In this document: positions 1-64,000 of the stretch, piece after piece
Layout of the letters: every line of letters starts with the position of its first letter
Numbering within the stretch: position 1 is the first letter of the stretch
From: an uncultured Chlorobiota bacterium
GTDB taxonomy: Bacteria > Bacteroidota > Ignavibacteria > UBA10030 > UBA6906
Length of the DNA: 64,000 nt
Direction of reading: 5' to 3'
Assembly (NCBI GenBank): GCA_900696645.1
Contig: CAADGV010000043.1
Location: 66,848 to 130,847, forward strand
Made by a program: the position numbers and the translations under genes
Notes under the pieces: generated by a model
Seen by the model: the letters and a program-made list of their open reading frames with translations, nothing else
What the model was told of the DNA's origin: nothing
Databases searched by the model: none

Positions 1-5
1 CTCAG

Positions 6-78
6 AGCGGGAGACGGGACTCGAACCCGCGACCAACAGCTTGGAAGGCTGTGACTCTACCAACTGAGTTACTCCCGC
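6..78 (-). tRNA. tRNA-Gly (anticodon UCC)
   Basis: Reverse complement folds as a cloverleaf: acceptor GCGGGAG/CTCCCGC, anticodon stem ACAGC/GCTGT, loop CTTCCAA, GGTTCGAGTCC T-arm, discriminator U; no encoded CCA. Confidence 0.85.
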
Positions 79-84
79 GTGTTG

Positions 85-165
85 TGGGCAGGGAAGGATT
101 CGAACCTCCGAAGGCCAAGGCCGTCAGATTTACAGTCTGATGCGTTTAACCACTTCGCTACCTGC
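85..165 (-). tRNA. tRNA-Tyr (anticodon GUA), long variable arm
   Basis: Reverse complement GGGCAGG...; anticodon stem TCAGA/TCTGA with loop CTGTAAA; long extra arm; GGTTCGAATCC T-arm; discriminator A. Confidence 0.85.
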
Positions 166-237
166 CCGTTCTTCTTTCCCCATCCCAATTCACCGTGCAC
201 TGCCACTTCTCATATTCGAAACTCTGACACTCGTTTG

Positions 238-310
238 AGCTGGCGACCAGAGTCGAACTGGTGACCTGCTGATTACAAGTCAGCTGCTCTACCAACTGAG
301 CTACGCCAGC
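238..310 (-). tRNA. tRNA-Thr (anticodon UGU)
   Basis: Reverse complement GCTGGCGTAGCTCAGTTGGTAGAGCAGCTGACTTGTAATCAGC...; anticodon stem GCTGA/TCAGC, loop CTTGTAA. Confidence 0.85.
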
Positions 311-624
311 ATGTCTTCAGAGTTGGTTTTCTTGCGGAAACCGGAAATGCCTTCTGCAAACCTCGCCGGTTCGCATGTGCTAAAATGGTTATAGCTCACC
401 AGTTTTGGGGTAAGAACTGAGCAGATAAATATAACAAAAAGCGATAAACAGTCAATTATAAAACCCCTTTTTAGCATAATATTTGCAAATGAAATTTTGT
501 TCATGCTGCCCAAGGAACAAGCCTTTTTGAAATATACAGTCTACACTTCTACCAAAGTTTCCCTATCTTGACGGGTAGTCTCTCACAACAACTCTTCATC
601 CATTGACATAACTCGTTCTGAGCC

Positions 625-1506
625 ATGAAGATACCATATATACGTTCAGCAATCATAGTCATCTCCGGTACCCTTCTCATTTCTTGCTCACGGAATGAGC
701 AAAAGCAAACCGACCTGGTTACTTTCCCACTGAAAGGTGAGATAGTCGAGATCGATACGACAAAAAGCAGGCTAATGGTCGCTCACGAGGAAATTCCCGA
801 CTACATGATGGCGATGACCATGCCGTTCAAAATCAAGAATCCAGACCTGTTTCATGACCTTGAAGTCGGTGATACAATTGCAGCAACACTTGCCGTTTCG
901 CGAACCGAAAGCTGGCTTGAAACTATTACGGTTGTCGGGAAAGGAGAACCGCCCGATCCCAAGCTGATTGAAGGTGCAATCCTTGCCCGAATACTCAAAA
1001 CGGGGGATCGACTGCCCGATTATGCTTTGCAGAATCAGGACAATAAGACGGTGAAGTTCAGTGATTTTTTGGGAAAGGCAGTTGCCGTCACATTCATTTA
1101 TTCACGTTGCCCCCTACCTGATTTCTGTATTCTCATGAGCAACCAGTTTGTGAAACTGCAGAAACTCCTCGCACGAGATCAATCCCTCAATGGCAAGTGG
1201 CATCTTATCACGATCTCCTTCGACCCGAAATTCGACTCCCCAAAGGTGATGAAGAGCTACGGAAAATCATATAATGCGGATTTCGCTACGTGGGATTTTC
1301 TGACCGACCCTGATACAACAGGCAAAAACATTATGAAGCTTGCTGACGGGCTTGGACTTTCGTACGAGAATGATGAGGGCGGATTGATTGCCCATAATCT
1401 CCGAACCGTCGTACTCGACAAAAACGGAAAGCTTGCCGCAAATTTCACCGGCAACGAATGGACGGTTGAGGAAGTGGCTGCCGCAATGAAGAAAGCGATG
1501 AGATGA
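625..1506 (+). CDS. Copper-chaperone lipoprotein: N-terminal CusF-like Met-rich Cu(I) OB-fold fused to a SCO1/SenC thioredoxin-like domain
   Basis: Lipobox (LLISC); MMAMTMPF Met-rich motif in a CusF-like segment; thioredoxin-like SCO region with CPLPDFC and a KSYGKSYNADF...IAHN tail. Confidence 0.7.
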   Translation: MKIPYIRSAIIVISGTLLISCSRNEQKQTDLVTFPLKGEIVEIDTTKSRLMVAHEEIPDYMMAMTMPFKIKNPDLFHDLEVGDTIAATLAVSRTESWLETITVVGKGEPPDPKLIEGAILARILKTGDRLPDYALQNQDNKTVKFSDFLGKAVAVTFIYSRCPLPDFCILMSNQFVKLQKLLARDQSLNGKWHLITISFDPKFDSPKVMKSYGKSYNADFATWDFLTDPDTTGKNIMKLADGLGLSYENDEGGLIAHNLRTVVLDKNGKLAANFTGNEWTVEEVAAAMKKAMR

Positions 1507-1514
1507 TTGACACA

Positions 1515-1542
1515 GGCGGAACGTTACCAGGAACATTCCGCC
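1515..1542. terminator. Hairpin between convergent genes (possible bidirectional terminator)
   Basis: GGCGGAACGTT-accagg-AACATTCCGCC, 10 of 11 bp stem; sits between the stops of the convergent 625-1506 (+) and 1560-3377 (-) genes; weak T-tract. Confidence 0.35.
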
Positions 1543-1559
1543 TTGGGGTCGTTGGATTA

Positions 1560-3377
1560 CTATTCGATTACAAAGAGTTTGTAACCGTGGGAACTCAGAT
1601 GTAGCGGCAACTCTGCAACCTGCTTTGTTGAGAGCCGCTTTACATCTCCGCTGAATAATTCTTTCATCACTATGGCGGTTGATAATCCGAAGACTTCTTC
1701 CGTTGGAATTTTCAGTTGTACAGATTTTCCTTCCGAAGAGAAGTTCAACACAACAATAACTCTGTCCTTCCCGGAAACTCGAGCAAATGCATACACGGCA
1801 TCCTCCCCGGAGCCGGTGAGACGAACCATGTTCCCGCGTGACAAGGCGGTGTTGTTTTTCCTGAGATGAAACAGTTCGCGGTAGATGTCGCCAACTTCAC
1901 GAGATCTACTCCAATCAATATCAATTTTTTCAAACAGGCCCAACTTCTTATCGTTTGCAACTTCTTCGCCGTTGTAGATGAGCGGCACGCCGGGAATCGT
2001 GTTGATGAAAACGGTTGCCAGCTTGAGTCCCTCACTACCGAACAGTTCTACCGCCGGAGCATCCCACGCATTCTTGTCGTGATTCGTTGTGAAACGCATA
2101 CGCAATGACCCGACGGGAAATTGTAGCGACTCGTTTCTGAATAATTCATCCAAAACAGTAACCGGGCGTTTGCCGGAAAGAAGCGACTGCAAAACGTCAT
2201 AGGTATTCCATGCGTACGTTATGTCAAACGCCTTCATGTGATGCTCGGGAATAGTTCCTTCGCTTAACATCATCACCGGCTTGATCCTGTTCAACTCATC
2301 ACGAGCATCTTCCCAGAACTCCGTCGGGACAAGCTCAGCCACATCACAGCGGAATCCGTCAATGCCGACATCCTTCACCCACCACTTCATCATCCCGATC
2401 ATATACCGGCGCAACTCGGGTTGTGAATAATCGAGATCTGCAACATCCGTCCAATCATCGTTGGGCGGAATGATGTTACCATCACTATCCCGCGTATACC
2501 ATTCGGGATGTTGAGTGATGAGAGGATTGTCCCATGACGTATGATTCGCAACGAGATCGATAATCAGTTTCATTCCATGACGATGAACTGTTGCCAGCAG
2601 TTTCTTGAAGTCCTCCATCGTTCCGAATTCGCGATTGATGCCGTAGTAATCGCGTACAGCGTACGGCGACCCGAGAGTCCCTTTTCTATTCTTCTCTCCT
2701 ACCGGATGAATCGGCATCAGCCAAAGAACTGTTGCGCCCAACTTTTTCAACTCAGGAATTCTCTTTTCGAGCCCGGCAAAGTTGCCTTCTTTCGAGAACG
2801 ATCGGAGATACACTGAGTAGATGCACGCATCTTTCACCCAGTCAGCACTTTCCACTGCGGGCTTGCCGAAGTAGGGGCTCTTCAACAATTCATCAAGATT
2901 CTTAGTCTCAATCAGCGTAATCGGCTTGTAGATTCCGCCGCCACCTGCGTAATCCTTAACAAGAACAACAACAAGGTTCTCACCGACACGAAGTACCTTG
3001 CTTACATCAAATGCAAACGGATCGCTGTAGCCTGTGTGGTCGCCGACTTCAATCCCGTTGATCCACACAACTGCATCATCGTCAACGCCCGCAAAGTGTA
3101 GACTCATCGGCTCGTCGAGCCGGTGAACAACAACTGTTTTCGCAAACCATCCCCAGCCGTCGTATGTTGCAAGACCCGGATAGTCCTCCCAGAACCTCGG
3201 AGTTTCAACCTTCTGCCAGTTGCTTCGATCAATGGTGTGCTCGTACCATCTGCCATCGATTCCTGATTTCATGCTATCGACTTTGAAAAGCCACTCGCCA
3301 TCAAGTGACATTCGCTGCGACAATCCTGATGAAGCCATAACAAAAAGGATGGTAGTTAAGCACACAATTGATTTCAT
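1560..3377 (-). CDS. Secreted GH13 alpha-amylase-family glycosidase with N-terminal sugar-binding jelly-roll domain
   Basis: Signal peptide; GH13 region I LIIDLVANHTS, region II GFRCDVAELVP, region IV-like WNTYD; N-terminal beta-sandwich (DGEWLFK...WINGIEVG). Confidence 0.8.
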   Translation of the reverse strand: MKSIVCLTTILFVMASSGLSQRMSLDGEWLFKVDSMKSGIDGRWYEHTIDRSNWQKVETPRFWEDYPGLATYDGWGWFAKTVVVHRLDEPMSLHFAGVDDDAVVWINGIEVGDHTGYSDPFAFDVSKVLRVGENLVVVLVKDYAGGGGIYKPITLIETKNLDELLKSPYFGKPAVESADWVKDACIYSVYLRSFSKEGNFAGLEKRIPELKKLGATVLWLMPIHPVGEKNRKGTLGSPYAVRDYYGINREFGTMEDFKKLLATVHRHGMKLIIDLVANHTSWDNPLITQHPEWYTRDSDGNIIPPNDDWTDVADLDYSQPELRRYMIGMMKWWVKDVGIDGFRCDVAELVPTEFWEDARDELNRIKPVMMLSEGTIPEHHMKAFDITYAWNTYDVLQSLLSGKRPVTVLDELFRNESLQFPVGSLRMRFTTNHDKNAWDAPAVELFGSEGLKLATVFINTIPGVPLIYNGEEVANDKKLGLFEKIDIDWSRSREVGDIYRELFHLRKNNTALSRGNMVRLTGSGEDAVYAFARVSGKDRVIVVLNFSSEGKSVQLKIPTEEVFGLSTAIVMKELFSGDVKRLSTKQVAELPLHLSSHGYKLFVIE

Positions 3378-3411
3378 GATACTCTCTTTCAGTGATTACT
3401 CCATAAGAACT

Positions 3412-4614
3412 TCATACTTCAGGGCCGAAAAAGAACACAAGCACAATTCCGGCCGCAACAGTCCATTGAATTCGTTGTCTTACGTGCATCTCTCTTTTTC
3501 TGACTGAATTCCACCAGAGAGCAACAAGAATCATCATCCCGACAAGAATGGCAGTAGTCAACAACGCTTCAGGATACCCGAAGGTATGATTGACGATTGT
3601 CGAGAAACTAAAAGGGCCGAAGTTGCCGTAGATCAAGAAAAGATGCAGCGTGTACACAATCAACGATTCGCGACCCACGAGTGTAATGATTGATTTCGGG
3701 GAAACACGTACATTCTTCTCGTAGAAATACAACCCCGCACAAAATATCATCACAATCCCCAGCCTCAGAAAGAAGAAGCTCGGGCTCGAAAGTCCATAGT
3801 TATATGAAGGATAGATTTTTGCAGCGAACGGCTCGATGAGAATCGAAGCTGCAATCATCATCGGGGCAATCCACAACACACGCTTCATCATTACGTTCTC
3901 GTCATATTTCGATCCGGGATTCCCTGATTCGTCCTTCGCTTTCAGATAGAAGAAACCGAACGCTGCGCCAGCGAAGAGAAACGCCATCCACGGAAATAAC
4001 GGAAATCCGGGAAACTGCGGGAAGTGAATGCCGTTCATGTATCCGGCAAGAGGAAGAGGGAGAATCTCCCGAAAATCAATCCCCCAAATAAATGGAGTGA
4101 CAAACGGGATAAGCATCGCCAGCCCCGTTACTGCGACATACAAACGTCTCTCAGTCCTGAAAAGTAACAGCAATAACTGAATCAACAGTAGACTCACGCC
4201 GATACACTGCAACACATCAGCCTGAAAAAAGATTTGCCACGAAAGCTCGGTTGTTTCGGTGATGATTTGTCTGAAGTTGAATTTCGGGATATGCAGCAGG
4301 TATCCGATCATCACAACAAACAAGAGACGACGGATTTGCTTGTACAGAGCCGGTCCAAAGGAAAGATAGTCGCTCAACTTCCGGCGCGTCGTTACAGCGT
4401 AGGCAAGTCCCGAAGCAAAGAGGAACGAAGGGGCAACAAGGCCGTTGGCAAACTTGATCCATCGAAAGAAATCGCTTTCGAAAATCTCATTTGCTAACGT
4501 CGCATTCATGACGTGGGTTTCGATCATGACGAGTACTGCCCACCCGCGCAGCAGGTCAATGTACTCTACCCGGCGGGATTTTACGGAAGACGCTTGAAAT
4601 GAATGTTCACTCAT
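3412..4614 (-). CDS. DUF1624 / HGSNAT-like polytopic membrane acyltransferase-family protein
   Basis: N-terminal IDLLRGWAVLVMIETHV motif; about 10 predicted TM helices; paralog of the next gene. Confidence 0.6.
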   Translation of the reverse strand: MSEHSFQASSVKSRRVEYIDLLRGWAVLVMIETHVMNATLANEIFESDFFRWIKFANGLVAPSFLFASGLAYAVTTRRKLSDYLSFGPALYKQIRRLLFVVMIGYLLHIPKFNFRQIITETTELSWQIFFQADVLQCIGVSLLLIQLLLLLFRTERRLYVAVTGLAMLIPFVTPFIWGIDFREILPLPLAGYMNGIHFPQFPGFPLFPWMAFLFAGAAFGFFYLKAKDESGNPGSKYDENVMMKRVLWIAPMMIAASILIEPFAAKIYPSYNYGLSSPSFFFLRLGIVMIFCAGLYFYEKNVRVSPKSIITLVGRESLIVYTLHLFLIYGNFGPFSFSTIVNHTFGYPEALLTTAILVGMMILVALWWNSVRKREMHVRQRIQWTVAAGIVLVFFFGPEV

Positions 4615-4670
4615 GAGGACGAGAGATTAGCAACAATGCCCGGCAGTAGCGGTGAGATACCGGGTAAACG

Positions 4671-5813
4671 CTACCAGGGACGCGAAACAAAAATGTAGAG
4701 AAGCGAACTTACGAGTCCCACCTGAATGATGCGCGTTGGAATAAAATGCCGTGAGCGCAGATAGTTCCAGCCGAACACCACGGCAATCATCAGTCCGAGA
4801 ACGAAAACCCCTGTCGCGACGGCGTAATGCGCCTGTAACGTTTGCCCGATCAGCTGGTAGAGTCCCTTATTCATCGACGAACCGTACACAATCACGAGGT
4901 GAAGCGCGTACACCATAAGCGATGCCTGCCCGAGCCGTACAAGGCTTCGCTCGAGCGGTTCCGGCAACCGGCGGATATAATAGAACGCAAGCGTTATCAA
5001 CATCACGATACCAATCCGGATGACGAACAAGTTCGGACTGGTTTTCCAAAAATCGTATTCCGGATACAACGAGACGGGGGCACGGTCGAAGACAAACGCC
5101 AGCACGATGGCGCAAATGGCAAGAGCAAGAATGCGTTTAATGAAAACGGTTTCCTGTTCTGTACGTCGCGCTTCAAGAAAGTAGTATCCCACCACCACAC
5201 CGGAGAATAAATATGCAGCATAAGGAAACACAGGAAACATTGAAAGCTGCGTTTGGTTGAAATACGGCGACAAGGCCGGCGACACAAGCGGAGCGAAGTC
5301 AATGCTCCAAATAAACGGGGATGCCAACGCGATGCCCGCAGCAAGAACAGTCATAGTATGAGCAAAAGCGCGGAGCGACGGCGTCAACAATAAGACAATG
5401 TGCAAGATGAGAAGGCCGGCGGCAACGCAATGTAAAATGTCCACTTGGAACAGTTGTGCCAGATCCGACGATGAAGCATTCGTCAGAATCTTGGTGAGCG
5501 AGAAAAACGGAAAATGAAGCGCATATCCTATAACAAAGAGCAACGCCACCCGCGACAATCGCTTCAGGACAGGTTTGCCGAACGCACGATAGTCCTCCCA
5601 CCGCCTCGCAGTAGCAACCATGAATGCATATCCGGCTACGAACAGGAACATCGGAGCGGTGAACCCGCGAAACATGTCGTACCAGCGAAACGCTTCCGTT
5701 GCACGCGCTTCCGGCGACAAAACGGAATCGATGCTGTGCCCCATCACCATCACGACGACGGCGAAGCCCCGCATGATGTCCAGGAAATGAATCCTATTTA
5801 ATGATTTGTCCAT
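4671..5813 (-). CDS. DUF1624 / HGSNAT-like polytopic membrane protein (tandem paralog)
   Basis: N-terminal FLDIMRGFAVVVMVMGHS; same architecture as the 3412-4614 gene. Confidence 0.6.
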   Translation of the reverse strand: MDKSLNRIHFLDIMRGFAVVVMVMGHSIDSVLSPEARATEAFRWYDMFRGFTAPMFLFVAGYAFMVATARRWEDYRAFGKPVLKRLSRVALLFVIGYALHFPFFSLTKILTNASSSDLAQLFQVDILHCVAAGLLILHIVLLLTPSLRAFAHTMTVLAAGIALASPFIWSIDFAPLVSPALSPYFNQTQLSMFPVFPYAAYLFSGVVVGYYFLEARRTEQETVFIKRILALAICAIVLAFVFDRAPVSLYPEYDFWKTSPNLFVIRIGIVMLITLAFYYIRRLPEPLERSLVRLGQASLMVYALHLVIVYGSSMNKGLYQLIGQTLQAHYAVATGVFVLGLMIAVVFGWNYLRSRHFIPTRIIQVGLVSSLLYIFVSRPW

Positions 5814-5871
5814 AAATGAAAAATCCCGTCGACATCACGGGCTTGTTGTTACAACATATTATGGCACATTT

Positions 5872-6246
5872 CTACTCTCCGATTTTTTCCTTGATGATTT
5901 GCTCCAACTCATCAAGATCCACCGGCTTGGTGATGTAAGCGGCACCGCCGATTTCCTTGCCGAATTTCCGAGCATAGTAATCATCAATTCCCGTAAGGAA
6001 GACAAACGGCAATGACTTGAAATCTGCCTGCTTGCGTACTTCCTGAAATAGCTCGAAGCCATTCGTTCCCGGCATCACCAAATCCGAAACGACAATGCTC
6101 GGGTTCAACGACTTGATTGCCGTCATCGCCTGCTCGGCTCCTTCAGCAGCCTCGACTTTGAAGCCGCGCTCTGTAAGTCCGGCCTTTGTAGCGACAAGCA
6201 TTCCCGGCTCGTCATCAACCAGGAGAACAAGTTTGTCTTTCAACAT
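5872..6246 (-). CDS. Single-domain CheY-like response regulator (receiver only)
   Basis: MLKDKLVLLVDDEPG...VVSDLVMPGTNGFELFQEVR...FVFLTGIDD; start moved to the internal ATG at 6246 (cat at 6244-6246). The ORF-track N-terminus at 6354 (which would overlap the hpnE 3' end) has no receiver-domain homology. Confidence 0.75.
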   Translation of the reverse strand: MLKDKLVLLVDDEPGMLVATKAGLTERGFKVEAAEGAEQAMTAIKSLNPSIVVSDLVMPGTNGFELFQEVRKQADFKSLPFVFLTGIDDYYARKFGKEIGGAAYITKPVDLDELEQIIKEKIGE

Positions 6247-6322
6247 CGCATCGGGTCTCATCTGTGGGAATAAATTAAACCGATTCTGCAAAGAAATGCA
6301 ATGAATCGGACATGAAACTCTT

Positions 6323-7651
6323 TTAACTGTAGCGAGCCGCAGCAAGCGCGGCACACCGTTCGCCGCTCAAAATCGCCCCTTCAATCGTTGCAGGCAAGCC
6401 GGTGTTCGTCCAATCTCCCGCGAGAAGCAGATTCGCAATTTCAGTCTGATGGTCTGGGCGCCGCGGTTCTGTATCGGGCGTGCACGAAAAGGTTGCCCGC
6501 TTTTCGCGCACAACGACGGCGTGGAATGGCTTCATGGAAACCTTGTACACGCTCGTCACATCATCACACGCTACTCGAACCAGTTCATCATTCGACATGC
6601 TCACAAATTCCTCACCCGCACTGATCACACACGACACATGTCCGCCCGGGTTGTTTTCTTGGTTGATTCTTCTCTTGTTGAACGCCCACTGCACTCTTTT
6701 CCCGATCAATCCAATCATGTCATGAGACATGAAATCATTTCCGAACCACAAATGGATCGAAACAATCGGCGTGTTGGGCACCAATGAAAACAGCGTGCTT
6801 TTCAACGATGATGGAAGAAGTTCTGAAAGCCTATAATGAGGGATACACAGTATCACGACAGAACATTCAAGATCACTACCATTGCGAATCTTAACTCGGT
6901 TGACATGTTGATCGACTATGTTGAGATGCACAACATCCGTATTGATACGAACCTCGCCGCCTCGTTCGCAAAGATATTTTACGGCATCATCAACATACAA
7001 CTCGCTCAATCCGACACGCGGAATGGCCAGCGCGGCGTTTTTCCGATCAGAAAGAAATGCATGGCGCAGTGAATTAACAAACACATGTGCAGAGGCCTTT
7101 GAAATGTGTTCATTCATGATAGAGATGGCAAGCGGCTCCCAGAATGAACGCTTCGTTTCTTCCGTCTGAGCTGTTGCATTGAGCCAATCTTCAATCGTCA
7201 TTCCATCCAAAGATGATGCAGTTCGAAGAGAGATGCCTGCACGCAACAACTTCAGTTTATCACCCAAGGAAAAGAGATCCGTCGAGAGAATGGCTGCGGG
7301 TAAATGAAAAGGGGACGGCAGATCCGGAATCCGATATGAACAGAATCCGCGTTGGGGATGATGAAAATGAAGAAGGGGCTCCCTCTGAATCGTGAGAAGA
7401 TGTTTCGTCCCGATACGTTCCAGAAATTTCATCGTCCGCTCATACCCGGCAATCAACACATGCTGGCCGTTGTCGATGACATCACCTGTTGTCTCATCAA
7501 CGAATGAGTACGCCCTGCCGCCTAACTTCGGCTTCTGTTCAAGAACAATAACGGGGACATTTCTCGAGGCAAGTTCAACCGCGGCGGCAAGTCCGCTCAA
7601 TCCACCGCCAACAATAATGACGGGCTTCGAATTAGATGATGGAGAGTGCAT
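6323..7651 (-). CDS. hpnE: FAD-dependent amine-oxidase-family desaturase, HpnE-like (hydroxysqualene dehydroxylase)
   Basis: N-terminal dinucleotide-binding VIIVGGGLSGLAAAVELA...VLEQKPKLGGRA; follows two squalene/phytoene-synthase paralogs in the hpnC-hpnD-hpnE order. Confidence 0.6.
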   Translation of the reverse strand: MHSPSSNSKPVIIVGGGLSGLAAAVELASRNVPVIVLEQKPKLGGRAYSFVDETTGDVIDNGQHVLIAGYERTMKFLERIGTKHLLTIQREPLLHFHHPQRGFCSYRIPDLPSPFHLPAAILSTDLFSLGDKLKLLRAGISLRTASSLDGMTIEDWLNATAQTEETKRSFWEPLAISIMNEHISKASAHVFVNSLRHAFLSDRKNAALAIPRVGLSELYVDDAVKYLCERGGEVRINTDVVHLNIVDQHVNRVKIRNGSDLECSVVILCIPHYRLSELLPSSLKSTLFSLVPNTPIVSIHLWFGNDFMSHDMIGLIGKRVQWAFNKRRINQENNPGGHVSCVISAGEEFVSMSNDELVRVACDDVTSVYKVSMKPFHAVVVREKRATFSCTPDTEPRRPDHQTEIANLLLAGDWTNTGLPATIEGAILSGERCAALAAARYS

Positions 7652-8513
7652 GCCGCGGAAGGCGGGGTTCGTGCGCGTATTGCAGTTGGTGACTGAGCCA
7701 GTAGCGGAATGCTATCAGCAGTTTCAGAGGCTTGGAAATCGCAATGCGCCGCTCGAACACGTTGTAGTTCGAACGTTCGATTCTTCGGAGTGTGTGCGCA
7801 TAGATCGACCACATGATGCGTGCGGCAAAGAAGTAATGCTTATCCTCATCCTTCAACGCGTTGCGGGCAAGATCGAAATACTCACGGGCATGGTTGCATT
7901 CGAACCGCATCAGGTTGGCAAAGTTTTGCGTGTAGCGAGCATTCAGTATATCTTCTTCCGTCACGCCGAAGAGCTTCATATCTTCGAGAGGAAGATAAAT
8001 GCGGCCGCGCTTTGCATCATCCTTTACATCACGCAGAATGTTGGTGAGTTGCAAGGCAATACCAAGGTTGATCGCGTAGTCACGCGTCGATTCATTCCGG
8101 TATCCGAAAATCTGCCTGCACATCAAACCGACGGAGGATGCAACGAGGTAGCAATAGTCTTTCAACTCATTGAAATTATTGTAGCGATTCTTCGACAAAT
8201 CCATCTCCACGCCGCTAATCAACTCATAGAAATGGTCAACCGGAATGTTAAACCGCCGCGCCGTTGATGCAAGCTGATTCAGAAGCGGCAAACTCGACTC
8301 GCCGCGCAGCGTTCTGGCAAGCTCCATCCGCCACTTCCGCAGCATCACGACTTTCATCGTTTCGTCGGAGCCTTCATCAACGATATCATCGGTATAGCGA
8401 CAAAAAGCATACACGGCATGAATCGCTTCGCGCTTATGCGGCGGCAATACGGAGAACGAGTAGTAGAAGCTCGTATTGCTTTGCTTCGTTATGTCTTCGG
8501 CTATTGCACTCAT
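7632..8513 (-). CDS. hpnD: Squalene/phytoene synthase family, HpnD-like (presqualene diphosphate synthase)
   Basis: SFYYSFSVLPPHKREAIHAVYAFCRYTDDIVDE (first Asp-rich motif); YCYLVASSVG; second Asp-rich region; 4-nt start/stop overlap with the hpnC-like gene. Confidence 0.6.
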   Translation of the reverse strand: MSAIAEDITKQSNTSFYYSFSVLPPHKREAIHAVYAFCRYTDDIVDEGSDETMKVVMLRKWRMELARTLRGESSLPLLNQLASTARRFNIPVDHFYELISGVEMDLSKNRYNNFNELKDYCYLVASSVGLMCRQIFGYRNESTRDYAINLGIALQLTNILRDVKDDAKRGRIYLPLEDMKLFGVTEEDILNARYTQNFANLMRFECNHAREYFDLARNALKDEDKHYFFAARIMWSIYAHTLRRIERSNYNVFERRIAISKPLKLLIAFRYWLSHQLQYAHEPRLPRHALSII

Positions 8514-9376
8514 ACCGTTCGACGAAAGAATGATTTCATCAAGATCGACAACTTATCCAGCGTACCAATCGCGGGGCGGTTGCCAAATACATCGTAGTTC
8601 TGATTTTCAATCTTGTTCAGAATCGTGACACCGCCGTTCCATGTTAGTAGAAGTTCGAAGCGCAGTTTTCGTGTCGCTTCTGTCAGGAGAGGCCGGCCCG
8701 CATTGAATATCCCGCGTGTACGCTCGACCTCAAACTTCATCAGACTGATGAACCTCTCATCCCGACAGCGGGAGAAAAATTCTTCCTCAGTATAGCCAAA
8801 TCGATGCATATCTTCAAGCGGCACATAGATGCGTCCTTTGTGTAAATCAACGCTTATATCCTGCCAAAAGTTCGCAAGTTGAAGGGCCGTACAGATTGAG
8901 TCGGAAAGCAGCATGTTACGCTCAGACGCATCATCAAACAAATGCAACACAATGCGGCCGACCGGGTTCGCCGAATGCTTGCAGTAATATGACAGATCGT
9001 CAAACGTCGCATACCTGTTCGTCGTCACATCCATCTTGAATGCCGTCAGCAAATCAGTAAGCAACTGCTTGGGCATGTTCTTCCGACGCGTAACTTCAGC
9101 GAGCGCAATAAACACGGGATGCGAGGTTTTGCCCTCATAACACTTGTCCAGTTGCCGTTGCCAATCGTCGAGTTTGTCAAGACGTGCTTGTGCAGGAAGA
9201 GTTCCTTCGTCGGCAAAGTCATCGGCTATACGGGAAAAGGCATACACTGCGGCGATGTACGGCCGGAGATGTTTCGGGAGGAAAAATGATGCAACGGGGA
9301 AATTCTCGTAATGACTGCGGGCAATGTTCTCACAGTGTTGGAACGCGTCTTGAATGGAACTGTTGCGGTTCATCAA
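8510..9376 (-). CDS. hpnC: Squalene synthase HpnC-like
   Basis: YENFPVASFFLPKHLRPYIAAVYAFSRIADDFADE; YCKHSANPVGR; LQLANFWQDISVD. Confidence 0.6.
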   Translation of the reverse strand: MMNRNSSIQDAFQHCENIARSHYENFPVASFFLPKHLRPYIAAVYAFSRIADDFADEGTLPAQARLDKLDDWQRQLDKCYEGKTSHPVFIALAEVTRRKNMPKQLLTDLLTAFKMDVTTNRYATFDDLSYYCKHSANPVGRIVLHLFDDASERNMLLSDSICTALQLANFWQDISVDLHKGRIYVPLEDMHRFGYTEEEFFSRCRDERFISLMKFEVERTRGIFNAGRPLLTEATRKLRFELLLTWNGGVTILNKIENQNYDVFGNRPAIGTLDKLSILMKSFFRRTV

Positions 9377-9550
9377 CTTGGTGTACGATACATGTTGTTC
9401 TCATTCCCGGCAGAGGCCATCGGAAAACCGTGAACCCGAGTTAGTGAAAAAGCAGAGTGCCGTTCCGGGTTGGACCCTCAGCCGATATGATGTTGTTCAT
9501 CAAAAGAATATATTTGTTCAGAAACCGAATAGCAACGAACACAGATCAGC

Positions 9551-9892
9551 ATGAACGTCATTCATACGATAGATGTCGCACATCCGCCGCTGCACCCCGA
9601 TGTTGTTGAACGTGAACTGAATACTGCGCTTTCGACGGTGAGAAATTCTTCCTCGCTGCGCGTTCTCAAGATCATTCATGGTCACGGCAGCACAGGCAAG
9701 GGGGGCTCGACCAAGGAGATTGTTCGGAATTGGGCGTTCCGTCAGCGTTCAAGGGTGAGAGGAATAATCAACGGCGAGAACTACGAAGTCTATGATGCCG
9801 ACGTTCAGGAAATGCGAAGTGAAGTGGGGCAGTACCCTGACATCGACCTGAACAGCGGGAATCCGGGCATTACCGTGGTATGGGTGAAGTGA
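9551..9892 (+). CDS. Smr-domain protein
   Basis: LRVLKIIHGHGSTGKGG matches the Smr LxIIHGKG core. Confidence 0.55.
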   Translation: MNVIHTIDVAHPPLHPDVVERELNTALSTVRNSSSLRVLKIIHGHGSTGKGGSTKEIVRNWAFRQRSRVRGIINGENYEVYDADVQEMRSEVGQYPDIDLNSGNPGITVVWVK

Positions 9893-9896
9893 GGGG

Positions 9897-10220
9897 CTAA
9901 TTCCCCATCCCTAATTTCTTCCGTGCCTCTTCCGACATCATGGCGGGAGACCATGCGGGCTGCCATACGATGCGAACATCCGCCTCCTTCACGCCGGGAA
10001 TTTTCATGACGCGGTTCCGCACGTTCTGCGAAATCATTCCGCTCATGCCGCAACCCGGCGAGGTCAGCGTCATCTTCACGCCAACCCAATCGTCGATGAT
10101 CTTCACATCATAAATAAGCCCGAGGTCAACAAGGTTGACGGGAATTTCAGGGTCGTAGCATTCGCGGAGGGCATCGTACACTGAAGCTTCGGAGATTGCT
10201 GTCATGCTCTGTTCTGCCAT
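9897..10220 (-). CDS. DUF59/MIP18-family Fe-S assembly protein (SufT-like)
   Basis: VYDALRECYDPEIPVNLVDLGLIYDV...MTLTSPGCGM; start set at MAEQS (cat at 10218-10220). Confidence 0.7.
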   Translation of the reverse strand: MAEQSMTAISEASVYDALRECYDPEIPVNLVDLGLIYDVKIIDDWVGVKMTLTSPGCGMSGMISQNVRNRVMKIPGVKEADVRIVWQPAWSPAMMSEEARKKLGMGN

Positions 10221-10426
10221 GATTGTCGTTCCTTCAATATCTTCATTGGCGCATTGTTGCTGTACCAAAGTACGCAATCGTGTGTGAAATATCAATGAAG
10301 AAAAGGGCGAACCGGCAAGTCGTACTTGATTGTTGCTAACGGATTGAAGGGATTGGATTTCTGGGTCGTCTCGGTTGCGTGATCGTCATGGTACCGTGAC
10401 GACAAGCTTATTGGGTTAATGAAGTT

Positions 10427-10465
10427 GCTGTCACGGTGCAGGATGGTTCAGGAAACCGTGACAGC
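10427..10465. repeat. 11-bp perfect inverted repeat GCTGTCACGGT / ACCGTGACAGC (third half-site ACCGTGACGAC at 10393-10403)
   Basis: Seen directly; 17-nt spacer; starts 5 nt after the TGA stop of the 10470-11579 gene and lies upstream of the SufT-like gene; no T-tract follows. Confidence 0.5.
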
Positions 10466-10469
10466 CCAG

Positions 10470-11579
10470 TCACACTGAGTTCTCGTTTAGCCCCGGGCTC
10501 GTTTCATTCGTAAGCTCGAGCGGCACTATTGTTCCATTCGAGAGTTTCAGATTGATTGCCGTAATCTCGACCGAGAAGAATGCCGAGGTATCGGTCAATA
10601 CAGGATCCAGCCGTGCAGACCCGGTTTGCTCGCGCAATGGTTTCTTTTGATGATACGGCCGCCGGGCAACGACAGCCCGTCTGCTGTATTGCGTGGAAAC
10701 CACAGAACTCAATGTGCTCTTTTCCGCCCGATTTGTTTCCGTTCCGAACACGAGTTGGTATGGCGGACCGGTAACATCTGTTCCCGCCATGCGTGTTGAT
10801 GCAAGCGGACCGTTAGACCCGGCAATGACAAGATTCGGATGGATCAATGACTCATATGCTTCGGTTACTGTCCATTCCTCACCCGCGCTTTCAGCTTTGT
10901 ACGTGCTCGATCCGTCATCCCATGCACAGACTATGTTCCCTGAAGATAAGTTGCTGACCGTCGGACGTGAGAAATCGACAGCAGGGGAATTACTAACGAA
11001 TTCATGAGCCTCTTCCCATTTGTCATCGTGCCAGAGTTGGTACATTACTCTCTGTTGCTGCTCTTGCTGTGGGTTGGATGCTTCCCATACAACATGGGCT
11101 TCGCCTGGACTGTTCGACGTATTGGCGCTTACCTGTGAGGAGCGCGACAGCGGGGCAACACTCGCCGGTACGACTTCATCAACCGAACCGACGTAGTCGA
11201 TGATTTTGACATTCTGCCTGTTGTCATACGTCAGAAAGAAATTCGCATCGCTAACGCCGGAAACGCTCGGGCTCAAATAACCGGAGTACAGCATCTCCTC
11301 ACCAGCCCATTCCCAGTCGCCATTCTCCGGATACGCGAAATTCATCCATAAACCTCCCGTGCCTTCCCAAAAGGCATACAGCCACGGACCGCCGAAATAA
11401 TCGACACGCGTGATGACGGGTCTCGTGTCAATATTGGTGCTGATTGACGTCGAGTTAAGTTGAACTGAGGACGAAATTCCGGCCTCCGGAAACGGCGGTA
11501 TGGTAAACATGATTTGGTAATTGCCGCCGGACTGCTTCCGGTACACGGCATACAAGTCTGTATCGCACGGATCATTCAA
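10470..11579 (-). CDS. Hypothetical protein, N-terminus unresolved (TTG start in ORF track; possibly a 5'-truncated or frameshifted gene)
   Basis: The ORF begins with TTG at 11577-11579, not ATG. The same frame stays open upstream to a stop at 11757-11759 and encodes protein-like sequence (...AWWYDTRFTNSGATASAPSIALWTECVTSSP). No signal peptide, and no ATG/GTG/TTG in that stretch. Confidence 0.4.
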   Translation of the reverse strand: MNDPCDTDLYAVYRKQSGGNYQIMFTIPPFPEAGISSSVQLNSTSISTNIDTRPVITRVDYFGGPWLYAFWEGTGGLWMNFAYPENGDWEWAGEEMLYSGYLSPSVSGVSDANFFLTYDNRQNVKIIDYVGSVDEVVPASVAPLSRSSQVSANTSNSPGEAHVVWEASNPQQEQQQRVMYQLWHDDKWEEAHEFVSNSPAVDFSRPTVSNLSSGNIVCAWDDGSSTYKAESAGEEWTVTEAYESLIHPNLVIAGSNGPLASTRMAGTDVTGPPYQLVFGTETNRAEKSTLSSVVSTQYSRRAVVARRPYHQKKPLREQTGSARLDPVLTDTSAFFSVEITAINLKLSNGTIVPLELTNETSPGLNENSV

Positions 11580-11831
11580 AGGGCTGCTTGTGACGCACTC
11601 AGTCCAAAGGGCAATGGACGGCGCGCTCGCTGTGGCGCCACTGTTGGTGAAGCGTGTATCATACCACCATGCCGCTCCGTTGTCGAACGAAACATTCCAC
11701 CAAAGTTCACCCGCGCTGGGATAGGCAAGGGCATACAGCTCCTCTCCGTGGGTTCCTCACAGCATTGGGGCAGTTTGTTCTGGTTCTTCTATGCCCTTGA
11801 TGTTTACCCTCCTTTCACGTCTTGTTCTTGT

Positions 11832-13157
11832 TCATCTTCGACCAACAAGAGCCATTCCGCGACTTCCTAACCACCCTACAGCAACGATCATGTTCCCTTT
11901 TGCCGCAACTGAATGGTAAAGCCCCGAGCCTAACCAGATTTCGGGATACACGTGCCAACGTACTCCATTGAAGTGCCCGGCAAACCTGAAGTCTCCGACC
12001 ACAAAGATATCATTGGCTGCTGTTCCACGTATGCTGTTCGTGTAAATCAGCGGCAATTGTTGCTCCGTCCAAGAGTTCCCCCGTTGAATGGCAAAAACGC
12101 CTCCGCCCGAAGTGTAAACTCGTGAATTCAAGTTGAACCAAACTGAGTGGATTCTTCTAGTTTGCATAGGCCAGGCGAGAGAATCGAGAACCCCATGCTG
12201 ATTGATTCGCAGAAGTTTCTTTTCACCTCCTTCGTACTTGTTCGATGCAGCTACCAGTATCTGGTTTTCTCCCATCCATCGATTGTTTCCACCCCACACA
12301 TCATTGAGCGATACCGTCGTCCCGCTCTCCAACTGCCGCCACGTCGTACCTGATTTATGTACGATGAAGCCATTGTTGCCAACAAACCAGAGGTCATCCG
12401 AATTGCTTCCCCAAATCTTACTTGCACTCCCCACGCCTTGTACGCCGGCATGTTCTGTCCAGTTGGCTCCGTCAAAATGTTGCGCAGTGCCTGCCGCAAC
12501 CCATATATCGTCAGGGCCAAATGCGAAGATCGCCCGGATAGGCGTGAAGAGGAAGAACTCCGGGCCGCAATTGGGATAATACAAACGGCAATCAAAAAGC
12601 CGCCGCATTAACTCCCATCGCTGACCGTTCCACCGCGCGATGTTAAACGGAGGATTAACCCAGTTACCCGAAGAATCCCGTTTCCAGATTTCCCCTACTG
12701 CATACACCAACGTATCGTTGATGATCGCTACGTCGTACAGCACGCTGCTGCCACCATCTCCCAACGTATCTACCTGCCATGTGAAGTTGTGACTCGTTGT
12801 GTCCATCGTCGTCAGTTGCACGGCTGCGCTTGTCTCAATCACGCTTGAGTCACTATCAAGCTTTTGCAGTTGGTACGTGTAGGTGCGGTTGGGGAGTAAA
12901 CCCTCGTCAACAAGCAGAGAGTCAAAGGAAATCAGTCGAAGAGTCTGTTTAGTTTGTGGAGTCGGGCCAAGCAATACGAGGCGGACTGTGGCGGGTACTT
13001 CAGTTGTGCTTGCCGTTAACCAGGCCTCCGTGCAACTCGCGTCTTCGGCTTTGAATGCTATTGTTGCCTGTTGCGGCGGCGGTGGCAGAACGGGGGGATC
13101 TTTTTTGCAACTGAATGCAAGAGCAAAACAAATCGGGATCAGCAGATAGTTCTTCAT
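11832..13157 (-). CDS. Lipoprotein with Fn3-like domain and beta-propeller-like repeats
   Basis: MKNYLLIPICFALAFSCKK lipobox; strong Shine-Dalgarno GGAGGAG 6 nt upstream; repeated DIWVAAG / DLWFVGNNG / IFVVGD blades; ends in TGA. Confidence 0.65.
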   Translation of the reverse strand: MKNYLLIPICFALAFSCKKDPPVLPPPPQQATIAFKAEDASCTEAWLTASTTEVPATVRLVLLGPTPQTKQTLRLISFDSLLVDEGLLPNRTYTYQLQKLDSDSSVIETSAAVQLTTMDTTSHNFTWQVDTLGDGGSSVLYDVAIINDTLVYAVGEIWKRDSSGNWVNPPFNIARWNGQRWELMRRLFDCRLYYPNCGPEFFLFTPIRAIFAFGPDDIWVAAGTAQHFDGANWTEHAGVQGVGSASKIWGSNSDDLWFVGNNGFIVHKSGTTWRQLESGTTVSLNDVWGGNNRWMGENQILVAASNKYEGGEKKLLRINQHGVLDSLAWPMQTRRIHSVWFNLNSRVYTSGGGVFAIQRGNSWTEQQLPLIYTNSIRGTAANDIFVVGDFRFAGHFNGVRWHVYPEIWLGSGLYHSVAAKGNMIVAVGWLGSRGMALVGRR

Positions 13158-13190
13158 AGTCTCCTCCGCTTAAGAGAAAAACTTTCTATT

Positions 13191-13300
13191 ATGAGATGAG
13201 ATGAGATGAGATGAGATGAGATGAGATGAGATGAGATGAGATGAGATGAGATGAGATGAGATGAGATGAGATGAGATGAGATGAGATGAGATGAGATGAG
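13191..13300. repeat. Perfect pentanucleotide microsatellite (ATGAG)22 (CTCAT on the gene strand) in the promoter / 5' region of the lipoprotein gene
   Basis: Seen directly: 110 bp of uninterrupted ATGAG units, 34-144 nt upstream of the ATG at 13157, just upstream of the Shine-Dalgarno sequence. Confidence 0.95.
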
Positions 13301-13586
13301 ACATCTTTCCAAGGTGAAGCTACAACCCTGTCGCCACGCCATCCCACAATCTCATCCAAGTCAAAGAACAACTAAACCAAAGTGAGCAAGCTTGGAACAT
13401 CTTCGACTGGCCGCAATATAACATCATCGCAGCAAGAAGTCAAGAATAATCGTAAGAAAAGGCGAAAGAGAATTGCAGTTTGGTGAGTGGCACTACGTCG
13501 TATCGCGTGTTGCGGTGTTCAAGGACAACCTACTGACAACGAAGGGGCCAAGAGATAAATTCAAGGAGAGGAATTGTCGAGGGAAC

Positions 13587-14054
13587 CTACAGAAGGAGAA
13601 ATTCCTTCAACTCTTCAAACGACGAGAAGATCAGCGTCGTACATCCCAACACCCACCCGGGAATTTCTGTGTACGGCATTGCCGTAACCATGTAGACGGG
13701 TTTGCCGAAGTATTTCGCCATCGTCAACTCTCCTTTTGTGCCGGCGCCGCGCATCGCGGAATCATCCCAATAACAAATCACTAACTCCGAACGTTCGGCA
13801 ATCTCCTTGCAGTCGATTTCAACAAGCTTCGCAACAATAGCAGCGTACGTGACGATGTCTTTTTCCTTGAGGGCACGAATATCAATATGGGGATAATTGC
13901 GGGCAAAGAAGCGGTCGCTTTCGACGTTGGGATTGAAGACCCTGCACTTGAGTCTTTCTTCGAGCCAATCGTGCATCTCCTGCCTCCAGTCACGCCCTTC
14001 ATTCTCCGCGTATTCCATCCCACCGGAAAGATAGACATGTGTGAAGTTCGTCAT
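13587..14054 (-). CDS. Nucleoside 2-deoxyribosyltransferase-like (Rossmann-like) protein
   Basis: VYLSGGMEY N-terminus, acidic residue pattern and size fit the NDT-like/YtoQ-like fold; weak call. Confidence 0.35.
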   Translation of the reverse strand: MTNFTHVYLSGGMEYAENEGRDWRQEMHDWLEERLKCRVFNPNVESDRFFARNYPHIDIRALKEKDIVTYAAIVAKLVEIDCKEIAERSELVICYWDDSAMRGAGTKGELTMAKYFGKPVYMVTAMPYTEIPGWVLGCTTLIFSSFEELKEFLLL

Positions 14055-14063
14055 GGGAAGATC

Positions 14064-14729
14064 TCAGCGCAGCATATCAAGTGCATACACGTTGACGGCG
14101 GGAAGCAGCAATGCATACAGCGCCCACATCGCCGCGCCGACGCTGAGCGGAATCGAGAGATTGTCATCAAGAATCGTAAACCACGATTCAACGACTGTCC
14201 CGACGAGCGCGGCAACCGCGCCGATGAGATACTCCATAAATCCGCCGTCGACTTTCGGGGTGAGGACAACCACAACGAGAGCGCTGAGAAAAAATGCGGC
14301 GGCCCCTTCGAGGCTCTTGTTCAGAAAGCGTCGCTTGCCAAACTTGCGTCCCACCAGCGCCGCGAGAGTATCGGAAACGATCAGAATGGAGAAGGCGGTG
14401 ATGAATACAACTTTCGGAAAGATCCAGATGAAGATACAGGCGGCAAGCAACACATACGTTGCGCCGTTGAGACTGCGCTTGCCGTCGTCAAGCTCATGTT
14501 TTCTCAGCAGCCAGCCAAACAGCTTGTGGTAGAATTGCCGGGTCGGGGGGTGATAGACGCGGGCAACATCCGACAGCCCGAACACCAGCGTAAGAGGAAG
14601 AAGAATGGACAACGCCGTGGATTTGGTGATGAAGTAGTAAACAACGGGAATCGAAAGCGAGCAGAGGTGAATTGTCTTTCGGACTAATTCAACAGCATAA
14701 CTCTGCTCGACATTCGGAAAGTCATTCAT
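14064..14729 (-). CDS. CTP-dependent polyprenol/diacylglycerol kinase-like (dolichol/phytol kinase, cytidylyltransferase superfamily) membrane protein
   Basis: Six TM helices; SDTLAALVGRKFGKRRF motif; 4-nt overlap with the ftsH stop. Confidence 0.55.
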   Translation of the reverse strand: MNDFPNVEQSYAVELVRKTIHLCSLSIPVVYYFITKSTALSILLPLTLVFGLSDVARVYHPPTRQFYHKLFGWLLRKHELDDGKRSLNGATYVLLAACIFIWIFPKVVFITAFSILIVSDTLAALVGRKFGKRRFLNKSLEGAAAFFLSALVVVVLTPKVDGGFMEYLIGAVAALVGTVVESWFTILDDNLSIPLSVGAAMWALYALLLPAVNVYALDMLR

Positions 14730-16762
14730 TTCTTGATATCGGAGGAGCCAACGGGGGCAGGTTCGATGTGTCCGTTCCCCCGCTTTTCCAATGGCGGAAG
14801 TTCTTCGCCGCGAATGATGGTGTCGATCTCGTTCGCGTCAAGAATCTCGCGTTCGAGCAACGCCTGCGAAAGCCGGTGCAGCAAATCCATATGCTCGCGG
14901 AGAATCTTCTCCGCACGGTTCATGCCGCCCTCGACAATTTTCTTCACTTCGGCGTCAATGGCAATCGCCGTGTCTTCGCTGTAATTTCTCTGGCGTGTGA
15001 TTTGCCGCCCGAGGAAGATCTCTTCATCTTTCTGGCCGTACGTCAACGGGCCGAGCGTCTCGCTCATGCCCCACTCGCAGACCATTTTTCTGGCAATTTC
15101 CGTGGAACGCTCAATGTCGTTGCCTGCGCCGGTTGTCAGCTCACCGAAAATCAATTTCTCGGCCGCCCGTCCACCCAACGCGTAGCAAATCATGGCTTCG
15201 AGGTACGCCTTGGAATACGTGTGTTTCTCATCTATAGGAAGATACGTTGTTAAGCCGAGCGCCCTGCCACGAGGGATGATCGTCACTTTGTGCACGGGAT
15301 CGGCTTCGGGAATCATCCGCGCAACTAACACGTGCCCGATTTCGTGATACGACGTGATCTTCTTTTCTTTCTCAGAAATGATCATGCTCTTGCGTTCCAT
15401 CCCCATCATCACCTTGTCTTTTGCGTCTTCAAAATGCTGCATCGTCACTGCCTTGGCATTCTGACGTGCAGCAAGCAACGCTGCTTCGTTCACGAGGTTT
15501 GCAAGCTCGGCGCCCGCAAGTCCGGGTGAGCCTTTGGCAAGAGTCTCGAGTTTCACATCCTCGGCAAGCGGAATGTTCTTCGTATGCACGCGGAGAATCC
15601 CTTCCCTTCCCTTCACATCGGGACGGTCAACAACAACCTGCCGGTCGAAGCGGCCGGGACGCATGAGCGCGGGATCGAGTACATCAGGACGATTCGTAGC
15701 CGCGATAATAATGACGCCGCTGTTTTGCTCAAAGCCATCCATCTCGACAAGCAGTTGATTCAGTGTTTGCTCGCGTTCATCGTGCCCACCGCCGAGACCC
15801 GCGCCGCGGTGGCGTCCGACGGCGTCAATTTCGTCGATGAAGATTATGCACGGAGCGCTTTTCTTTCCTTGCTCAAACAAATCGCGCACACGGCTTGCCC
15901 CGACACCGACGAACATCTCGACAAAATCAGCTCCTGAGATTGAAAAGAACGGAACTCCTGCTTCACCGGCAACCGCGCGGGCAAGCAATGTCTTGCCGGT
16001 TCCCGGAGGGCCGAGCAGAAGTACGCCTCGTGGAATTTTTCCTCCGAGCTTCTGAAACTTCGTCGGCTCCTTTAAGAACTCAATAATCTCCTGCAACTCG
16101 ACTTTTGCTTCATCGGCTCCGGCGACGTCGAGGAATGTGACTTTCGGAGCCCCTTCGTTCAGCATTTTAGCCCGACTCTTCCCGAACGAGAAAATTCCCT
16201 TGGGCCCGCCGCCCTGCATCCTGCGCATGATGATAAGCCAAACGACGAGCAGAAGAATCCACGGCAGGATGCCGATAAGCGCGCTGATCCACGTGTTGTC
16301 TTCGCGAACAACGGTAAATTTGAGTCCGCGATCAGTCCAGTCTTTTATGACAGCGCTGTCGAGAATAGGCAGCGTGAGAACAAACTTGTCAAACACGACT
16401 TCCTTGCCGCCCCGCATCACTCTCTTGCGTTCACGTAACTTGCCGTGAAAATCATAGTTGGCCAAATCGGATTTCTTGATTGTGGCCTCGGCGATATCGT
16501 TCGCTTGCAGATATGCCTGATACTCGGTGTATGTGATTTCCTGCTCGGCGCCTTCGGGCCCTTTGAACATCTGCATCATCACAAACACGAGAACAATAAT
16601 TGCCGACCAACTGAGAACGACCTTCAGCACTCTGTTCCAGTTGAAATCATCATCCGGTCGGAATTGCTGCCCGGGACGTTTCTTTCCGGGTCGCTGAAAC
16701 CCGCGCTTCTTGTCCGAATCCCCGGAACGCATACCGCCGTCTGTCTTCTTTTTTTCGTCCAT
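14726..16762 (-). CDS. ftsH: ATP-dependent zinc metalloprotease FtsH
   Basis: Two N-terminal TM segments; Walker [24 protein letters not shown]; second region of homology (SRH) motif; HEIGHVL zinc site. Confidence 0.95.
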
Positions 16763-16784
16763 CTCTTCCTCGTTAACGTAAAAA

Positions 16785-17339
16785 TCAGCTTTCTTTCAAC
16801 CGGTAGATTGCCTTGAGATGACGCAGCTTCTGCGCGTAATCAAGGCCGTAGCCGATCACAAAATCCTTCGGAATCGAAAATCCGATGTAGTCAATCTTCA
16901 TCTGCGTTTTTACCGCATCCTTCTTGTACAGTAGAGTAACAACGCGAAACGACTTTGGGTTCTGATGGAGAATCAGATCGCGGATATACTCCATGGAGAG
17001 TCCGGAATCGATAATATCTTCCACAATGATGATGTCGCGTCCCTCCACCTGGCAATTCAAATCCTTCAGCAGCCGGACGTTCCCCGACGAAATCTTCGCA
17101 TCTCCGTAGCTGGAGAGCTTGAGAAAGTCGATTTCACAATCAATGCTCACTTCGCGAATCAAGTCTGAAAAGAAAATAAAAGAGCCGTTCAGAATACCGA
17201 TAAATACCGGCACGGTGCCTTTGTAGTCTTTGCTGATCGTCCGGGCAAGCTCCTTCACTTTTGCCTTGATGCGACGCTCGCTCAGCATGACAACGAAGCG
17301 ATCGCCGTTAATTTTCAGACTTTTTTTGTTGAAGGGCAT
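16785..17339 (-). CDS. hpt: Hypoxanthine-guanine phosphoribosyltransferase
   Basis: IIIVEDIIDSGLSM PRPP-binding loop; ...DYIGFSIPKDFVIGYGLDYAQKLRHL; overlaps the tilS 3' end by 32 nt. Confidence 0.9.
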   Translation of the reverse strand: MPFNKKSLKINGDRFVVMLSERRIKAKVKELARTISKDYKGTVPVFIGILNGSFIFFSDLIREVSIDCEIDFLKLSSYGDAKISSGNVRLLKDLNCQVEGRDIIIVEDIIDSGLSMEYIRDLILHQNPKSFRVVTLLYKKDAVKTQMKIDYIGFSIPKDFVIGYGLDYAQKLRHLKAIYRLKES

Positions 17340-18732
17340 TCTGCTTTGGTAATATGGAAAAATGAAGTTTCATCACCCGCCGCGTTTCCATCGTGACTTT
17401 GAATCTTTCGTCAATTCTGTATCCGCACACCCACACAATGTCGCCCCCTTTTGTTTCGAGAATCGGAACGAACGGCTTCTCGAACACCGGAATCTTGGCG
17501 TCGACGAAGAAATCGCTGAGCTTCTTGCGGCTTGTCATACCCAGCGGAATGAACCAATCTCCTTCCCGCCACGAGCGGATGATAAGCTCCTGGCCTTCAA
17601 CCTTGTCCGCATCGATATACTCGGTATCCCTGCCGTTCGTCGGGGCGATGCGCGTTTCAAGGATTTCCGACGAAAACTCGAACCGCTCGAACCGGTAGCG
17701 ATGAGCCGGAAGAACCGCAAACCGGAACTCCACCTTCTCTTCAACGCGTCGAAAGATCAGATGATCCCGGTCCCGATAGACAACGGAATTCTTGTCGATT
17801 TCGACTCGCGATCCGGTCAACCCTTCTGTTAACTCCAGCACCCGGCTTACGTTGTCGTATTCGAGTTTAGTTCCGGAGAATGCTTCGGAAGCCATCATGA
17901 CAATGTAGTGCTGGATCAACTTCGGAATCGTACGCAGCTTTGTGATTGAAAGATGCAGTTCCTCATTACTGTCGAACACAACAACGGACTGGTACTGGGC
18001 GCGGGCAGTCTCTCGGAGAAATACATCCAACTCACGAAACAACTCCGCCGATCGACTCATCGTCGAAACAACACCAGGATTCACTTCCTCTTTGATGAGA
18101 GGAAGGATCCGATGTCTGACAAAATTCCGTGTGTAATACTCCTTCTCGTTGGAGGAATCAATGCGGAATGTCAGATGCTCGGCGGCCGCGTAGGCCTCAA
18201 TCTCCGACCGTTCAGCAAACAGCAACGGCCGGATGATCCGCCGATCTTCGCGATACACGGGAATTCCGGAAAGACCCGTAACGCCGGAACCGCGGAACAG
18301 ATTCATCATGATCGTTTCAACATTGTCGTCGGCATTATGTGCCGTGGCAATTTTGTCGAACCCGCTTGAAAGCAACAGTTTGTCAAAGAACTCATACCGC
18401 AAGATGCGGGCGGCCTCTTGAATCCCAACACGATGCTGTTGCGCAAATGCTTCAGTATCGGCATGCTCCACATACAATTCAAATCCGTAGTGGCGTGCCA
18501 TGCGCACAACAAGGGCCTCATCGCCGTCGGATTCAGCACCCCGCAACCCGAAGTTGAAATGGGCGACTATAACCGTCAGCCCGAACGACTCCTGCTCCTT
18601 TGCGAGCAAGTCCAGCAACACCATTGAGTCGGCCCCGCCACTGACTGCGGCAATAATCCGATCACGCTCTTCAATGAGATGCTTCCGCCGGCTGAACTCA
18701 TGAAATTGCGTGACAAAAGCTCTCGACGACAT
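17308..18732 (-). CDS. tilS: tRNA(Ile)-lysidine synthetase TilS
   Basis: PP-loop IIAAVSGGADSMVLLDLL; TilS C-terminal domain; start set at MSSRAF (cat at 18730-18732); conserved tilS-hpt-ftsH synteny. Confidence 0.85.
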   Translation of the reverse strand: MSSRAFVTQFHEFSRRKHLIEERDRIIAAVSGGADSMVLLDLLAKEQESFGLTVIVAHFNFGLRGAESDGDEALVVRMARHYGFELYVEHADTEAFAQQHRVGIQEAARILRYEFFDKLLLSSGFDKIATAHNADDNVETIMMNLFRGSGVTGLSGIPVYREDRRIIRPLLFAERSEIEAYAAAEHLTFRIDSSNEKEYYTRNFVRHRILPLIKEEVNPGVVSTMSRSAELFRELDVFLRETARAQYQSVVVFDSNEELHLSITKLRTIPKLIQHYIVMMASEAFSGTKLEYDNVSRVLELTEGLTGSRVEIDKNSVVYRDRDHLIFRRVEEKVEFRFAVLPAHRYRFERFEFSSEILETRIAPTNGRDTEYIDADKVEGQELIIRSWREGDWFIPLGMTSRKKLSDFFVDAKIPVFEKPFVPILETKGGDIVWVCGYRIDERFKVTMETRRVMKLHFSILPKQNALQQKKSEN

Positions 18733-18919
18733 CGCTTGCGTGTTTCCCCCGTTGGAAATGGCGGAAGCCTCGAAAACCTGACTCCGCCGACGAAAAATGC
18801 CCTTTTTCAATATCGATCTGCACGCCGATAAAAAGGTACTGAATATGATAAGGAATTTGAGATTCTTTTGCTATCCCCGACTTCATACTGAAATGGAACA
18901 ACGGTGGAGTGCTGCGAGG

Positions 18920-20518
18920 TTAAGTTCGAAGAAGATACAACGCGGTAATATCATCGCTTTGCGGAGCCGATCCCGTGAAGGAGGAAACGTCGCTCATGAG
19001 CGAGTGTATGAAATCCTCCGCACTTTCCGGCCGGTTGTTGATCATGAATTTCTTGAATGAATCACTCGTGTCGTAAAGCTCTTCGTCACTGTTCATCGCC
19101 TCGGGAACGCCGTCCGTGTAGAGCAACACACGTTCTCCCGGTTGGATGATGATCCGATCACTCTGATACGGAAAGTCGATATCGAGCATGCCGAACGCAA
19201 TGCCGCCGTTTGCAAATTCCTCGATCGTGTTGTTGTTCCGGTGAACGTACATCGGATTGTGCCCGGCGTTGATCGTCTCCAACTCTCCCGTCGCAGGATT
19301 GAGAACCCCGACGATGCCGGTAATGTAGCGTTCGGGAGTAGATGAGCGATACATTGCGCTGTTGAGTTTCTGTGCCAGCGTCAGCAAGGAAAACTCCACC
19401 TCAAGGTATGCTGTCAGATATGCATGAAAACTGCTGACCAGCAATGCTGCAGGAACTCCCTTCCCTGCAACGTCCGCCATAATCAACGCGTACGTTCCGT
19501 TTGCAAGAGGTATGCAATCGTAATAATCTCCACCGACCGTTTTTGTAGGAATATTGATTCCGAAAAGATCGTAGCTTGCAATTTCAGGAAGCTTTTCCGG
19601 TATGATACGCTTCTGTATCGCCGCGGCAACTGCAATATCCTGCTCAATTTTCTGCTTCTCCAACTCTTCATTATGCAGAAACTGGCTTTCGATCACCGCG
19701 TGAACCTGACGGCACACAGCAGCAAGAAGCATATTGTCGGTTTCATCAAACGGGATTGTGCCTGCCCGGCTTTCCTTTTCGTACAGATTGAATGCGTATG
19801 CTGCATCATGGAACGTGAATCCCGCATGAATTCGATGGCGCTTATCCTTGATGCGATGCGGTTTGATCCCTTCCGGAAACACCAACTCCCCGGTCACATT
19901 GCCGTTGATTGTTTTCTTGAATGTTCCCCACGAAGCATTCGTGAGTGAGGCTGCACGTTCGAGCGCGAGAATCGGAGGAGAGACTTTCTTCTTCGGCCTC
20001 GTCAATTCAATGCCCGTATCGATGAGACTGTTCAGTTGCAGCAGGCGGTGATTGAGTGAGAAGATGAGTTCCTTTTCTTTCCGCTGCTGAAGGTGAGCCT
20101 GATACGCGTTTGCAAAGAGTTGGAGAAAAATCTGAAGCGAGATCTTGTCGAGAGATGAGTATGCGCTGCCGTCGAGCTTACGGCCCAGTACGACGCCCGC
20201 CGATGATTTATCAACGAGCGGTTGAACGGCGGTCAGTTTCGGGTCTTTACCGCCGAATCCCTTCAGCATGAACGTTGTTGACGCTTCACCGAGATACTCG
20301 GAGCTATCTTGCCCTTTGCCGTACAGAAATTCCCATGAGTCGGAGGATTTCTGCTTTCGATAAATGGAGATTTCCGATGTAACGAAATTTCCGCGAAGGA
20401 GATGAAAGAACTGTCGTGATAATTCCTTCAGATTCGACGTACGGGAGAGGGCGTCAAATCCATCCTGCAACGAATCGATTTGAACGGAGAGACGATCAAC
20501 GAGATGTTGGGACGACAC
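18920..20518 (-). CDS. GAF-containing PP2C/SpoIIE-family serine phosphatase (RsbU-like)
   Basis: GINIPTKTVGGDYYDCIPL...ALIMADVAGKGVPAALL...YTDGVPEAMN (SpoIIE/PP2C motifs). Confidence 0.75.
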   Translation of the reverse strand: MSSQHLVDRLSVQIDSLQDGFDALSRTSNLKELSRQFFHLLRGNFVTSEISIYRKQKSSDSWEFLYGKGQDSSEYLGEASTTFMLKGFGGKDPKLTAVQPLVDKSSAGVVLGRKLDGSAYSSLDKISLQIFLQLFANAYQAHLQQRKEKELIFSLNHRLLQLNSLIDTGIELTRPKKKVSPPILALERAASLTNASWGTFKKTINGNVTGELVFPEGIKPHRIKDKRHRIHAGFTFHDAAYAFNLYEKESRAGTIPFDETDNMLLAAVCRQVHAVIESQFLHNEELEKQKIEQDIAVAAAIQKRIIPEKLPEIASYDLFGINIPTKTVGGDYYDCIPLANGTYALIMADVAGKGVPAALLVSSFHAYLTAYLEVEFSLLTLAQKLNSAMYRSSTPERYITGIVGVLNPATGELETINAGHNPMYVHRNNNTIEEFANGGIAFGMLDIDFPYQSDRIIIQPGERVLLYTDGVPEAMNSDEELYDTSDSFKKFMINNRPESAEDFIHSLMSDVSSFTGSAPQSDDITALYLLRT

Positions 20519-20535
20519 GGGTCTGCTCGCAATTG

Positions 20536-20886
20536 CTACGTTTGGAATGATTTGAGAGCATCAGGGACGGTCTTTTCCTTCCCGGCAAAGTTGAACAACC
20601 CCATTATGGAGAGCATCTTCTCGACGCCGGGATCAAGATTGGTGAACACGAGCTTGCCGCCTGTTTCTTCCAGCCGTTCGATAATTTCGATCAGAAAGGA
20701 CATCCCGATCGAGTTGACAACTTTTGATTGCGCCAGGTTGATAATCACCCGTCTGATGCCGGTATCAAAATGCTTACTGAACTCCTGCGCAATCGCTTCA
20801 CCGCCTTTGTTGTTGACATACCCCGACGTTGCAATCACCAGACACCCGTTCTGCACTTCTGATGTCAGTGTAAACTCTTGTTCCAT
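20536..20886 (-). CDS. STAS-domain anti-sigma-factor antagonist (RsbV/SpoIIAA-like)
   Basis: 116 aa; VIINLAQSKVVNSIGMSFLIEI...GGKLVF, with the candidate phosphorylatable Ser in a NSIG context. Confidence 0.75.
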   Translation of the reverse strand: MEQEFTLTSEVQNGCLVIATSGYVNNKGGEAIAQEFSKHFDTGIRRVIINLAQSKVVNSIGMSFLIEIIERLEETGGKLVFTNLDPGVEKMLSIMGLFNFAGKEKTVPDALKSFQT

Positions 20887-20894
20887 TATAGATC

Positions 20895-21311
20895 CTACGT
20901 CAGTTTCTTGATGAGCGTAATCTTTGTTCCTGTTTCTTTCGACTCGATGCGGAAATCATCCGACATCGATTTCATCAAATGCAAACCCCACCCGCGCTTG
21001 TCTTTCGAGCCGAATTTCTTCCCGATGTCCGGCGACTGAATTGCCGAAGGTTGGAATCCCTTCCCGTAGTCCCTGACAAAAATCGTCAGTTCTTGTTTGG
21101 ACATCGTGAACTCGACCCGAACAATCGGGTTCTCTTCGCCTGCATGTTCCAGTGCATTGATGATCGCTTCGGTAACGAGTACGCGGGCTTCCCCGACTTT
21201 CTCGTCGGTAATTCCGAGATGACGGCTGAGGCGTTCCAGTCCTTCAATCGCAACCAACTCGATATCGGGAATTTTGGGAAGTTCAATCTTCAGAGCTATG
21301 GTATCATGCAT
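20895..21311 (-). CDS. Anti-sigma regulatory factor Ser/Thr kinase (RsbW/SpoIIAB-like, GHKL ATPase)
   Basis: 138 aa; TEAIINALEHAG N-box; VRDYGKGF G1 box. Confidence 0.75.
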   Translation of the reverse strand: MHDTIALKIELPKIPDIELVAIEGLERLSRHLGITDEKVGEARVLVTEAIINALEHAGEENPIVRVEFTMSKQELTIFVRDYGKGFQPSAIQSPDIGKKFGSKDKRGWGLHLMKSMSDDFRIESKETGTKITLIKKLT

Positions 21312-21318
21312 AGGGGGG

Positions 21319-24300
21319 TTAGTCCTTCATCTTTACAGCAATCATCGTGATGTCGTCTTCCTGCACTGCCCCCTTCATCCACTCATCGCCCGAGAATGCG
21401 AGCCGGTTAATCACCTCTTGCGGTGTTCCGCCTGCTGCCTCCTTCAACACTTCATGAACCCGGGCATAGTCGAACATTTCTCCGGCAACATTCTTCTGCT
21501 CGGGCAGGCCGTCAGTCAGCAGTAGCAGCGAGTCGCCGGTCTGCAATTCTTCCTCATGAATAATGTAGGGAAAATTCTTCATTGCACCTAACGGCATCCC
21601 TTTGAGCAATACCTCTTCAACCGTTCCACTGCCGTTCCTGCAAATGAATACGGGCGGCATCCCGGCCGTTGCAAACGTAATCTTGTGATTGTTAATTTTC
21701 ACGAGTGTCAGAGCCATCAGCAGCCTGCCGAGTTTGATATCCTTGATTGCCTTGCTGCAATGGTTCAGGAATGCTTTGATATCGAGACGTGATGCATCAG
21801 AGGTGAAAAGCCCCTTCGTCAGCGTAACGACAGTTCCTGCCTGCATGCCGTGTCCTGTTGCGTCGCCGCATGCGATGCTGAGCGTGCCGTCTTCCGCGAG
21901 ATGAAAATCGTAATAGTCGCCGCCAACTTCGGTCGCAGTCTTCATGAACACGGCAATCTCCAACTGGGGAAGCTTCGGCACTTCTCGTGGAAGCATCGAA
22001 AGCTGAAGCTGTCTTGCCTCTTCCAACTCTTTTGTCTTGCGTTCGTTCTCGGCTTCCAGTGCCCGCTTTTCCGCTTCCGCAGCCTTCGCCCGCAGTTCGG
22101 ATTCGCGGACAAGCGCCTTCTGCTCCCGCCGGTTGATTTCAAACTTCCGAAGCTGATACAGCGCCCCGAAGAACATCAACACATATCCCGTATAGGCCCA
22201 GGCTGTTTTCCACCATGGCGGAGTTACAATGACAGTCATTGTTGTGCCTTGCTCGTTCCACACGCCGTCGTTGTTCGAGCCTTTCACACGCAGGGTGTAC
22301 CTGCCGGGATCGAGGTTGGTGAATGTTGCCCTGTGCTCGGTGCCGAGCTGGATCCAGTTATCGCTGAAGCCTTCCAGCTTGTATGTGTAACGGTTCTTGA
22401 ATGCGTTGTAGTAGCTCAGCGCTGCAAATTCAAATGTTGCGATATTGTCTTTGTACGTCAACTCAATCTTGTCTCTTACAGGAATGCCCCGCTCTTCTAT
22501 AGCCTTGCCTTCACTGTCATCCGTATTGTATCTGCGGAAGGTACTGAATACAACGGGTGGAACGAACGGATTGTCCTGCACGCGGTCGGGATGGAAAACG
22601 TTGAAGCCGCCGTTGCCTCCGAAGTACATTTCACCGGTAGTATGATTTTTTGCATAGGCATTCTGATTGAAATCTTCCCCCTGTAAGCCGTCGCTCGCAT
22701 CATAGTTGCGGAACGTTTCATTCACCGGATCAAATCTCGACAAGCCTTTGTTGGTACTGAGCCAGAGATGCCCTTTCCCGTCTTCCAGAATTCCGAAAAT
22801 ACTGTTGTTCGGCAGCCCCTCAGTCTCCCGATAGATTGTGAAGTTCCCCGTTGCGCGGTCGAGCCGGTTCAGTCCTCCTGTGGTACCGACCCAGAGGTTA
22901 TGCAGTCGATCTTCATAGATACACACGACAACGTCATCGCTCAGACTTGAAGGGTTTGACTTGTCATTCTTGAATACCGTGAATGTTTCCGTTTCGGGAT
23001 TGAACCGGTTGAGACCACCGCCGGCTGTTCCGACCCACAACACTCCCTCATGATCTTCATGAATCGCCCACACGCTTCTCGCACTCAAGCTGGTCGGAAC
23101 ATCCGAGTCATGGTTGTACGCTTTGAAGGTTTCAGATGCCCTGTCGAATTTGTTCAACCCGCCGCCGTTTGTCCCGACCCAAAACGTGCCTTTTCTGTCT
23201 TCCAACAACGCGTAAATTCTGTTGTCGCTGAGGCTTTTCGAATTGGCGGGGTCACGACGATAGTGTTTGAACGTACCCGTTTGCCGGTCGAACCGGTCGA
23301 GACCATTACTCATCGTTCCAATCCACAAGACACCTGAACGATCTTCATACATGACATTCGGAACATCTCCCAGGCTCTTCGGATTGGCGGGATCAGATTT
23401 GTAGTGGGTGAAGGATTTCTTCGCTTTGTCCAGACGATTGAGGCCGGCAGGCGTTCCAAGCCACACCATGCCGGAACGATCCACATGGATGGTCCTGACC
23501 TGGTTATCGTTCAGACTGTTCGGATTGCGTGAATCTCTTGCGTAGTGGGTGAATGAAGTCAAACCGGGATGAAACGTGTTCACGCCACCGCCGCTTGTGC
23601 CAACCCACAGAAGCCCCGACCGATCCTGATAAATGGAGAAAATCCAATTGCTGCTCAAGCTTCTCGGGTCGGTATCATCATGCTCGTAGTTGATGAACAC
23701 GCCGGTCTCCCGATCGAACCGGTGTAATCCGCTATTCACCGTGCCGACCCATAACGTGCCTTGTTGATCCTCGAAAATGGGCCATACCCAGTTGTCGCTC
23801 AGCGAATTCGGATTGCCGACTTCCTTTTTGTAGTGGATAAATGAATCAGTTGCGGGATCGTAGCGTTCGAGGGCACCACGCGTTCCTATCCATATCGTGC
23901 CCGAGCGATCGCCGTACACTGAATACACTCTGTTGTCGCTCAGACTTCGGGGATTGCCGGGATCATTCTTGTATTCCGTCTTCACGCCTGTTTTTGTATC
24001 GAGCCTCGTCAGCCCTCCGCCGGGCGTCCTTTGCCAGCGAACGCCTGCATGATCCTCGTACCAGGAAAAAACTGAACTGACTTTTGCATTCTTCAGGTCG
24101 ATGCTGTCCTTCTTTACCTGCGCGAACGTCTCCGTGAACTTGTCAAACCGGTTGAGAACATCGGCGTTGGTGAGTGTCTCAAACAACAAGATACCGTCCT
24201 TATCCTCGTAGATGGAAACGATGAAGTTGCCGTTCAGACTTTTTTCGTCGGCAGGATTGTGCTTGAAGACGGCAAAGGTGTATCCGTCGAATCTGTTCAG

Positions 24301-24489
24301 GCCTTCCTGCGTTCCGAGCCACATGAATCCTTGACTATCCTGAAGGATGCATGTAACGGAACTCTGGGAAAGTCCGTGCCGGACGTCCAGATGCGAGAAC
24401 CGGAGCGTGGCTTGTGAAAAGGAATGGGAATGTACAAGCTGGATGGTTAGAAAGAGGGCTGCAATTCTACAGCCTGACAAGAATGACAT
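21319..24489 (-). CDS. Periplasmic two-component-regulator-propeller / Y_Y_Y sensor fused through a TM helix and coiled coil to a PP2C/SpoIIE phosphatase
   Basis: Signal peptide; at least 12 propeller repeats (NRVYSVYGDRSGTIWIGT-type); Y_Y_Y domain (YTYKLEGFSDNWIQ); TM helix WAYTGYVLMFFGALY; Glu-rich coiled coil; SpoIIE motifs GGDYYDF...IACGDATGHGMQAG. Confidence 0.8.
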   Translation of the reverse strand: MSFLSGCRIAALFLTIQLVHSHSFSQATLRFSHLDVRHGLSQSSVTCILQDSQGFMWLGTQEGLNRFDGYTFAVFKHNPADEKSLNGNFIVSIYEDKDGILLFETLTNADVLNRFDKFTETFAQVKKDSIDLKNAKVSSVFSWYEDHAGVRWQRTPGGGLTRLDTKTGVKTEYKNDPGNPRSLSDNRVYSVYGDRSGTIWIGTRGALERYDPATDSFIHYKKEVGNPNSLSDNWVWPIFEDQQGTLWVGTVNSGLHRFDRETGVFINYEHDDTDPRSLSSNWIFSIYQDRSGLLWVGTSGGGVNTFHPGLTSFTHYARDSRNPNSLNDNQVRTIHVDRSGMVWLGTPAGLNRLDKAKKSFTHYKSDPANPKSLGDVPNVMYEDRSGVLWIGTMSNGLDRFDRQTGTFKHYRRDPANSKSLSDNRIYALLEDRKGTFWVGTNGGGLNKFDRASETFKAYNHDSDVPTSLSARSVWAIHEDHEGVLWVGTAGGGLNRFNPETETFTVFKNDKSNPSSLSDDVVVCIYEDRLHNLWVGTTGGLNRLDRATGNFTIYRETEGLPNNSIFGILEDGKGHLWLSTNKGLSRFDPVNETFRNYDASDGLQGEDFNQNAYAKNHTTGEMYFGGNGGFNVFHPDRVQDNPFVPPVVFSTFRRYNTDDSEGKAIEERGIPVRDKIELTYKDNIATFEFAALSYYNAFKNRYTYKLEGFSDNWIQLGTEHRATFTNLDPGRYTLRVKGSNNDGVWNEQGTTMTVIVTPPWWKTAWAYTGYVLMFFGALYQLRKFEINRREQKALVRESELRAKAAEAEKRALEAENERKTKELEEARQLQLSMLPREVPKLPQLEIAVFMKTATEVGGDYYDFHLAEDGTLSIACGDATGHGMQAGTVVTLTKGLFTSDASRLDIKAFLNHCSKAIKDIKLGRLLMALTLVKINNHKITFATAGMPPVFICRNGSGTVEEVLLKGMPLGAMKNFPYIIHEEELQTGDSLLLLTDGLPEQKNVAGEMFDYARVHEVLKEAAGGTPQEVINRLAFSGDEWMKGAVQEDDITMIAVKMKD

Positions 24490-24630
24490 CGCGTGCTTTT
24501 GCGTTCGAAATCAGTGTTAGGATTCTTTTTCAAACAGAAGAGGTGTCACAAACGCTTCATGACACCTCCTCATCACAACAGCTTCCGGTGTAAAGGTAGT
24601 GACGACCGGAAGATTATGCAAGTCCGGTCC

Positions 24631-27600
24631 TTATTTCAAAAACATCATCTTTCGCTGTTCGACGTACTCTCCCGCTTTCATGCGGTAGAAGAACACCCCG
24701 CTGCTTACCTGCACTCCCTGGTCGTTCCGGCCATCCCACACAACGTCGTACATTCCTGCATCAAGAGTATTCTGCACAAGAGTTTTTACCGCCCTGCCGA
24801 GAATGTCGTACACAACAACGCTCACATTGCGTTGTTCAGGCAACCCGAAGCGGATTGTGGTTGATGGATTGAAGGGATTGGGATAGTTTTGTTCGAGGCC
24901 GAAGGTTGCCGGGATTTCCGCCGGATTGAGCCCGTCAGGTTCGTTCGCCCATCCTGCAGCGGAGGGCTTCAGAATACCCGTGAATGCGCTGCTCAACGTA
25001 AACTCAGATTTCGCATCGGCAGAGATGGCATTGCCAAGGAAGGCCCCTGTTGCTTTTGTTTCCGCTTTGAACGATATCGTCCCGTTCGGGGCGTAGAAGT
25101 TAGCAAATATATCCGCCTTCGGTCCAAGAACAACGGCCTGGCTTCCTGTTCCGTCAACATAGAAAAGAATCCCCGATGCATCCAGCGGACTCCCCTGCGC
25201 CGGCCCGATGTACGATTCGGGATCACCGCCGACGCCGTTTACAACCCGTACGCGACTTTGTCCCGTAAAGAGAAGTTTTGCCTTGGCTTTTATCGAGAGA
25301 CTCCGGAACTGATACACTCCGGCGCCGTCCAGTCTCAGAGTTGATTGAGGTTGGAGAATAACGTCCCGATACGTTCCGGGGACGATTGTCATAGTCCCCT
25401 TTGTTGCGACGGCAACATCCTGCGTGCCCGCGGGCCCGGACTCAAACGCGGGCAATGTAGCAACGACGGGGAGGCTGAGCGGCGTAAACGATGCACCGCC
25501 GACAAATCCTTGATTCGTCAGCGAGTTGAAATAGATGTCGCCAAATGCTTTTGCCTGGGTCTTCAGCGCAATGCGGTTGGCCCTCAACGAGAACCCGGCA
25601 GGCGCCGATGACTTTGTTCCTAACGTCAACTCAGTCTGTGTTCCCGGAACGACATTGTTGACAATAACATCACCGGAGTTGACAACAACCTCGGTTCCCA
25701 AATTGATGTTGCTGTTGGCAAACAGCACGGCATTCGTTGAGAACGGAGACAGCACAAACACCGATTGCTGGATTTGTCTCCGGAAGCTGTCGGTAACGGC
25801 TGTTGCCTCGGCTCGTGCACGGATTGTGAAATGATAGCTGCCGCCTTCTGCGGTGTTGGAAAACTTGCCGGAGTATATCCCCGCACTCGTGTGGTTGAGA
25901 ACAATCGTCTGGAAGCCGGCCGTTCCGGGCACGATAACATCAGCCTCGACCTGCGCATTTGTTACCGGCCCTCCGCCGAATGTGTGATCGCCGCCGGGAG
26001 CCTGGCCGCCACGCGACAACCGCGCTTCAACGTTCACCTCATCATTGATAGCGTAGTTCAGTTTGTCGAACTTCACCGACATCGTAACGTCGGTCAACGC
26101 CACAATCGAAAGCCTGAGCGCCTCGGGAACAGGGGGTTCCGGTTCTGTGTTTGCCCCGTTGACGTGCAGCTTCCAAATACCGGCCGGAGCATTCTTGATT
26201 CGGTAGAACGCAAACGTCGGACCCGTGAAGTATTCTACTCCCGGAAAATTCGTGTAGTTGAACGGCGTTATGGTGTCGCCCGGAATCGGCGACAGAAGAC
26301 TCAGGAGAAACGTACTCCCTTGCCACGTCAGGCCCGGAAGAAGAAGAGTCGTTCCCGGATCGACAGCCCCTTGCCACGTCAAACCGCCTTGCCATGTCAG
26401 GCCACCCTGCCACGTGAGTCCCGGCGCGTTGGACATGAATGTTGTGTCGGCGAGAAGTTGCGCGCCTGTCAACGTATTCCAAATCTCATTCACAATCTGA
26501 CCGAGGGTGGTGTCGGAGGCAAGATAATATGCGCCGCCGGTCGAATCCGCCAACTTGCTGTTCAAATCCTGACCCGGACTTCCGGCAAAGCCCAACGTGA
26601 AGAGACGGGTTTGCGATGTTTTGATTGAAGGGAGAACACTCAACGCATCGGGTGTACCGTTATTGTCTCCCGCTCCGAATACGATCATCGCTTTGCCGTG
26701 GTTCAGTAATGATGAAGCATTCAGAAGCGATTGCGCTGTTTGCAGTCCCTGACCGAGAAAGCTCGTTCCGCCCGCCAACATATTTTCGATTCTGCTGATG
26801 GCAAGTGCCCGCGATGCATTATCCTGAATAGAAATCAGATCGGAGACGACCGTATTCGGCAACCGGATGACGCCGATTCTATCTCCCACTCTCATCTTCT
26901 CAACAAGCTCTACCGCGCTATTCTTTGCCGGGTTGAACGCGGCATGGGTGGATGTAAAACTCCCCGCTCCGTCAAACACAAGCACAACATCGATGTTGCT
27001 CTGCGGGAGATTTCTGAAAATGTAACCGATACCTGCAGTGTCCGGCGGATGCAACTCGCGTTTCGAAACTTCACCATTCTTGATGAATCCGAACATCGTT
27101 ACAAAATCATTTCCCTCTCCCATAAACGGAACATACTGCGGATATCCGGGATCGTAAATATCCCCCAATCCGCTGTAGTGCCCGATCTCATGCGTGGCAA
27201 CATTTTGGACATCCTTCTTCCCGGCTGTATCTGCCGGAGAAGGATTCGGCGGCACAATCACAAACGGGAAATGTTCCGCATTGAATGCGATGTCAACATC
27301 CGTAAATTCGCCGGTGATACTGTTGTAGCGGACACGCGTTACGGCAATTGTGGCCGGATCGGCCTGAGTAATGTATATCCAGCTTGAGGTAATCCAGGCA
27401 ACATTGTTAACGCCGTCCGGCAGGCCACCCCACACGTTGTTACTTGGTGACCCTACCTTGGAATAGTTCAGTTGGGGAAGGGCGCTCCATGTTGCGAATG
27501 CATTGTCCATCGGAGGTACGAACGAGGAGGGAATGTTCGTGCTTAATGAATATGTTCCGGTTCCGTTCGCCCAATGCAGCGGAATCCCGGACAGTGTGGT

Positions 27601-29049
27601 GTTGACGACAAAGTGATCGCCGTAAATCCTGCTCCGGGCGCCGACAATGATATTCCCCGAAAATTCCGAGGTATTTCCCGCTGAATCCGTTGCAGTTGCC
27701 GAAAGAAATTGCCCTCCTGAAAGAGGTACGAGAGACGGCAGCGAGAAAATAGCATTACCGTTTGCATCGGTTCTTAATGTCAGTGAGCCTATGAAGGTTT
27801 CGCCTTCTCCAAATCCTGTCGGATCGACAACTCCATTTCGAAACACTTCGATTGTCACAAGGTTGTGCGGCCAGCTGTTGATAGAGCCGCGAACAAGCGA
27901 CAACTCGACGTCTGCGTAGTACAGCACGGGATAGTTCTGGCCAAAATTCGGGAGAGATGATGTTGCCGGGCGCGGCGCCGGCGGGCGTGTCGGTAGTTGG
28001 TTTGGCGTAATTCCATTATCGTTCAGGTCTATTCCCAATCCGCCGTTTCCGAATATCCGGTTACGCGAAATACGGTTGCCGAGACCGGATGCGACAACAA
28101 CACCGGTTTTGCCGTTGGCAGTGAGGACATTCTCGAGGATGACATTGTCCGACAGTACGGAAATCTTTATCCCGTGTGCATCAAAACCGCTGATCTTCAA
28201 GCCTTTGATTGTAGAGAAGCCGCCGGTGATATGCAAGCCGTTAGTATGTTCCCCTGCGCCTTCCCCATTCAACGCTACTAACGGGGTCCCGACAAATCCG
28301 GGCTGTGTTGTTCCGTCAATCATCACCGGACGATCAATCGTGGGCAATGGCGATGCGGGACTTATTGTCTGGATGCCCGGACCGGGAATAGCAAACTTAA
28401 TGGTGTCGATCGCGCTACTTGCGTTCGTCGTAGTGATCGCATCCCGCAACGATCCGGTTCCGCTGTCGAGCGTGTTGGTGACTATCACGACAACGGGCAA
28501 ATCAGCAGTCACCTCAACGTCGAGGTAACACTCCGAGCCACGGTCATGCCCGCGAATTGCAAGAAGATTGCTTCCGGCAATCAGAATCTCATCGGGCACA
28601 ACGAAAACAAAACTCCCGCGAACCGCGCATCCTTCGCGTGTCCGCAATCCGCCCGATACGTCATGACCGTTCACAAACACCTGCACGTCGTTGTCAATCG
28701 CAACATTGATTTTTACGTTGCGGGCCCCGCCCGGCAACGTGAATTGCTTGCGTACAAGAATGTCGGTGTTGACTGCCCACGACGTCCTTACGTACGTCGC
28801 ATTATTGAGCGCACAGCCGCCAATCGAGCCGAACCCTGCATCGCCGGTTGCCCACGCGTTATCGTCGTAACCGGGCGACTCAAATCCTGAAAGCGAGCCC
28901 CAGCTCACTTGATTGTATTTGTAACCCGTCCCCAAATACGGAATGATTGTGGAATTCGGTTGCGCCTGCACCCCCGGCTGGCTGCCGAACAGGATTATCG
29001 CAAACATTATCAGAATTGCCCGGACTGAAACGCCGTTGTTCTTCTTCAT
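24631..29049 (-). CDS. 1472-aa T9SS cargo protein: galactose-binding-like, right-handed beta-helix, vWA, metzincin-like HExxHxxGxxD and (GLTWQG)n segments, C-terminal Por sorting domain
   Basis: Signal peptide; PbH1 repeats (NVILENVLTANG...NRISRNRIFGNGG); vWA (DVVLVFDGAGSF); HEIGHYSGLGD; C-terminal [17 protein letters not shown]...FFYRMKAG (T9SS CTD). Confidence 0.8.
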   Translation of the reverse strand: MKKNNGVSVRAILIMFAIILFGSQPGVQAQPNSTIIPYLGTGYKYNQVSWGSLSGFESPGYDDNAWATGDAGFGSIGGCALNNATYVRTSWAVNTDILVRKQFTLPGGARNVKINVAIDNDVQVFVNGHDVSGGLRTREGCAVRGSFVFVVPDEILIAGSNLLAIRGHDRGSECYLDVEVTADLPVVVIVTNTLDSGTGSLRDAITTTNASSAIDTIKFAIPGPGIQTISPASPLPTIDRPVMIDGTTQPGFVGTPLVALNGEGAGEHTNGLHITGGFSTIKGLKISGFDAHGIKISVLSDNVILENVLTANGKTGVVVASGLGNRISRNRIFGNGGLGIDLNDNGITPNQLPTRPPAPRPATSSLPNFGQNYPVLYYADVELSLVRGSINSWPHNLVTIEVFRNGVVDPTGFGEGETFIGSLTLRTDANGNAIFSLPSLVPLSGGQFLSATATDSAGNTSEFSGNIIVGARSRIYGDHFVVNTTLSGIPLHWANGTGTYSLSTNIPSSFVPPMDNAFATWSALPQLNYSKVGSPSNNVWGGLPDGVNNVAWITSSWIYITQADPATIAVTRVRYNSITGEFTDVDIAFNAEHFPFVIVPPNPSPADTAGKKDVQNVATHEIGHYSGLGDIYDPGYPQYVPFMGEGNDFVTMFGFIKNGEVSKRELHPPDTAGIGYIFRNLPQSNIDVVLVFDGAGSFTSTHAAFNPAKNSAVELVEKMRVGDRIGVIRLPNTVVSDLISIQDNASRALAISRIENMLAGGTSFLGQGLQTAQSLLNASSLLNHGKAMIVFGAGDNNGTPDALSVLPSIKTSQTRLFTLGFAGSPGQDLNSKLADSTGGAYYLASDTTLGQIVNEIWNTLTGAQLLADTTFMSNAPGLTWQGGLTWQGGLTWQGAVDPGTTLLLPGLTWQGSTFLLSLLSPIPGDTITPFNYTNFPGVEYFTGPTFAFYRIKNAPAGIWKLHVNGANTEPEPPVPEALRLSIVALTDVTMSVKFDKLNYAINDEVNVEARLSRGGQAPGGDHTFGGGPVTNAQVEADVIVPGTAGFQTIVLNHTSAGIYSGKFSNTAEGGSYHFTIRARAEATAVTDSFRRQIQQSVFVLSPFSTNAVLFANSNINLGTEVVVNSGDVIVNNVVPGTQTELTLGTKSSAPAGFSLRANRIALKTQAKAFGDIYFNSLTNQGFVGGASFTPLSLPVVATLPAFESGPAGTQDVAVATKGTMTIVPGTYRDVILQPQSTLRLDGAGVYQFRSLSIKAKAKLLFTGQSRVRVVNGVGGDPESYIGPAQGSPLDASGILFYVDGTGSQAVVLGPKADIFANFYAPNGTISFKAETKATGAFLGNAISADAKSEFTLSSAFTGILKPSAAGWANEPDGLNPAEIPATFGLEQNYPNPFNPSTTIRFGLPEQRNVSVVVYDILGRAVKTLVQNTLDAGMYDVVWDGRNDQGVQVSSGVFFYRMKAGEYVEQRKMMFLK

Positions 29050-29117
29050 TATGATAGTCTCGTATTGTGAAGTCTGATTCGATTGTTGGTTCTGTAATCC
29101 CCTCTCGGATGAATCAA

Positions 29118-29624
29118 CTACTGGGCGTTTCGCACGGCACCCCTTACTCGCGTGGAAAACACCTCCAGCAATTCGCCTTCACCAACAACACGCTTGCCCG
29201 AAAACCGTTCTGTTGTCAGACTCAGCTTCCCTTGTTCCCCTCCGGTTACACGCAACGTTCCGCCGGCGTCGCGTTCGGCGAATACGACTACTTCTTCATT
29301 CTGTCGGAACCTGGCCACATGGCTGTACAATTCCCCCGCGCCATCGACTTCTCCGCCGGGAACGGTGATCGTTAAAGTCCGATCTTGTTGGCTTCCCTTC
29401 AAGTACTGATCGACGGCGATCGTCACCTTCGTGACTATTTTGGTTCTGTCGGACGACCATTCCGACTGCATCGACCGCACGGTGCCGATTGCAACGATGT
29501 TTGCACGGGTAGCGAGTTCTTCTGCGGTGATTCCTTGTGACTGACTTTCAGCTTCTGTCGCCACAAAAAAAACTGCTGCCAGTATTAGCAGCGACACAGG
29601 GCTCACACTCCATCTCTTAGTCAT
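29118..29624 (-). CDS. Hypothetical secreted protein
   Basis: MTKRWSVSPVSLLILAAVFFVATEAESQ signal peptide; start set at the ATG at 29624; no recognised domain. Confidence 0.45.
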   Translation of the reverse strand: MTKRWSVSPVSLLILAAVFFVATEAESQSQGITAEELATRANIVAIGTVRSMQSEWSSDRTKIVTKVTIAVDQYLKGSQQDRTLTITVPGGEVDGAGELYSHVARFRQNEEVVVFAERDAGGTLRVTGGEQGKLSLTTERFSGKRVVGEGELLEVFSTRVRGAVRNAQ

Positions 29625-30210
29625 GTTGCAAACCTCCAATGTTGTTTGTTCTGCATTGTAAATTCGTGATCGTACAATTTATTGCAGGAGTAATCCCACG
29701 CCGTCGAATGCCCAAGAAACCGGCACGAATGACATACAAAGAAAACTACAGCGGAGCATTCTTGATATGATACAACAGGAATTGTTCCTAAAACGAAGAG
29801 AAAAAAGATTTCTAAAGGAGGGAAACGTATCGACGGGCAACTCATACGGCAGCAAACATATCGGAATCTTCATAACGCAATCGTTGACTCGTCGGAATGG
29901 AATGTAAGAGAACAGGTGGAACGCGATGCATTAGAGCATCGACAACCTATAATACGCTAACCCCAAGATTTAGTCAATGGCTTTGTCAGACGATGTGATC
30001 GCTGTGTGCTGTGTATGTAAGCAATCTCAACACTCATTCCGTGCACCGGTGACAACGGGACGCCGGTCGCATATTTTTGCGCCACATCGATGAAGAAGAT
30101 GGGTGACTTCGGGCGAACAAAGCGGGATTCAGACAGGTGTTTGCCGGACAAAAGGCAAAAACTCCGAGAATATGATTTGGATGTGCATACCTTCGGAGTT
30201 TTGAATAGGG

Positions 30211-30284
30211 TAGCGGGAGAGGGATTCGAACCCCCGACCTACGGATTATGATTCCGACGCTCTAACCAGCTGAGCTATCCCGCC
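30211..30284 (-). tRNA. tRNA with CAU anticodon (Met elongator or Ile2; cannot be distinguished here)
   Basis: Reverse complement GGCGGGATAGCTCAGCTGGTTAGAGCGTCGGAATCATAATCCGTAGGTCGGGGGTTCGAATCCCTCTCCCGCTA; anticodon loop ATCATAA. Confidence 0.8.
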
Positions 30285-30294
30285 AGAAAAACTT

Positions 30295-30318
30295 CACGTG
30301 GCTTGAGAGAGCCACGTG
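30295..30318 (-). terminator. Intrinsic terminator of copZ-copA
   Basis: Perfect palindrome CACGTGGCT-tgagag-AGCCACGTG, followed on the minus strand by AAGTTTTTC; 45 nt after the copA stop and immediately before tRNA-Met. Confidence 0.6.
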
Positions 30319-30362
30319 TTTGTGGTTGAAAATATAGGAAGAAAAGAACGAAACAGCAAACG

Positions 30363-32615
30363 TTATGAAAATCGCTTCAATCTCAGCGAATTACTCACCA
30401 CACTCACCGAACTGAATGCCATTGCACCCGCGGCAATCATCGGATCCAACAGTCCGAAGGCCGCAAGGGGAATGCCGACAATGTTGTACACAAAAGCCCA
30501 GAAGAAATTCTGCTTGATTGTTCGCAATGTTGCCGATGACAACCGGATGGCGTCCACGATGCTCATCACATCGCCGCGCATCAACGTCACGTCGGCGGCT
30601 TCCATCGCAATGTCGGTTCCCGTGCCGATCGCGATGCCGACATCAGCCTGTGCCAGGGCCGGCGCATCGTTGATGCCATCACCAACCATTGCGACTGTGT
30701 TCCCGTTGGCTTTCAATTCCTGAACGTGCCGGGCTTTGTCTTGCGGCAGAACATCTGCTCTCACCCGATCTATCCCTGCCTGCCGTGCAATAGCCTGCGC
30801 CGTCCGCTCGTTATCGCCGGTGATCATCACAACCTCTAATCCCATCTGCTTCATCCGTTCGATTGCCTCACGAGATGTCGGTTTGATTGTGTCGGCAACG
30901 GCGATGATACCGGCGGGCTTCATATCGATTGCCACAAGAATCGGTGTCTTTCCCTCGGCGGCAAATCGGGCCAGCGCATCTTCTTTGCCGTTCAGATGAA
31001 CAGCATACTCTTTCAGAAGGGCGTGATTCCCGACGGCGACCGGCAATCCATCAATAACGCCGGCCACGCCGAATCCCGTCAGTGATTGGAATGCATCCGC
31101 CTCAACGGTCGGAATATTCCTCTTCTCTGCATACTCAACAATTGCCTGACCCAACGGATGCTCGGATTTTCGCTCGAGTGATGCGGCATGTTTCAATACC
31201 GTATCTTCATCAAATCCTTCGAACGCCATAACATCAGTCACGTTCGGCTTTCCCCCGGTAATTGTGCCCGTCTTATCGAGAACAATTGTATGAATCCGAT
31301 GTGCACGCTCGAGACTGTCGGCATTTTTGATAAGAATGCCGAGATTGGCGCCGCGCCCTGTCCCCACCATAATTGCTGTTGGCGTTGCAAGCCCGAGCGC
31401 ACACGGGCAGGCAATGATTAAGACGGCAATGAAATTCACGAGCGCAGAATTGAATCCTGCGTCAGTTGCAAAGTACCAGACAGCAAATGTCATGACTGCA
31501 ATGCCGATAACGATCGGAACAAAAACCGAAGCGATCTTATCGGCGAGATTCTGGATCGGAGCCTTCGAGCCCTGCGCCTCTTCAACAAGTCGGGCAATAT
31601 GAGCAAGCAGCGTGTCCTTGCCAACCGCCGAAGCCCGCATCGTGATGCTTCCGTTCTTGTTGATCGTTCCGCCGATTACCTTGCCGCCACTGCTTTTTTC
31701 GACGGGCATGCTTTCGCCCGTGACCATCGACTCATCAACTGTTGTCGTGCCGCTGAGAACGACGCCGTCAACAGGCATCTTCTCGCCGGGCCGAACGATC
31801 ACTTCGTCGCCAACAATAACATCCCTGATGGACACATCCCGTTCAACACCATCTCTCACTACTCGTGCTGTCTTCGGCTGTAATCTCATGAGCTTCCTGA
31901 TTGCGTCGGATGCCCTGCTCTTTGCCTTCGCCTCCAGAAGTTTTCCAAGAAGAATGAGTGTGATGATTGTCGCCGTTGTATCGAAGTAAACGTGCCCCTT
32001 GTGCCCTGCATGGCCCAACGCTTCGGGAAACAATACGGCAATCGCGCTGAACGCAAACGCGGCGCCTGTACCGACTGCAACAAGCGTGTTCATGTCTGCC
32101 GAGAAATGCTTGAGCGCCAACCAGAAACCTTTGAAAAATCGCTTTCCCGAAATGAACACTACGGGAGTAGTCAGAAGAAGCAACAGCTTGTTCGTTTGCT
32201 CAAGCGATAGCGGCGACCAGCTTGCGAATGACTCAAACATGCTTACCATGCTGATCAGCATAACAGGGACCGTGAGCAAGCCCGCGAGAAGCAACTCTTT
32301 CTTCAGTTGTCGCAGCGTCTCGTTCTCATAAGTCCCGACGTGATCGGGTTCTGTTGATTCTCCCTCCGGCAACACAAGCGAGTATCCTTCATCGGCAACA
32401 GCGGCACGGAGTTGTTCGACGTTCACTTTCGCCGGGTCAAACTCCACTTTGGCTTTTTCGCTTGCGAGGTTCACAGAGGCTTCCTGTACGCCGTCGACTT
32501 TCTTCAGCGCTTTCTCGACCCGCGTGACGCAACTCGCGCAGGTCATTCCCCGTACAGGCAGAGTCAGAGTTGCCATGTCCTGTCCGGCATGCCTGTCACT
32601 AATCACGGATTTCAT
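30363..32615 (-). CDS. copA: Copper-translocating P1B-type ATPase
   Basis: N-terminal HMA GMTCASC; CPC in TM6; DKTGTIT phosphorylation site; [10 protein letters not shown] hinge; ATGA overlap with copZ. Confidence 0.95.
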
Positions 32616-32815
32616 GAAACGACCTTGTAACCTGCTTCGTCCACCGCACGCAGGAGATCGTTATGCGTGACCTTTGATTCGTCGTACGTGACGCGGGCGC
32701 TGCCGATTGTGACATCGTGAATTTCCACATTCTGCAATTTCCCAAGCTCCTTCGTCACACTCATCACACAATGGCCGCAGGACATGCCTTCGATTTTGAG
32801 TTCTACGGATTTCAT
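32612..32815 (-). CDS. copZ: Copper chaperone CopZ (HMA domain)
   Basis: 67 aa with [10 protein letters not shown] in a ferredoxin-like betaalphabetabetaalphabeta layout. Confidence 0.9.
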
Positions 32816-32932
32816 CAGTTGTTCCTATCAGGTTGATTGGTTTGTACGATACAAATATACAATCTGAAGGGAGGAAACTCCTTATAGAATTATGGAAGAA
32901 AGTTGCAAATACATCCCTCCCTCCTATCTCAA

Positions 32933-32960
32933 AAAGCAAAAAGCCCCCAAAGGGGGACTC
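32933..32960 (-). terminator. Intrinsic terminator after the T9SS propeller gene
   Basis: On the minus strand: GGAGTCCCCC-TTT-GGGGGC followed by TTTTTGCTTTTTGAG. Confidence 0.6.
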
Positions 32961-32986
32961 CTTACTTGAGCAGAAAATGAGTTCGG

Positions 32987-34219
32987 CTACCTCACCACCA
33001 CCATCCGCCGTGTTTGCAACATCCCTCCCGTCGTCAATCTGTATAAATACACACCGCTCGCCAATCCTGAAGCATCGAACGAAACCGTGTACGACCCAGC
33101 GGGGCGTTCCTCGTTAACAAGCGTGGCCACCTCGCGGCCGAGCACATCATAAACTCGCAGATTCACCAATCCGTAATCTCCAATCCGAAATCCGATGTTC
33201 GTCACCGGATTAAACGGGTTCGGATAGTTCTGTTCGAGCGTAATCCGATCCGGCTGAACCTCCGGCTCACCTGTACCGGATGTGGGAAGCGTCTTGTACC
33301 ACAATCCGTCAAGCCGGGCAGAATACAGCCTGTTGCCGTGCACCGCCTGTGCATAGGAGAATGTTGTTTGCTCGACGAACGTCCAACTCATTCCGTCGGG
33401 TGATGAGTAAAACCGCGTCGCTGCAGCTTGTGCTACCCCGTAGAGATTGCTGCCGCCCGCTGTAAGATATATCTGCCTTCCTCCGGGCAAGCCTGAACTC
33501 GATGGCAGCCAGCTTGCGCCGCCATCGGTACTTCGGAAGACACCGTATGTACTCCCGGCAACCAGACCGCCACCAAACTCGACCATCGATGTAACAAGGA
33601 ACTCAAACCCTTGGAACGGAGCAACGAGAACGCCCGTCCAGTCTGTCGCGCCGGGCGGTGCGTACCAAACCCAGCCGCCGCCGCCTGCCCCCGCAACGAG
33701 TGTATCACCCTTTGTCCGTAGAAACCAAACACTGCCGGCAACGTTGCCCATCAGGTCTCCGAACGGAACCCACGTGTTCCCCTGAAGCCGAAACACTCCG
33801 GCTCCGCCCGTGCCCGCGTACAACATACCGTTTCGTTCAGCAAACGATGTAATATGATGACTACCGGGTCCGCTCAATCCCTGACTCAGCGCAGCCCACG
33901 ATCCGCCGTTGTCCGAGCTGACGAACACACCGTTGCCGCCCGTGCCTGCAAAAATTTTCCCGTCGAACACCGTCAATGCGTCGATGTACCACGGACTGCC
34001 GGGCAGAGTTGCGCTGCGAGACCACACTCCTCCGCCATCTGTGCTGATGTGCACGGCGGAATCCGTCGCTGCATAGATGGTATTTTCCCTCACAACAACC
34101 GAGGAAATATCCACTGCAGGCACGCCAACGACTTGCGTCCATTGCGCATTGCCGGCTACTGAGACAGCTACAAGCATGAGGGCTGTCAGAAATGCAATAG
34201 CACATTGCCTGAAATTCAT
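32987..34219 (-). CDS. Secreted BNR/Ycf48-like beta-propeller protein with T9SS C-terminal sorting domain
   Basis: Signal peptide; repeated S-x-D-x-G-x-(S/T)-W motifs (STDGGGVWS, SSDNGGSWA, STDGGASW); C-terminal [17 protein letters not shown]...; start at 34219 or 34246. Confidence 0.7.
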   Translation of the reverse strand: MNFRQCAIAFLTALMLVAVSVAGNAQWTQVVGVPAVDISSVVVRENTIYAATDSAVHISTDGGGVWSRSATLPGSPWYIDALTVFDGKIFAGTGGNGVFVSSDNGGSWAALSQGLSGPGSHHITSFAERNGMLYAGTGGAGVFRLQGNTWVPFGDLMGNVAGSVWFLRTKGDTLVAGAGGGGWVWYAPPGATDWTGVLVAPFQGFEFLVTSMVEFGGGLVAGSTYGVFRSTDGGASWLPSSSGLPGGRQIYLTAGGSNLYGVAQAAATRFYSSPDGMSWTFVEQTTFSYAQAVHGNRLYSARLDGLWYKTLPTSGTGEPEVQPDRITLEQNYPNPFNPVTNIGFRIGDYGLVNLRVYDVLGREVATLVNEERPAGSYTVSFDASGLASGVYLYRLTTGGMLQTRRMVVVR

Positions 34220-34355
34220 ATGTTGTTCACTCTTCATCTGATGCATTTATCAAGAGATATACGGATTCGGGAGAAGAATTCTCCCTACATAGATATGCAG
34301 GTACAACACCGTGAACAGAGCGAGGGTTTTGGAGATCGGATTCAGGAAGGAACAA

Positions 34356-34958
34356 TCAGCCCGGTATGACCTTATCCAACGGTTTCCGCATATTCGCCAT
34401 CAGCTTCTTGAATTCGCCGGGCGTCATGCCGGTGACTTTCTTAAATTGGTTGGAGAGATGCTGAACGCTGCTGTAACCGAGTTTGTAGGAGATTTCACTG
34501 AGAGTCAACTCGCCGTATTTCAGAAGCTCTTTCGCACGCTCGATACGTTGCAGAATAATATACTGCTCGATGGTGACATTCTCTATTGAAGAGAAAAGTG
34601 TACTGAGGGAATGATAGTCTTTGCCGACTTCATGCGCGATGTACTCGGAGTGTTTCAACCGCATCGGCTCTTGCTCGGCATCCCGCCGGACGAGTTTCAA
34701 CACCGCCTGCTTGATGTGTTCGATGGTTTTCGCCCGCTGGTCTTCGATCAACTCAAAACCGTTTTCCTCAAGAACCGGACGTATCACGCCGAGATCGACA
34801 GGCCCTGCAACCACAACTTCCCCCAAAACAATACTCCTGACATCAAATCCAAGTTTTTCCAATTCCTCCCCCACTACCTTGATGCAGCGGTTACACACCA
34901 TGTTTTTTATGTGGAGGGTAGTAGTAGAATCGGGCGACAATTTTCTCTCCGGTTGCAT
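34356..34958 (-). CDS. AraC-family transcriptional regulator with N-terminal HMA-like metal-binding domain
   Basis: N-terminal HIKNMVCNRCIKVVGEELEKLGF (MxCxxC ferredoxin-like); C-terminal AraC helix-turn-helix YIILQRIERAKELL...LSEISYKLGYSSVQHLSNQFKKVTGMTPGEF. Confidence 0.75.
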   Translation of the reverse strand: MQPERKLSPDSTTTLHIKNMVCNRCIKVVGEELEKLGFDVRSIVLGEVVVAGPVDLGVIRPVLEENGFELIEDQRAKTIEHIKQAVLKLVRRDAEQEPMRLKHSEYIAHEVGKDYHSLSTLFSSIENVTIEQYIILQRIERAKELLKYGELTLSEISYKLGYSSVQHLSNQFKKVTGMTPGEFKKLMANMRKPLDKVIPG

Positions 34959-34977
34959 CTCGATTCCAATCCGATTG

Positions 34978-36123
34978 TTACTTCATCAACACGAATTTTT
35001 TCGTCTGTGAAAAGTTGCCGAGCCGGAGCCTGTAGAAATAGACGCCGGAGGCAAGCGACCCGGAAGCTGTGAATTGTACTGTATGCTCACCCGCCGATTG
35101 ATTCTCATTGACCAGGACAGCAACTTCTTTTCCGTCTGCGGAATAGACTTTCAAAGAAACCGTTCCGCCAACCGGCAACCGGTAAGATATCGTTGTGGAA
35201 GGGTTGAAGGGATTAGGATAGTTCTGCGATAGCGAAAACTCCGAAGGAACCGTGGCAACAGCAGGCAATACGCCTGTCGTCGAAATCAGTCCGGCATCAA
35301 TCCAGGCCGAATACCAAAGTGATGCAAGACTTTCCGTTGCGCGCTGCACCTGCTCAAGCGTAATGCCCCTCGTCTTCAGCCACAGTGCATTGTAGTACGA
35401 GGCAGGAGCTGTGCCGCTTCCGTTCCAACCTGAAACAATCTTCGCGTACGTGTCGGCCTGCAACACCGTGTCAACGTAGCTGTTGGTGTGAATGATATAG
35501 TCGAAAATGTAATTGATCCGGTCGGCAATGTAGTAGGTCGTGTCAGGCGTGAGAGTAAGATGTGAAAGATAGTACGTCGGGCTGAGCATCGTCGATTCGT
35601 AGCGCGAATGAATGCCGTAGTTGTTCGTGTACTGTCCGTTGTAGTTGCGTGTATTGTGCAGCGGCTGATGCGCATCGCCGACATAATGCCCGAGATCGGA
35701 AGCGGTGAGCTTGGCCTGATTCCAGTCGCCGCGGCTGAGCTGGGCAACGAGTGAATCGTAATTCCAAACTGTTGCCCAAGGATTCGTGCCGTTGGCTTTG
35801 ACCCTCTCCCATCCATATTGCATGATGAGCGTGTCAAGACTTCTGGTCAGATTGTGAAAATTGGGGTAGTCGTCAATATCCATGAAATGCCGGGGGCGTT
35901 CGGCATACAGGCTCGTGTCACCGTAATCGACGCGAACATCGGCGTCATGCGCGTGTGCAGCGAAAAAGGAACTGTCCTGGATGAACAGCATCATCCGGTT
36001 GGGAAGATGATACACGACAGTACGATTGATAAACCGGTGTGTATTCCAGCCCCACCCTGAGGCCTCTAAAAACATAACACATACAGCAAGAAGGAGTGCC
36101 GCAGGCAGAATCAGTCTTCTCAT
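34978..36123 (-). CDS. S1/P1-family zinc nuclease with T9SS C-terminal sorting domain
   Basis: Mature N-terminus WGWNTH; HYVGDAHQPLHNT (P1-nuclease signature); C-terminal [19 protein letters not shown]...; start at MRRLIL (cat at 36121-36123). Confidence 0.75.
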   Translation of the reverse strand: MRRLILPAALLLAVCVMFLEASGWGWNTHRFINRTVVYHLPNRMMLFIQDSSFFAAHAHDADVRVDYGDTSLYAERPRHFMDIDDYPNFHNLTRSLDTLIMQYGWERVKANGTNPWATVWNYDSLVAQLSRGDWNQAKLTASDLGHYVGDAHQPLHNTRNYNGQYTNNYGIHSRYESTMLSPTYYLSHLTLTPDTTYYIADRINYIFDYIIHTNSYVDTVLQADTYAKIVSGWNGSGTAPASYYNALWLKTRGITLEQVQRATESLASLWYSAWIDAGLISTTGVLPAVATVPSEFSLSQNYPNPFNPSTTISYRLPVGGTVSLKVYSADGKEVAVLVNENQSAGEHTVQFTASGSLASGVYFYRLRLGNFSQTKKFVLMK

Positions 36124-36257
36124 GCTTTTTTTGCTGTTGAAGGTGATAATTGTGATGATTGATTGCATTCAATATACGCTGTCAGGCAGGGAGTTGCAAT
36201 CAGTTTGGCACGGGCAGGGCCTTTTGCAGGTTCTCGCCTTCTTTCCTATATTCGACC

Positions 36258-36836
36258 ATGCCTCGCCTTACACTCGATGAAATCAAAACCCTGCTCACGG
36301 CAACAAATGACACTCCCCGCAAGTCATTTTCCATCGAGGGCTATTCACGCGCGGCCGTTCTTGTTCCCCTTATTCTGACCGGGAACTCTTTCGACCTGCT
36401 GTTCACAAAGCGGACTGAATCGGTTGAAACGCATAAGGGGCAGATTTCATTTCCGGGAGGGATGGTTGATGCGGCGGATCGCGATGTTTTCCATACGGCG
36501 CTTCGCGAAGCCCACGAGGAGATCGGGCTGACTGATTCATGTATTGAGATTGTCGGAATACTCGATGATATGGCAACTCCAACAGGCTTTGTCATAACCC
36601 CGATTGTGGGTGTTATTCAGGAGTTGCCTGAACTTGCCCCGAACAATGAGGAAGTGGCGGAAGTGTTTCGTGTGGGATTGGATTTCTTCTCCCAGCCGTC
36701 GAGTGGGCGAACCGAACTGCGGGAGTTTCACGGACGCAAGCACGAGGTCTGGTACTACGACTGGCAAGACAAGGTGATCTGGGGCGCCACTGCCATGATG
36801 ATCCGGTCGCTACTCAAGAAGCTGAAACTTGCCTAA
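36258..36836 (+). CDS. NUDIX hydrolase, CoA pyrophosphatase-like (NudL family)
   Basis: LVPLI...LLFTKR...HKGQISFPGGMVD...ALREAHEEIGL (Nudix box GG-x5-E-x7-REAHEE-x-G). Confidence 0.8.
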   Translation: MPRLTLDEIKTLLTATNDTPRKSFSIEGYSRAAVLVPLILTGNSFDLLFTKRTESVETHKGQISFPGGMVDAADRDVFHTALREAHEEIGLTDSCIEIVGILDDMATPTGFVITPIVGVIQELPELAPNNEEVAEVFRVGLDFFSQPSSGRTELREFHGRKHEVWYYDWQDKVIWGATAMMIRSLLKKLKLA

Positions 36837-37432
36837 ACTGCAAGCGCAAACTCAGGTGTCTCGAAGCTCTCCCCTGTTTCATAGCCGATGTTTTTGGCGT
36901 ATTCCTTCAGGTTACTGTACAGAATGCTTCTCGCTCTGTGAAGGCGTGAACGGACCGTGCCGATGGGGATATCGAGAACTTCGGCGATTTCTTCGTAGGG
37001 CATATCTTCAAGATCCCTTAATACAATCACGCTCTTGAATTTCTCAGGCAACGCCGATATTGCCCCGGACACCTCGTCACCGAGCATCTGATGTTCAACG
37101 CGGTCGCGCAAGTCGTTCGAATACTGCATGTCGTGCCGCACGAATTGGTACGGGGAAATCTGCTCGTCATACTCCACAATTTCGGGCTGGCGCTTCACGC
37201 GCCGGTATTCGTTGATGAATGTATTTCGCATAATGCGATAGAGCCACGCCTTCGCATTGGTGCCCTCTTCAAACTTGTCAAAGAAACGGTACGCCTTCAT
37301 AAAGGTCTCTTGGAGGAGGTCGCTCGCGTCGTCAGCCGATCCGGTCAAGTAATAGCCGTAGTTGTACAGCATATCGGAGTATGGGAGCATAATATCCTTG
37401 AATTTCGAGTGTTTTTCGAAGTTTGTGCTCAT
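36833..37432 (-). CDS. ECF-type RNA polymerase sigma-70 family factor
   Basis: Region 2 DLLQETFMKAYRFFDKF...WLYRIMRNTFINEYRR; region 4 YEEIAEVLDIPIGTVRSRLHRAR. Confidence 0.85.
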   Translation of the reverse strand: MSTNFEKHSKFKDIMLPYSDMLYNYGYYLTGSADDASDLLQETFMKAYRFFDKFEEGTNAKAWLYRIMRNTFINEYRRVKRQPEIVEYDEQISPYQFVRHDMQYSNDLRDRVEHQMLGDEVSGAISALPEKFKSVIVLRDLEDMPYEEIAEVLDIPIGTVRSRLHRARSILYSNLKEYAKNIGYETGESFETPEFALAV

Positions 37433-37624
37433 TTATGAATCCTCCTACCTTTGATTGTACAGTAATTCGTATTAATCGTTATGTTCGTTATGTACGATTA
37501 TACGAAACGATAAGCTGATTGTCAAGATGTAGAAAGTGAATTCTTATTAATGATCAGTGGCGGGCTGAAAAGTTCACTACATAGGTTGGCAGTACACGCT
37601 TAGAATGTTCAGCTCAAAGGGTGG

Positions 37625-40057
37625 CTATTTGGAATTCTCTCTACGACCAAACTCATCGAGCGCAGATTCGATTTCGAGTTTCACATCGTCGTCCGTCTCT
37701 TGTTGCATGCGCCTCTGTAAGGCAGCCAGAGCGTCGCTTCCCCTCCACATACCGAGAATGCGGACAGCATTTTTACGGATAGAAGGATTGAAGTCGGCCG
37801 AAAGCCGGATGACAGCGGTGCGCGCATCAGAAGAGCCTTCACCGACATTACGCAGAATATCCAGCGCTAGCCCGCGAATATCTGCGGCATTTCCGGGTTC
37901 GACATACTTGATAGCATACGGAATGGCACCCGGCTCCTGAATGCTGCTGAACGCCTGAAACGCCGCGCGGCGCAGAATATCCCGATGCGAATCGAGATCA
38001 ACATACTCGCGGGCAATGCTGAACACATTGGCAGAATCAATCTCGGCCAGAACATTCAAACACGAAGCCTGAACAACGTAGCTTGAGTCGCGGGCAAGAG
38101 CGTGCTTGACAAAATCAACAACATCTGCTGAAGCGTGTTTGTCCAAGGCAACAATAGCAGCGTTGCGTACAGCGGACTTGGTGTCGTTGTAGATTTGAAA
38201 CATCGCGTCTTTGATTCCAGGAAGCGTCATGATGCCAAGATAGATAGCCGCTTCACGGCGTACAGCCCAAAAGCGATCATTCAATGCCGCATCCTTCAGA
38301 GCGGAAAATACTTCCTCATCATCGGGGTACGGTCTCAACTGCCGAGCTGCAGAGATTCTATCTGTAATGTCCACAGCATTGCGAAGTTGGTAGATAATTT
38401 CGTCTTTCGACTTCTCGAACTTCAGCTCCTTCAGTACTTTCATTCCCCTGTCCGGAATGATCATGAGAGGCTTTTCGCTCAGCGGAATGGTAACCTGTTC
38501 CTCCGCTTTCGAGACCAACACTCGTGTCAGGGTTTTGCCGGAGGATGTTGTACATTCAATATCAAGCGGAAACCGGAAGAGACCGGCGAGGCTGTCGATA
38601 GTCTGCGTCTGTCGAATTGTAAGGAGAAGGGTTGCCGCGTTCTCGTCATACGACGATGTGATTTCCAGCCGGGGATATCCGGCTTTGAACACCCACTGGT
38701 CGAAAAACCAATCCATGTTCTGCCCCGTCGCATCTTCCACGGCCTTCATGAGATCATACGTACTGACGCTTGTGAAGGCATTGCGCTGCAAATAGCAATG
38801 TATTGCCCGGTGGTATTCTTCCTCGCCAAGAATGTTGTGCAGCATATACAGAACCCACGCCCCCTTCGAGTACAGGTTCCCGGGAAAACTGTTGCCGCTG
38901 ACAATCGGCCTGCGGCCTTCGCGCTGCTCAAGAGAGACAATGCCGGCGGCCTGCTCCATAAGGCTGTGTTGGAATGCATCAAATCCGGAAGCATATTGCT
39001 TGTACAGAGCCTCGTAGTAATTTGCAAACCCTTCGTTCAACCAGAGTTCCGACCAGTCACGGCAAGTAACCAAATCGCCGAACCACTGGTGCGCAAGTTC
39101 ATGGGCAACGACATCAGCAGCGGTGAAATCCAGCATACCCCGCCTGTCAATGAGATACGAAGTGTTCAACGTAACCGCCGTCGTATTCTCCATCCCTCCC
39201 CACATGAAATCATCGATAAAAATCTGGGCGAACTTCTCCCACGGATACGCGTATCCTGTCACATGCTCAAAATACTTCATGATGCCGGCTGTTGCAGAAA
39301 GACTGCGAACACCGTCTTCAGCCCTCTCCTTGTACACGTAATACTCAAGCGGGATATTCCTGTATTTCTCGGTAACGATTTCGTACTCCCCGGCGGCAAT
39401 CATGACGAGATATGCAACATGCGGCTTTGCTTGAGACCAGTGAAACGTCTTCGTCTTGTTCTTCTTGTCGTGCCGGACACTTACGAGTCTGCCATTGGAA
39501 AGGAGCGACCACGAATCCCGGACTGTAGCAAACACCTCCGATGTTGCCCTGTCATTCGGGAAATCCCAACAGGGAAACCAATACCTGTTGTCCATATCCT
39601 CGCCCTGCGTCCAGATCTGGGCTTTGCGTCGCGGGTTTGTGCTGTCGGGAGAAAGGAAATGCATCCCCCTTTTCGGCGTGGCGGAATACGTAACGGAGAG
39701 AGTGACCGTATCTCCAAAGCCGTATGAACGATCAAGATGGATGGCGAGTTGTTTTCCCGAATTGACGAACTGAAGATTTTTCCTCCCTTTAAGAACTACA
39801 CTTTTTACATCCAGCTCCACGGCATGTAACGTGCATGCGCTCAAGCTGCTTTTCAGCGGAATGAATGAAATTGTCGTCGTGCCGGAGACTTTCTTCTTCT
39901 CCTCTTCGAACGAGACTTCAATTCTGTAGTGCAGAACATCATACTCCCTGCTTGGCCGAGCCATGTCCCGTGAACCGAACAGGGATCCTGCAGCTGCAAT
40001 GAGTGGAATAGTGAAGAGAAGGCCGATGGCCGCAAGGAGGATTCGCCGATTAATCAT
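37625..40057 (-). CDS. pepN: M1-family aminopeptidase N with C-terminal HEAT/PBS-lyase-like repeats
   Basis: GAMEN-type WGGMENTT; HELAHQWFGD...18 residues...WLNEGFANY; C-terminal HEAT repeats (ALNDRFWAVRREAAIYLG). Confidence 0.85.
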   Translation of the reverse strand: MINRRILLAAIGLLFTIPLIAAAGSLFGSRDMARPSREYDVLHYRIEVSFEEEKKKVSGTTTISFIPLKSSLSACTLHAVELDVKSVVLKGRKNLQFVNSGKQLAIHLDRSYGFGDTVTLSVTYSATPKRGMHFLSPDSTNPRRKAQIWTQGEDMDNRYWFPCWDFPNDRATSEVFATVRDSWSLLSNGRLVSVRHDKKNKTKTFHWSQAKPHVAYLVMIAAGEYEIVTEKYRNIPLEYYVYKERAEDGVRSLSATAGIMKYFEHVTGYAYPWEKFAQIFIDDFMWGGMENTTAVTLNTSYLIDRRGMLDFTAADVVAHELAHQWFGDLVTCRDWSELWLNEGFANYYEALYKQYASGFDAFQHSLMEQAAGIVSLEQREGRRPIVSGNSFPGNLYSKGAWVLYMLHNILGEEEYHRAIHCYLQRNAFTSVSTYDLMKAVEDATGQNMDWFFDQWVFKAGYPRLEITSSYDENAATLLLTIRQTQTIDSLAGLFRFPLDIECTTSSGKTLTRVLVSKAEEQVTIPLSEKPLMIIPDRGMKVLKELKFEKSKDEIIYQLRNAVDITDRISAARQLRPYPDDEEVFSALKDAALNDRFWAVRREAAIYLGIMTLPGIKDAMFQIYNDTKSAVRNAAIVALDKHASADVVDFVKHALARDSSYVVQASCLNVLAEIDSANVFSIAREYVDLDSHRDILRRAAFQAFSSIQEPGAIPYAIKYVEPGNAADIRGLALDILRNVGEGSSDARTAVIRLSADFNPSIRKNAVRILGMWRGSDALAALQRRMQQETDDDVKLEIESALDEFGRRENSK

Positions 40058-40141
40058 GAAGATTTGTATCTAGATATGTACAAAAAACGACGCCGCCCCG
40101 TAAGAACGGAACGGCGTACACGTGTCAAAGTGAAACACCAC

Positions 40142-41959
40142 TTACTTGCAGCTGATCCTCTCCATAGCCTTCTTGGCCTCTTCATGGCGGGGATTGATTC
40201 GGAGAGCTTTGGCGTATGCTGTACACGCTTCCTGGACAAGCTTTCTGTTCTCCTCGGTTCTGCCCTCGACTCTCAAGTAGGTCAACGCGAGGCCAAGCCA
40301 ATAGTGACCTTCAGCATTGTTCGGCTCCAGTTGATTGCATCGACGGAACTTCGCAACGGCTTCTTCCGTCCTCTTTCGATTCTCATCCGGATCGTCGCCG
40401 CGCGTAAGAATGAGACACTGCCCGATGACAAGGTTCAACCCGCCCGTTTCGTTATAGGTGATCCCCCTGCGAAAGCTGTTGAGTGCCGAGTTGTAGTCTT
40501 TACGGCTGAAGTAATACGAGCCGAGCTGCGTGTACGCCTCGCCTGCTTCTCTTTTGAATCTGTCCGGATTTTCGTTCGCGAGCCGGATTACCTCATCGTA
40601 CGTCTGCTTCATCTTATCGGTGGAATCCACCTCAAGATAGTAGCGGGCAAGCCAGAGATGCGCCTGCAGGAAGTCGGACCGTAGTTCAATTGCTTTGAGG
40701 AACAACTCCCGCGCCCGCGGTAGATTTTTTGGCGGCTGCATATAACTTGAGCCTGCATTCACATACGAAACAAGTGAACGGGGATCGCATTCGATTCTTT
40801 TCTCGAACATCCGGGCTGCTTCTTCGTAGTTTTGCTTTTTCATGTAGAGAAAGCCGAGATTGAAATACGGCTCGCAATTCGTTGAGTCCGCATCCCGTGC
40901 TTTTAGCAGAACTTCCATTGCCTCGTCTTCCTTCCCGGCACCAAAGAGCGCTGTACCCAGTTTGGAATAATCCTCCGGCAATATCGCCTTGCGGCGTTCA
41001 ATCATATCAAAGGCGCTCATGGCCCCTTTGTAGTCGCGTGTCTCGACCAACGCGTATGCATACGCGCGCCAGTTATCCACGTTTTCGGGGTCGAGTTTCA
41101 CGGCTACTTCGCCCGCTTTTGCTGCATCCGCCCAACGCTCCGAGTTGGCCAGGGACTGTGCATAGATCGAAGCCGCTTCCACGTGATCAGGCTGCAATTT
41201 CACGGCACGTTCCATAAAAGGCACAGCACGGGGATACAGCTTCGCCCTGTAGAGAATTTTTCCAGCTTCGAAGTACGCATCAAAATTCATCGAATCGATC
41301 TTTACGGCGGAAAGAAACGCTTGCACGGCTTCGGTATATTGCCGGTTTGCAGCGTATGTTCGCGCAACCTTCATCTGGGTTTCGATATCGTTCGGCGACA
41401 GTTCAAGCGCTTTCTCGTAGTTCATATTCGCAAGCGGTCGCACACCCTGCTTGTTGTATGCATCGCCCAACGAAATATAGATGTTCGGGTTCTTGTCGTC
41501 ACATTCTTTTGCCCGCGTTAAAAGAACAATTGCTCCGTCCGGCCCGTCAATCTGTCCAAGTTCCACAAGAGCAGCACCGTATGCAGCCGGCACACGGCAG
41601 TCCTTCGGGGCCACTTTCGTGGCGCGTTTGTACTGCGCAACGGCGTTTGCATTATCCTTCTTAATCACGTAGGCATCGCCAAGGGCAATCAACGCCTCGA
41701 CATTGTCGTCGTTGATGCGAACGGCAGTTCTCAGATAGTTGATAGCGTCGTCAACCTGCTCACGCCGGAGAGCTATTGCGCCAAGATAATAGTTGCAATC
41801 ACTTGATTTCTGTCCCGCCTTGATTCCCTCCTGAAACGCTGCAATTGCCGCCGCGGTATCGCGGGCAGCAAGAGCAGCCCGCCCTCTGCCAAAGAAATCC
41901 TGGGTGTGGCTGACTTCAGCGATGAAGAGTATTGCTATCAGAAGTTTCGAGAGTTTCAT
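40142..41959 (-). CDS. Secreted tetratricopeptide-repeat protein (last gene of the TonB operon)
   Basis: Signal peptide; at least 12 TPR units. Confidence 0.75.
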   Translation of the reverse strand: MKLSKLLIAILFIAEVSHTQDFFGRGRAALAARDTAAAIAAFQEGIKAGQKSSDCNYYLGAIALRREQVDDAINYLRTAVRINDDNVEALIALGDAYVIKKDNANAVAQYKRATKVAPKDCRVPAAYGAALVELGQIDGPDGAIVLLTRAKECDDKNPNIYISLGDAYNKQGVRPLANMNYEKALELSPNDIETQMKVARTYAANRQYTEAVQAFLSAVKIDSMNFDAYFEAGKILYRAKLYPRAVPFMERAVKLQPDHVEAASIYAQSLANSERWADAAKAGEVAVKLDPENVDNWRAYAYALVETRDYKGAMSAFDMIERRKAILPEDYSKLGTALFGAGKEDEAMEVLLKARDADSTNCEPYFNLGFLYMKKQNYEEAARMFEKRIECDPRSLVSYVNAGSSYMQPPKNLPRARELFLKAIELRSDFLQAHLWLARYYLEVDSTDKMKQTYDEVIRLANENPDRFKREAGEAYTQLGSYYFSRKDYNSALNSFRRGITYNETGGLNLVIGQCLILTRGDDPDENRKRTEEAVAKFRRCNQLEPNNAEGHYWLGLALTYLRVEGRTEENRKLVQEACTAYAKALRINPRHEEAKKAMERISCK

Positions 41960-42882
41960 TCTATTTGTACCTGTTTTGATGTTGTTTCGACTAAGCGAAT
42001 GGGCATTGTCACGGGAACAAGACCCTCACTCAAGAATCGTTGCTGTCCGTGAATTGAGGTGATATGGGCAATGAACCCCGTCGCAACCGTATATCCGTAG
42101 GCCCGGCTATAGAGGTACACAGGTCGGGTAATCGGATAGTAGTTTCTGTGAATGTGTGCCTGATGCGGTGTATAGAAACGCCCAACGGGTTCCGTCGTAT
42201 CCGGACGGACTCCGGGCTGGCCAAGGGCAAACACCGTCAGTTGGTCTTCCCTTCCCCGCAACCAGTTCAAACCAACGATGCCGATGGCATTCGGATTGTT
42301 TTCCACATAGGTCACAAGACTGTCGCTGGACAAGATTCGTGCAGCGCTGAGCGTGAATGGTTTGTTGTTCATGATTTTCTTTCGGAACACCTCATTGACA
42401 CTGGAGTTGACATCGCCGACGGCGACATCAATGAGTTTACCGTTCCACTTCCAGCGGGCAAGCGACCCCTGAAAGATGCTGTCAAGTTCGGTCAGGCGGA
42501 GTTCCTTCTGTGGATTGCTCCTGTGTCCTATGACAGCGATCGCATCAATGGCACATCGATAACTTTTCCATTCGATATCGGGGTATCGCTTCAGAACATC
42601 GAGTTCTTCATCGTTGAAAGCGCGGGCGCTGACAATCACCTTCACGCTGTCGTTAATGAAGTTGGTGATTGCTTCCCTGCCTTCGACCACTCTGATATCA
42701 ATCTTTGCGTCAGGGTAGGATTGTTCGAAACCGGAAGCAATATGCTTCACAACATTGCTTACCGACTCATCAACTTCAACGGTAACCGTTCCTGACGTTG
42801 TTACCAACGGTTTCCGCTGATCACATCCTGCCAGAAGCGTGCCGGTCAGTATCAGAAACACGATCACCATCTTACTTTTCAT
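41956..42882 (-). CDS. PstS-family periplasmic substrate-binding lipoprotein
   Basis: Lipobox LLAGC; SGF...YP..KIDIRV.EG / FIN..VKVIVSARAFNDEE pattern typical of PstS-like periplasmic binding proteins; 4-nt overlap with the TPR gene. Confidence 0.55.
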   Translation of the reverse strand: MKSKMVIVFLILTGTLLAGCDQRKPLVTTSGTVTVEVDESVSNVVKHIASGFEQSYPDAKIDIRVVEGREAITNFINDSVKVIVSARAFNDEELDVLKRYPDIEWKSYRCAIDAIAVIGHRSNPQKELRLTELDSIFQGSLARWKWNGKLIDVAVGDVNSSVNEVFRKKIMNNKPFTLSAARILSSDSLVTYVENNPNAIGIVGLNWLRGREDQLTVFALGQPGVRPDTTEPVGRFYTPHQAHIHRNYYPITRPVYLYSRAYGYTVATGFIAHITSIHGQQRFLSEGLVPVTMPIRLVETTSKQVQIE

Positions 42883-43093
42883 CCCGATCCATTCCTTTCG
42901 AGCGAACGTAAGTCAGAACAAGGCGATACGCCCCATATAAGAACACTACCGCGCCAAAGATGACGCGGTAGTGTTCGGGAACATGCTTAGGAACAAGAAA
43001 ACCCAAGATTGCCATCATCCCTGCAATCATTACCGCGCCCGATACCGCATACACAACAAATCTGAGCACAGAAACGATATTCATCACTCCCAT
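42872..43093 (-). CDS. Small two-TM membrane protein
   Basis: 73 aa with two hydrophobic helices; position conserved within the operon. Confidence 0.4.
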   Translation of the reverse strand: MGVMNIVSVLRFVVYAVSGAVMIAGMMAILGFLVPKHVPEHYRVIFGAVVFLYGAYRLVLTYVRSKGMDRDEK

Positions 43094-43127
43094 TCTCTGT
43101 CCGGGCTATATTACTTCCGATCCGCCA

Positions 43128-43898
43128 TTACTTCCGATCCGCCAGCTTGAATCTGAAGGGCACGGATACCCACACGGATACCGGGCCGTTGTTCATGTAT
43201 GCCGGCGTAAACAGAAATTGCTTTGCTGCTTCAACTGCTGCGTCGTTAAAGATCTCGGCATCGCTTTTCAGAACGACAACTTGCTTCGGCTTGCCTTCCC
43301 TGTCCACCCATATCTTCACCCACACTCTTCCTTCAAGACCTGCACGCATTGCAAGCTCCGGATACTTCGGCTCTACTTTGCGCACGACAACAGGCTCCTT
43401 CTCGACGGCGACAAAATCCGCGGGCGGACCGTCGTCTTCAATCCTGATATCCTGTTGAATCTGGACTCCGCCAACGCCATCGCCAAAGCCTTCACCGATA
43501 GGGGCAGCAACCTGACTCATTTCGGTTTGGGTGGCAATCGTCTGTTCCGGGCTTGCTTCGGCGTCAGGAACGGGCACCGGGGCACCGACAGTCGGTTTTG
43601 CCACCGGTGCGCTCACGGAAACCGGAGGCGGCACGTTGGTGTTCGTAAGCGACGGCGGCGGACCGAGGTCGCTGTACTTCAAAATGCGAACATTGATCGG
43701 CGGCGGCTCTTCCTCACCCAACACCTGGGCAAGATAGTACGAGCCGAACCCTACCGCGTGGATGGCGACAGCGATCAGGAAACCGCGGAACCAGTACTTC
43801 TGGTATACCGCCTTCAACTCAATAGCGCCATACTTTGATCCTGCGCTAACCGTACCGGTGGAACCTGCTCCGGCCATGGACAGCTTTGCCATAGTCAT
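43128..43898 (-). CDS. tonB: Energy transducer TonB
   Basis: N-terminal TM; Pro-rich spacer (PPPSLTNTNVPPPVSV...PVPVPD); C-terminal TonB domain VEPKYPELAMRAGLEGRVWVKIWVDREGKP. Confidence 0.85.
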   Translation of the reverse strand: MTMAKLSMAGAGSTGTVSAGSKYGAIELKAVYQKYWFRGFLIAVAIHAVGFGSYYLAQVLGEEEPPPINVRILKYSDLGPPPSLTNTNVPPPVSVSAPVAKPTVGAPVPVPDAEASPEQTIATQTEMSQVAAPIGEGFGDGVGGVQIQQDIRIEDDGPPADFVAVEKEPVVVRKVEPKYPELAMRAGLEGRVWVKIWVDREGKPKQVVVLKSDAEIFNDAAVEAAKQFLFTPAYMNNGPVSVWVSVPFRFKLADRK

Positions 43899-43923
43899 TC
43901 CTTCTTAAAGATATGGTGAGTTG

Positions 43924-44421
43924 TTATTTAACTTCCGAAATAAGTTTCAGATCCTGCTCCGTCATACGGGCAATACTGAACCGTTGCATTTCCGCCTGAT
44001 TCAGTTCGTCCATTACATCCACCATCACTTCATACTTCGCCTTCGTATCTATCTTAACAAGTGTAACCAGTTTAGGGTTCGCCTGGACGCGTTGGCGGAT
44101 ATCCGCCCGCAGCTTCGAGAATTCCATTTTCTGCGGGGCATCCATGCCAATGTTCCAGAACACTTCGCCTTTTTCGTTCAGGCGGAGAGTCAGGAGATTG
44201 GACTCGGCAATTTCCACTTTGACGTTCTCATCCGGCGGTAGATTGATCTCCATCGTTTGCGGACGGGCCATCGTCGTCGTGAGCATGAAGAACGTCAGCA
44301 ACAGAAACGCAATATCAACGAGCGGCGTCATATCGATACGAATACCGATGCGCTTGGACTTCTTGCGTTTCTTCTTTCCATGACTTCTAGGTTGTGGGGC
44401 ATCCCCACCAAGACCTGCCAT
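43924..44421 (-). CDS. exbD: Biopolymer transport protein ExbD/TolR
   Basis: IDMTPLVDIAFLLLTFFMLTT. Confidence 0.85.
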   Translation of the reverse strand: MAGLGGDAPQPRSHGKKKRKKSKRIGIRIDMTPLVDIAFLLLTFFMLTTTMARPQTMEINLPPDENVKVEIAESNLLTLRLNEKGEVFWNIGMDAPQKMEFSKLRADIRQRVQANPKLVTLVKIDTKAKYEVMVDVMDELNQAEMQRFSIARMTEQDLKLISEVK

Positions 44422-44435
44422 AGCGTTAACCTCCT

Positions 44436-44900
44436 CTAATTCGCTTCAAGGTTTGTGACGAGATTGAATCTCGTAATCTTTGTTTTTTGCAGAATGTCCA
44501 TCACGTCTTGCGCGATGCCAAACTCGGCATTCCTGTCTCCTTTGATCACCGTGCGGAGCTTGGGATTCATAGTGCGCGCTTGAATCAGATAGTCGCCAAG
44601 CTTTTCACGCGGTATCTCAACACCGGCTCTCAACTCGTTTTCCTTGCCGAACAGTCGTCCGCGCAGGCGCTGCGAATCGACATCCATGAAGATTCGCCCG
44701 TCTTTCGCAAGGCTGAGCGTCAGCACGTCCGATTCAGGCAACTTGAACACCGAGTTTGACGCAGGCAGGTCAATCGACACCTCCTCCGCCGGCTTGAACT
44801 GGGTTGTTAACATAAAGAATGTCAACAAGAGAAACCCGATGTCAACAAGCGGCGTCATATCGAGCAGAATGCCGTGACGTTTCGGTTTTATCTTTGCCAT
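44436..44900 (-). CDS. exbD: Biopolymer transport protein ExbD/TolR (second copy)
   Basis: LDMTPLVDIGFLLLTFFMLTT. Confidence 0.85.
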   Translation of the reverse strand: MAKIKPKRHGILLDMTPLVDIGFLLLTFFMLTTQFKPAEEVSIDLPASNSVFKLPESDVLTLSLAKDGRIFMDVDSQRLRGRLFGKENELRAGVEIPREKLGDYLIQARTMNPKLRTVIKGDRNAEFGIAQDVMDILQKTKITRFNLVTNLEAN

Positions 44901-44934
44901 ATGATTCTCTCCTTGTGTTTTGTTTGTCGAGAGA

Positions 44935-45711
44935 TCACTTGGTTTTCGCGCCTAAGATTTCAGCAACATTGTAGCTTGCTTCATCGACCATGTACATGAA
45001 GTTGTCCACGCGCGTAACAAAAAAGTTGTAGAAAATGATACCGATGATAGCCGCAAAAAGTCCGAGGGCTGTATTGATAAGCGCTTCGGAAATACCGATT
45101 GAAAGCTGGATAGCATCGGGCGCACCCGCTTGTGCAAGAGCCTGGAATGCACGAATCATACCGATCGTTGTTCCGAGAAGCCCGAACATCGTCGCTGTCG
45201 ATGCAATCGTGGAAAGTGCAATCAGGTTTCGCTCAAGAAGCGGAGTCTCAAGGGCCGACGCTTCTTCGATGGCACGTTTCGTCTCCGCCATCTTCTTCTC
45301 GCCATCCATTGAGTTGTCGACGAGAACTTCCTTGTATCGTTCGAGTCCCGATCGTATAATATTGGCCGCCGATCCGCGCTGCGCATCGCATTCCTTGATG
45401 GCCTCATCAATCTTTCCACCAATCAACGCCGCCTGTACTTTCTTGAGAAACGCGGGAAGCGAACCTTTGCCCTGGGCCTTGCGAAGAGAAAACGTTCTTT
45501 CAAAAATGATTGTCACATTCATCAGTGTCAGCGTAATCAGAATCGGTACAACATAGCCGCCCGTGTACACTGTTCCGAGCAAATTCAGGGGTTGCTGCCG
45601 TGTGGCACCGTCCTTGAAGTTCTCAGGATTGCCGAGCACGAACAAATAGATGCCAAACGCTACCGCAAGCGTCACAATGATCACGACAGTGAGAAACACA
45701 GATTGTTTCAT
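44935..45711 (-). CDS. exbB: MotA/TolQ/ExbB proton-channel protein
   Basis: Three TM helices; ALSTIASTATMFGLLGTTIGMIRAFQ...ISEALINTALGLFAAI. Confidence 0.85.
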   Translation of the reverse strand: MKQSVFLTVVIIVTLAVAFGIYLFVLGNPENFKDGATRQQPLNLLGTVYTGGYVVPILITLTLMNVTIIFERTFSLRKAQGKGSLPAFLKKVQAALIGGKIDEAIKECDAQRGSAANIIRSGLERYKEVLVDNSMDGEKKMAETKRAIEEASALETPLLERNLIALSTIASTATMFGLLGTTIGMIRAFQALAQAGAPDAIQLSIGISEALINTALGLFAAIIGIIFYNFFVTRVDNFMYMVDEASYNVAEILGAKTK

Positions 45712-45778
45712 CGATCAAACTCCTCTTTTTGTTTATGTAATTAGTAGATGATAGGTAAATGAATTGCCATGAGATTTG

Positions 45779-46123
45779 TTACGACAGCGCTTTGACAGCG
45801 TCGTCGCGGGTTTCCGCAACATCAAATACCATCGTCAGCTTCGTAATCACGAAGATGTTGTTGATATTGTTGTTGATGCCGCAGAGCTTTACGACCCCAT
45901 TGTTGCGGGAATAGGTGGTATGCGCCTGAACGAGAACTCCGATGGCTGTACTGTTCAGGTATGTCACTTTGCTTAAATCGATGATGAGCTTCTTGTTGCC
46001 CTGCTCCACGAAATCCGCCACTGCACTCCTCAACTCGTCTGTCTCTTCGCCGCCAACGAGTGAGCCTTTCACTTCGATAACGCCGATTTTGCCGCTTTGA
46101 AGCGTGGTTGTTTTGACTGACAT
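45779..46123 (-). CDS. STAS-domain protein (stand-alone anti-sigma antagonist-like)
   Basis: LIIDLSKVTYLNSTAIGVLVQA...; start at MSVKTT (cat at 46121-46123). Confidence 0.65.
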   Translation of the reverse strand: MSVKTTTLQSGKIGVIEVKGSLVGGEETDELRSAVADFVEQGNKKLIIDLSKVTYLNSTAIGVLVQAHTTYSRNNGVVKLCGINNNINNIFVITKLTMVFDVAETRDDAVKALS

Positions 46124-46415
46124 AGTGTCTCCAAAAAACTGTGCGATACTGTTGGTGATTTGAATGTAGTTCACAAGGAAAACAAAGGAAGTCTCACAAA
46201 CGCCAAGTTACTTACCCGGAAAACAACCGCAGGAAGTAGCCAAACACTCCTGTACGCATTGGGTGAAGAAAACCCGGGCATGGATGGTAGGTGCCCTTCA
46301 GGCTGAGTGTTTCAGAACCCAGATTTATATATGTGTGACGCAAAACAAATGCCATTGTTCAATGCGACCAGTTGGCGTGAATTTACGGGTTTTGGGCTGC
46401 GGGAAAAACCAACGT

Positions 46416-46509
46416 CTTGCACAATGCAAGATGAAACTACGTGAATTGATATTCAGGTTGGCCAATTCAGTACGTGCCAATATATTATCACTCCTTGCAA
46501 AATGCAAGG
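46416..46509. promoter_or_regulatory. Two related palindromes, cTTGCAcaaTGCAAg (46416-46430) and ccTTGCAaaaTGCAAgg (46493-46509), plus additional CAATGC half-sites and a TTGGCCAA palindrome, in the 445-bp region upstream of the STAS-exbB operon
   Basis: Seen directly; candidate dimeric transcription-factor operators; no sigma-54 -24/-12 match found by eye. Confidence 0.35.
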
Positions 46510-46567
46510 CAAATTTTGTGTACGCCGGAATCCGAAAATGGACGGATTATCAGGCGCAAACGGGCAT

Positions 46568-47887
46568 TCACAACTGAAATTTCTTTCTTTTTCGCCAAAG
46601 TGTTGCAGGATCGATATTCAGTATAGCAGCGGCTTCTTCGAGGTCATGTGCAATGCGTAGCACTTTCATAATGTGCTGGCGTTCCATCTCTTCGAGGGAC
46701 ATAAGTCCCGACGACGACGCATCCAACTCACGAAATTGATCTGGAAGATGTTCAAGGCGGATATCGCCCTCACGCGCAAGCAACACAGCCCTCTCTATAA
46801 CATTCTCCAACTCCCGGACATTGCCTTTCCATGAATACGATTTGAGAGCGAGAAATGCCTCCTGCGAAATCTCGCCGCCGCTTCCCGATTTTCTCAAGAA
46901 ATGCGTCACTAACAGCGGGATATCTTCCATCCGTTCGCGCAACGGCGGAAGTTTGAGCGTCACGGCATTCAGTCTGTAAAAAAGGTCCTCACGGAACGTT
47001 CCGGACTTCACCGCGTGTTCGAGATTCTTGTTCGTCGCTGCAATGACGCGGACATCAACCTTCAGGGTTTCGGTTTCACCGACGCGTTCAAACTCCTTGT
47101 TTTGCAAGAACCGGAGCAGCTTCACTTGTGTTTGCAGCGACACCTCGCCGATTTCATCAAGAAACACTGTGCCTCCATCGGCGGCCTCAAATCTTCCCTC
47201 CCGATCCTTTGTTGCGCCTGTGAATGCTCCCTTCACATGTCCGAACAACTCGCTTTCCAACAACTGCTCGGCAAGCGCGGCACAATTGACCACGACAAAA
47301 GGCTTCTCACGGCGCTGACTGTTGTCATGGATGAAGTGTGCGAGAAGTTCCTTTCCTGTTCCGCTTTCCCCTTCAATCAGTACGGCGATATTTCCCGGCG
47401 CAACCTGCAAGCCAAGATCGAGCATCGAGCGCATTCTCTCGCTGCGCGTCACAATCTCCCCGGACGACTTCGCACGTTTCAACTCTTCTTTCAGTTCAAT
47501 GATCTCGCGTCGCAAGTTGTGATGATCGAGAACTTTCCGGGCAAACAGCGTCAGTTCCGAAAACTCGAACGGCTTTTGCAGGTAGTCGTAGGCCCCAAGC
47601 TTGATTGCTTCCACGGCAGAGTCAATGCTCCCGTGAGCTGTCATCAATACAACGGTTGTGCCGGGTTGAAGTTTTCTTGTCTCACGCAACAATTCCATAC
47701 CATCTATCGGAGACATTTTGAGATCAAAGAATGCAATATCGAATGACTGCTCCCGGATCGCATCAAGAGCCTTCAGCGGCTCCGAGAAAGCGGTTACGTC
47801 AAAGCCGACTGCCTCGAGCCCGAGGGTTACAGTTTTGAGAATATTGCGTTCATCATCAACAAGAATGACGGAGGATTTCGCTGGCAT
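46568..47887 (-). CDS. Sigma-54-dependent response regulator (NtrC family: REC-AAA+-Fis)
   Basis: VILVDDERNIL...FDLKMSPIDG; AAA+ GESGTGKELLAHFIHD, GAFTGA, ESELFGH; C-terminal HTH AAAILNIDPATLWRKRKK. Confidence 0.9.
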   Translation of the reverse strand: MPAKSSVILVDDERNILKTVTLGLEAVGFDVTAFSEPLKALDAIREQSFDIAFFDLKMSPIDGMELLRETRKLQPGTTVVLMTAHGSIDSAVEAIKLGAYDYLQKPFEFSELTLFARKVLDHHNLRREIIELKEELKRAKSSGEIVTRSERMRSMLDLGLQVAPGNIAVLIEGESGTGKELLAHFIHDNSQRREKPFVVVNCAALAEQLLESELFGHVKGAFTGATKDREGRFEAADGGTVFLDEIGEVSLQTQVKLLRFLQNKEFERVGETETLKVDVRVIAATNKNLEHAVKSGTFREDLFYRLNAVTLKLPPLRERMEDIPLLVTHFLRKSGSGGEISQEAFLALKSYSWKGNVRELENVIERAVLLAREGDIRLEHLPDQFRELDASSSGLMSLEEMERQHIMKVLRIAHDLEEAAAILNIDPATLWRKRKKFQL

Positions 47888-47890
47888 GAA

Positions 47891-49783
47891 TCAGCCGTGA
47901 TGTGTTGTGGAGTGAGTGTGATCAAGCGGAAGCAGGAATGAAAACATGCTGCCTTTCCCGGCTTCACTTCGTACCCAAATCTTGCCACTGTACGCCTCGA
48001 CAATCTCTTTTGCAATTGCCAGTCCCAACCCCACGCTTCCGGGCGTTGAAGCAGAGGCGCTTTTTACCTGCACAAACTTGTCAAAGATCGTGTCGATGTG
48101 TTCGCTCGCAATCCCGACACCCGTATCCTGTACTTCGAACAGCATCCCGCGCGGTTCTTCACGCACGCGTACGGTAACGCAGCCCCCCGCATTCGTGTAC
48201 TTCAGGGCATTGGTGACAAGGTTCGTGATCACCCACGACAGTTGCTGCTCGTCTGCAACAAGCCGTCGTAGCTCCGCCGGAATCTCGGTCACCAGCCGGA
48301 CATTCTTTTCCTGAAATTGAATATGAAGCGGCTTGATGGTTGACTCAATCAATGACCGAACATTGAGTTCTTCATTCTTGAATTGGAGTCTGCCCGACTC
48401 AAGTTTCGACAATTGCAGCAATTCCCGCGCAAGTTTGGTCAATCGCTGGCTGTCTTCTTTCGTGGAGAGAATCAGTTCCTTTTGGCGATCGTTCAACGGA
48501 CCGAGCAGTTCCTGATTCAGAAGATCGACACTCATATTAATCGACGTTAGCGGTGTGCGGAACTCATGCGAGAGTGTTGCAATGAAATCCGATTTCATGC
48601 GATCCAGTTCCTTGAACTGCGTTACATCCTGCAGAACCGTCAGCGTGCCGTACAAATGTCCTTCGTTGTCAAAGATATTCGTCACTTTGGGGCGGAAGTA
48701 GAGATGCTTCTCCGACCGCTCGAATTGCAAATAATTGACCTGAGTGCCGCTGCCTTCACCGTCCGATTCCCCGTCATCCCTCGCTGATTGCGACGCTGAG
48801 CGAATGAGCGACATGATGCGTTCATCGCGTATTACCGAGCCAACAGGTTTGCCGATTGCATCAACATCAAGATATCCGAACAACTCCGCCACAACATTGT
48901 TGATGTGAATGATGTTCATGTCCGCGTCGGTGACAATGATGCCGTCGGAGATGCTGTCGACAATCGCTTCCGACTTGCGCTTCTCGGAAATGATCTTGTC
49001 GATATTCATTTGTTCGTACCGGCGCAGGCGTTCGGTCATCTTGTTGAATTCACGGCTCAACGAGCCGATTTCATCGTCTGACAGGACATCAATTTTCAGA
49101 TCAAGATGCCCGGCCCCAATTTCCCTGACACGTTGTGTAAGGGCTTCCGCCGGTTTCACCAGCACGGTCGTAAGCCAAATTGTTCCCGCAATTCCCAACG
49201 CAAGTGTGACAATCGAGGCAATCATCATTCCGTACGCCGATTGGTTTGCGATGGAATGTGTCTTGCTTTCAAGATTGTACATTCCTGTCTGGTTGTATTC
49301 GAACAACTGGAAACACAGTGAACGCAACTCTTCGGAAACCGGGCGGACACTCTCGTAGTAGTAATTCTTTGCCTGTGTGAACGCCCCCTGCATAATCATC
49401 CCGCGCATCGAGTCGGTGACGGAAATGTACGCGTTGCGGGCATTATGCAACGAATCGCGAAGCGAGCCGAGCTGGCCTTCCGGCATTCTCCGCAGCGCCT
49501 GCTCATACCAATAGAAGAACATCTCCTTATTTTCGGCGAACGTTCCGCTGACAGTTGCATCTTCGCCCTGACTTGCAACGAGCAACGCGTTATCCTGCCC
49601 TTCCAGTGATTTCACCATACTTTCCGCTGCCAGAACGCTGAGGTAATTCTCCCTCAGAATAGTCGCTACCGTGGTTCCGAGCGCGTAGAAGTTGTACACA
49701 GACCAGAAGCCCGCGGCAAGGCTCAGCGTTACCAGCAACGCAAACGTCCAGATAATCTTCGTGCGTATGGTTCTCACCATCAT
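47891..49783 (-). CDS. Sensor histidine kinase (periplasmic sensor - HAMP - PAS - HisKA - HATPase)
   Basis: Two TM segments flank a 150-aa periplasmic domain; HAMP; PAS (IVTDADMNIIHINN); H-box ATLSHEFRTPL; N/G boxes TNALKY, DTGVGI, GSVGLGLAIAKEI. Confidence 0.9.
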   Translation of the reverse strand: MMVRTIRTKIIWTFALLVTLSLAAGFWSVYNFYALGTTVATILRENYLSVLAAESMVKSLEGQDNALLVASQGEDATVSGTFAENKEMFFYWYEQALRRMPEGQLGSLRDSLHNARNAYISVTDSMRGMIMQGAFTQAKNYYYESVRPVSEELRSLCFQLFEYNQTGMYNLESKTHSIANQSAYGMMIASIVTLALGIAGTIWLTTVLVKPAEALTQRVREIGAGHLDLKIDVLSDDEIGSLSREFNKMTERLRRYEQMNIDKIISEKRKSEAIVDSISDGIIVTDADMNIIHINNVVAELFGYLDVDAIGKPVGSVIRDERIMSLIRSASQSARDDGESDGEGSGTQVNYLQFERSEKHLYFRPKVTNIFDNEGHLYGTLTVLQDVTQFKELDRMKSDFIATLSHEFRTPLTSINMSVDLLNQELLGPLNDRQKELILSTKEDSQRLTKLARELLQLSKLESGRLQFKNEELNVRSLIESTIKPLHIQFQEKNVRLVTEIPAELRRLVADEQQLSWVITNLVTNALKYTNAGGCVTVRVREEPRGMLFEVQDTGVGIASEHIDTIFDKFVQVKSASASTPGSVGLGLAIAKEIVEAYSGKIWVRSEAGKGSMFSFLLPLDHTHSTTHHG

Positions 49784-49974
49784 TTCAGTTGTCTCTCAAA
49801 AATGCAGCCTATAGAAATGTAGCGGAGTAGGCGGGGAAAAACAAGTCCAGAAGATGTGAACCTACATGAAGCAGATGCAAGTGTTGAATCGGGGGAATGG
49901 AGGAGGCCTCATTCGTCCGTGTTTCGCGATACGAGCGCCGCTGCACGTCAGTTACGAACTGCAATTACAACGTC

Positions 49975-50661
49975 CTAGAATTGTTCCTCATCGTGGAACA
50001 AAACCACCGAACGGACGCCGCTTACGGATTTCAGTTCGCGCAGCAATTCCGCGGCACCCGCGTCGTTTTTCGGTTTGACGTAATATGAAACCTCCAATTC
50101 CCCGTTTTCTCCTACCGATCTCACATTCATCAGGGAGTTTTGCCGCGAGTATGCAAGCAACGCTGCCAGATAGGGTGGCTCCTTGCCGTTCAGATCGCCG
50201 TGCAACGGCTGATATGTAAACTGTACGATGAATTGTTTTCGGGGAGATGAGAGGATGTTGAAATTCACGAGCAGGTAATAGCCTGTGCCGAGAATGATCG
50301 TCCCCGCAAAGGCGGCGGCGGATAATCCCACGCCTGCCGTCATTCCGATGGCGAGGGCGAGAAAAATATGCACGATATCCATCACTTCTTTGACCGCCGT
50401 CCGGAAACGGATAATCGACATTGCGCCGACAAGCCCGAATGCGCGGGCAAGACTGTCGCCGATCACCATAATCACAACGGCAGTAATCATCGCGAGAAGA
50501 ACCAGCGAGTTGAGAAAGCTCGCCGAATACCCGGGCCCGCGATACGCCGCGCGGTAAAACGCGATGTGAATAAGCCCGCACAAGCTTGCCACAATCACGT
50601 TTGCAACGAAGTCGCCAAGCGTAAGCGGTGAAACTGTAAGACCTTCGAAATATTGCAGCAT
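49975..50661 (-). CDS. DUF4956-family membrane protein
   Basis: 3-4 N-terminal TM helices, then a soluble C-terminal domain; start at MLQYFEG (cat at 50659-50661) overlaps the VTC stop by 1 nt. Confidence 0.6.
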   Translation of the reverse strand: MLQYFEGLTVSPLTLGDFVANVIVASLCGLIHIAFYRAAYRGPGYSASFLNSLVLLAMITAVVIMVIGDSLARAFGLVGAMSIIRFRTAVKEVMDIVHIFLALAIGMTAGVGLSAAAFAGTIILGTGYYLLVNFNILSSPRKQFIVQFTYQPLHGDLNGKEPPYLAALLAYSRQNSLMNVRSVGENGELEVSYYVKPKNDAGAAELLRELKSVSGVRSVVLFHDEEQF

Positions 50662-51437
50662 CAGGCAGCCACCTCCGTTCGTCCGCACGCAAGCCCGACA
50701 AGGTCGGCGCATCCCAACTTTCCGGCAACCCCGGACGCTGTAACACACGAGCCATACTTCGACACACTCACGCGTGTCAAACCGTGCTTTTTGACAATTG
50801 CCCGAAGCCACGGAGCAAACCCGCCACCGAACTTTATCTCCATGATGAATGATGAGGCCGCAAGATGCGTCAATCCGTTTTCATTGTAGAGGTCGTTCAG
50901 CGAAGGCACACCCTGAAACCGTAAATGCTTGTCAAACGTGATTCGCAGATTCGGATCAAATTGTCCCTGAAACGCCTCCCTCTCATATGTTACGAGAACC
51001 ACCGGCCTCATTGCCGACCGGATGTAATGAAAAAGAAATCGCCGGGCGTTGTCGAGAGCAAGCGTGCGATTGGGACCGACGAGAATGTACTCTTCGGGAT
51101 TTCGCGTATGGAGAAATGCCGGCAGGTCGGTTGCGGACAATGCAGAGCGGCACTTCATACCCCTCCGCTCGATTTTGGTTTTGATTTCGAGAAATGCCCT
51201 TGCCCCTTCAGCGGCAGCGTCATAGGAACGGATGCGGAGCTTCTTCCGATTTTTTATCCCTTCCAATTTCTCGCGGTACGCGGCAAGTCGGGACGTATCG
51301 AAATAAATGCTTCTGACGGTGTATTGATGATCCTTGCGGCGCATCGTATAAACGTCGAGCGTGGTGTACGGCATAACGTCCTGACGCAGGGCATCAAGCC
51401 GTTCCATCGGAACGACGTACTTGTATTCAAATCGCAT
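50661..51437 (-). CDS. VTC-domain (CYTH-like triphosphate tunnel; polyphosphate-polymerase-domain) protein
   Basis: N-terminal MRFEYKYVVP (ExExK CYTH signature); basic tunnel residues; about 258 aa. Confidence 0.65.
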   Translation of the reverse strand: MRFEYKYVVPMERLDALRQDVMPYTTLDVYTMRRKDHQYTVRSIYFDTSRLAAYREKLEGIKNRKKLRIRSYDAAAEGARAFLEIKTKIERRGMKCRSALSATDLPAFLHTRNPEEYILVGPNRTLALDNARRFLFHYIRSAMRPVVLVTYEREAFQGQFDPNLRITFDKHLRFQGVPSLNDLYNENGLTHLAASSFIMEIKFGGGFAPWLRAIVKKHGLTRVSVSKYGSCVTASGVAGKLGCADLVGLACGRTEVAA

Positions 51438-51469
51438 GTCTGACCCTTGTTACGTATGCGAAACGCCTG

Positions 51470-52552
51470 TTATCTCACAAGCGATTGGAGTTTTCGTTTG
51501 ACGAATTCGAACGGCGAAAGCGATTCACATTCAATCGTGCAGCGCGCAAGCAATCCGTTCAACACTTCCTCCGGCATGTCGACGAGTTGCGCCGTTGCAA
51601 GCACAACCTGCTGCCCGTTCAGCGAATGGATTGTCTTGTCGACTTTGCTCACCGCCGCCCGCGGAATATTGCCGACCTCGCTCGCGTACAATCGTACCTG
51701 TTGCTCCGGCAGAACGCTGGTCCGCTCATGCACAGAAACCGGCATCACCACAACGTAGCCCGTTGTGTCGGAAACAACCAGCAGTGTGTCTCCTTTGCCG
51801 ACTTGTGTGACAATACCCGAGATCGGAGCGATGAGCCTGTATTCTTTTTCCTGCCGCTCCAACACGTGGATTTCGCTTTGCAGGGATTTGATCTGCGCCC
51901 GGACGAAATCGGCCTGCTCTTTTTTTGCTCCGGTTGTAGCGCTTCGAAGTCTTGCCTCTGCAATTGATACCGCAATTGCCGACGTTGCCGCCTGGCGTTG
52001 GGCAAATTCATACTCCTGTTCCGACACTAACCCCCTGTCAAATAAGAGTTTCTGGCGGGCAAGGACAGAGTTGTACTCCTCTGCCTGGCGCTTTGCATGT
52101 TCGACCGACTGGACGGCTTCTTCTACGATAGATTGCTTCTCTCCTGTCACCGCAACCGCAAGTGCGGCGGTGGCGTTTTGCAGTTCTCCCCTCAATCGTT
52201 CAAGCTCGCGTGCAACTTCGCTGGAACGCGCAATGCCGACAGTATCTCCGGCTATAATGGTAGATCCGCCGGCAATTTTTGCATCAATCGAAAAACTCAT
52301 CGCGTCGCCGCGACTGAATTGTGCGAGCGAGTAGTGTCTCGTAATTCCGCTTGCCCGGTCTGCAATGAAGGTCACTATTCCGCCATCCCTGTTCAGGGCA
52401 ACGATCCATTCACTTGTGCAGAGAATCTTTCCCGTTGTCGTGATGGTGTACGGAACAGAGATCGGCAAAACAAACACGAGCGGAACCAGCACAGCGGCAG
52501 CCACTCCGAATGCCCATTTGCGGCGATGCGTATCAAATTCCAATCCCCTCAT
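51470..52552 (-). CDS. HlyD-like membrane-fusion / periplasmic adaptor protein
   Basis: N-terminal TM; two lipoyl/beta-barrel halves flanking a long Ala/Glu/Gln-rich coiled coil; no cognate ABC/RND pump in the window; 4-nt overlap with the CotH gene. Confidence 0.5.
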
Positions 52553-55398
52553 TTCATCAGTACCATGCGACGTGTTTGCGTAAAGCCGTCGGCAGAAATT
52601 CTATACAAATAGATTCCGCTGGAGAGGGGCGATGCGTCGAATGTGACGGTGTGAGTTCCGGCATTCCGCTGTCCGTCAACAAGCGTGGCAACCCGCTGGC
52701 CAATAAGATTGTACACATCCAGCTTGACGTTGCTTTCCTTCGGCAACCCGAACGAAATCGTGGTGGATGGATTGAACGGATTAGGATAATTCTGCGCCAG
52801 CGAGAAAGTCGTCGGTATGCTTGATGTGTGTTTCACGTTCGTCACAAGGGAAACATCCGTTCCCGTCAATACAATCTCGGTAGTCCCGCCGGAGGGGTTC
52901 ACCGTATTCGCGCCGCTCGGCCACACGCCATCGGCGTCCGTTGCCGTTGCCAGGATTGCTCCCGTCGCACGCGAGCGCCGCTCAAACCGGCGGATGCCGT
53001 TCGGCAGCGTGTTCGGAACAACCATGCCGAATGCCCCGTTGAGGCCGTCCACGTTTCCGGCGTAGAATGCAGCGTAATTGTTAGCAAGTGTGTTTGCCGT
53101 TCCATCATGCTCGATGAATGTTCCTGAAACCGGCCTTCCGCTTCCGGCAGTGTTGTCGTAGGCAAAGACAAAATCCTTTGCAGCGGCAGAAGACGATCCC
53201 CGAAGTCCGGTACCCGAAGTATCGGCCGGCGCCGAGTCGAGTCTCAGTACACGGACAGAATCGGGCGTGGTCAGGCGAACGGCAACCGATGTGCCTGTGC
53301 CTCCATCGTTCAGCGCGATTCTCATAAACACATGGTTCCCCGGTGCAAACCGCGCATTTCCTGTCGGCTCTGAGACGAACCAGCCTTCGAACATTCCGGT
53401 TGCATCACTCGTGAAGGTTCCGTATGCACCCTCCACCGAAAGACTCGGCCCGGTTGTTCTTGTAAAATCGCCCGATGCCGGAACGAAGATACAGTTCCCC
53501 GCACCGCTTGTCGTAGCCCCGTCTGCGGAAGTCACCATCTGATTGAAGTATCGGTACGTCGCGTTCTGCAGAAGTCCGGAAATTCTTACTCTGTAAGCAA
53601 ACGGAATGCGGTTTGAATTCGTCCCATTATTTCCCTGAATCACTTGCGGCACAATGAGTGTTATCAGAACGGGATCAATAATAATCGAGTTGCCGTTATC
53701 GGTGCCGAATGTCGGCCGCGCCTGCACGAACGGGCCCGTGCCGTTCGGAATGCGCGCCATCGAGCGGTTGCCCACCTGCGGACCGAACGTGACGGAATCG
53801 AGAATGCTCACGTTGACGTTCGAAAAGATGATCTGCTCACCGCTTGCCGACAACGCAAAATTGGCATGAAGTCCAACCTGTCCGCTGTCGTTATCAGCCC
53901 AGACAATCAGGTAGCCGTTCGGCGCAATGATCGTGTTAGCAGGAAATTGCCACTTCGTCGGCAATGTCGGGTCGTCCGAAAGATACATGCCGCCGAGATT
54001 CAGCGGATTTGATGTTGTATTGTAGAACTCTATCCAATCGTCAAACTGGCCAGCAGGATCGGGAATCGAATCGTTCTGCGCCATGAATTCGTTGATCACC
54101 ACATCACCCGGATTCACCGCAAGCAAGCAGGAGACGCCAAGCGTCGTCAGTTGCGACTGTACGCTCGCTTGCCTGAGATTGATGAATGATTTCAGTCCCG
54201 GTTTGCGCGTCCCGCCCCCGCCGCTGGCGTTGATGTCGCTTACCAGATTGGTTTCAAACTGCGTGTTCGTGTACATCTTCCGCGGATCGGCATACACGTG
54301 CGGTCGGATAGCGCTCGCGACCGAGTCGATCAGAGGAAAAAGTCTTGCCGACGAGAAATAATTCGTAAACAACAGGCATAGCTGCTGCAAATACTCGGCG
54401 CGCAGTGTTGGCGTATTCAAAAACTTGCCGATAAGGGGACGGTTGGTTGTGCTGCTCACATAGGTAATGCTCATGCTCTCAAGATTCGACACGCCGCCCG
54501 TGTATGAACCGAAGCTGAGCCCCAAATCCCAGGGAATCCACTCCATTTTTCCTGTTGTAGGATGAAAATAGAAGTAGAAATTCCTTCCGCTGTTCAGATA
54601 CGCATCGAGGTTTGCAAACAGATTATCGACTGCAACTGCTCTGTACAGCGCGTTCAGATTCACGACGTTCGGCAATGCCGTTGCCATGTTGGCGTTGTTG
54701 TTGAGTGTATCGAGCAGCCTGACGAGATTCGTCCACGCGGTTGTCGATTCTTCCGTTTTCATTTCATAGCGCGAGTAGTACAGGCTTGGAGTCGACCCGT
54801 ACCAGCGGAAATCAGAAATAACCCCCGAGCCGAACGCGTCAACGGCCTTGAAGAGATCGCCCCCGTCGTTTGCATAACGTGAATTCAGAAACCGCTTGTC
54901 AACATGCTCGACCATGGCGTAGAATCCCCACAACGTGTCGTTGAAGAACACCCGCGCATAGTTTACTCGCGGCGCCGGAACGCCCGCATCTCTGCAGAAA
55001 TCCGAGTGCATCTTCTCGCGCATGAACGTGGGATCGCCCCAGCAATTGTTCAGGTGAATCCCCTTCACGCCGTCCCAACGGGTATTACTTCTGAACTCAT
55101 CGAGGCTCAGCCGGATCGATTTTTTGTTGTTGGGATGACTGTAGGAGGAATTTCCCTTGAGCCTGACGCCGATACTATCGTATTCGACACCGTTGATCAC
55201 GGCGTTTGCGGCAATGTACTGCTCGTTTCCTTGATTATAATAGATCGTGAGAGAATCCCAGTAGCGTTGCTGCGGAAACCGGAGGTTGATGGTGTGAATC
55301 TGCGTGCCCGCAAAAATACTGTCGCCCGGATTTTGCGCATTAGCTGCAATGGGCACTCCTGCAAGCAGAATGCCAAGAAGCAGGCTGTAACGTTTCAT
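52549..55398 (-). CDS. CotH-family (atypical kinase-like) protein with lamin-tail domain and T9SS C-terminal sorting domain
   Basis: Signal peptide; CotH core (IRLSLDEF...[59 protein letters not shown]); lamin-tail domain VINEFMAQN...[23 protein letters not shown]...NGYLIVWAD; C-terminal [19 protein letters not shown]... Confidence 0.75.
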
Positions 55399-55422
55399 AT
55401 CTGACCCTATGTGGATGGTAGG

Positions 55423-55800
55423 TTACTCGTTGCGTCGCCGCGGTCGATCCTCGAACCTGTTGCGGCGCTCTTTCTGAAATTCTTCGAACTTCTTCCTCTG
55501 TTCCTTCGTCAACAGGCCGGTGATCTTCTCGTCGGCTTCACGGTTCTTCTTCATTATCGTTTCACGAAAGGCGCCGCGATTGCCGCCGGAGGATTCGAAC
55601 ATTTCTTCCATCTCTTGCCGGAGTTGTTCATAGATTTTCCTGACTTGGGCTGTTTGCTTCTCGTTCAGGTTCAGTTCCTTTTTCAACTCGGCGGTACGCT
55701 CGTCGGGCGACATGCGTCTCGGTTGGGCTGAACTGCCGCTGCATAACAACACGAAGCAGGCCGGCATGAGGAGTATCAAGGCAGTTGATCGAAGTTTCAT
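55423..55800 (-). CDS. Periplasmic Spy/CpxP-like (LTxxQ-motif) protein
   Basis: Signal peptide; LNLNEKQTAQVRKI and LTKEQRKKFEEF LTxxQ-like motifs; helical, highly charged. Confidence 0.55.
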   Translation of the reverse strand: MKLRSTALILLMPACFVLLCSGSSAQPRRMSPDERTAELKKELNLNEKQTAQVRKIYEQLRQEMEEMFESSGGNRGAFRETIMKKNREADEKITGLLTKEQRKKFEEFQKERRNRFEDRPRRRNE

Positions 55801-55979
55801 ATCGCATCTCTTTCGTGATTGATGGGCTTCTGTTTCCGAGGCATGACAAAATGAATCCCCCACTAATTCATGCTATAATTGCTCGAAAAGCAATATCCAA
55901 GCTGATGTTCTTGCCACACACAGTAAGTTGACCGACACTTTGAACCGGAATCCCCTGCGAAGGTTTAACGTATAGCTTT

Positions 55980-56825
55980 TCAGCGCCGTTCGGGGGCGAA
56001 GGCCGGACGCCATTCCAATCCGCTCGCCGTTTCCATCAGTTGCGTCAGGCGTGAGATGAATCGTGCCATCGGCGCCCCGTCCACCACGTCATGATCCATC
56101 AGGATTGTTAGATTCAGTATCTCCCGTATCTTGACTTCATTCTGAACCACCCAGGGCTTTTTCAGCACAGAGCCGACGCCAACGCTCAAGTTGTGGTAGG
56201 ATTTGTGAATGAACCAGCCGGGAAGGCCGCGTTTATTGCCGATGGAAGTAAGAATGACTGTACCCATCAGCTTCTTTCGCAGCAGCGGACGGGAGAGAAT
56301 GTGCTTCATCACAAGCCGGCGAATTACTGCGGGAAGCAGGTAGTACAACTTCATCTGCAATGCACTGCTCCCTTCGGCAAGAACGTAATCTCCCTCGTTG
56401 CGGATATCTTGGCTCTTGGCGGCTTCGATCTCGCGATGGATTTCAGCCATCGCCTTTTTGTCGGCGCGTTTGATAACGACGGGAAGCGGTACAGGCTTTC
56501 CATCAACTTCTTTCTCCACGATGACGGCAATATCAATGTCGTCAAAGACGATAAGTTTCCGTTTGTTGCGATGCAGAAGGGCGTGAACCTCCTTGTGCTC
56601 ACTGATTGCGGTAGCTATCGTCTTGATGAGCCACGAAGTGAACGAAACCGCAACCCCGGATTCCCGCCTCAACGTACGAAGCCGGCTTCGCGCATCGGTC
56701 ACATCAATTTCCAGCAAACCGGCGATGTGATGTTTCGTTCGGGCAATTCGTCCGAGATCAATCGTTCCTATGCGGGACTTCGGGAAGTCAACGACGGAGT
56801 AGGGATGCTCGTTCGCGTGTTTCAT
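55980..56825 (-). CDS. Stand-alone 2-oxoacid-dehydrogenase E2-type acyltransferase catalytic domain protein
   Basis: C-terminal ILMDHDVVDGAPMARF matches the E2 catalytic DHR..DG motif; no lipoyl or E3-binding domains. Confidence 0.55.
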   Translation of the reverse strand: MKHANEHPYSVVDFPKSRIGTIDLGRIARTKHHIAGLLEIDVTDARSRLRTLRRESGVAVSFTSWLIKTIATAISEHKEVHALLHRNKRKLIVFDDIDIAVIVEKEVDGKPVPLPVVIKRADKKAMAEIHREIEAAKSQDIRNEGDYVLAEGSSALQMKLYYLLPAVIRRLVMKHILSRPLLRKKLMGTVILTSIGNKRGLPGWFIHKSYHNLSVGVGSVLKKPWVVQNEVKIREILNLTILMDHDVVDGAPMARFISRLTQLMETASGLEWRPAFAPERR

Positions 56826-56925
56826 TGTCCATTTTCTGTTGACGTTCTTATCTGCCGAAGCCCGGCTCTTTCAGCCTGAATCCCAGAATGTCCGAGTAGA
56901 ACCAGAGGGATTCTGTTTCTCGATT

Positions 56926-56953
56926 TGAGGATGAGGATGAGGATGAGGATGAG
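56926..56953. repeat. Hexanucleotide repeat (GAGGAT) about 4.7 copies
   Basis: Seen directly in the divergent intergenic region between the E2-like gene and higB. Confidence 0.9.
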
Positions 56954-57068
56954 GTGCATGGGAATCTTCTATATGGTAGCAAATTTCAGCCTATGCAATA
57001 GAGGACGCTAAACTCATTTTGGTTTAGTGATGAAATCGTAGAGTTATAGAAGCGCAGATGAAGAGCTT

Positions 57069-57156
57069 TAACCGCAGAGAACGCTGAGATCGCAGAGAAA
57101 GAAACCTTTAATGTGTTCTCCATTTCAAGGTATTTCCTCCGCGTTCTCTGCGGTTA
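57069..57156. repeat. Perfect 16-bp inverted repeat TAACCGCAGAGAACGC ... GCGTTCTCTGCGGTTA with a 56-nt spacer (extra CGCAGAGA copy in the spacer), followed by TTTTT
   Basis: Seen directly; about 190 bp upstream of higB. Confidence 0.85.
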
Positions 57157-57348
57157 GATTTTTCTGCCGAGTTTTCATCCGCGTCTCTAGCGCCTCCATA
57201 GGCATGCCCAAATCCCCCACCTGCGCCTCGTCAAGGTAGCGCGAATCAGCGGGAAAATCAATGGTAGATCGGAGGTCAGAGGACAGAAGTCGGATGTCGG
57301 AGATCAAACGCTTGACTCAATGTCAGATATGACATATATTGACTCTCA

Positions 57349-57687
57349 ATGAAGGACACTGACAAGCCGCTCATTTGGCTGCATGGCGAGGTTAAGACGC
57401 CGCCATTTTCCGGAGCGGGAAGGATTGAAGCAGGATACCTGTTGCGCCGATTACAGACGGGCGAAAAGCTGGCCTTGCCTCATTCGCGACCGATGCCTTC
57501 GATCGGTTCACGGTGTCACGAGCTTCGCATCAACGACGAAAATAGAACCTGGCGTATTGTGTACCGCCTCGAGGAGGATGCCATCCTCATTCTGGATGTA
57601 TTCGAAAAGAAAGTGCAGAGAACACCCAAGAAAGTCATAGAAAATTGCAAACGCCGAATCAGACTTTATGATTTAGAAGTAGGATGA
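57349..57687 (+). CDS. higB: Type II toxin, HigB-like (RelE/ParE superfamily, Gp49-like)
   Basis: 112 aa; toxin gene comes first with a 4-nt overlap to an XRE antitoxin, the HigBA order; ...ELRINDENRTWRIVYRL...ILILDVFEKK. Confidence 0.7.
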   Translation: MKDTDKPLIWLHGEVKTPPFSGAGRIEAGYLLRRLQTGEKLALPHSRPMPSIGSRCHELRINDENRTWRIVYRLEEDAILILDVFEKKVQRTPKKVIENCKRRIRLYDLEVG

Positions 57688-57998
57688 CCATGAATACTAC
57701 AAAACGAAAACGCCTTGAAGCTAAAGGATGGAAAGTCGGCAGTACTGCTGACTTCCTCGATCTCTCACCCGAAGAAGCCGCCTACGTGGAAGTAAAACTC
57801 GCCTTGAGCAAGCGCCTTCAGGCGGCGCGACGGGGAAAGAACCTTTCGCAGGAACAGTTGGCCCAACTTTTGAAATCCAGCCAATCCCGCGTGGCAAAGA
57901 TGGAGGCGGGAGACCCGACGGTGTCACTTGACCTTCTCGTTCGCTCACTCTTTGCCCTTGGTACATCCCGGAAAACCCTCGCACGGATATTGGGATAA
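57684..57998 (+). CDS. higA: HigA-like XRE-family HTH antitoxin
   Basis: LSQEQLAQLLKSSQSRVAKMEAG helix-turn-helix. Confidence 0.7.
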   Translation: MTMNTTKRKRLEAKGWKVGSTADFLDLSPEEAAYVEVKLALSKRLQAARRGKNLSQEQLAQLLKSSQSRVAKMEAGDPTVSLDLLVRSLFALGTSRKTLARILG

Positions 57999-58167
57999 GC
58001 TTCCCGAAGTCCATCCATTTCACAAGAAAGCCCCGCCCCGCAACTTGCGCCATCGGGACGGGGCATTTGTTACACACTATCCCGTTTATCCTTGCCCGCC
58101 TCTGGCGGGCCGTAAATCCTGTCTGAATCTTCTCGACAGGATTAACAGGATGTAACAGGATTGAATG

Positions 58168-61100
58168 TTATTTCATCAACAACATCTTGCGTACCTGAAT
58201 GAACGCGGGCGAGCCACTTGTCGGCGTCGCTTCAATGCGCATCAGGTACACGCCCGTTGCCACGCGGGCATCCCATCGTACATCATAGAACCCGGCGGGC
58301 TGCACGGCGGCGACAAGCTGCTCAACTTCCTGCCCCAGTATGTTGAACACCTTCAGCGTCACCTTCGATTCAGCAGGCAACGCATACCGGATTGTGGTCG
58401 AAGGGTTGAAGGGATTCGGGTAGTTCTGTTCGAGCGCGAATGTCGTCGGCAGAGCCGCTACACCTTCAATGCTTGTCACGATATCAAGTCTCACCGGCAC
58501 GAACATGGGGGCGCCGGTGTTTCCTGTCAGCGTGAGCCGTGCGCGGTGGGTTCCCTGCGTCATCACGCCGGGATGAACCTGCACTTTCACGCTCATGCTG
58601 TCGGACGGGGCGAGCACGCCCTGCGTAACATCCGTTGAAAGCCACGGCACGGCGTCCCGCGTCAACAGAATGGCGAGATTGTTGTGCATATACGCCGCGC
58701 TGTTCACAACCTGCAACGCAATACTCCCTCCTGCATTCTCAATTCCAATAGTCGCAGAGGTAAGCGTTTGCTGCATGTTCTGATATTGATAAAGAACATC
58801 GCCCGACGGCTTGAGGATAATCTGGAACGTATAGAGTCCGGGCTCAGAAGTGCCGTAATGCGGCACGTTGGTGTACTGAACGATGAATCTGTTGTTGGCG
58901 ACATCGTGATAATAGTGCACGGTTCCGCTTGTACTCAGATCAAGATCGTCCCACCACGGATACAGCGCATTGTTCGGCTCTGCAGTCGAGGGAATGGCGC
59001 CGTTCAGGTACGCCGCCGAAGTCGAGGCAACGTCGAACCCGAGCCAGCCGTTTGTCACGACCTTCAGTGACGAGTAAGAGGTGCCGTAGAACGGGAATGC
59101 AAACGGCATCGATATTGTCACATACCCGTCGTCGGCACTGGGTGACCAACCTGTAATCTGTGTGCCGACGGTCGAGATATCCACCCAGTTGAATGTCGGA
59201 CCGCCCGGCTCGTCGCTGTCAATCCAGCGATAGCCGTATGCGTCAGGGCCGCCGCCACCTTTTATTGCAGGAGGATTGACGGCTTGCGCAACGCCCTTCG
59301 GGAGTTCGATAGTCGCCTGCTGTTCCATTGAGCGCAGTATGGAAGGCGACGTACCGACCAGCGATTCTTCTATTGTAAACCGCAACGTGTCGGTACCTGC
59401 GTTCTTTACTTTCATCATCTGAAATGTCGTATCGGCTGTGGGCTGTCGCGTGAACGCGAAAGAATCGGGCTGAACAACCATGAGCGCAATTCCACCGTGT
59501 CCGATCAGCGCAATGGCTGGAGAACTGCCGGCGTTCGAGATGAAACGTAGCGTGTCGTACAGCGTCCCCACCACAAGCGGCTTGAACTGCACGGTCAATC
59601 GTACGGTATCCTGCGGCCCGAGCGAGAAGCTGACCGGCGTTACGGAGAACCGCGCGTTAGTATGCGTAATGTTCGTGACGTTCAGCGTGCCTGTGCCGAG
59701 ATTTTGTACACGCACAAACTGCGTCGCCGAGTCGTTCAGTTGAACCGCCCCGAAATCCAATGAGGACGGCGTCGCGGAAATCAATGCGCCACCCGGGCGG
59801 GTCATCAAGAATTCAACTATGTTTTCCGTGAGTTTCTTTGCCGTTGTCGTGTCGGTAATGGCGGCAACGGAGAATGTCGTGAACACAATTTGTCCGACTG
59901 TGGGATCGGGTAGAGGATTGTACACAATAACCCCCGCCGTGTCGGGGCCTTGCGCTGCATATGTTGACCATCCGGCGATTTTCTTCGCATGCACGTCGCC
60001 GGGCTGCAACCTCATAGCATCCCTGTGTCCTATACCGCTGGTCGGGAACGGAACGGGACTTGAAATAACGTGAGGCGTTGTGAACACCGGATGCGATGGC
60101 ACAGTCACCGCTAAATTGGAACTGCTGACATCGCTGATCCAGTTGCTGTCGCGCAACACTTGACGGCGGAACGGCGGATCGAGGTCGGTTGTTGTGCCGC
60201 TCTTGCGGAAGACGTATCCAACTTCCCCGCCTTCGACCCAGATTTTTCCTCCGGATTGGCTGCGGCCCACCAACGCCGCCCGTTTGGCTGCATCTCCAAA
60301 AATGCCGCTCGTTTTGCTTCCTGCAGACCACACAACAACATCATAGTTCGCATAGCCTGTCGGATCGTGGGCGGCAAATGTTGCCGTATCCACCACAAAT
60401 CCAACTTCCGTCAGCGTACGGGCGATGAGACGCGAGCTGACGCCTTTCTGCGCCGCGGGACGTTCATCCATCCCTTTGTCGGATACAGCTTTTTCCTTCG
60501 TTGTCACGTCATCATCTACCACAAGAATAACTCCGCGTGCAGAGATGATGGCAAAACGATGGAAGCCTGTCGGCGGATTCGTCGCAAGATTTCCCGCAAC
60601 GGAACGATCACGTGCAACCACCTTGTATACAATAGTGTCGCCAACAACAACCTGATTCGTATCGAGCGGGAACGTCGCCTGATAATTGTCTCCCGTCGTA
60701 GGCACAAGCCCGAACGACCCGCTCAGGGAGCCGCGAAGGCGCATATAATCCACCCATACGGAATCAACGCCGAGGTTATCCGTTACTGTTGCGCGTACCG
60801 TTGCCGGCCAGCGCAACCTCGCCTGATCGCGCAGCGGCGTGTGTGTAATAACCGGAGGAATCACATCAGGTCCGGCAAGGAAACTGTGGAAGCTCCCCGG
60901 CGCTCCGGTCGGATGAGTTGCCGCTCCGCCACTGCTATCTTTCGCCGAGATATAGTACCGGTACGTTGCCTGGATTCCGTTTCCGGGAATTTGCGCCTGA
61001 TAGACGTTCGGCGTTCCCGTCAGTGTCATCTGCACGCTGTCGGTGAAAGTTCCCGTTCTCGTCCAGAACACTTTCAGGCTCGACGGAATGAGGGGTGATG

Positions 61101-62856
61101 ATCCCTGCACGATTGTCGCCGTGACGATATATGGGCCTGTCAGGTTCTCCGTATCGGTAAGTGGAGTATGGGAGATTTGCGGAACGTAGTTCGCAGGATT
61201 GATAAACCCTCTCACCCCGAACCAATAGACAATGGACTGAAGATGCGCGCCGCCGTACAAATTGCGGTCGGCCTGAATCACTGCTTCGGCATTCAGGGTC
61301 ATTGTTACGCCGCTGGCAGGAAGGTAGAAGTGACTTTGCAGAACAAGCTTGTCCATAACTTCCCGCCCGATCTCATTCCAGATGTACATAAGACTGGAGG
61401 ACCACATCTGGCCGTCGGTGTGAATTGCGCCGGTCAATCCTTCGGGATAATGAGGCGCGTAATTCAGAACACGTCCCGCCCAGAACGGATTGTGCCCGTC
61501 CCAATCAAATACCCAATAATAGGGAGGATTGGCGGGCTGCCAGTGTCCGAGACTGCGTGAGTATGACTCGGCCCAATAGTCACCAAATCCCTCACCTAAC
61601 GCCCCCTGCTGTCCCGACCCCGACCAGCCCGGCACCGTACCGTGATGAATAGCGTGGCCATATTCGTGCAACACAACGTCGGCATCTTCGGCATCATCAA
61701 CTCCCCCCTCACCGAATGTCAGCCGGTTTGTCGAAGGATAGTAGGCGGAGTTGTCCGCCCCGTTGAATCCATGCGGGTCGGCTTGAATGGAGTTGTTCTG
61801 GATGTTCGTGAAGCCGAGCGACTGAATATGCCGCTGTGATTGGTCGAGATGGAAATACACCATCACATCCTCAAACCCGTCCTGAAAGCGTGTATAGCGG
61901 AACGAATCGGGATGAGCAGCGGTAACCACAGGAGTACTCGGCGGATCCCAGTCAAACGGCGTCACGTACGGACCTTGCAGCCGGTACAACCCGCCGCTGA
62001 ATGTGATATCCCGTAGCGTGCGGAGCTTCCTCTCGGCATTGAGTTCAGGTGTATCGGCATCGTTGCCGTCCACATATCCCCCGGTGCCGTACGTTGCTCC
62101 CGCCGTCGAAAGCGGATCGGGATCGAACACCAAACCGCTTCCATCCACTTTCAGTACCTTGGAGTTTCCTCCCCCTTGTTCCGACGGACTGTGAAAGCAC
62201 GTCATATCTGTTACGCTGATGATTTCTCCGCTGCGGGCATCAACGAATACTTCCCAATCTCCTCTCGGCTCAAAAGCGGGAATGATGACGCGGTAGGCAA
62301 GCTTCGCCTGGCCTTTTTCAACCTTTACCATCAATGTTGAGGATTGCGGTCCATGCAATTCGCCGCGTACGCCCAAATGGTTTCGGGCGGATTGTGTTGC
62401 AGCTTCACCGCTCAACGCAGCAGTCATTGTCGGGATGGAAATTCCCGGCTTGTAGTTCGATGCGAAGAACTCGACATAATTCTTCCGATCAATACTGATT
62501 ACAATATCCGACTGATACACGGGAATGCCGTTGTATGTCTGATTGAAACGAACGTGATAGCCCGCCGGACTTTCCTGCACCATCGAGACTGCGAGATCGG
62601 AAAGATCGGATTTCATCTGAAAGCGCTGAAACTGGCTTCGCAGATATTCCTTCGCCATTGCTTCCGGCGTGCCGGTCAGGGGTCCATGTTTTACATTGGA
62701 CAACGTAAGCGGAACCGGAGGAGTATCGGTGTACACGCCTGTACCCTGCAGCTGCCCGCCCATTTTGCTCAGCGATTGGGCGGATGCAGTGCCGGAAACG
62801 CCGCACACCATCCCCGCAATCATCAAAGCAACAATGCTTCTGAACAGTGTTTTCAT
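58168..62856 (-). CDS. About 1560-aa T9SS cargo: FTP/PepSY propeptide + thermolysin/fungalysin-like (clan MA) metalloprotease + multiple Ig/beta-sandwich domains + C-terminal Por sorting domain
   Basis: Signal peptide MKTLFRSIVALMIAGMVCGVSGTASAQ (start at 62856); VVLHEYGHAIHHG...GALGEGFGDYWA zinc site; C-terminal [20 protein letters not shown]... Confidence 0.75.
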   Translation of the reverse strand: MKTLFRSIVALMIAGMVCGVSGTASAQSLSKMGGQLQGTGVYTDTPPVPLTLSNVKHGPLTGTPEAMAKEYLRSQFQRFQMKSDLSDLAVSMVQESPAGYHVRFNQTYNGIPVYQSDIVISIDRKNYVEFFASNYKPGISIPTMTAALSGEAATQSARNHLGVRGELHGPQSSTLMVKVEKGQAKLAYRVIIPAFEPRGDWEVFVDARSGEIISVTDMTCFHSPSEQGGGNSKVLKVDGSGLVFDPDPLSTAGATYGTGGYVDGNDADTPELNAERKLRTLRDITFSGGLYRLQGPYVTPFDWDPPSTPVVTAAHPDSFRYTRFQDGFEDVMVYFHLDQSQRHIQSLGFTNIQNNSIQADPHGFNGADNSAYYPSTNRLTFGEGGVDDAEDADVVLHEYGHAIHHGTVPGWSGSGQQGALGEGFGDYWAESYSRSLGHWQPANPPYYWVFDWDGHNPFWAGRVLNYAPHYPEGLTGAIHTDGQMWSSSLMYIWNEIGREVMDKLVLQSHFYLPASGVTMTLNAEAVIQADRNLYGGAHLQSIVYWFGVRGFINPANYVPQISHTPLTDTENLTGPYIVTATIVQGSSPLIPSSLKVFWTRTGTFTDSVQMTLTGTPNVYQAQIPGNGIQATYRYYISAKDSSGGAATHPTGAPGSFHSFLAGPDVIPPVITHTPLRDQARLRWPATVRATVTDNLGVDSVWVDYMRLRGSLSGSFGLVPTTGDNYQATFPLDTNQVVVGDTIVYKVVARDRSVAGNLATNPPTGFHRFAIISARGVILVVDDDVTTKEKAVSDKGMDERPAAQKGVSSRLIARTLTEVGFVVDTATFAAHDPTGYANYDVVVWSAGSKTSGIFGDAAKRAALVGRSQSGGKIWVEGGEVGYVFRKSGTTTDLDPPFRRQVLRDSNWISDVSSSNLAVTVPSHPVFTTPHVISSPVPFPTSGIGHRDAMRLQPGDVHAKKIAGWSTYAAQGPDTAGVIVYNPLPDPTVGQIVFTTFSVAAITDTTTAKKLTENIVEFLMTRPGGALISATPSSLDFGAVQLNDSATQFVRVQNLGTGTLNVTNITHTNARFSVTPVSFSLGPQDTVRLTVQFKPLVVGTLYDTLRFISNAGSSPAIALIGHGGIALMVVQPDSFAFTRQPTADTTFQMMKVKNAGTDTLRFTIEESLVGTSPSILRSMEQQATIELPKGVAQAVNPPAIKGGGGPDAYGYRWIDSDEPGGPTFNWVDISTVGTQITGWSPSADDGYVTISMPFAFPFYGTSYSSLKVVTNGWLGFDVASTSAAYLNGAIPSTAEPNNALYPWWDDLDLSTSGTVHYYHDVANNRFIVQYTNVPHYGTSEPGLYTFQIILKPSGDVLYQYQNMQQTLTSATIGIENAGGSIALQVVNSAAYMHNNLAILLTRDAVPWLSTDVTQGVLAPSDSMSVKVQVHPGVMTQGTHRARLTLTGNTGAPMFVPVRLDIVTSIEGVAALPTTFALEQNYPNPFNPSTTIRYALPAESKVTLKVFNILGQEVEQLVAAVQPAGFYDVRWDARVATGVYLMRIEATPTSGSPAFIQVRKMLLMK

Positions 62857-62894
62857 TCCACGTATTCCTTTTGACTGATTGATAGAATTGATTC

Positions 62895-64000
62895 TCACTT
62901 GATGAGAACCACTTTGCGTGTGGCAACAAGAGTTCTGTTGTTCTTCCCTCCGTCTTGTTGTTCCACAAACATTCGGATAAAGTAGAGTCCGCTGGAAGAA
63001 CCGGAAGGCCGCCAATCAACAGCGTACGAACCCGCCGGCTTCCATTCGTTGAGAAGTAACGCCACTTCACGTCCCAGCATATCAAACACTTTAATGTTGA
63101 CAACTCCACCGCCCGTAGCACCGATCGAGAACGGAATTCGCGTTGAAGGATTGAACGGATTGGGATAGCATTCTCCGAGTGATGTTTGAAGCGGAATTGC
63201 CTCCGGTTTCACGTCAACAGTGATTGAATCGAGATAGTCAATGCGCATCTCGTCAACATACCAGCCGCGATGATTCGTCAGCCAATCGCTCGCAAAGCGA
63301 AACCGGAAACGGACGCGATGGTTGGTGAACGCAGCAAGAGGGAAACCTGCCTCAACCCAGCCTGTCGAGTTGCCGGAATAGCCGGGCCCGCCGAGTGCGG
63401 CAATCGTCGCAAAGGGGTAGCCACCCTGTGGCATGAACAACTGAAAGGCGCCACTGTCAACCGAAACCCAGACGTTGCCGCCATCGTTGTTCGGCTCAAT
63501 TCGGTAGAGATGTGTGAACGTGAGCACGCCTTCGGCTTTGTTGGAAAGATCGAACGTTGGAGATTCAAGAATGGAATTCCGGTTGTTCGAGTAATTCCCC
63601 GCGAGATTCGTTGCCCACACACGCTGGCCCCGCGGCGGAGCCGGAATATCCGTTGTGCCGATCAAACCCCAACTCCAGTCGCCTGAACCTTCAAACCCGC
63701 CGTTCGTGTTTTCGAAATCCAGAAGGATCGAATTCAAGACTCTCCAACTGTACCACCCGGTTTCCGGCAATGTTGCCTGATTGCCCGAGAACGACCCATC
63801 CCTCGCATGAACGGCGTACTCAATGCGATCGCCGGGCACAAACGGCCCCGTAATGAACCCGCGCCACATATCTCCGCTTACCTGTTCCATTGTGTCAAGC
63901 CGGAGTGTTCCTCCATTCACTTTGTATTCAATCCACGCAAGCGAAATGCTGCTCTGGTCGGTGATGGTTGCTCTCACTTCGTACGGATTGTCAAGGTAAG
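62895..64000 (-). CDS. T9SS cargo protein, C-terminal part (N-terminus lies beyond the window end)
   Basis: Reading frame open to the window edge; MAM/jelly-roll-like WYVDEMRIDY; C-terminal [19 protein letters not shown]... Confidence 0.6.
   Translation of the reverse strand, partial: YLDNPYEVRATITDQSSISLAWIEYKVNGGTLRLDTMEQVSGDMWRGFITGPFVPGDRIEYAVHARDGSFSGNQATLPETGWYSWRVLNSILLDFENTNGGFEGSGDWSWGLIGTTDIPAPPRGQRVWATNLAGNYSNNRNSILESPTFDLSNKAEGVLTFTHLYRIEPNNDGGNVWVSVDSGAFQLFMPQGGYPFATIAALGGPGYSGNSTGWVEAGFPLAAFTNHRVRFRFRFASDWLTNHRGWYVDEMRIDYLDSITVDVKPEAIPLQTSLGECYPNPFNPSTRIPFSIGATGGGVVNIKVFDMLGREVALLLNEWKPAGSYAVDWRPSGSSSGLYFIRMFVEQQDGGKNNRTLVATRKVVLIK

Follow-up and report, generated by a model that had tools for sequence, protein, structure and literature searches.

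A length-polymorphic pentanucleotide repeat in the probable leader of a lipoprotein gene from an uncultured Ignavibacteria-group bacterium: a candidate expression rheostat

The lipoprotein gene described here (11832-13157, minus strand, 441 aa) lies in a 64-kb stretch of DNA from an uncultured Ignavibacteria-group bacterium, which is referred to below as the window. Its leader region carries a perfect pentanucleotide microsatellite at positions 13191-13301. When the window was searched with TRF, this was the one outstanding array, with a period of 5, 22.2 copies, 100% matches and no indels. On the strand of the gene (minus) the tract reads (CTCAT)22.2 and spans 111 nt, with the unit ATGAG on the plus strand, and as RNA it would be a (CUCAU)n stretch that is devoid of G and consists of 40% C, 40% U and 20% A. 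A 15-mer of three units, allowed up to one mismatch, had 20 matches in the 64-kb window, all 20 of them inside 13191-13300, compared to a chance level of 0.01 expected matches estimated from 100 shuffles. The tract is far above chance and unique within the 64 kb, and it ranks among the longest pure pentanucleotide tracts that one would expect in a bacterial chromosome. On the minus strand, (CTCAT)n is followed by AATAGAAAGTTTTTCTCTTAAGC, the Shine-Dalgarno sequence GGAGGAG (13161-13167, minus strand, 3 nt upstream of the ATG), ACT and the start codon ATG at 13157, so that 33 nt separate the end of the tract from the ATG. Since an in-frame TAA is located 15 nt upstream of this ATG, the tract is not coding and an N-terminal extension of the lipoprotein into the tract is excluded. 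A first-pass annotation of this DNA had reported uninterrupted 5-nt units 34-144 nt upstream of the ATG at 13157; the distance is exact, and the purity is borne out by the TRF result and directly by the sequence. The interval given there, 13159-13300, does hold the tract but starts too early, as it takes in 32 nt lying between tract and start codon; the tract begins at 13191. The repeat was also said to lie directly 5' of GGAGGAG, whereas in the sequence the Shine-Dalgarno motif is found 23 nt downstream of the tract and is not adjacent to it. Finally, two open reading frames reading (ISSHL)n had been set aside as artefacts. This judgment was right (the repeat unit contains no stop codon in any sense frame, and such frames are by-products of it), but the number was not, as three entries of the ORF list read (LISSH)n through the tract.

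The product of the gene begins with MKNYLLIPICFALAFSCKK, and its signal peptide, which starts at the ATG at 13157, contains the lipobox AFSC with Cys17 as the lipobox cysteine. The residues KKD that follow this cysteine do not match K-(D/E)2, the lipoprotein export signal of Bacteroidetes (PMC5080379), and surface exposure of the protein is only putative; some of its paralogues carry CKDD or CKDE after the lipobox. A Pfam search of the lipoprotein and of the downstream genes returned no families. The 1451 homologues of the lipoprotein are almost all unnamed ('hypothetical') and come from MAGs labelled Ignavibacteria, Ignavibacteriota, Bacteroidota or Chlorobi, and a genome scan gave 80 loci for the family, often several per genome, indicating that the family is multi-copy. 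An AlphaFold model of the lipoprotein (31 homologues, pLDDT 90.6) predicts an Ig-like beta-sandwich (about residues 33-116) followed by a beta-propeller (about residues 126-441), and its best matches in the PDB are the Ycf48 propellers 5ojp and 2xbg (E = 8e-11, about 1e-10; 12-13% identity). Ycf48 is a seven-bladed propeller, and the match of the model to it is a resemblance in fold, not a functional assignment. Downstream of the lipoprotein gene the window holds only the remnant of a gene (10470-11756, minus strand), as found by blastn against related contigs. At the junction 11757/11756 the window is without 1510 nt, corresponding to the start and about 456 codons of this downstream gene, which are present in the related loci L002 and L004, and L003 is collinear with the window. 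The downstream gene encodes 884 aa in L004 and 1109 aa in L012, the latter with a precomputed Por_Secre_tail match. Upstream of the tract lies a gene of 155 aa, and a look-up of this gene gave the other side of the tract in related assemblies.

Independent assemblies of the locus were obtained by exact-sequence look-ups of the lipoprotein and its cluster mates, and the repeat units were counted in the assembly consensus sequences. Compared to the 22.2 units of the window, the allele at L001, whose sequence downstream from the tract matches that of the window with 99.97% identity over 3315 nt, has 5.6 units in a 28-nt array that is safely under the k-mer size. Two MAG loci with about 93% identity to the window, L012 and L013, have 11.6 and 9.6 units, respectively, where the 58 nt of L012 are near a 55-mer graph limit and the count is possibly an underestimate, given that assemblers can distort MAG consensus counts. 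The 10-bp offset between L012 and L013 is also seen in the upstream gene coordinates and in the blastn starts (2681 and 2691). Long alleles were found in two other assemblies: the contigs flanking both sides of one break in GCA_013328875.1 (L002 and L099) each end in 99 nt of repeat and hold at least 19.8 units each, and a contig of GCA_013328955.1 (L101) ends in 97 nt of repeat, equivalent to at least 19.4 units. The presence of a long repeat in these contigs rules out an artefact peculiar to a single assembly. As judged from the assembled sequences, the robust contrast is that between alleles of about 6 and of at least 20 units whose surroundings are nearly identical. In nine Logan contigs the sequence breaks off 24-30 nt inside the repeat (at exactly 30 nt in eight cases), as would be expected from a 31-mer assembly graph when a tract is longer than 31 nt; these contigs demonstrate that the tract is present in many samples and are uninformative on its length. 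The tract breaks short-read assemblies at the lipoprotein locus in many samples. A metagenome scan with the tract/flank junction CATCTCATCTCATAATAGA yielded five matches, all of them unrelated chance matches.

The short alleles at L001, L012 and L013 share a 54-nt insert, TTTTTGCCAA(A)TAGATTGGCGGAAGCATCTCCCGCCAGACGGATTGGCGGGCA(G/C)G, which is missing from the window and sits between a 1.6-unit stub and the main array. In addition, the leader of L001 upstream of the tract resembles that of L012 and not that of the window. The insert and the leader substitutions mean that slippage alone did not generate the short alleles, and the combination of the insert with an L012-like leader in L001 indicates that recombination or deletion between repeat blocks acted besides slippage. 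When the insert was considered as a dispersed repeat element, no other copy was found within the window.

A consensus scan of the region between the upstream gene and the ATG gave a single strong sigma-70-type promoter candidate on the strand of the gene (13415-13443, minus strand; 10/12 matches plus an extended TG), although the scan uses the E. coli sigma-70 consensus, which may not be the rule of this lineage. The candidate consists of a -35 hexamer TTGACT (13443-13438), a 17-nt spacer and a TG-extended -10 hexamer TATATT (13420-13415), and is located 114 nt upstream of the tract. Its hexamers, TG and spacing are conserved in three contexts, represented by the window and L099, by L105, and by L012 and L013. 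In L105 the spacer has diverged in sequence but kept its length of 17 nt, and the two hexamers and the TG are retained. In L012 and L013 the upstream neighbor is a different gene on the other strand, homology to the window starts about 20 nt upstream of the -35 hexamer, and the promoter scan calls the same TTGACT-17-TG-TATATT site in L012. The preservation of the candidate despite a changed neighbor suggests that promoter, leader, tract and gene travel as one unit. Its position would place the start of transcription near 13408 and give a 5' leader of about 251 nt (13158-13408, minus strand), in which the repeat would occupy positions 108-218. Since the promoter candidate lies upstream of the tract, and a scan of the 33 nt between tract and ATG found no promoter-like site, the tract most likely forms part of the transcript, as a G-free (CUCAU)n segment of the leader. 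Inspection of the gene's strand by eye from 13158 to 13600 revealed no Bacteroides-type motif TAnnTTTG. An intrinsic terminator was not found in the leader, and Rfam searches of the leaders of the window and of L012 returned no families, only sub-threshold chance matches.

This arrangement bears on how a change in unit number could affect the gene. The first-pass annotation had proposed a contingency locus in which slippage moves a promoter element in 5-bp helical steps. Two parts of this proposal hold: the length of the tract appears to be hypermutable, as the comparison of related genomes that had been recommended as a check gave unit numbers from 5.6 to 22.2 across assemblies, and the tract does lie in the control region of the lipoprotein gene. 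The promoter-spacing mechanism, in contrast, finds no counterpart in the sequence, where the only strong promoter candidate is upstream of the tract and none lies between tract and ATG. Promoter-spacer repeats are exemplified by poly-G in porA and TA repeats in hif; here the tract, with its 111 nt, cannot be a -35/-10 spacer, and the two hexamers, separated by 17 nt, are found 114 nt upstream of the tract. In the multi-copy opa family of Neisseria, whose genes encode outer-membrane proteins, a pentanucleotide repeat, (CTCTT)n, is found inside the ORF and switches expression by frameshift. The lipoprotein locus resembles opa in its pyrimidine-rich pentanucleotide units beside a signal-peptide region and in belonging to a multi-copy family, but differs from it in that an in-frame TAA separates tract and ORF. 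Being outside the ORF and not between the promoter hexamers, the tract would not permit switching by frameshift or by -35/-10 spacing.

Other forms of spacing at the DNA level can be envisaged, in which a promoter is located at or downstream of the tract, or an upstream regulator reaches across it, and 5-bp steps change both distance and phase. A 5-bp step does correspond to half a helical turn, and the junction ...CTCATAATAG holds CATAAT, a 5/6 match to a -10 hexamer that is situated 30 nt from the ATG and conserved in all alleles. However, the -35 partner of CATAAT would fall inside the repeat with a match of no more than 3/6 to TTGACA, and because the repeat is periodic, the spacing between the two would be unchanged by unit number, so that CATAAT has no usable -35. 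Moreover, the promoter candidate upstream is much better and is conserved across contexts, and the differences between alleles, 54 nt plus 50-85 nt, exceed what a fine adjustment of helical phase would involve. A precedent exists in nadA of N. meningitidis, where (TAAA)n upstream of the -35 spaces a distal operator and promoter elements (PMC2791445). Like the repeat in nadA, the tract is an intergenic heteropolymeric repeat that would act without frameshift, and it may, as nadA does, control an adhesin-type surface protein; in contrast to nadA, the best promoter candidate is upstream of the tract and there is no core promoter after it. We consider control through DNA spacing improbable. Any effect of the tract would most likely be exerted at the level of RNA or elongation and be graded, rather than a helical-phase on/off switch.

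An effect on translation could also be imagined through the longest of the (LISSH)n frames, an upstream ORF of 62 codons (13154-13342, minus strand), which was taken from the ORF list and reads through the tract. In the window this ORF runs from the ATG at 13342 to the TGA at 13154 and ends in an ATGA that overlaps the lipoprotein start, while the stop codons of the two remaining frames are at 13170 and 13189 (stop 13 or 32 nt upstream), so that the gain or loss of one unit would shift the stop and create three translational states. The upstream sequence is the same in L099 and L101, but L001, L012 and L013 have a GTG in place of the ATG, followed by an in-frame TAG. Furthermore, no Shine-Dalgarno sequence precedes the ATG at 13342, the lipoprotein gene has a strong Shine-Dalgarno sequence of its own, and a unit of this composition necessarily leaves each of the three sense frames open across the tract, such that one overlap of this kind is expected by chance. 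The ORF was judged non-functional, and coupling of its translation to that of the lipoprotein, which we regard as highly improbable, was rejected on the grounds that the ORF is not conserved in L001, L012 and L013.

At the RNA level, folding predictions offer two potential pairing partners for the repeat. The first is a G-rich leader segment, GGAUGAGAUUGUGGGAUGGCGUGGCGA (13331-13357, minus strand; GGAUGAGAUUGUGGGAUGGCGUGG from 13357 to 13331), which is complementary to the repeat and is surrounded by 38 nt with 47% G. In the predicted MFE structure, leader positions 52-78 pair with 123-150, that is, the G-rich segment would pair, tentatively, with 5-6 units of the repeat (units 4-9). The segment is present in L012 and L013 with four substitutions. 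The second is the Shine-Dalgarno sequence, for which the predicted partners are the last two units of the repeat (U208-C216 with G240-A249); the local hairpin so formed would have -8.2 kcal/mol in the window and -12.8 kcal/mol in L012. When synthetic leaders were folded, the Shine-Dalgarno sequence was predicted to be paired with a probability of ~0.5 at 5 units or fewer, which increased to 0.79 at 10 units or more and then reached a plateau. The predicted sequestration needs only 2 units and does not distinguish 10 from 22 units. In comparison with shuffled sequences, the fold energy of the leader was no better (z = 0.24 for the window, z = -0.88 for L012), and these predictions, being statistically indistinguishable from an effect of composition, are a lead and not evidence.

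The outcome of the folding analysis is in line with a neutral explanation, according to which the microsatellite slips and recombines as any perfect repeat would, the long leader accommodates it with no effect on regulation, and its polymorphism is due to mutation pressure and not to a contingency function. There is no energetic signal for a specific leader RNA structure, and the pairing predicted for the Shine-Dalgarno sequence gains nothing beyond about 10 units. Across the whole range of alleles, 5.6 to 22.2 units, the lipoprotein gene remains intact, and neither its Shine-Dalgarno sequence nor its start codon changes. Moreover, the window contains a second repeat, (CCTCAT)n at 56926-56954, which has 4.8 units in the window and 3.8 units in L111 and is thus length-polymorphic; it lies upstream of a housekeeping-type gene (2-oxoacid dehydrogenase acyltransferase domain), suggesting that the organism tolerates such tracts. 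On the other hand, mutation-drift balance usually keeps prokaryotic simple repeats far under the 22 perfect units found here, and in known leader repeats the length does affect expression (see below). The distribution of repeats in the family of the lipoprotein likewise speaks against pure neutrality. A survey of 497 kb around 80 family genes for perfect simple repeats of at least 18 nt and at least 3.5 copies yielded six repeats, five of which were located within about 260 nt upstream of a family gene, in stretches that make up about 4% of the sequence searched. Even when only intergenic DNA is taken as the reference, such clustering would be unlikely (about 0.02 by a rough binomial estimate), with two of the loci (L035 and L040) not being independent. 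These two loci, which belong to two paralogues from one genome of another species with proteins 39-42% identical to the lipoprotein of the window, each have a leader repeat (CATCT)4.2, the same unit as in the window. Different units were found in the leaders at L021, (GTTCCCTC)3.5, at L032, (TCTAC)8, and at L060, (CAAG)7, and the best promoter-like site precedes the repeat at both L021 (TTGACA-17-TATCTT) and L032 (TTGAAT-18-TAAAAT). Imperfect short repeats are also frequent in the leaders of the family. Simple repeats that are very rare overall (6 in 497 kb) and yet concentrated in the leaders of one family, in several species and with different units, argue against pure neutrality. We regard the neutral explanation as unlikely, while giving it serious weight. 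At L032, no length variation of (TCTAC)8 was seen in L108, whose leader is 100% identical, and the comparison of these two loci exposed a mosaic gene.

The reading that we favor, and to which we would assign a modest preponderance of probability, is that of a hypermutable tract in a transcribed leader, whose unit number tunes the expression of the lipoprotein in a graded manner, as in a rheostat. As in contingency loci, the repeat is pure and long, is placed in a control region and differs in unit number between close relatives. The length polymorphism of the second repeat in the window, (CCTCAT)n, also counts in favor of this reading. Slipped-strand mispairing during replication would add or remove CTCAT units, and the 54-nt spacer of the other alleles would have been removed by deletion or recombination between repeat blocks, so that near-identical strains would come to carry from about 6 to at least 22 units. 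The unit number would in turn alter the length of a G-free, pyrimidine-rich and intrinsically unstructured leader RNA, and leader length would tune expression in a graded way; the changes in unit number that alter expression would presumably be frequent and reversible. Two routes from leader length to expression appear most likely. In one of them, repeat units would pair with the G-rich segment and the Shine-Dalgarno sequence and thereby affect processing, stability or ribosome access, as in hmw of H. influenzae; in the other, Rho would be loaded in a length-dependent manner on an untranslated, C-rich RNA.

By analogy, the closest known system appears to be the 5'-UTR rheostat of hmw1A in H. 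influenzae. There, (AUCUUUC)n with 11-63 units is transcribed, a G-rich arm pairs with ten of its units to form a hairpin that RNase III cleaves, and a longer tract leads to lower expression (PMC12721329). Both the hmw1A/hmw2A repeat, (ATCTTTC)n, and the tract of the window are long, pure, pyrimidine-rich and G-free on the sense strand, and both are situated between a conserved promoter, or promoter candidate, and the start codon, in hmw of a surface-protein gene and here of a lipoprotein gene. The leader is transcribed in hmw and is likely to be transcribed here, and in both cases a complementary G-rich segment (almost 50% G in hmw, 47% here) is predicted to pair with several units. Likewise, paralogous genes carry repeats in both systems, and short-read assemblies break at both. 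The two differ in the length of the unit, which is 7 nt in hmw and 5 nt here, in the position of the G-rich arm, which lies downstream of the tract in hmw and upstream here, and in the extent of pairing, with 10 units paired in hmw compared to about 5-6 predicted here, where the hairpin (z = 0.24) does not stand out from what composition would give. In addition, one allele at this locus (5.6 units) has fewer units than the predicted arm needs, and the tract is carried by an environmental, uncultured member of the Ignavibacteria group, in contrast to the pathogen that carries hmw. A second comparable case is uspA2 of M. catarrhalis, where (AGAT)n with 13-18 units is located 132 bp upstream of the ORF (PMC7302503), and where changes in length are described, in a passage citing Attia and Hansen 2006, as leading to graded differences in mRNA (PMC7302503). 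Here and in uspA2 a heteropolymeric repeat of similar unit number lies about 130 nt upstream of a surface-protein ORF, putatively so in the present case; the uspA2 unit is purine-rich and of 4 nt, and the effect on expression was measured in uspA2 and is only inferred here. It is these measured effects in hmw1A and uspA2 (PMC12721329, PMC7302503) that stand against neutrality of repeat length in leaders. Taken as an analogy, the tract is perhaps best described as a further case of the known intergenic and 5'-UTR repeat rheostats, now in an uncultured Ignavibacteria-type bacterium.

Rho utilization sites are unstructured, untranslated, C-rich and G-poor stretches of RNA. The second route draws on the fact that the 110 nt of repeat RNA, which would be untranslated, unstructured, G-free and 40% C, have the hallmarks of such a site, so that (CUCAU)n might act as a length-tunable loading platform for Rho, with slippage setting how much transcription ends prematurely in the leader. 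In alleles of 25-50 nt the stretch would not suffice for efficient loading of the Rho hexamer. The YC-binding clefts of Rho have been described (PMC12360218), and most species of the FCB group encode Rho (PMC11347177). A search of the literature found no link of simple repeats to Rho loading, and the nearest case was the Rho-dependent control of an invertible flagellar switch in C. difficile (PMC7446863). We regard this version of the rheostat as speculative and rather unlikely. The possibility that C-rich, G-poor leaders are a feature of the whole family was examined separately and rejected: the mean (C-G)/(C+G) was -0.009 in 53 leaders versus -0.019 in controls (p = 0.22), and this absence of a general C-over-G bias indicates that a function based on RNA composition is not a family-wide signature.

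To our knowledge, what has been learned about repeat contingency loci comes almost exclusively from host-adapted pathogens, such as Haemophilus, Neisseria, Moraxella, Campylobacter and Helicobacter, and among the top-ranked matches of a full-text literature search none links such loci to Ignavibacteria. The host of the tract, in contrast, is an uncultured member of the Ignavibacteria group that is represented solely by metagenome assemblies. The phenomenon of the repeat rheostat itself is well known, and its link to function at the present locus is one that we infer. If unit number does tune expression, the locus would represent microsatellite-based bet-hedging in free-living community bacteria, plausibly against phage or grazers, and would add an independent second case to the 5'-UTR repeat rheostat that was described recently. 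Should the tract act through Rho, it would constitute a microsatellite-driven Rho attenuator, and together with the leader repeats of the family this would point to a repeat-controlled repertoire of surface lipoproteins in free-living Ignavibacteria. Short tandem repeats 5' of genes have been reported from environmental, non-pathogenic bacteria before, as TAACTGA heptamers upstream of start codons in Beggiatoaceae, Cyanobacteria and some Bacteroidetes, for which a post-transcriptional role was proposed (PMC4679880). Those repeats consist of one heptamer shared by many loci, mostly in 2-6 copies a few nt from the start codon, and are proposed to be binding sites, whereas in the lipoprotein family the units differ between loci and the tract of the window is long and length-polymorphic.

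The block made up of the promoter, leader, repeat and lipoprotein gene was found to have different neighbours in the short-allele assemblies L012 and L013 than in the window (window 13444-13600 compared with L012 1406-2700). In L012 and L013 the block adjoins genes for an epimerase/dehydratase, divergently oriented, and for a peptide deformylase, whereas in the window and in L099, a contig of GCA_013328875.1, it comes after the genes for FtsH, a 221-aa protein and a 155-aa protein. Since the neighbouring genes differ in this way, either the block has moved or the region has been rearranged. A breakpoint shared by several contigs lies upstream of the candidate promoter, at window position ~13493, 94 nt past the stop codon of the 155-aa gene (13587-14054). 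Six of the nine contigs listed (L100, L102-L104, L106 and L107) end at this one identical base, while L105 runs on past it into a promoter region that has diverged in sequence. Together, the common breakpoint and the diverged continuation in L105 suggest that strains diverging from ~13493 onward co-occur in many samples. On the other side of the lipoprotein gene, a clean 1510-nt segment is present in L002 (1534-3043), the second contig of GCA_013328875.1, and in L004 (1465-2974), a further contig matching the locus, and is missing from the window and from L003, another such match. In the window, 75 nt separate the lipoprotein stop codon from the junction downstream of it, at 11756/11757, which shows no visible direct repeat. 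The segment holds the start and approximately 456 codons of the gene downstream of the lipoprotein gene. The product of this downstream gene is 884 aa long in L004; in L012 it has 1109 aa and a Por_Secre_tail (type IX secretion) match. Because the window is without the segment that carries the start of this gene, its ORF 10470-11579 is a 3' remnant of the downstream gene.

The repeat itself is interrupted in the short alleles by a 54-nt insert (L001, a third short-allele assembly, 51-104; L012 2855-2908; equivalent position in L013), which is not in the window allele and has no copy elsewhere in the window. Within this insert lie two hairpins, GCCAAATAGATTGGC and CCCGCCAGACGGATTGGCGGG; an internal direct repeat, GATTGGCGG..GCATCTC, occurs in it twice. 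At L096, a locus with another member of the lipoprotein family, a 4.2-copy tandem array of a 38-nt unit (875-1034) has unit ends, GGCATCTCCCACC...GGCGGGCA, that resemble those of the insert. A second simple repeat in the window, (TGAGGA)4.8 at 56926-56954, has a unit related to that of the main tract and reads (CCTCAT)n on its sense strand, the minus strand. It is located ~100 nt upstream of a gene (55980-56825, minus strand) encoding a 281-aa protein with a 2-oxoacid dehydrogenase acyltransferase domain. The number of its units is polymorphic, as L111 (SRR10580904) matches the window minus exactly one unit with identical flanks; the start of contig L112 falls within the repeat.

Among other members of the lipoprotein family, the leader of L019 (another species, protein 56% identical) has a promoter TTGACA...TAGATT with a run of 12 T in the spacer (~2770-2800), whereas in L029, a paralogue from that genome, the run is 7 T long and a clear -35 element is lacking (~2810-2835). 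This difference in T-run length may represent homopolymer-based promoter variation in the family. Both leaders also have in common a short conserved element, ACAGGAGGAnTTATGGCAACC...CTCCTGT, which is an ORF or a hairpin. Two tandem paralogues, A and B, occur in L032 (compared region 3001-5815), and L108 (1501-2811) has a single gene, whose leader, with (TCTAC)8, and first ~400 nt match L032 gene A at 100% identity and whose remainder matches gene B at 98%. The L108 gene is thus either a mosaic produced by recombination or a chimera of the assembly.

Follow-up and report, generated by a model that had tools for sequence, protein, structure and literature searches.

A putative two-input partner-switching module with a periplasmic propeller-type sensor phosphatase and no adjacent sigma factor gene in an uncultured Ignavibacteria bacterium

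A partner-switching gene set without an adjacent sigma factor gene

The window (the whole 64,000-nt stretch of DNA that was analysed) contains a cassette of four minus-strand genes that probably constitutes a functional two-input partner-switching module of the RsbU/RsbP–RsbV–RsbW type, with an output partner that would be encoded outside the operon. Most likely, one input comes from the envelope and the other from the cytoplasm. The genes encode, in order, a sensor phosphatase, a kinase, a STAS protein, and a second PP2C phosphatase (Table 1). An ORF check found all four ORFs exactly where the earlier note had placed them, and metagenome gene callers agreed. The intergenic gaps measured 7, 8, and 17 nt; the range of 8–17 nt given previously was correct at its upper end and off at its lower end. 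Pfam annotation, which covered the whole window, returned the domains that the earlier note had listed for a check (Reg_prop, Y_Y_Y, SpoIIE, HATPase_c, as HATPase_c_2, and STAS). Downstream of the cassette follow tilS, hpt, and ftsH; Pfam identified none of the downstream genes as a sigma factor gene. A complete RsbU/RsbV/RsbW-type set without an adjacent sigma factor gene is thus supported, and the earlier proposal of a module lacking a sigma factor was borne out for the gene neighbourhood, by Pfam annotation of the window and by the other loci described below.

Table 1. Positions of the cassette genes, their domains, and other features discussed in the text
Feature	Positions (nt)	Residues (aa)	Strand	Evidence
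Cytoplasmic phosphatase, 532 aa	18920..20518		-	SpoIIE E 2e-41 (Pfam)
PP2C/SpoIIE domain of 532-aa protein	18932-19501	340-529	-	Pfam
Tandem GAF-like sensor of 532-aa protein, long connecting helices	~19600-20518	1-~305	-	Predicted fold
STAS protein, single-domain, RsbV/SpoIIAA-like, 116 aa	20536..20886		-	STAS E 1e-13 (Pfam)
Predicted phospho-acceptor Ser59 of STAS protein (codon)	20710-20712	59	-	
RsbW/SpoIIAB-like GHKL serine kinase, 138 aa; candidate anti-sigma or partner-binding protein	20895..21311		-	HATPase_c_2 E 1e-22 (Pfam)
Sensor phosphatase, 1056 aa	21319..24489		-	Pfam, PDB sequence matches
Sensor N-terminal signal/anchor		1-26		
Sensor propeller blades (~14)	22420-24402	~30-690	-	
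Sensor Y_Y_Y Ig-like domain	22225-22416	692-755	-	Pfam E 3e-18
Sensor TM helix, single	22153-22209	~761-779	-	Read from sequence
Sensor coiled-coil linker		~785-845		Read from sequence
Sensor PP2C/SpoIIE domain	21328-21891	867-1054	-	Pfam SpoIIE E 6e-33
Hairpin between giant and sensor genes, 16 bp, terminator candidate	24537..24571		-	RNA fold
Secreted giant protein, 1472 aa	24631..29049		-	Pfam, NCBIfam
Signal-peptide protein, 168 aa, just upstream of giant gene	29118..29624		-	Translation
ECF sigma factor, orphan; speculative trans target	36833..37432		-	Sigma70_r2/r4_2 (Pfam), NCBIfam ECF families
Second STAS gene, heading exbB-exbD-exbD-tonB	45779..46123/46174		-	STAS E 3e-15 (Pfam)

Sensor phosphatase

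The sensor phosphatase contains eight Reg_prop repeats (Pfam, E = 6e-62), and its periplasmic part matched the structures of hybrid two-component system (HTCS) sensors (PDB 4a2l, E = 1.5e-112; 3v9f, E = 9e-96). Homology with the HTCSs of Bacteroides thetaiotaomicron (BT4663-type; 4a2l/4a2m and 3v9f) extends over ~750 aa and comprises the double beta-propeller, the Y_Y_Y domain, and the single TM helix, and the sensor gene, like those of HTCSs in polysaccharide-utilisation loci, lies beside genes for secreted or surface proteins. The output, however, is a PP2C domain. Pfam detected only SpoIIE after the TM helix, and the HisKA, HATPase_c, REC, and AraC-type HTH domains were absent, whereas in loci from other phyla that matched only residues 1–~810 of the sensor, a histidine kinase occupies the position of the PP2C domain. 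The protein is therefore not an HTCS, and the description of a Bacteroides HTCS-like propeller/Y_Y_Y sensor with a SpoIIE output instead of a histidine kinase was confirmed by these Pfam and structure matches. In sequence comparisons with the PDB, the PP2C domain matched those of Rv1364c, RssB, and SpoIIE, and its GGDYYD (856–861), DATGHG (876–881), DG (993–994), and DD (1045–1046) motifs were invariant in 26 homologues with identities down to 36%.

The architecture is not rare, contrary to what the earlier note had implied: the Y_Y_Y–TM–PP2C part was matched by ~1,650 clusters at 50% identity, and such proteins are already annotated automatically in databases under the label 'ligand-binding sensor domain / serine phosphatase RsbU'. 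Among uncultured Ignavibacteria-like bacteria, this design is widespread. A literature search found no open-access paper joining Y_Y_Y or 'regulator propeller' to SpoIIE, PP2C, or RsbU, and a search on partner switching in Ignavibacterium returned nothing.

Second phosphatase

No TM segment was seen on inspection of the sequence of the 532-aa protein. Its catalytic residues (D331, D334, D349, G352, G354, D469, D522, and D523) were invariant in 31 homologues; in the phosphatases, the PP2C motifs GGDYYD, DxxG(H/K)G, TDG, and DD(I)T were invariant among homologues. The full-length AlphaFold model (pLDDT 86) matched, at its C-terminus, the PP2C domains of SiaA, RssB, SpoIIE, and RsbX in Foldseek; the best match was SiaA (6k4e, E = 6.5e-13), which is itself a membrane PP2C. 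Since the PP2C domain dominated this search, the N-terminal 312 aa were modelled separately (pLDDT 84), and this model matched the GAF-A/B tandems of PDE5A, PDE2A, and PDE6 and the GAF-PHY regions of phytochromes (E = 3e-8, TM 0.4–0.5). A search for the Pfam GAF domain in the protein and 30 homologues, at E values up to 1, gave no match. Of the GAF-PP2C RsbU-like phosphatase proposed earlier, the PP2C assignment thus held, whereas the GAF assignment failed by Pfam and was recovered, as a GAF-GAF tandem, only in the predicted fold. A tandem GAF fold of the N-terminus is thus a prediction of the model. The protein shares this predicted layout (GAF-GAF, long helical linkers, and PP2C) with RsbZ of Clostridioides difficile, a tandem GAF–coiled coil–PPM phosphatase that initiates sigma-B activation; coiled-coil-linked PP2C dimers have been proposed as a general activation mechanism (PMC12143880). 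Unlike in the RsbZ setting, the GAF region lacks Pfam GAF similarity and there is no sigma-B in the locus.

Kinase and STAS protein

The kinase is of the minimal RsbW/SpoIIAB type, without an extra domain, and aligned with RsbW (6m36, E = 6e-8) and SpoIIAB (1til/1l0o). The alignment placed the N-box at E48/N52, the G1 box at D81-x-G83-x-G85, and the G2 box at G107-W-G-L110, and the G1 and G2 residues (D81, G83, G85, and G107-W-G-L110) were invariant in 31 loci. The cassette proteins did not attain the NCBIfam equivalog cut-offs for RsbW, SpoIIAB, or SpoIIAA; because the matches of the kinase to the spIIAB and RsbW families both scored under these cut-offs, it is judged from its sequence not to be an orthologue of either protein. 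The STAS protein aligned with SpoIIAA (1th8/1auz), with S59 opposite the Ser that is phosphorylated in the DSSG motif, and N58-S59-I60-G61 was invariant in 30 orthologous loci. Judged by these alignments, the catalytic motifs and S59 are intact in the four cassette proteins.

Conservation of the cassette

In Ignavibacteria, Calditrichia, and related uncultured 'Bacteroidota', the four genes are passed on together. In five loci (L016, L022, L024, L025, and L029), the triple of kinase, STAS, and second phosphatase genes is inverted or relocated, still at ≤8 kb from the sensor gene. The flanking genes vary among genomes, and conservation does not extend outside a six-gene block consisting of the genes for a small secreted protein, a giant T9SS protein, the sensor phosphatase, the kinase, the STAS protein, and the GAF-GAF phosphatase. 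One could suppose that the adjacency is fortuitous or decaying, with phosphatases that serve other substrates and a kinase/STAS pair that is a relic; its sole point in favour is that no output gene is identifiable. Given the gaps of 7–17 nt, the invariance of the catalytic and acceptor residues across ~30 orthologous loci at 50–75% identity, and the retention of the cassette despite rearrangement and differing flanks, we consider this very improbable.

Conserved secreted neighbours

The adjacency of the cassette to the genes for the small secreted protein and the giant T9SS metalloprotease/VWA protein, which the earlier note did not mention, is new here, almost always present, and the strongest contextual signal. 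The giant protein carries a signal peptide, a beta-helix, a VWA domain (aa 687–853), and a T9SS C-terminal sorting domain (Pfam and NCBIfam), as well as a zinc-metalloprotease motif, HEIGH, at aa 620 (found with an HExxH regular expression). The 168-aa protein had no Pfam or NCBIfam match, and only 29 homologues were found, all 'hypothetical'. Its gene is syntenic in 22 or more loci, and also in L085, L086, L089, L090, and L091, and wherever the flank is long enough, the giant gene is found upstream of the sensor orthologue. The small, giant, and sensor genes adjoin in all of the 22 or more loci with enough flank, and this adjacency is more constant than that of the sensor and kinase genes. 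L087 and L088 have the four-gene cassette without the giant gene.

The RNA fold of the region between the giant and sensor genes (24490–24635) had an MFE of -46.2 kcal/mol (z = -3.45), and GC-rich hairpins with T-runs were present 3' of the giant gene in most orthologous loci. The 16-bp hairpin in the window is probably the terminator of the upstream unit, and the giant and small genes probably form a transcription unit separate from the cassette. Because this probable terminator divides the giant gene from the sensor gene, the giant gene and the cassette are coupled by neighbourhood only. In the region preceding the small-protein gene, no promoter element (dyad or k-mer) shared among 29–30 loci rose above shuffled sequences. 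Two candidate promoter motifs upstream of the sensor gene in 29–30 loci, TGGAATGC and TGAAGTAA, were rejected, as they belong to the 3' end of the giant coding sequence. A scan of the window for sigma-70 promoters and terminators gave counts no better than chance.

The constant neighbourhood raises the alternative that the output is not a sigma factor and that the unphosphorylated STAS protein or the kinase acts on an effector tied to the production, secretion, or anchoring of the giant T9SS protein. Besides the adjacency itself, STAS proteins such as SypA, BtrV, HsbA, and SiaC provide precedents (PMC8256260; for SiaABC, PMC7647112), and the propellers of the sensor show a resemblance to the T9SS component PorZ (NCBIfam NF052228, E = 4e-33, well under the cut-off). 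This resemblance, however, is generic propeller similarity; moreover, the giant gene probably belongs to a separate unit, L087 and L088 lack it, and no candidate effector gene is conserved within the six-gene block. On balance, we regard a non-sigma output of this kind as rather unlikely. Still more speculative, and in our view distinctly unlikely as a whole, is that the six-gene block is a surface-protein surveillance circuit, in which the propellers would respond to the giant protein itself, to its small partner, or to something that the giant protein releases from an extracellular polymer, and STAS Ser phosphorylation would relay the signal to a non-classical target, namely an ECF or primary sigma factor or a non-sigma effector. 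If so, the block would be a PP2C-based counterpart of the HTCS–PUL logic of Bacteroides.

Sigma factor genes and the second STAS gene

The ECF gene is the only sigma-70-family gene in the window. It lies 12 kb from the cassette, between a gene for an M1 peptidase and a convergent one for a NUDIX/CoA pyrophosphatase, and has no anti-sigma gene beside it; the earlier statement that the sole sigma factor in the window is an unlinked ECF without an anti-sigma was upheld by Pfam annotation of the window and the neighbouring genes. Sigma genes other than the ECF type were found neither in the window nor in any locus examined. Eight distinct genomic contexts were compared, and no sigma gene was present within ±10 kb in L001, L085–L089, or L091. 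The exception was L090, in which the cassette is followed by a separate module in which a kinase–STAS pair immediately precedes an ECF sigma gene; the kinase of this module is only distantly paralogous to the cassette kinase, and a comparison of the STAS proteins gave no match. The L090 ECF was rejected as a counterpart of the window ECF, as their 27% identity is generic ECF similarity.

These observations bear on whether the cassette lacks a sigma factor in gene order only, that is, whether the kinase is a classical anti-sigma factor that sequesters a sigma factor in trans, either an orphan ECF, such as the one in the window, or the primary sigma factor. The minimal form of the kinase and the lack of an anti-sigma gene next to the window ECF are consistent with this, the L090 module shows that such pairings occur in the lineage, and binding of the primary sigma factor has been proposed for the RsbW of Chlamydia, which reportedly binds sigma-66 although no sigma gene lies next to its own (PMC4552016). 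On the other hand, the L090 kinase and ECF are only distantly related to their counterparts in the window, no ECF-like gene occurs near the cassette in the other ~85 loci, and the window ECF lies 12 kb away, past the block that is conserved between genomes. We regard sequestration of a sigma factor in trans by a classical anti-sigma kinase as somewhat less likely than not.

The second STAS gene heads the TonB operon, as noted earlier, and its product keeps a Ser at the phospho-acceptor column of the alignment. That it travels with the cassette together with exbB and tonB was rejected. Because other genomes show no synteny between this gene and the cassette, its product as an additional substrate of the cassette phosphatases, also suggested by the earlier note, is speculation.

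Proposed mechanism and comparison with known systems

In the proposed two-input module, the kinase would phosphorylate Ser59 of the STAS protein and, when free, sequester a partner protein. Binding of a periplasmic ligand, probably a glycan or another envelope-derived polymer, would alter the sensor dimer, and the single TM helix and the coiled-coil linker would carry this change to the PP2C dimer, switching the phosphatase on. A separate cytoplasmic small-molecule cue may act via the GAF-GAF-PP2C enzyme. Either phosphatase would restore the unphosphorylated STAS protein, which would capture the kinase and release its partner. The partner would most likely be a sigma factor or some other regulator whose gene lies elsewhere; candidates are an ECF-type or the primary sigma factor, because only ECF-type sigma genes occur in the window and the loci examined. 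The conserved giant and small secreted neighbours suggest a link between the giant surface protein and either the signal that is sensed or the process that is regulated. It is reasonable to infer, as the earlier note did, that an envelope ligand signals through STAS Ser phosphorylation, because the catalytic and acceptor residues are intact and invariant. Past the phospho-cycle, we infer partner switching by homology, and its direction is not readable from the sequence because the opposite logic operates in some STAS systems: BtrV favours binding in its phosphorylated form, and SypA, when unphosphorylated, serves as the output (PMC8256260).

The cassette is a variant of well-known partner-switching systems and leaves the present understanding of partner switching unchanged. 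The concept is not novel: partner switches without a sigma factor, and membrane-bound PP2C sensors that carry periplasmic domains, have been described, as in Chlamydia RsbU, SiaA, BtrU/V/W, and SypE/A (PMC8256260, PMC4552016, PMC11619594, PMC7647112). The same three protein families form the sigma-B switch of Bacillus subtilis (RsbU, RsbP, RsbV, and RsbW), in which two PP2Cs with different sensors likewise converge on one STAS/kinase pair, and the cassette conserves the acceptor Ser of the STAS protein as well as the N, G1, and G2 boxes of the kinase. Unlike that system, the cassette has no sigB-like gene and no RsbT/stressosome or RsbQ partners, and one of its phosphatases spans the membrane and carries a large sensor in the periplasm. 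The Rsb system of Chlamydia trachomatis is similar in being a Gram-negative partner switch with a membrane PP2C, two STAS proteins (RsbV1/RsbV2), and no dedicated alternative sigma gene beside its genes. Its RsbU is described as a transmembrane PP2C with a ligand-binding periplasmic domain (PMC4552016, PMC11619594; Soules 2020 via PMC8256260). However, the fold of this sensor domain is not propeller/Y_Y_Y, the genes are dispersed, and there is no second GAF-PP2C. The Bordetella BtrU/W/V, Vibrio SypE/SypA, Pseudomonas HsbR/HsbA, and SiaA/B/C systems share the phospho-switch logic without a co-encoded sigma factor, but they have other sensor domains and known linked effectors (T3SS, the syp locus, and the SiaD cyclase), whereas the cassette operon contains no effector gene.

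The cassette provides two leads: what a minimal RsbW-like kinase controls where no sigma-B/F-type gene is encoded nearby, and what keeps the module linked in the genome to the gene for a giant T9SS cargo protein. If the proposed mechanism is correct, a glycan-type periplasmic sensor of the Bacteroides HTCSs has been rewired to Ser/Thr partner switching in Ignavibacteria, Calditrichia, and their relatives, a large and mostly uncultured group, and the sensor phosphatase would be a natural example of a previously proposed modular exchange, in which histidine kinases and PPM phosphatases swap sensor domains (PMC12143880).

Identity and integrity of the cassette proteins

Four minus-strand ORFs, which the earlier note had placed at the coordinates in the table, were found exactly there, and independent metagenome gene callers called them identically on ten contigs with the same sequence. 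The Pfam searches recovered the Reg_prop, Y_Y_Y, SpoIIE, HATPase_c_2, and STAS domains in the expected proteins. The genes are spaced by 7, 8, and 17 nt; of the 8-17 nt claimed earlier, the upper value stands and the lower should be 7 nt.

Features of the window and their assignments
Feature	Coordinates (strand)	Size	Domains or remarks
Sensor phosphatase	21319-24489 (-)	1056 aa	8 significant Reg_prop repeats (E 6e-62), Y_Y_Y aa 692-755, SpoIIE/PP2C aa 867-1054 (Pfam)
Kinase	20895-21311 (-)	138 aa	HATPase_c_2 (Pfam)
STAS protein	20536-20886 (-)	116 aa	STAS (Pfam)
Second phosphatase	18920-20518 (-)	532 aa	SpoIIE aa 340-529 (Pfam)
Giant secreted protein	24631-29049, within 24631-29624 (-)	1472 aa	Beta-helix, HEIGH metalloprotease motif aa 620, VWA, T9SS C-terminal domain
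Small protein	29118-29624, within 24631-29624 (-)	168 aa	Signal peptide; before giant gene
ECF sigma factor	36833-37432		Lies within 36159-37432 with its neighbour
Second STAS gene	45779-46123		Precedes exbB-exbD-exbD-tonB
Two-component and TonB string	40142-49783 (-)		Histidine kinase (HAMP-PAS-HisKA), NtrC-type sigma-54 activator, then STAS-exbB-exbD-exbD-tonB-PBP-TPR
tRNA-Gly/Tyr/Thr cluster	5-310 (-)		Window start
Receiver-domain protein	5872-6354		Stand-alone; after squalene set
Squalene synthesis set	6323-9376 (-)		Two squalene/phytoene synthase paralogues and amine-oxidase-type flavoprotein in a row; HpnC/HpnD/HpnE-like
tRNA-Met(CAT)	30208-30285 (-)		Between copper-ATPase and small-protein genes
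Copper/heavy-metal block	30363-34958 (-)		P-type ATPase with HMA domain, AraC-type regulator; T9SS-CTD BNR-repeat protein gene between
Large T9SS cargo genes	52549-55398 (-), 58168-63015 (-)		
Gp49-like (HigB-type toxin) gene	57349-57687 (+)		

The kinase aligned with RsbW (6m36, E 6e-8) and SpoIIAB (1til, 1l0o) and contained the N-box (E48, N52), the G1 box (D81-x-G83-x-G85), and the G2 box (G107-W-G-L110), and Ser59 of the STAS protein fell on the phosphorylated serine of SpoIIAA in the alignment. The STAS motif N58-S59-I60-G61 and the kinase G1 and G2 boxes were invariant across 30-31 orthologous loci. In the sensor, the motifs with which PP2C enzymes bind metal (GGDYYD 856-861, DATGHG 876-881, DG 993-994, and DD 1045-1046) did not vary among 26 homologues with identities as low as 36%, and the same set was likewise constant in 31 homologues of the 532-aa phosphatase. 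Because the catalytic motifs, kinase boxes, and Ser59 motif are invariant, all four proteins look active and under purifying selection. None reached the NCBIfam equivalog cut-offs for RsbW, SpoIIAB, SpoIIAA, SpoIIE, or SiaA, and judged by their sequences they are superfamily members, not orthologues, of these proteins.

Clear homology links the periplasmic part of the sensor to hybrid two-component systems (HTCS) of Bacteroides thetaiotaomicron whose sensor-domain structures have been solved (4a2l/4a2m, E 1.5e-112; 3v9f, E 9e-96; 3ott, E 4e-49). Y_Y_Y is followed in turn by a PPWW motif that is conserved, a single hydrophobic helix (aa ~761-779), a strongly charged helical stretch of ~60 aa, and the PP2C domain. 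The Pfam domains and the 4a2l/3v9f matches thus agree with the earlier description of an HTCS-type periplasmic propeller/Y_Y_Y sensor with a SpoIIE output.

The rarity that this description implied did not hold. Database relatives of the sensor numbered in the thousands, and the best 120 were all full-length and 57-70% identical, with the Reg_prop/Y_Y_Y/SpoIIE architecture common to all; many were already labelled by JGI as 'ligand-binding sensor domain-containing protein/serine phosphatase RsbU'. With the query cut to aa 690-1056 (Y_Y_Y-TM-linker-PP2C), an exhaustive search (E <= 1e-30, clustered at 50% identity) gave 1,649 clusters, and ~120 of the best 150 matches covered the whole query, at the C-terminus of 1,050-1,260-aa proteins. 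Among species-representative genomes, full-length matches came from Ignavibacteria, Calditrichales, and unclassified 'Bacteroidota' MAGs, whereas in Cyanobacteria, Chloroflexota, Thiotrichales, and others the sensor half alone matched and was followed by a histidine kinase. With PP2C-bearing relatives so abundant and a histidine kinase after the same sensor elsewhere, the architecture is therefore not a rarity but a common case of one sensor type being fitted with a different output.

The second phosphatase had been described as a GAF-PP2C protein. Its PP2C part was confirmed, but GAF was absent by Pfam from the protein and 30 homologues, even at E = 1. Confident AlphaFold models (pLDDT 86 at full length, 84 for aa 1-312) placed two alpha/beta modules at the N-terminus, both built from one helix and then a sheet of five strands, with helices of 45-50 residues as connectors. 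In Foldseek, the aa 1-312 model matched the tandem GAF-A/GAF-B of PDE5A, PDE2A, and PDE6 and the GAF-PHY of phytochromes (best E 3e-8), so the protein is predicted to be a GAF-GAF-PP2C enzyme at the fold level. At that level, its predicted architecture is the one described for the Clostridioides difficile sigma-B phosphatase RsbZ (PMC12143880). No TM segment was found in its sequence, and it is presumably cytoplasmic.

Gene neighbourhood and the giant T9SS protein

In most orthologous loci, the kinase, STAS, and GAF-GAF-PP2C genes directly followed the sensor; in five of the compared loci (L016, L022, L024, L025, and L029), the triple was inverted or moved but still lay <8 kb from it. Many Ignavibacteria and Calditrichia loci (L009, L011, L013-L015, L018, L030, L032, L048, L056, and L087) carried 2-4 extra propeller/Y_Y_Y-PP2C paralogues in tandem beside a single kinase/STAS pair, suggesting a multi-input hub in which many inputs reach one switch. 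L087 also encodes a SnoaL/DUF4440-PP2C protein of 1341 aa.

A regularity absent from the earlier note is that, wherever an orthologous locus extended far enough upstream (22+ loci), the sensor was immediately preceded by the giant and small-protein genes; the giant gene was missing from the more distant cassettes L087 and L088. No known family was found for the small protein. Genes outside this six-gene block varied by genome (tilS/hpt/ftsH in the window, gyrA/gyrB in L085, a PepX-like peptidase in L086, and a cNMP-binding protein in L089). The conserved synteny of the giant gene with the sensor suggests that this T9SS protein is involved in what the module senses or in the process it regulates. 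Between the giant gene and the sensor, the window has a terminator-like 16-bp hairpin (z -3.45), and similar GC-rich hairpins with T-runs follow the giant gene in most loci; the partner-switch genes therefore probably form a transcription unit of their own that has stayed beside it.

In several Ignavibacteriaceae loci (L009, L013, L017, L018, L020, and L030), the interval between the terminator of the giant gene and the sensor gene holds a conserved, palindrome-containing stretch, 'CTATTTTCAA...(T)ATGCAC-N8-GTGCATA', ~60-90 nt ahead of the sensor start. This possible operator is missing from the window.

Output and proposed mechanism

Pfam annotation covered every sizeable ORF of the window. 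As claimed earlier, no sigma gene follows the kinase: tilS, hpt, and ftsH are the next genes downstream of the cassette, and the sole sigma-70-family gene is an orphan ECF flanked by genes for an M1 peptidase and, in convergent orientation, a CoA pyrophosphatase (NUDIX), with no anti-sigma gene among its adjoining annotated neighbours. Its best NCBIfam similarity was to SigH-like families, below the cut-off. In the annotated contexts (L001 and L085-L091), no sigma gene lay within ±10 kb of the cassette except in L090, a related MAG (GCA_964523395.1), where the cassette is followed at 15833-18350 by genes for an RsbW-like kinase (138 aa), a STAS protein (94 aa), an ECF (177 aa), and a 417-aa protein without assignment. 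These genes overlap or are separated by short gaps, possibly a partner switch that shares its locus with an ECF sigma gene; this kinase-STAS pair is only distantly related to that of the cassette, and its ECF is only 27% identical to the window ECF. The output of the cassette may be a trans-encoded sigma factor, for which Chlamydia (PMC4552016) and the arrangement in L090 are precedents, or, with roughly equal likelihood, an effector other than a sigma factor, on the pattern of the SypA, BtrV, HsbA, and SiaC systems (PMC8256260, PMC7647112).

The second STAS gene had been proposed to supply another phosphatase substrate. It does head a TonB-system operon, which is unusual, with an NtrC-type regulator and a histidine kinase just upstream, and it keeps the acceptor serine; however, its string was not near the cassette in other loci, and a role as an additional substrate is only a possibility.

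The comparisons establish the parts list of the cassette, the integrity of the parts, and their co-inheritance. By the established behaviour of RsbU/RsbP-RsbV-RsbW and SpoIIE-SpoIIAA-SpoIIAB, the kinase would phosphorylate STAS-Ser59 and, unless held by STAS, bind its partner; either phosphatase would restore unphosphorylated STAS, which would capture the kinase and free the partner. Following the HTCS structures and the coiled-coil/PP2C-dimer activation model (PMC12143880), a ligand would rearrange the periplasmic propeller dimer, and the change would reach the PP2C dimer via the one TM helix and the helical linker. In this scheme, the module would combine two inputs, one from the envelope and one from a small molecule in the cytoplasm that the GAF tandem senses, much as the Bacillus pathway has an environmental (RsbU) and an energy (RsbP) branch.

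Every concept in this finding already has precedent. Partner switches without a co-encoded sigma factor, the convergence of two phosphatases on one STAS/kinase pair, PPMs with a GAF tandem, and the swapping of sensor modules between PPMs and histidine kinases are all known, and Chlamydia RsbU, SiaA, and SpoIIE are, like the sensor phosphatase here, membrane PP2C sensors with periplasmic domains. What sets the cassette apart is that its partner switch takes input from an HTCS-type double-propeller sensor and that, in an FCB lineage, its genes are tightly linked to one for a T9SS cargo protein. We found no paper on the propeller-sensor/partner-switch architecture in the open-access literature; annotation pipelines already label it.

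Other features of the window

T9SS substrates are abundant in this part of the genome. One of the two further large cargo genes encodes a CotH-kinase/lamin-tail-domain protein with Por_Secre_tail; the product of the other, 1615 aa long, combines a fungalysin (M36)-like propeptide and protease with Ig-like domains. The tRNA-Met(CAT) gene is separated from the 168-aa gene by ~570 nt of non-coding sequence, and metagenome gene callers (L001) also predicted an HMA protein of 67 aa, encoded directly upstream of the P-type ATPase gene. The Gp49-like gene and a neighbouring small ORF are possibly a toxin-antitoxin pair.

What the first reader, a model, noticed from the sequence alone, without database searches (positions are those of the whole stretch)
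49975..55398. Tight four-gene operon: T9SS-exported CotH kinase-like protein (with lamin-tail domain) - HlyD-like adaptor - VTC/CYTH triphosphate-tunnel protein - DUF4956 membrane protein
All four genes are on the minus strand with translational coupling: a 4-nt overlap at 52549-52552, a 33-nt gap, then a 1-nt overlap at 50661. CotH, VTC and DUF4956 families are repeatedly annotated as neighbours in bacterial genomes, but no function or mechanism is established for the bacterial trio. Here the CotH member (bacterial CotH is an atypical protein kinase in Bacillus spore coats) has a signal peptide, a lamin-tail domain and a T9SS sorting domain, so it should end up on the cell surface. The VTC protein (ExExK motif EYKY; homolog of the eukaryotic polyP polymerase catalytic domain) has no signal peptide. 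DUF4956 is polytopic. An orphan HlyD-like periplasmic adaptor sits between them. The topology suggests an envelope-spanning module coupling cytoplasmic triphosphate-tunnel chemistry (polyP synthesis or NTP processing) to an extracellular kinase-like enzyme. This is the strongest candidate for an uncharacterised system in the window.
Basis: partly seen in the sequence, partly recalled or inferred. Interest (0 to 1): 0.8.

Follow-up and report, generated by a model that had tools for sequence, protein, structure and literature searches.

The report
Envelope-spanning polyphosphate synthase-exporter with surface kinase
This operon joins a polyphosphate-polymerase-like enzyme, a small inner-membrane protein and a genuine efflux-pump adaptor (a trio conserved across many two-membrane bacteria) with a secreted CotH kinase, which suggests, but does not prove, an undescribed machine that makes polyphosphate and pushes it out to the cell surface.

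Summary
Four minus-strand genes are tightly coupled (ATGA overlap, 32-nt gap, TGATG overlap). They encode a T9SS-exported CotH-LTD protein, a HlyD-like protein, a VTC/TTM protein and a DUF4956 membrane protein. A fifth gene, for a periplasmic LTXXQ protein, ends 24 nt upstream.

New here:
- **Adaptor is real.** The "orphan HlyD-like" protein is a true periplasmic adaptor (AF2 pLDDT 85; Foldseek MacA/EmrA E~1e-13). It has an N-terminal membrane anchor, ~60-residue hairpin arms and the TolC-docking RLS tip motif.
- **Adaptor is core, not a local addition.** In related FCB-group loci it sits directly upstream of VTC in 77/82, and DUF4956 sits directly downstream in 81/83. CotH lies nearby in only 18/44.
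- **No adaptor in Firmicutes.** Two Firmicute plasmid loci have CotH-VTC-DUF4956 without it.
- **Active sites are intact.** The Vtc4 residues (K200, R264, R266, E426, S457/K458) and the CotH aspartates (D228, D251) are conserved.
- **Phosphate genes recur nearby:** PPK2, PiT+PhoU-like and CYTH.

Best model (inferred): a synthase-coupled trans-envelope polyphosphate exporter that supplies a surface CotH kinase. I found no published mechanism; Gram-positive Pel studies report only partial mutant phenotypes. I rate it a new variant of known kinds, of high interest, and untested biochemically.

The parts
55423..55800 (-). LTXXQ/Spy-CpxP-like small periplasmic protein (125 aa, signal peptide). Probable first gene of the operon; its stop is 24 nt before the CotH start.
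   Evidence: Pfam LTXXQ E 4e-8; sequence read. An LTXXQ-family gene occurs in 7 of 87 related loci, next to the module in e.g. L001, L008, L046 and L084. A Metal_resist protein lies upstream in L004.
52549..55398 (-). Secreted CotH-family kinase-like protein, 949 aa. Layout: signal peptide, CotH domain, lamin-tail domain, about 325 aa unassigned, T9SS type-A C-terminal sorting domain.
   Evidence: The catalytic Asp equivalents D265 and D291 are conserved in 46/47 neighbouring CotH domains.
54250..55167 (-). CotH kinase domain (aa 78-383).
   Evidence: Pfam CotH E 2.5e-56. B. cereus CotH 5JD9 E 1.2e-19. The NLD265 and PWD291 motifs align to B. subtilis D228 and D251.
53785..54114 (-). Lamin-tail domain (aa 429-538).
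   Evidence: Pfam LTD E 8.3e-16. LTD accompanies CotH in most related loci.
52789..53766 (-). Unassigned region of the CotH protein (aa 545-870).
   Evidence: No Pfam or PDB sequence match. A homologous region was found in only 8 related loci.
52561..52788 (-). T9SS type-A C-terminal sorting domain (aa 871-946).
   Evidence: Por_Secre_tail E 8.4e-11; TIGR04183 at 48.4 bits against a cut-off of 23.
51470..52552 (-). Periplasmic adaptor / membrane-fusion protein (360 aa). N-terminal TM helix aa 8-28, beta domains, and a long alpha-hairpin (aa 111-237).
   Evidence: AF2 pLDDT 85. Foldseek hits MacA E 1e-13 and EmrA E 9e-12, followed by AcrA and MexA. It lies directly upstream of VTC in 77/82 loci. 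559 50%-identity clusters match at E<=1e-30.
52022..52057 (-). Hairpin-tip RLS motif of the adaptor (R166-x3-L170-x6-S177).
   Evidence: Across the window protein plus 74 VTC-adjacent orthologs (75 sequences, median 31% identity): R 74/75, L 71/75, S 59/75. That this motif docks TolC is from my own knowledge of the AcrA/MacA literature.
50661..51437 (-). Cytoplasmic VTC-domain triphosphate-tunnel enzyme (258 aa), a Vtc4-like putative polyphosphate polymerase.
   Evidence: Pfam VTC E 5.9e-42. A profile of 35 homologs hits Vtc4 3G3Q at E 4.9e-14. R2, K6, R68, R70, E200, K202, S226 and K227 are invariant and align to Vtc4 R196, K200, R264, R266, E426, K428, S457 and K458.
49975..50661 (-). DUF4956 inner-membrane protein (228 aa). 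Five predicted helices (aa 15-133) plus a C-terminal ACT-like domain (aa 144-223). Distant MgtC relative.
46568..49783 (-). HAMP-PAS histidine kinase (47891-49783) and sigma-54-dependent response regulator (46568-47887), 191 nt downstream on the same strand. A possible regulator; the link is weak.
   Evidence: Pfam. The same pair follows the module in L001, and an HK plus sigma-54 regulator follows it in L090. A sigma-54 regulator occurs in 12 of 87 loci. No sigma-54 promoter match lies upstream of the operon.

Best explanation
The locus encodes a diderm-bacterial counterpart of the eukaryotic VTC polyphosphate synthase/translocase, combined with the periplasmic part of a tripartite efflux pump. 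All steps below are inferred; none is shown.

1. The cytoplasmic VTC-domain tunnel enzyme polymerises phosphate from ATP at the inner face of the membrane.
2. It is coupled to the DUF4956 protein (five helices plus a cytoplasmic ACT-like domain). DUF4956 would take the place of the Vtc1/3/4 transmembrane channel. Its invariant basic motif (R73, R85, R87, K91) is a candidate entry path or pore lining for the polyanion.
3. A membrane-anchored MacA/EmrA-like adaptor with long hairpin arms and an RLS tip would bridge the periplasm to a TolC-type outer-membrane channel encoded elsewhere. The nascent polyphosphate would then leave the cell, pulled by the outside-positive membrane potential.
4. At the surface, the T9SS-exported CotH-LTD protein, whose kinase active site is intact, would bind or use the exported polyphosphate. 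The most attractive version is use as a phosphoryl donor for surface proteins or glycans, because ATP is absent outside the cell.
5. The LTXXQ protein may act as a periplasmic chaperone or stress buffer for the system.
For: **Shown here**
- Family assignments and topology.
- Vtc4 catalytic residues are conserved and invariant in 35 homologs. Vtc4 R264A/R266A/E426N inactivates the yeast enzyme (PMC9911596).
- Adaptor-VTC-DUF4956 adjacency in 77/82 and 81/83 loci across Ignavibacteriales, Bacteroidales, KSB1, Calditrichia, Zixibacteria, Latescibacterota and others.
- The adaptor fold matches MacA/EmrA, and its RLS tip is conserved at a median 31% identity.
- The two Firmicute plasmid loci I examined, and the Gram-positive Pel-linked loci described in the literature, have CotH-VTC-DUF4956 with no adaptor reported.
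- Phosphate genes recur next to the module: PPK2 in 6 loci, PHO4 in 4, PhoU_div in 3, CYTH in 4.
- CotH catalytic aspartates are conserved in 46/47 neighbouring CotH domains, and CotH is a T9SS cargo.

**From established knowledge**
- Yeast VTC couples polyP synthesis to translocation through a basic channel (PMC9911596).
Against: - There are no biochemical data for any bacterial VTC-domain protein.
- DUF4956 is unrelated to the Vtc channel domain, its TM part has no solved relative, and its nearest relatives (MgtC) are regulators, not channels.
- No TolC-family gene was found among the window ORFs I scanned or among the recurrent neighbour clusters I annotated.
- The bacterial enzymes carry E4 where Vtc4 has T198. 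This is closer to hydrolytic TTMs, so hydrolase rather than polymerase chemistry is not excluded.
- CotH is missing from about 60% of fully flanked loci, so the core must work without it.
- No CotH enzyme is known to use polyP.
- Co-transcription is inferred only from gene spacing.
Confidence: 0.45

Rival explanations
1. Intracellular or membrane-associated polyphosphate metabolism only. VTC would make (or degrade) polyP in the cytoplasm, with DUF4956 as an MgtC-like membrane anchor or phosphate-homeostasis regulator. The adaptor and CotH would serve a different, merely co-regulated envelope process.
For: DUF4956 weakly resembles MgtC, which is known as a regulator (as summarised in PMC12345266). 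PPK2, PiT and PhoU-like neighbours fit cytoplasmic phosphate economy. No outer-membrane factor gene was found in the locus.
Against: The adaptor gene directly precedes VTC in 77/82 loci across phyla, often overlapping it or only a few bases away (e.g. L004, L006, L090), and no other transporter gene is consistently present. It is absent from the two Firmicute loci examined. Adaptors have no known role without an inner-membrane partner.
Confidence: 0.2
2. The tunnel enzyme is an NTP/triphosphate-hydrolysing energiser or signalling enzyme for export of another cargo through DUF4956, the adaptor and TolC. That cargo could be an exopolysaccharide or a small phosphorylated donor such as triphosphate or ATP. 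CotH would then modify that cargo or use that donor.
For: In Firmicutes the trio sits inside exopolysaccharide clusters (Pel loci; Pseudobutyrivibrio pNP95). Mutants of the CotH-like and DUF4956-like genes lower Pel-dependent aggregation. E4 is retained as in hydrolytic TTMs.
Against: The Vtc4-type basic tunnel residues are invariant. I know of no TTM that acts as a transport motor. The FCB loci lack adjacent polysaccharide synthases.
Confidence: 0.15
3. CotH here is not a kinase coupled to the module. It would be an independent surface adhesin or cargo (as in Mucorales CotH invasins) that merely clusters with other T9SS cargo genes.
For: CotH is absent from 26 of 44 fully flanked loci. The module often sits among unrelated T9SS cargo such as GH9 and GH16 enzymes.
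Against: When present, CotH directly flanks the core on the same strand, often in 2-5 copies. The same linkage holds in Firmicutes, which have no T9SS. The catalytic aspartates are conserved in 46/47.
Confidence: 0.15

Closest known systems
Eukaryotic VTC complex (Vtc4/Vtc3/Vtc1 polyphosphate polymerase-translocase; PDB 3G3Q, 7YTJ, 8I6V)
   Same: Same catalytic domain family (Pfam VTC), with K200, R264, R266, E426, S457 and K458 equivalents conserved. In both cases the enzyme is tied to a small polytopic membrane partner, which suggests synthesis coupled to membrane passage.
   Different: There is no SPX sensor. There are no DUF202-type Vtc transmembrane domains; a separate DUF4956 (MgtC-like, 5 helices plus an ACT-like domain) takes their place. 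E4 stands where Vtc4 has T198. A periplasmic adaptor is added. The target compartment is the cell exterior, not a vacuole.
Tripartite efflux / type I secretion assemblies with membrane-anchored adaptors (MacAB-TolC, EmrAB-TolC, HlyBD-TolC)
   Same: The adaptor fold, the N-terminal TM anchor, the long alpha-hairpin and the conserved RLS tip motif. As judged from the domain budget, there seems to be no membrane-proximal domain, as in EmrA and HlyD.
   Different: The genetically linked inner-membrane partner is not an ABC, MFS, RND or PET transporter. It is DUF4956 plus a soluble tunnel enzyme. No outer-membrane factor is encoded nearby, and the cargo would be an inorganic polymer.
Gram-positive cotH / polyP-polymerase / DUF4956 accessory genes of pel loci (Whitfield et al., bioRxiv 10.1101/768473; S. 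intermedius SIR_1592-1594, PMC12345266)
   Same: The same three families in conserved synteny. CotH is secreted. DUF4956 is described there as an MgtC-like TM domain plus an ACT domain.
   Different: The window shows no pel or other exopolysaccharide genes in the flanks I scanned. A periplasmic adaptor is added. CotH carries an LTD and a T9SS tail instead of FN3. The 2025 paper states that the synteny was not found outside Pel loci; this window and about 80 FCB loci show that it exists elsewhere.
Bacillus CotH spore-coat kinase (PDB 5JD9) and Fam20-type secretory kinases
   Same: The CotH domain, with both catalytic aspartates. Like Fam20, it acts (if active) outside the cytoplasm.
   Different: It is exported by the T9SS to the cell surface, fused to an LTD and an unknown 325-aa region. 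There is no CotB/CotG-like substrate gene. The phosphoryl donor outside the cell is unknown.
Synthase-dependent exopolymer secretion (cellulose Bcs, alginate, PNAG, Pel)
   Same: The same logic: polymerisation at the cytoplasmic face coupled directly to trans-envelope extrusion.
   Different: The polymer would be inorganic polyphosphate. The periplasmic and outer-membrane parts would be adaptor/TolC-type rather than TPR-porin.

Membership tests
Vtc4-type polyphosphate polymerase (VTC/TTM domain) | Pfam VTC (PF09359) match above the gathering score | tested here: met
   144 bits against a cut-off of 23, E 5.9e-42.
Vtc4-type polyphosphate polymerase (VTC/TTM domain) | Catalytic tunnel residues K200, R264, R266 and E426 (plus S457/K458) | tested here: met
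   K6, R68, R70, E200 and S226/K227 are invariant in 35 homologs and align to Vtc4. The inactivating Vtc4 mutant is described in PMC9911596. That K200 and K458 are catalytic is from my recollection of Hothorn et al. 2009.
Vtc4-type polyphosphate polymerase (VTC/TTM domain) | Eight-stranded beta-barrel tunnel fold | not tested
The fold is inferred only from sequence homology to 3G3Q.
Vtc4-type polyphosphate polymerase (VTC/TTM domain) | ATP-dependent polyP polymerase activity | not testable with these tools
   Needs an enzyme assay.
Eukaryotic VTC complex | SPX sensor domain and Vtc1-type (DUF202) transmembrane channel subunits | tested here: not met
   The VTC protein is a 258-aa single domain. 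The neighbour is DUF4956, not DUF202. No SPX hit.
Periplasmic adaptor / membrane-fusion protein of tripartite pumps | Lipoyl and beta-barrel domains plus an alpha-hairpin fold | tested here: met
   AF2 pLDDT 85. Foldseek MacA E 1e-13, EmrA E 9e-12, then AcrA and MexA.
Periplasmic adaptor / membrane-fusion protein of tripartite pumps | Inner-membrane anchoring (TM helix or lipobox) | tested here: met
   Predicted helix aa 8-28, preceded by R2, R10, R11 and K12.
Periplasmic adaptor / membrane-fusion protein of tripartite pumps | Hairpin-tip RLS motif for docking to the outer-membrane factor | tested here: met
   R166, L170 and S177, conserved 74/75, 71/75 and 59/75.
Periplasmic adaptor / membrane-fusion protein of tripartite pumps | Adjacent canonical ABC, RND, MFS or PET inner-membrane transporter | tested here: not met
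   The only membrane protein in the operon is DUF4956. The same holds in the related loci.
Periplasmic adaptor / membrane-fusion protein of tripartite pumps | A TolC-family outer-membrane factor is available | tested here: inconclusive
   None among the window ORFs I scanned or the annotated neighbour clusters. It may be encoded elsewhere, as is common.
CotH atypical protein kinase | CotH domain with the catalytic Asp (B. subtilis D228) and the metal-binding Asp (D251) | tested here: met
   Pfam E 2.5e-56. D265 and D291 align and are conserved in 46/47. The mutant data are in PMC7821199.
CotH atypical protein kinase | Ser/Thr kinase activity with ATP | not testable with these tools
   Needs an assay. 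The donor available outside the cell is unknown.
T9SS cargo (type A CTD) | Sec signal peptide plus a TIGR04183 / Por_Secre_tail C-terminal domain | tested here: met
MgtC/SapB family | Pfam MgtC TM-domain match above threshold | tested here: inconclusive
   The window protein gets only NF007431 E 6.7e-4 at 19 bits against a cut-off of 214. 19 of 34 orthologs hit PF02308 below the gathering score.
MgtC/SapB family | C-terminal cytoplasmic ACT-like domain | tested here: met
Pel-locus accessory module | Contiguity with pelDEA(DA)FG genes | tested here: not met
   The flanking genes are LTXXQ, a 2-oxoacid_dh-like gene, the HK, the sigma-54 regulator, and STAS/ExbBD/TonB genes. No pel genes appear in the related FCB loci.

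The most novel reading that the evidence does not exclude
This would be a previously unrecognised class of trans-envelope secretion machine: a synthase-dependent exporter for inorganic polyphosphate. Its parts would be a TTM polymerase, a DUF4956 channel, an adaptor and TolC. It is widespread in FCB-group bacteria. Its product would be the phosphoryl donor (or scaffold) for extracellular CotH kinases. That would explain both how bacteria put polyP on or outside the cell and how secreted bacterial kinases work without extracellular ATP.
Probability: 0.3. Interest if true: 0.9.

Novelty: new variant of a known kind. Interest (0 to 1): 0.72.

Why it matters
- **PolyP export.** Bacterial polyphosphate is attributed to PPK1 and PPK2, and how polyP reaches the cell surface or the medium is unknown. 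VTC-type synthesis coupled to translocation is treated as eukaryote-specific (e.g. PMC10657179).
- **A testable machine.** A conserved adaptor-VTC-DUF4956 core gives a concrete, testable candidate for polyP export. The adaptor subfamily alone has 559 clusters at E<=1e-30.
- **A new pump partner.** It would be a tripartite-pump adaptor working with a non-canonical inner-membrane partner.
- **Extracellular kinases.** It offers a testable answer to what extracellular CotH kinases use as substrate or donor.
- **Gram-positive Pel phenotypes.** It bears on the unexplained requirement for the cotH and DUF4956 genes in Pel-dependent aggregation in Gram-positive pathogens.

Tried and rejected
- **Sigma-54 promoter.** I searched for TGGCAC-N5-TTGCW upstream of the operon to link it to the adjacent NtrC-type regulator. 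Matches were at chance level (35 against 33 expected). The only hit near the operon, a 1-mismatch match, lies inside the CotH signal-peptide coding region. The sigma-70 and terminator scans were not informative for this lineage.
- **TolC, pel and polysaccharide genes.** I found none in the window ORFs I scanned.
- **Adaptor in Gram-positive loci.** I tested whether the gene upstream of VTC in Planococcus is an adaptor. It is not: it is a TIM-barrel protein, and hhalign gives probability 0.3%.
- **CotH residues 545-870.** No Pfam or PDB sequence match.
- **Primary CotH paper.** Nguyen et al. 2016 (PNAS) is not held, so I took the active-site mutants from PMC7821199.
- **Adaptor word-index search.** It returned only 18 relatives. 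The exhaustive profile search was needed to see the size of the family.
- **Rejected: chance adjacency.** The synteny statistics rule it out.
- **Rejected: the HlyD-like gene as a lineage-specific insertion.** Same reason.

Full report
**1. Observation**

The four ORFs are real and lie where stated, all on the minus strand.

- **CotH protein (52549-55398, 949 aa).** Pfam gives CotH at E 2.5e-56, a lamin-tail domain at E 8e-16 and Por_Secre_tail at E 8e-11. NCBIfam TIGR04183 scores above its cut-off. The N-terminus reads as a signal peptide.
- **VTC protein (50661-51437, 258 aa).** PF09359 at E 5.9e-42.
- **DUF4956 protein (49975-50661, 228 aa from the ATG).** PF16316 at E 6e-13, with a faint MgtC/SapB hit.
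- **HlyD-like protein (51470-52552, 360 aa).** Only sub-threshold sequence hits.

The junctions, read directly, are an ATGA overlap, a 32-nt gap and a TGATG overlap.

A fifth gene was not mentioned in the finding. It encodes a signal-peptide-bearing LTXXQ (Spy/CpxP-like) protein at 55423-55800 and ends 24 nt upstream of CotH. A 191-nt gap separates DUF4956 from a HAMP-PAS histidine kinase and a sigma-54 response regulator on the same strand.

**2. What the HlyD-like protein is**

I predicted its structure from an 18-sequence alignment. The AlphaFold2 model has mean pLDDT 85. It shows:
- an N-terminal helix at aa 8-28, a membrane anchor preceded by basic residues;
- beta domains at aa 33-110 and 239-345;
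- a hairpin with arms at aa 111-172 and 178-237.

Foldseek against the PDB returns MacA (E 1e-13), EmrA (E 9e-12), then AcrA, MexA and ZneB. It is therefore a genuine periplasmic adaptor. It resembles the membrane-anchored MacA/EmrA type, and there is little room in the sequence for a membrane-proximal domain.

The hairpin tip reads R166-x3-L170-x6-S177. From my knowledge of the AcrA/MacA literature, this is the RLS motif that docks adaptors to TolC-type channels. I aligned the window protein with 74 orthologs that sit next to VTC genes (75 sequences, median 31% identity to the window protein). R is kept in 74/75, L in 71/75 and S in 59/75. An exhaustive profile search finds 559 50%-identity clusters at E<=1e-30. 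The 150 best-scoring hits are nearly all 340-365 aa long. So this is a sizeable, distinct adaptor subfamily.

**3. Conservation of the gene set**

The nearest relatives are metagenomic. They include an 85%-identical locus in a "Bacteroidetes bacterium" MAG with the same LTXXQ-CotH-adaptor-VTC-DUF4956 order and the same downstream kinase and regulator. Pfam-annotated contigs from Ignavibacteriae, Zixibacteria, Calditrichaceae and KSB1 all show a roughly 350-aa gene, then VTC, then DUF4956.

I then scanned one genome per species and obtained 80 loci, mostly FCB-group MAGs. I annotated stop-to-stop ORFs with HMMs built from the window proteins:
- An adaptor homolog lies directly upstream of VTC on the same strand in 77 of 82 loci with enough flank.
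- DUF4956 lies directly downstream in 81 of 83.
- A CotH-domain gene lies within the locus in only 18 of 44 loci that have at least 8 kb on both sides.
- When CotH is present, it flanks the core on the same strand, usually carries an LTD and a T9SS tail, and often occurs in 2-5 copies.

One of the five loci that lack the adaptor is labelled Anaerolineae.

Two annotated Firmicute plasmids have different layouts. Pseudobutyrivibrio carries CotH-VTC-DUF4956 inside an exopolysaccharide cluster. Planococcus carries TIM-barrel-VTC-DUF4956-CotH. Neither has an adaptor. The conserved core in these diderm lineages is therefore adaptor-VTC-DUF4956, and the adaptor tracks the presence of a second membrane. 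These 80 loci are the closest relatives of the query VTC (39-53% identity), so the numbers describe this subfamily and not all bacterial VTC genes.

**4. Other recurrent neighbours**

Clustering all ORFs and annotating representatives gave these counts out of 87 loci:

| Neighbour | Loci |
|---|---|
| PPK2 | 6 |
| PHO4/PiT phosphate transporter | 4 |
| PhoU_div | 3 |
| CYTH | 4 |
| SdiA-regulated / phytase-like propeller | 9 |
| Cthe_2159 | 4 |
| LTXXQ | 7 |
| Sigma-54 regulator | 12 |

The phosphate-related genes point to phosphate or polyP chemistry. The regulator link is weak, and no sigma-54 promoter is evident upstream of the operon.

**5. Catalytic competence**

*VTC.* A profile of 35 VTC homologs hits yeast Vtc4 (3G3Q) at E 4.9e-14. 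The alignments place the window residues as follows:

| Window residue | Vtc4 residue |
|---|---|
| R2 | R196 |
| K6 | K200 |
| R68, R70 | R264, R266 |
| E200, K202 | E426, K428 |
| S226, K227 | S457, K458 |

All are invariant in the 35 homologs. Vtc4 R264A/R266A/E426N is the inactive mutant used for the cryo-EM structure (PMC9911596). One difference stands out: E4 is invariant where Vtc4 has T198. This is closer to the ExExK of hydrolytic tunnel enzymes, so hydrolase chemistry is not excluded.

*CotH.* The domain aligns to B. cereus CotH (5JD9) at E 1.2e-19. The 23-residue spacing of the two aspartates identifies D265 and D291 as equivalents of B. subtilis D228 and D251, whose mutation inactivates the kinase (PMC7821199). 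Both are conserved in 46 of 47 neighbouring CotH domains.

**6. DUF4956**

The family is more conserved than its partners, at about 50% identity across phyla. It has an invariant stretch, G68..LARAFGLVGAMSIIRFRT..K91..D95. By the positive-inside rule (my inference), the N-terminus faces out, the ACT-like domain is cytoplasmic, and R85, R87 and K91 sit at the cytoplasmic end of helix 3.

**7. Literature**

- The cotH / polyP-polymerase / DUF4956 trio has been noted as accessory genes of Gram-positive pel loci (bioRxiv 10.1101/768473).
- In S. intermedius, deleting the CotH-like (SIR_1594) or DUF4956-like (SIR_1592) gene reduces Pel-dependent aggregation. The authors give no mechanism, and they state that they did not find the synteny outside Pel loci (PMC12345266).
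- C. perfringens NELoc-2 carries VTC, mis-annotated "tubulin" genes (226 and 222 aa, predicted cytoplasmic-membrane proteins that occupy the position DUF4956 has in other loci; I did not test their family) and CotH (PMC2879425).
- Only five held papers mention DUF4956. None describes an adaptor or an export role.
- Reviews treat VTC as eukaryotic.

**8. Mechanism**

The best-supported reading is a synthase-coupled trans-envelope polyP exporter. VTC would polymerise phosphate at the membrane. DUF4956 would provide passage through the inner membrane. The adaptor would bridge to an unlinked TolC-type channel. A surface CotH-LTD protein would use or bind the product. Only the family memberships, the topology, the conserved residues and the synteny are shown. 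Polymerase activity, channel function, TolC docking and any CotH-polyP link are inferred. I put the exporter model at about 0.45 and the polyP-dependent CotH kinase idea at about 0.25-0.3.

The rivals are:
- purely cytoplasmic polyP metabolism, with DUF4956 as an MgtC-like regulator;
- a tunnel enzyme acting as hydrolase or energiser for another cargo, or export of a small phosphodonor;
- CotH as an unrelated T9SS cargo.

**9. Verdict**

The locus is a new variant that combines two known kinds, a VTC-type polyP synthase/translocase and a tripartite-pump adaptor. The literature I could search describes no such combination. It is worth experimental follow-up.

Noticed in passing
window 57349-57998 (+): A HigB-like toxin (Pfam Gp49/DUF891, 112 aa) overlaps an HTH_3 antitoxin (104 aa) by 4 nt. 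This looks like a type II toxin-antitoxin pair, placed between the operon region and the giant protease gene.
   Followed up: partly
window 58168-63015 (-): A 1615-aa T9SS cargo with an FTP propeptide motif, a weak M36 fungalysin match and HYDIN/ASH Ig-like domains. The same gene lies upstream of the module in the 85%-identity relative L001.
   Followed up: partly
window 40142-46174 (-): A STAS - ExbB - ExbD - ExbD - TonB - PstS-like (PBP_like_2) - TPR gene string lies directly downstream of the two-component system. The first part (STAS, ExbB, ExbD, ExbD) is also seen in L001 before that locus ends. A phosphate-binding-protein-like gene inside a TonB cluster may or may not relate to the phosphate theme.
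   Followed up: no
window 52789-53766 (-), CotH aa 545-870: A region of about 325 aa between the LTD and the T9SS tail has no Pfam or PDB sequence match. It is shared by only 8 related loci.
   Followed up: partly
window 6323-9376 (-): Two adjacent squalene/phytoene-synthase-family genes plus a flavin amine-oxidase-family gene. The layout resembles the three-gene HpnCDE squalene route (that comparison is from my own knowledge).
   Followed up: no
window 18920-24489 (-): Two consecutive SpoIIE/PP2C-phosphatase-domain regulators. One has Reg_prop/Y_Y_Y sensor repeats. Together with the STAS protein at 45779-46174, this hints at partner-switching signalling.
   Followed up: no
L017, L024, L027, L035 (near PPK2) and the literature on B. 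thetaiotaomicron BT3498-99: A DUF481 outer-membrane-barrel-family gene sits next to PPK2, just downstream of the module, in 4 loci. In B. thetaiotaomicron a DUF4956 gene is paired with DUF2490 (PMC10434189). These might be alternative outer-membrane partners.
   Followed up: no
L057, L068, L084: A complete MacAB-like set (adaptor, ABC ATPase and FtsX-type permease) lies directly upstream of the CotH/adaptor-VTC-DUF4956 module in three Calditrichia loci. These loci therefore carry two adaptors side by side.
   Followed up: no
L090 10665-14909; window 46568-49783: A histidine kinase plus sigma-54 response regulator follows DUF4956 in the window, in L001 and in L090 (in L090 with a solute-binding protein). 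A sigma-54 regulator occurs in 12 of 87 loci. No sigma-54 promoter was found upstream of the window operon.
   Followed up: partly
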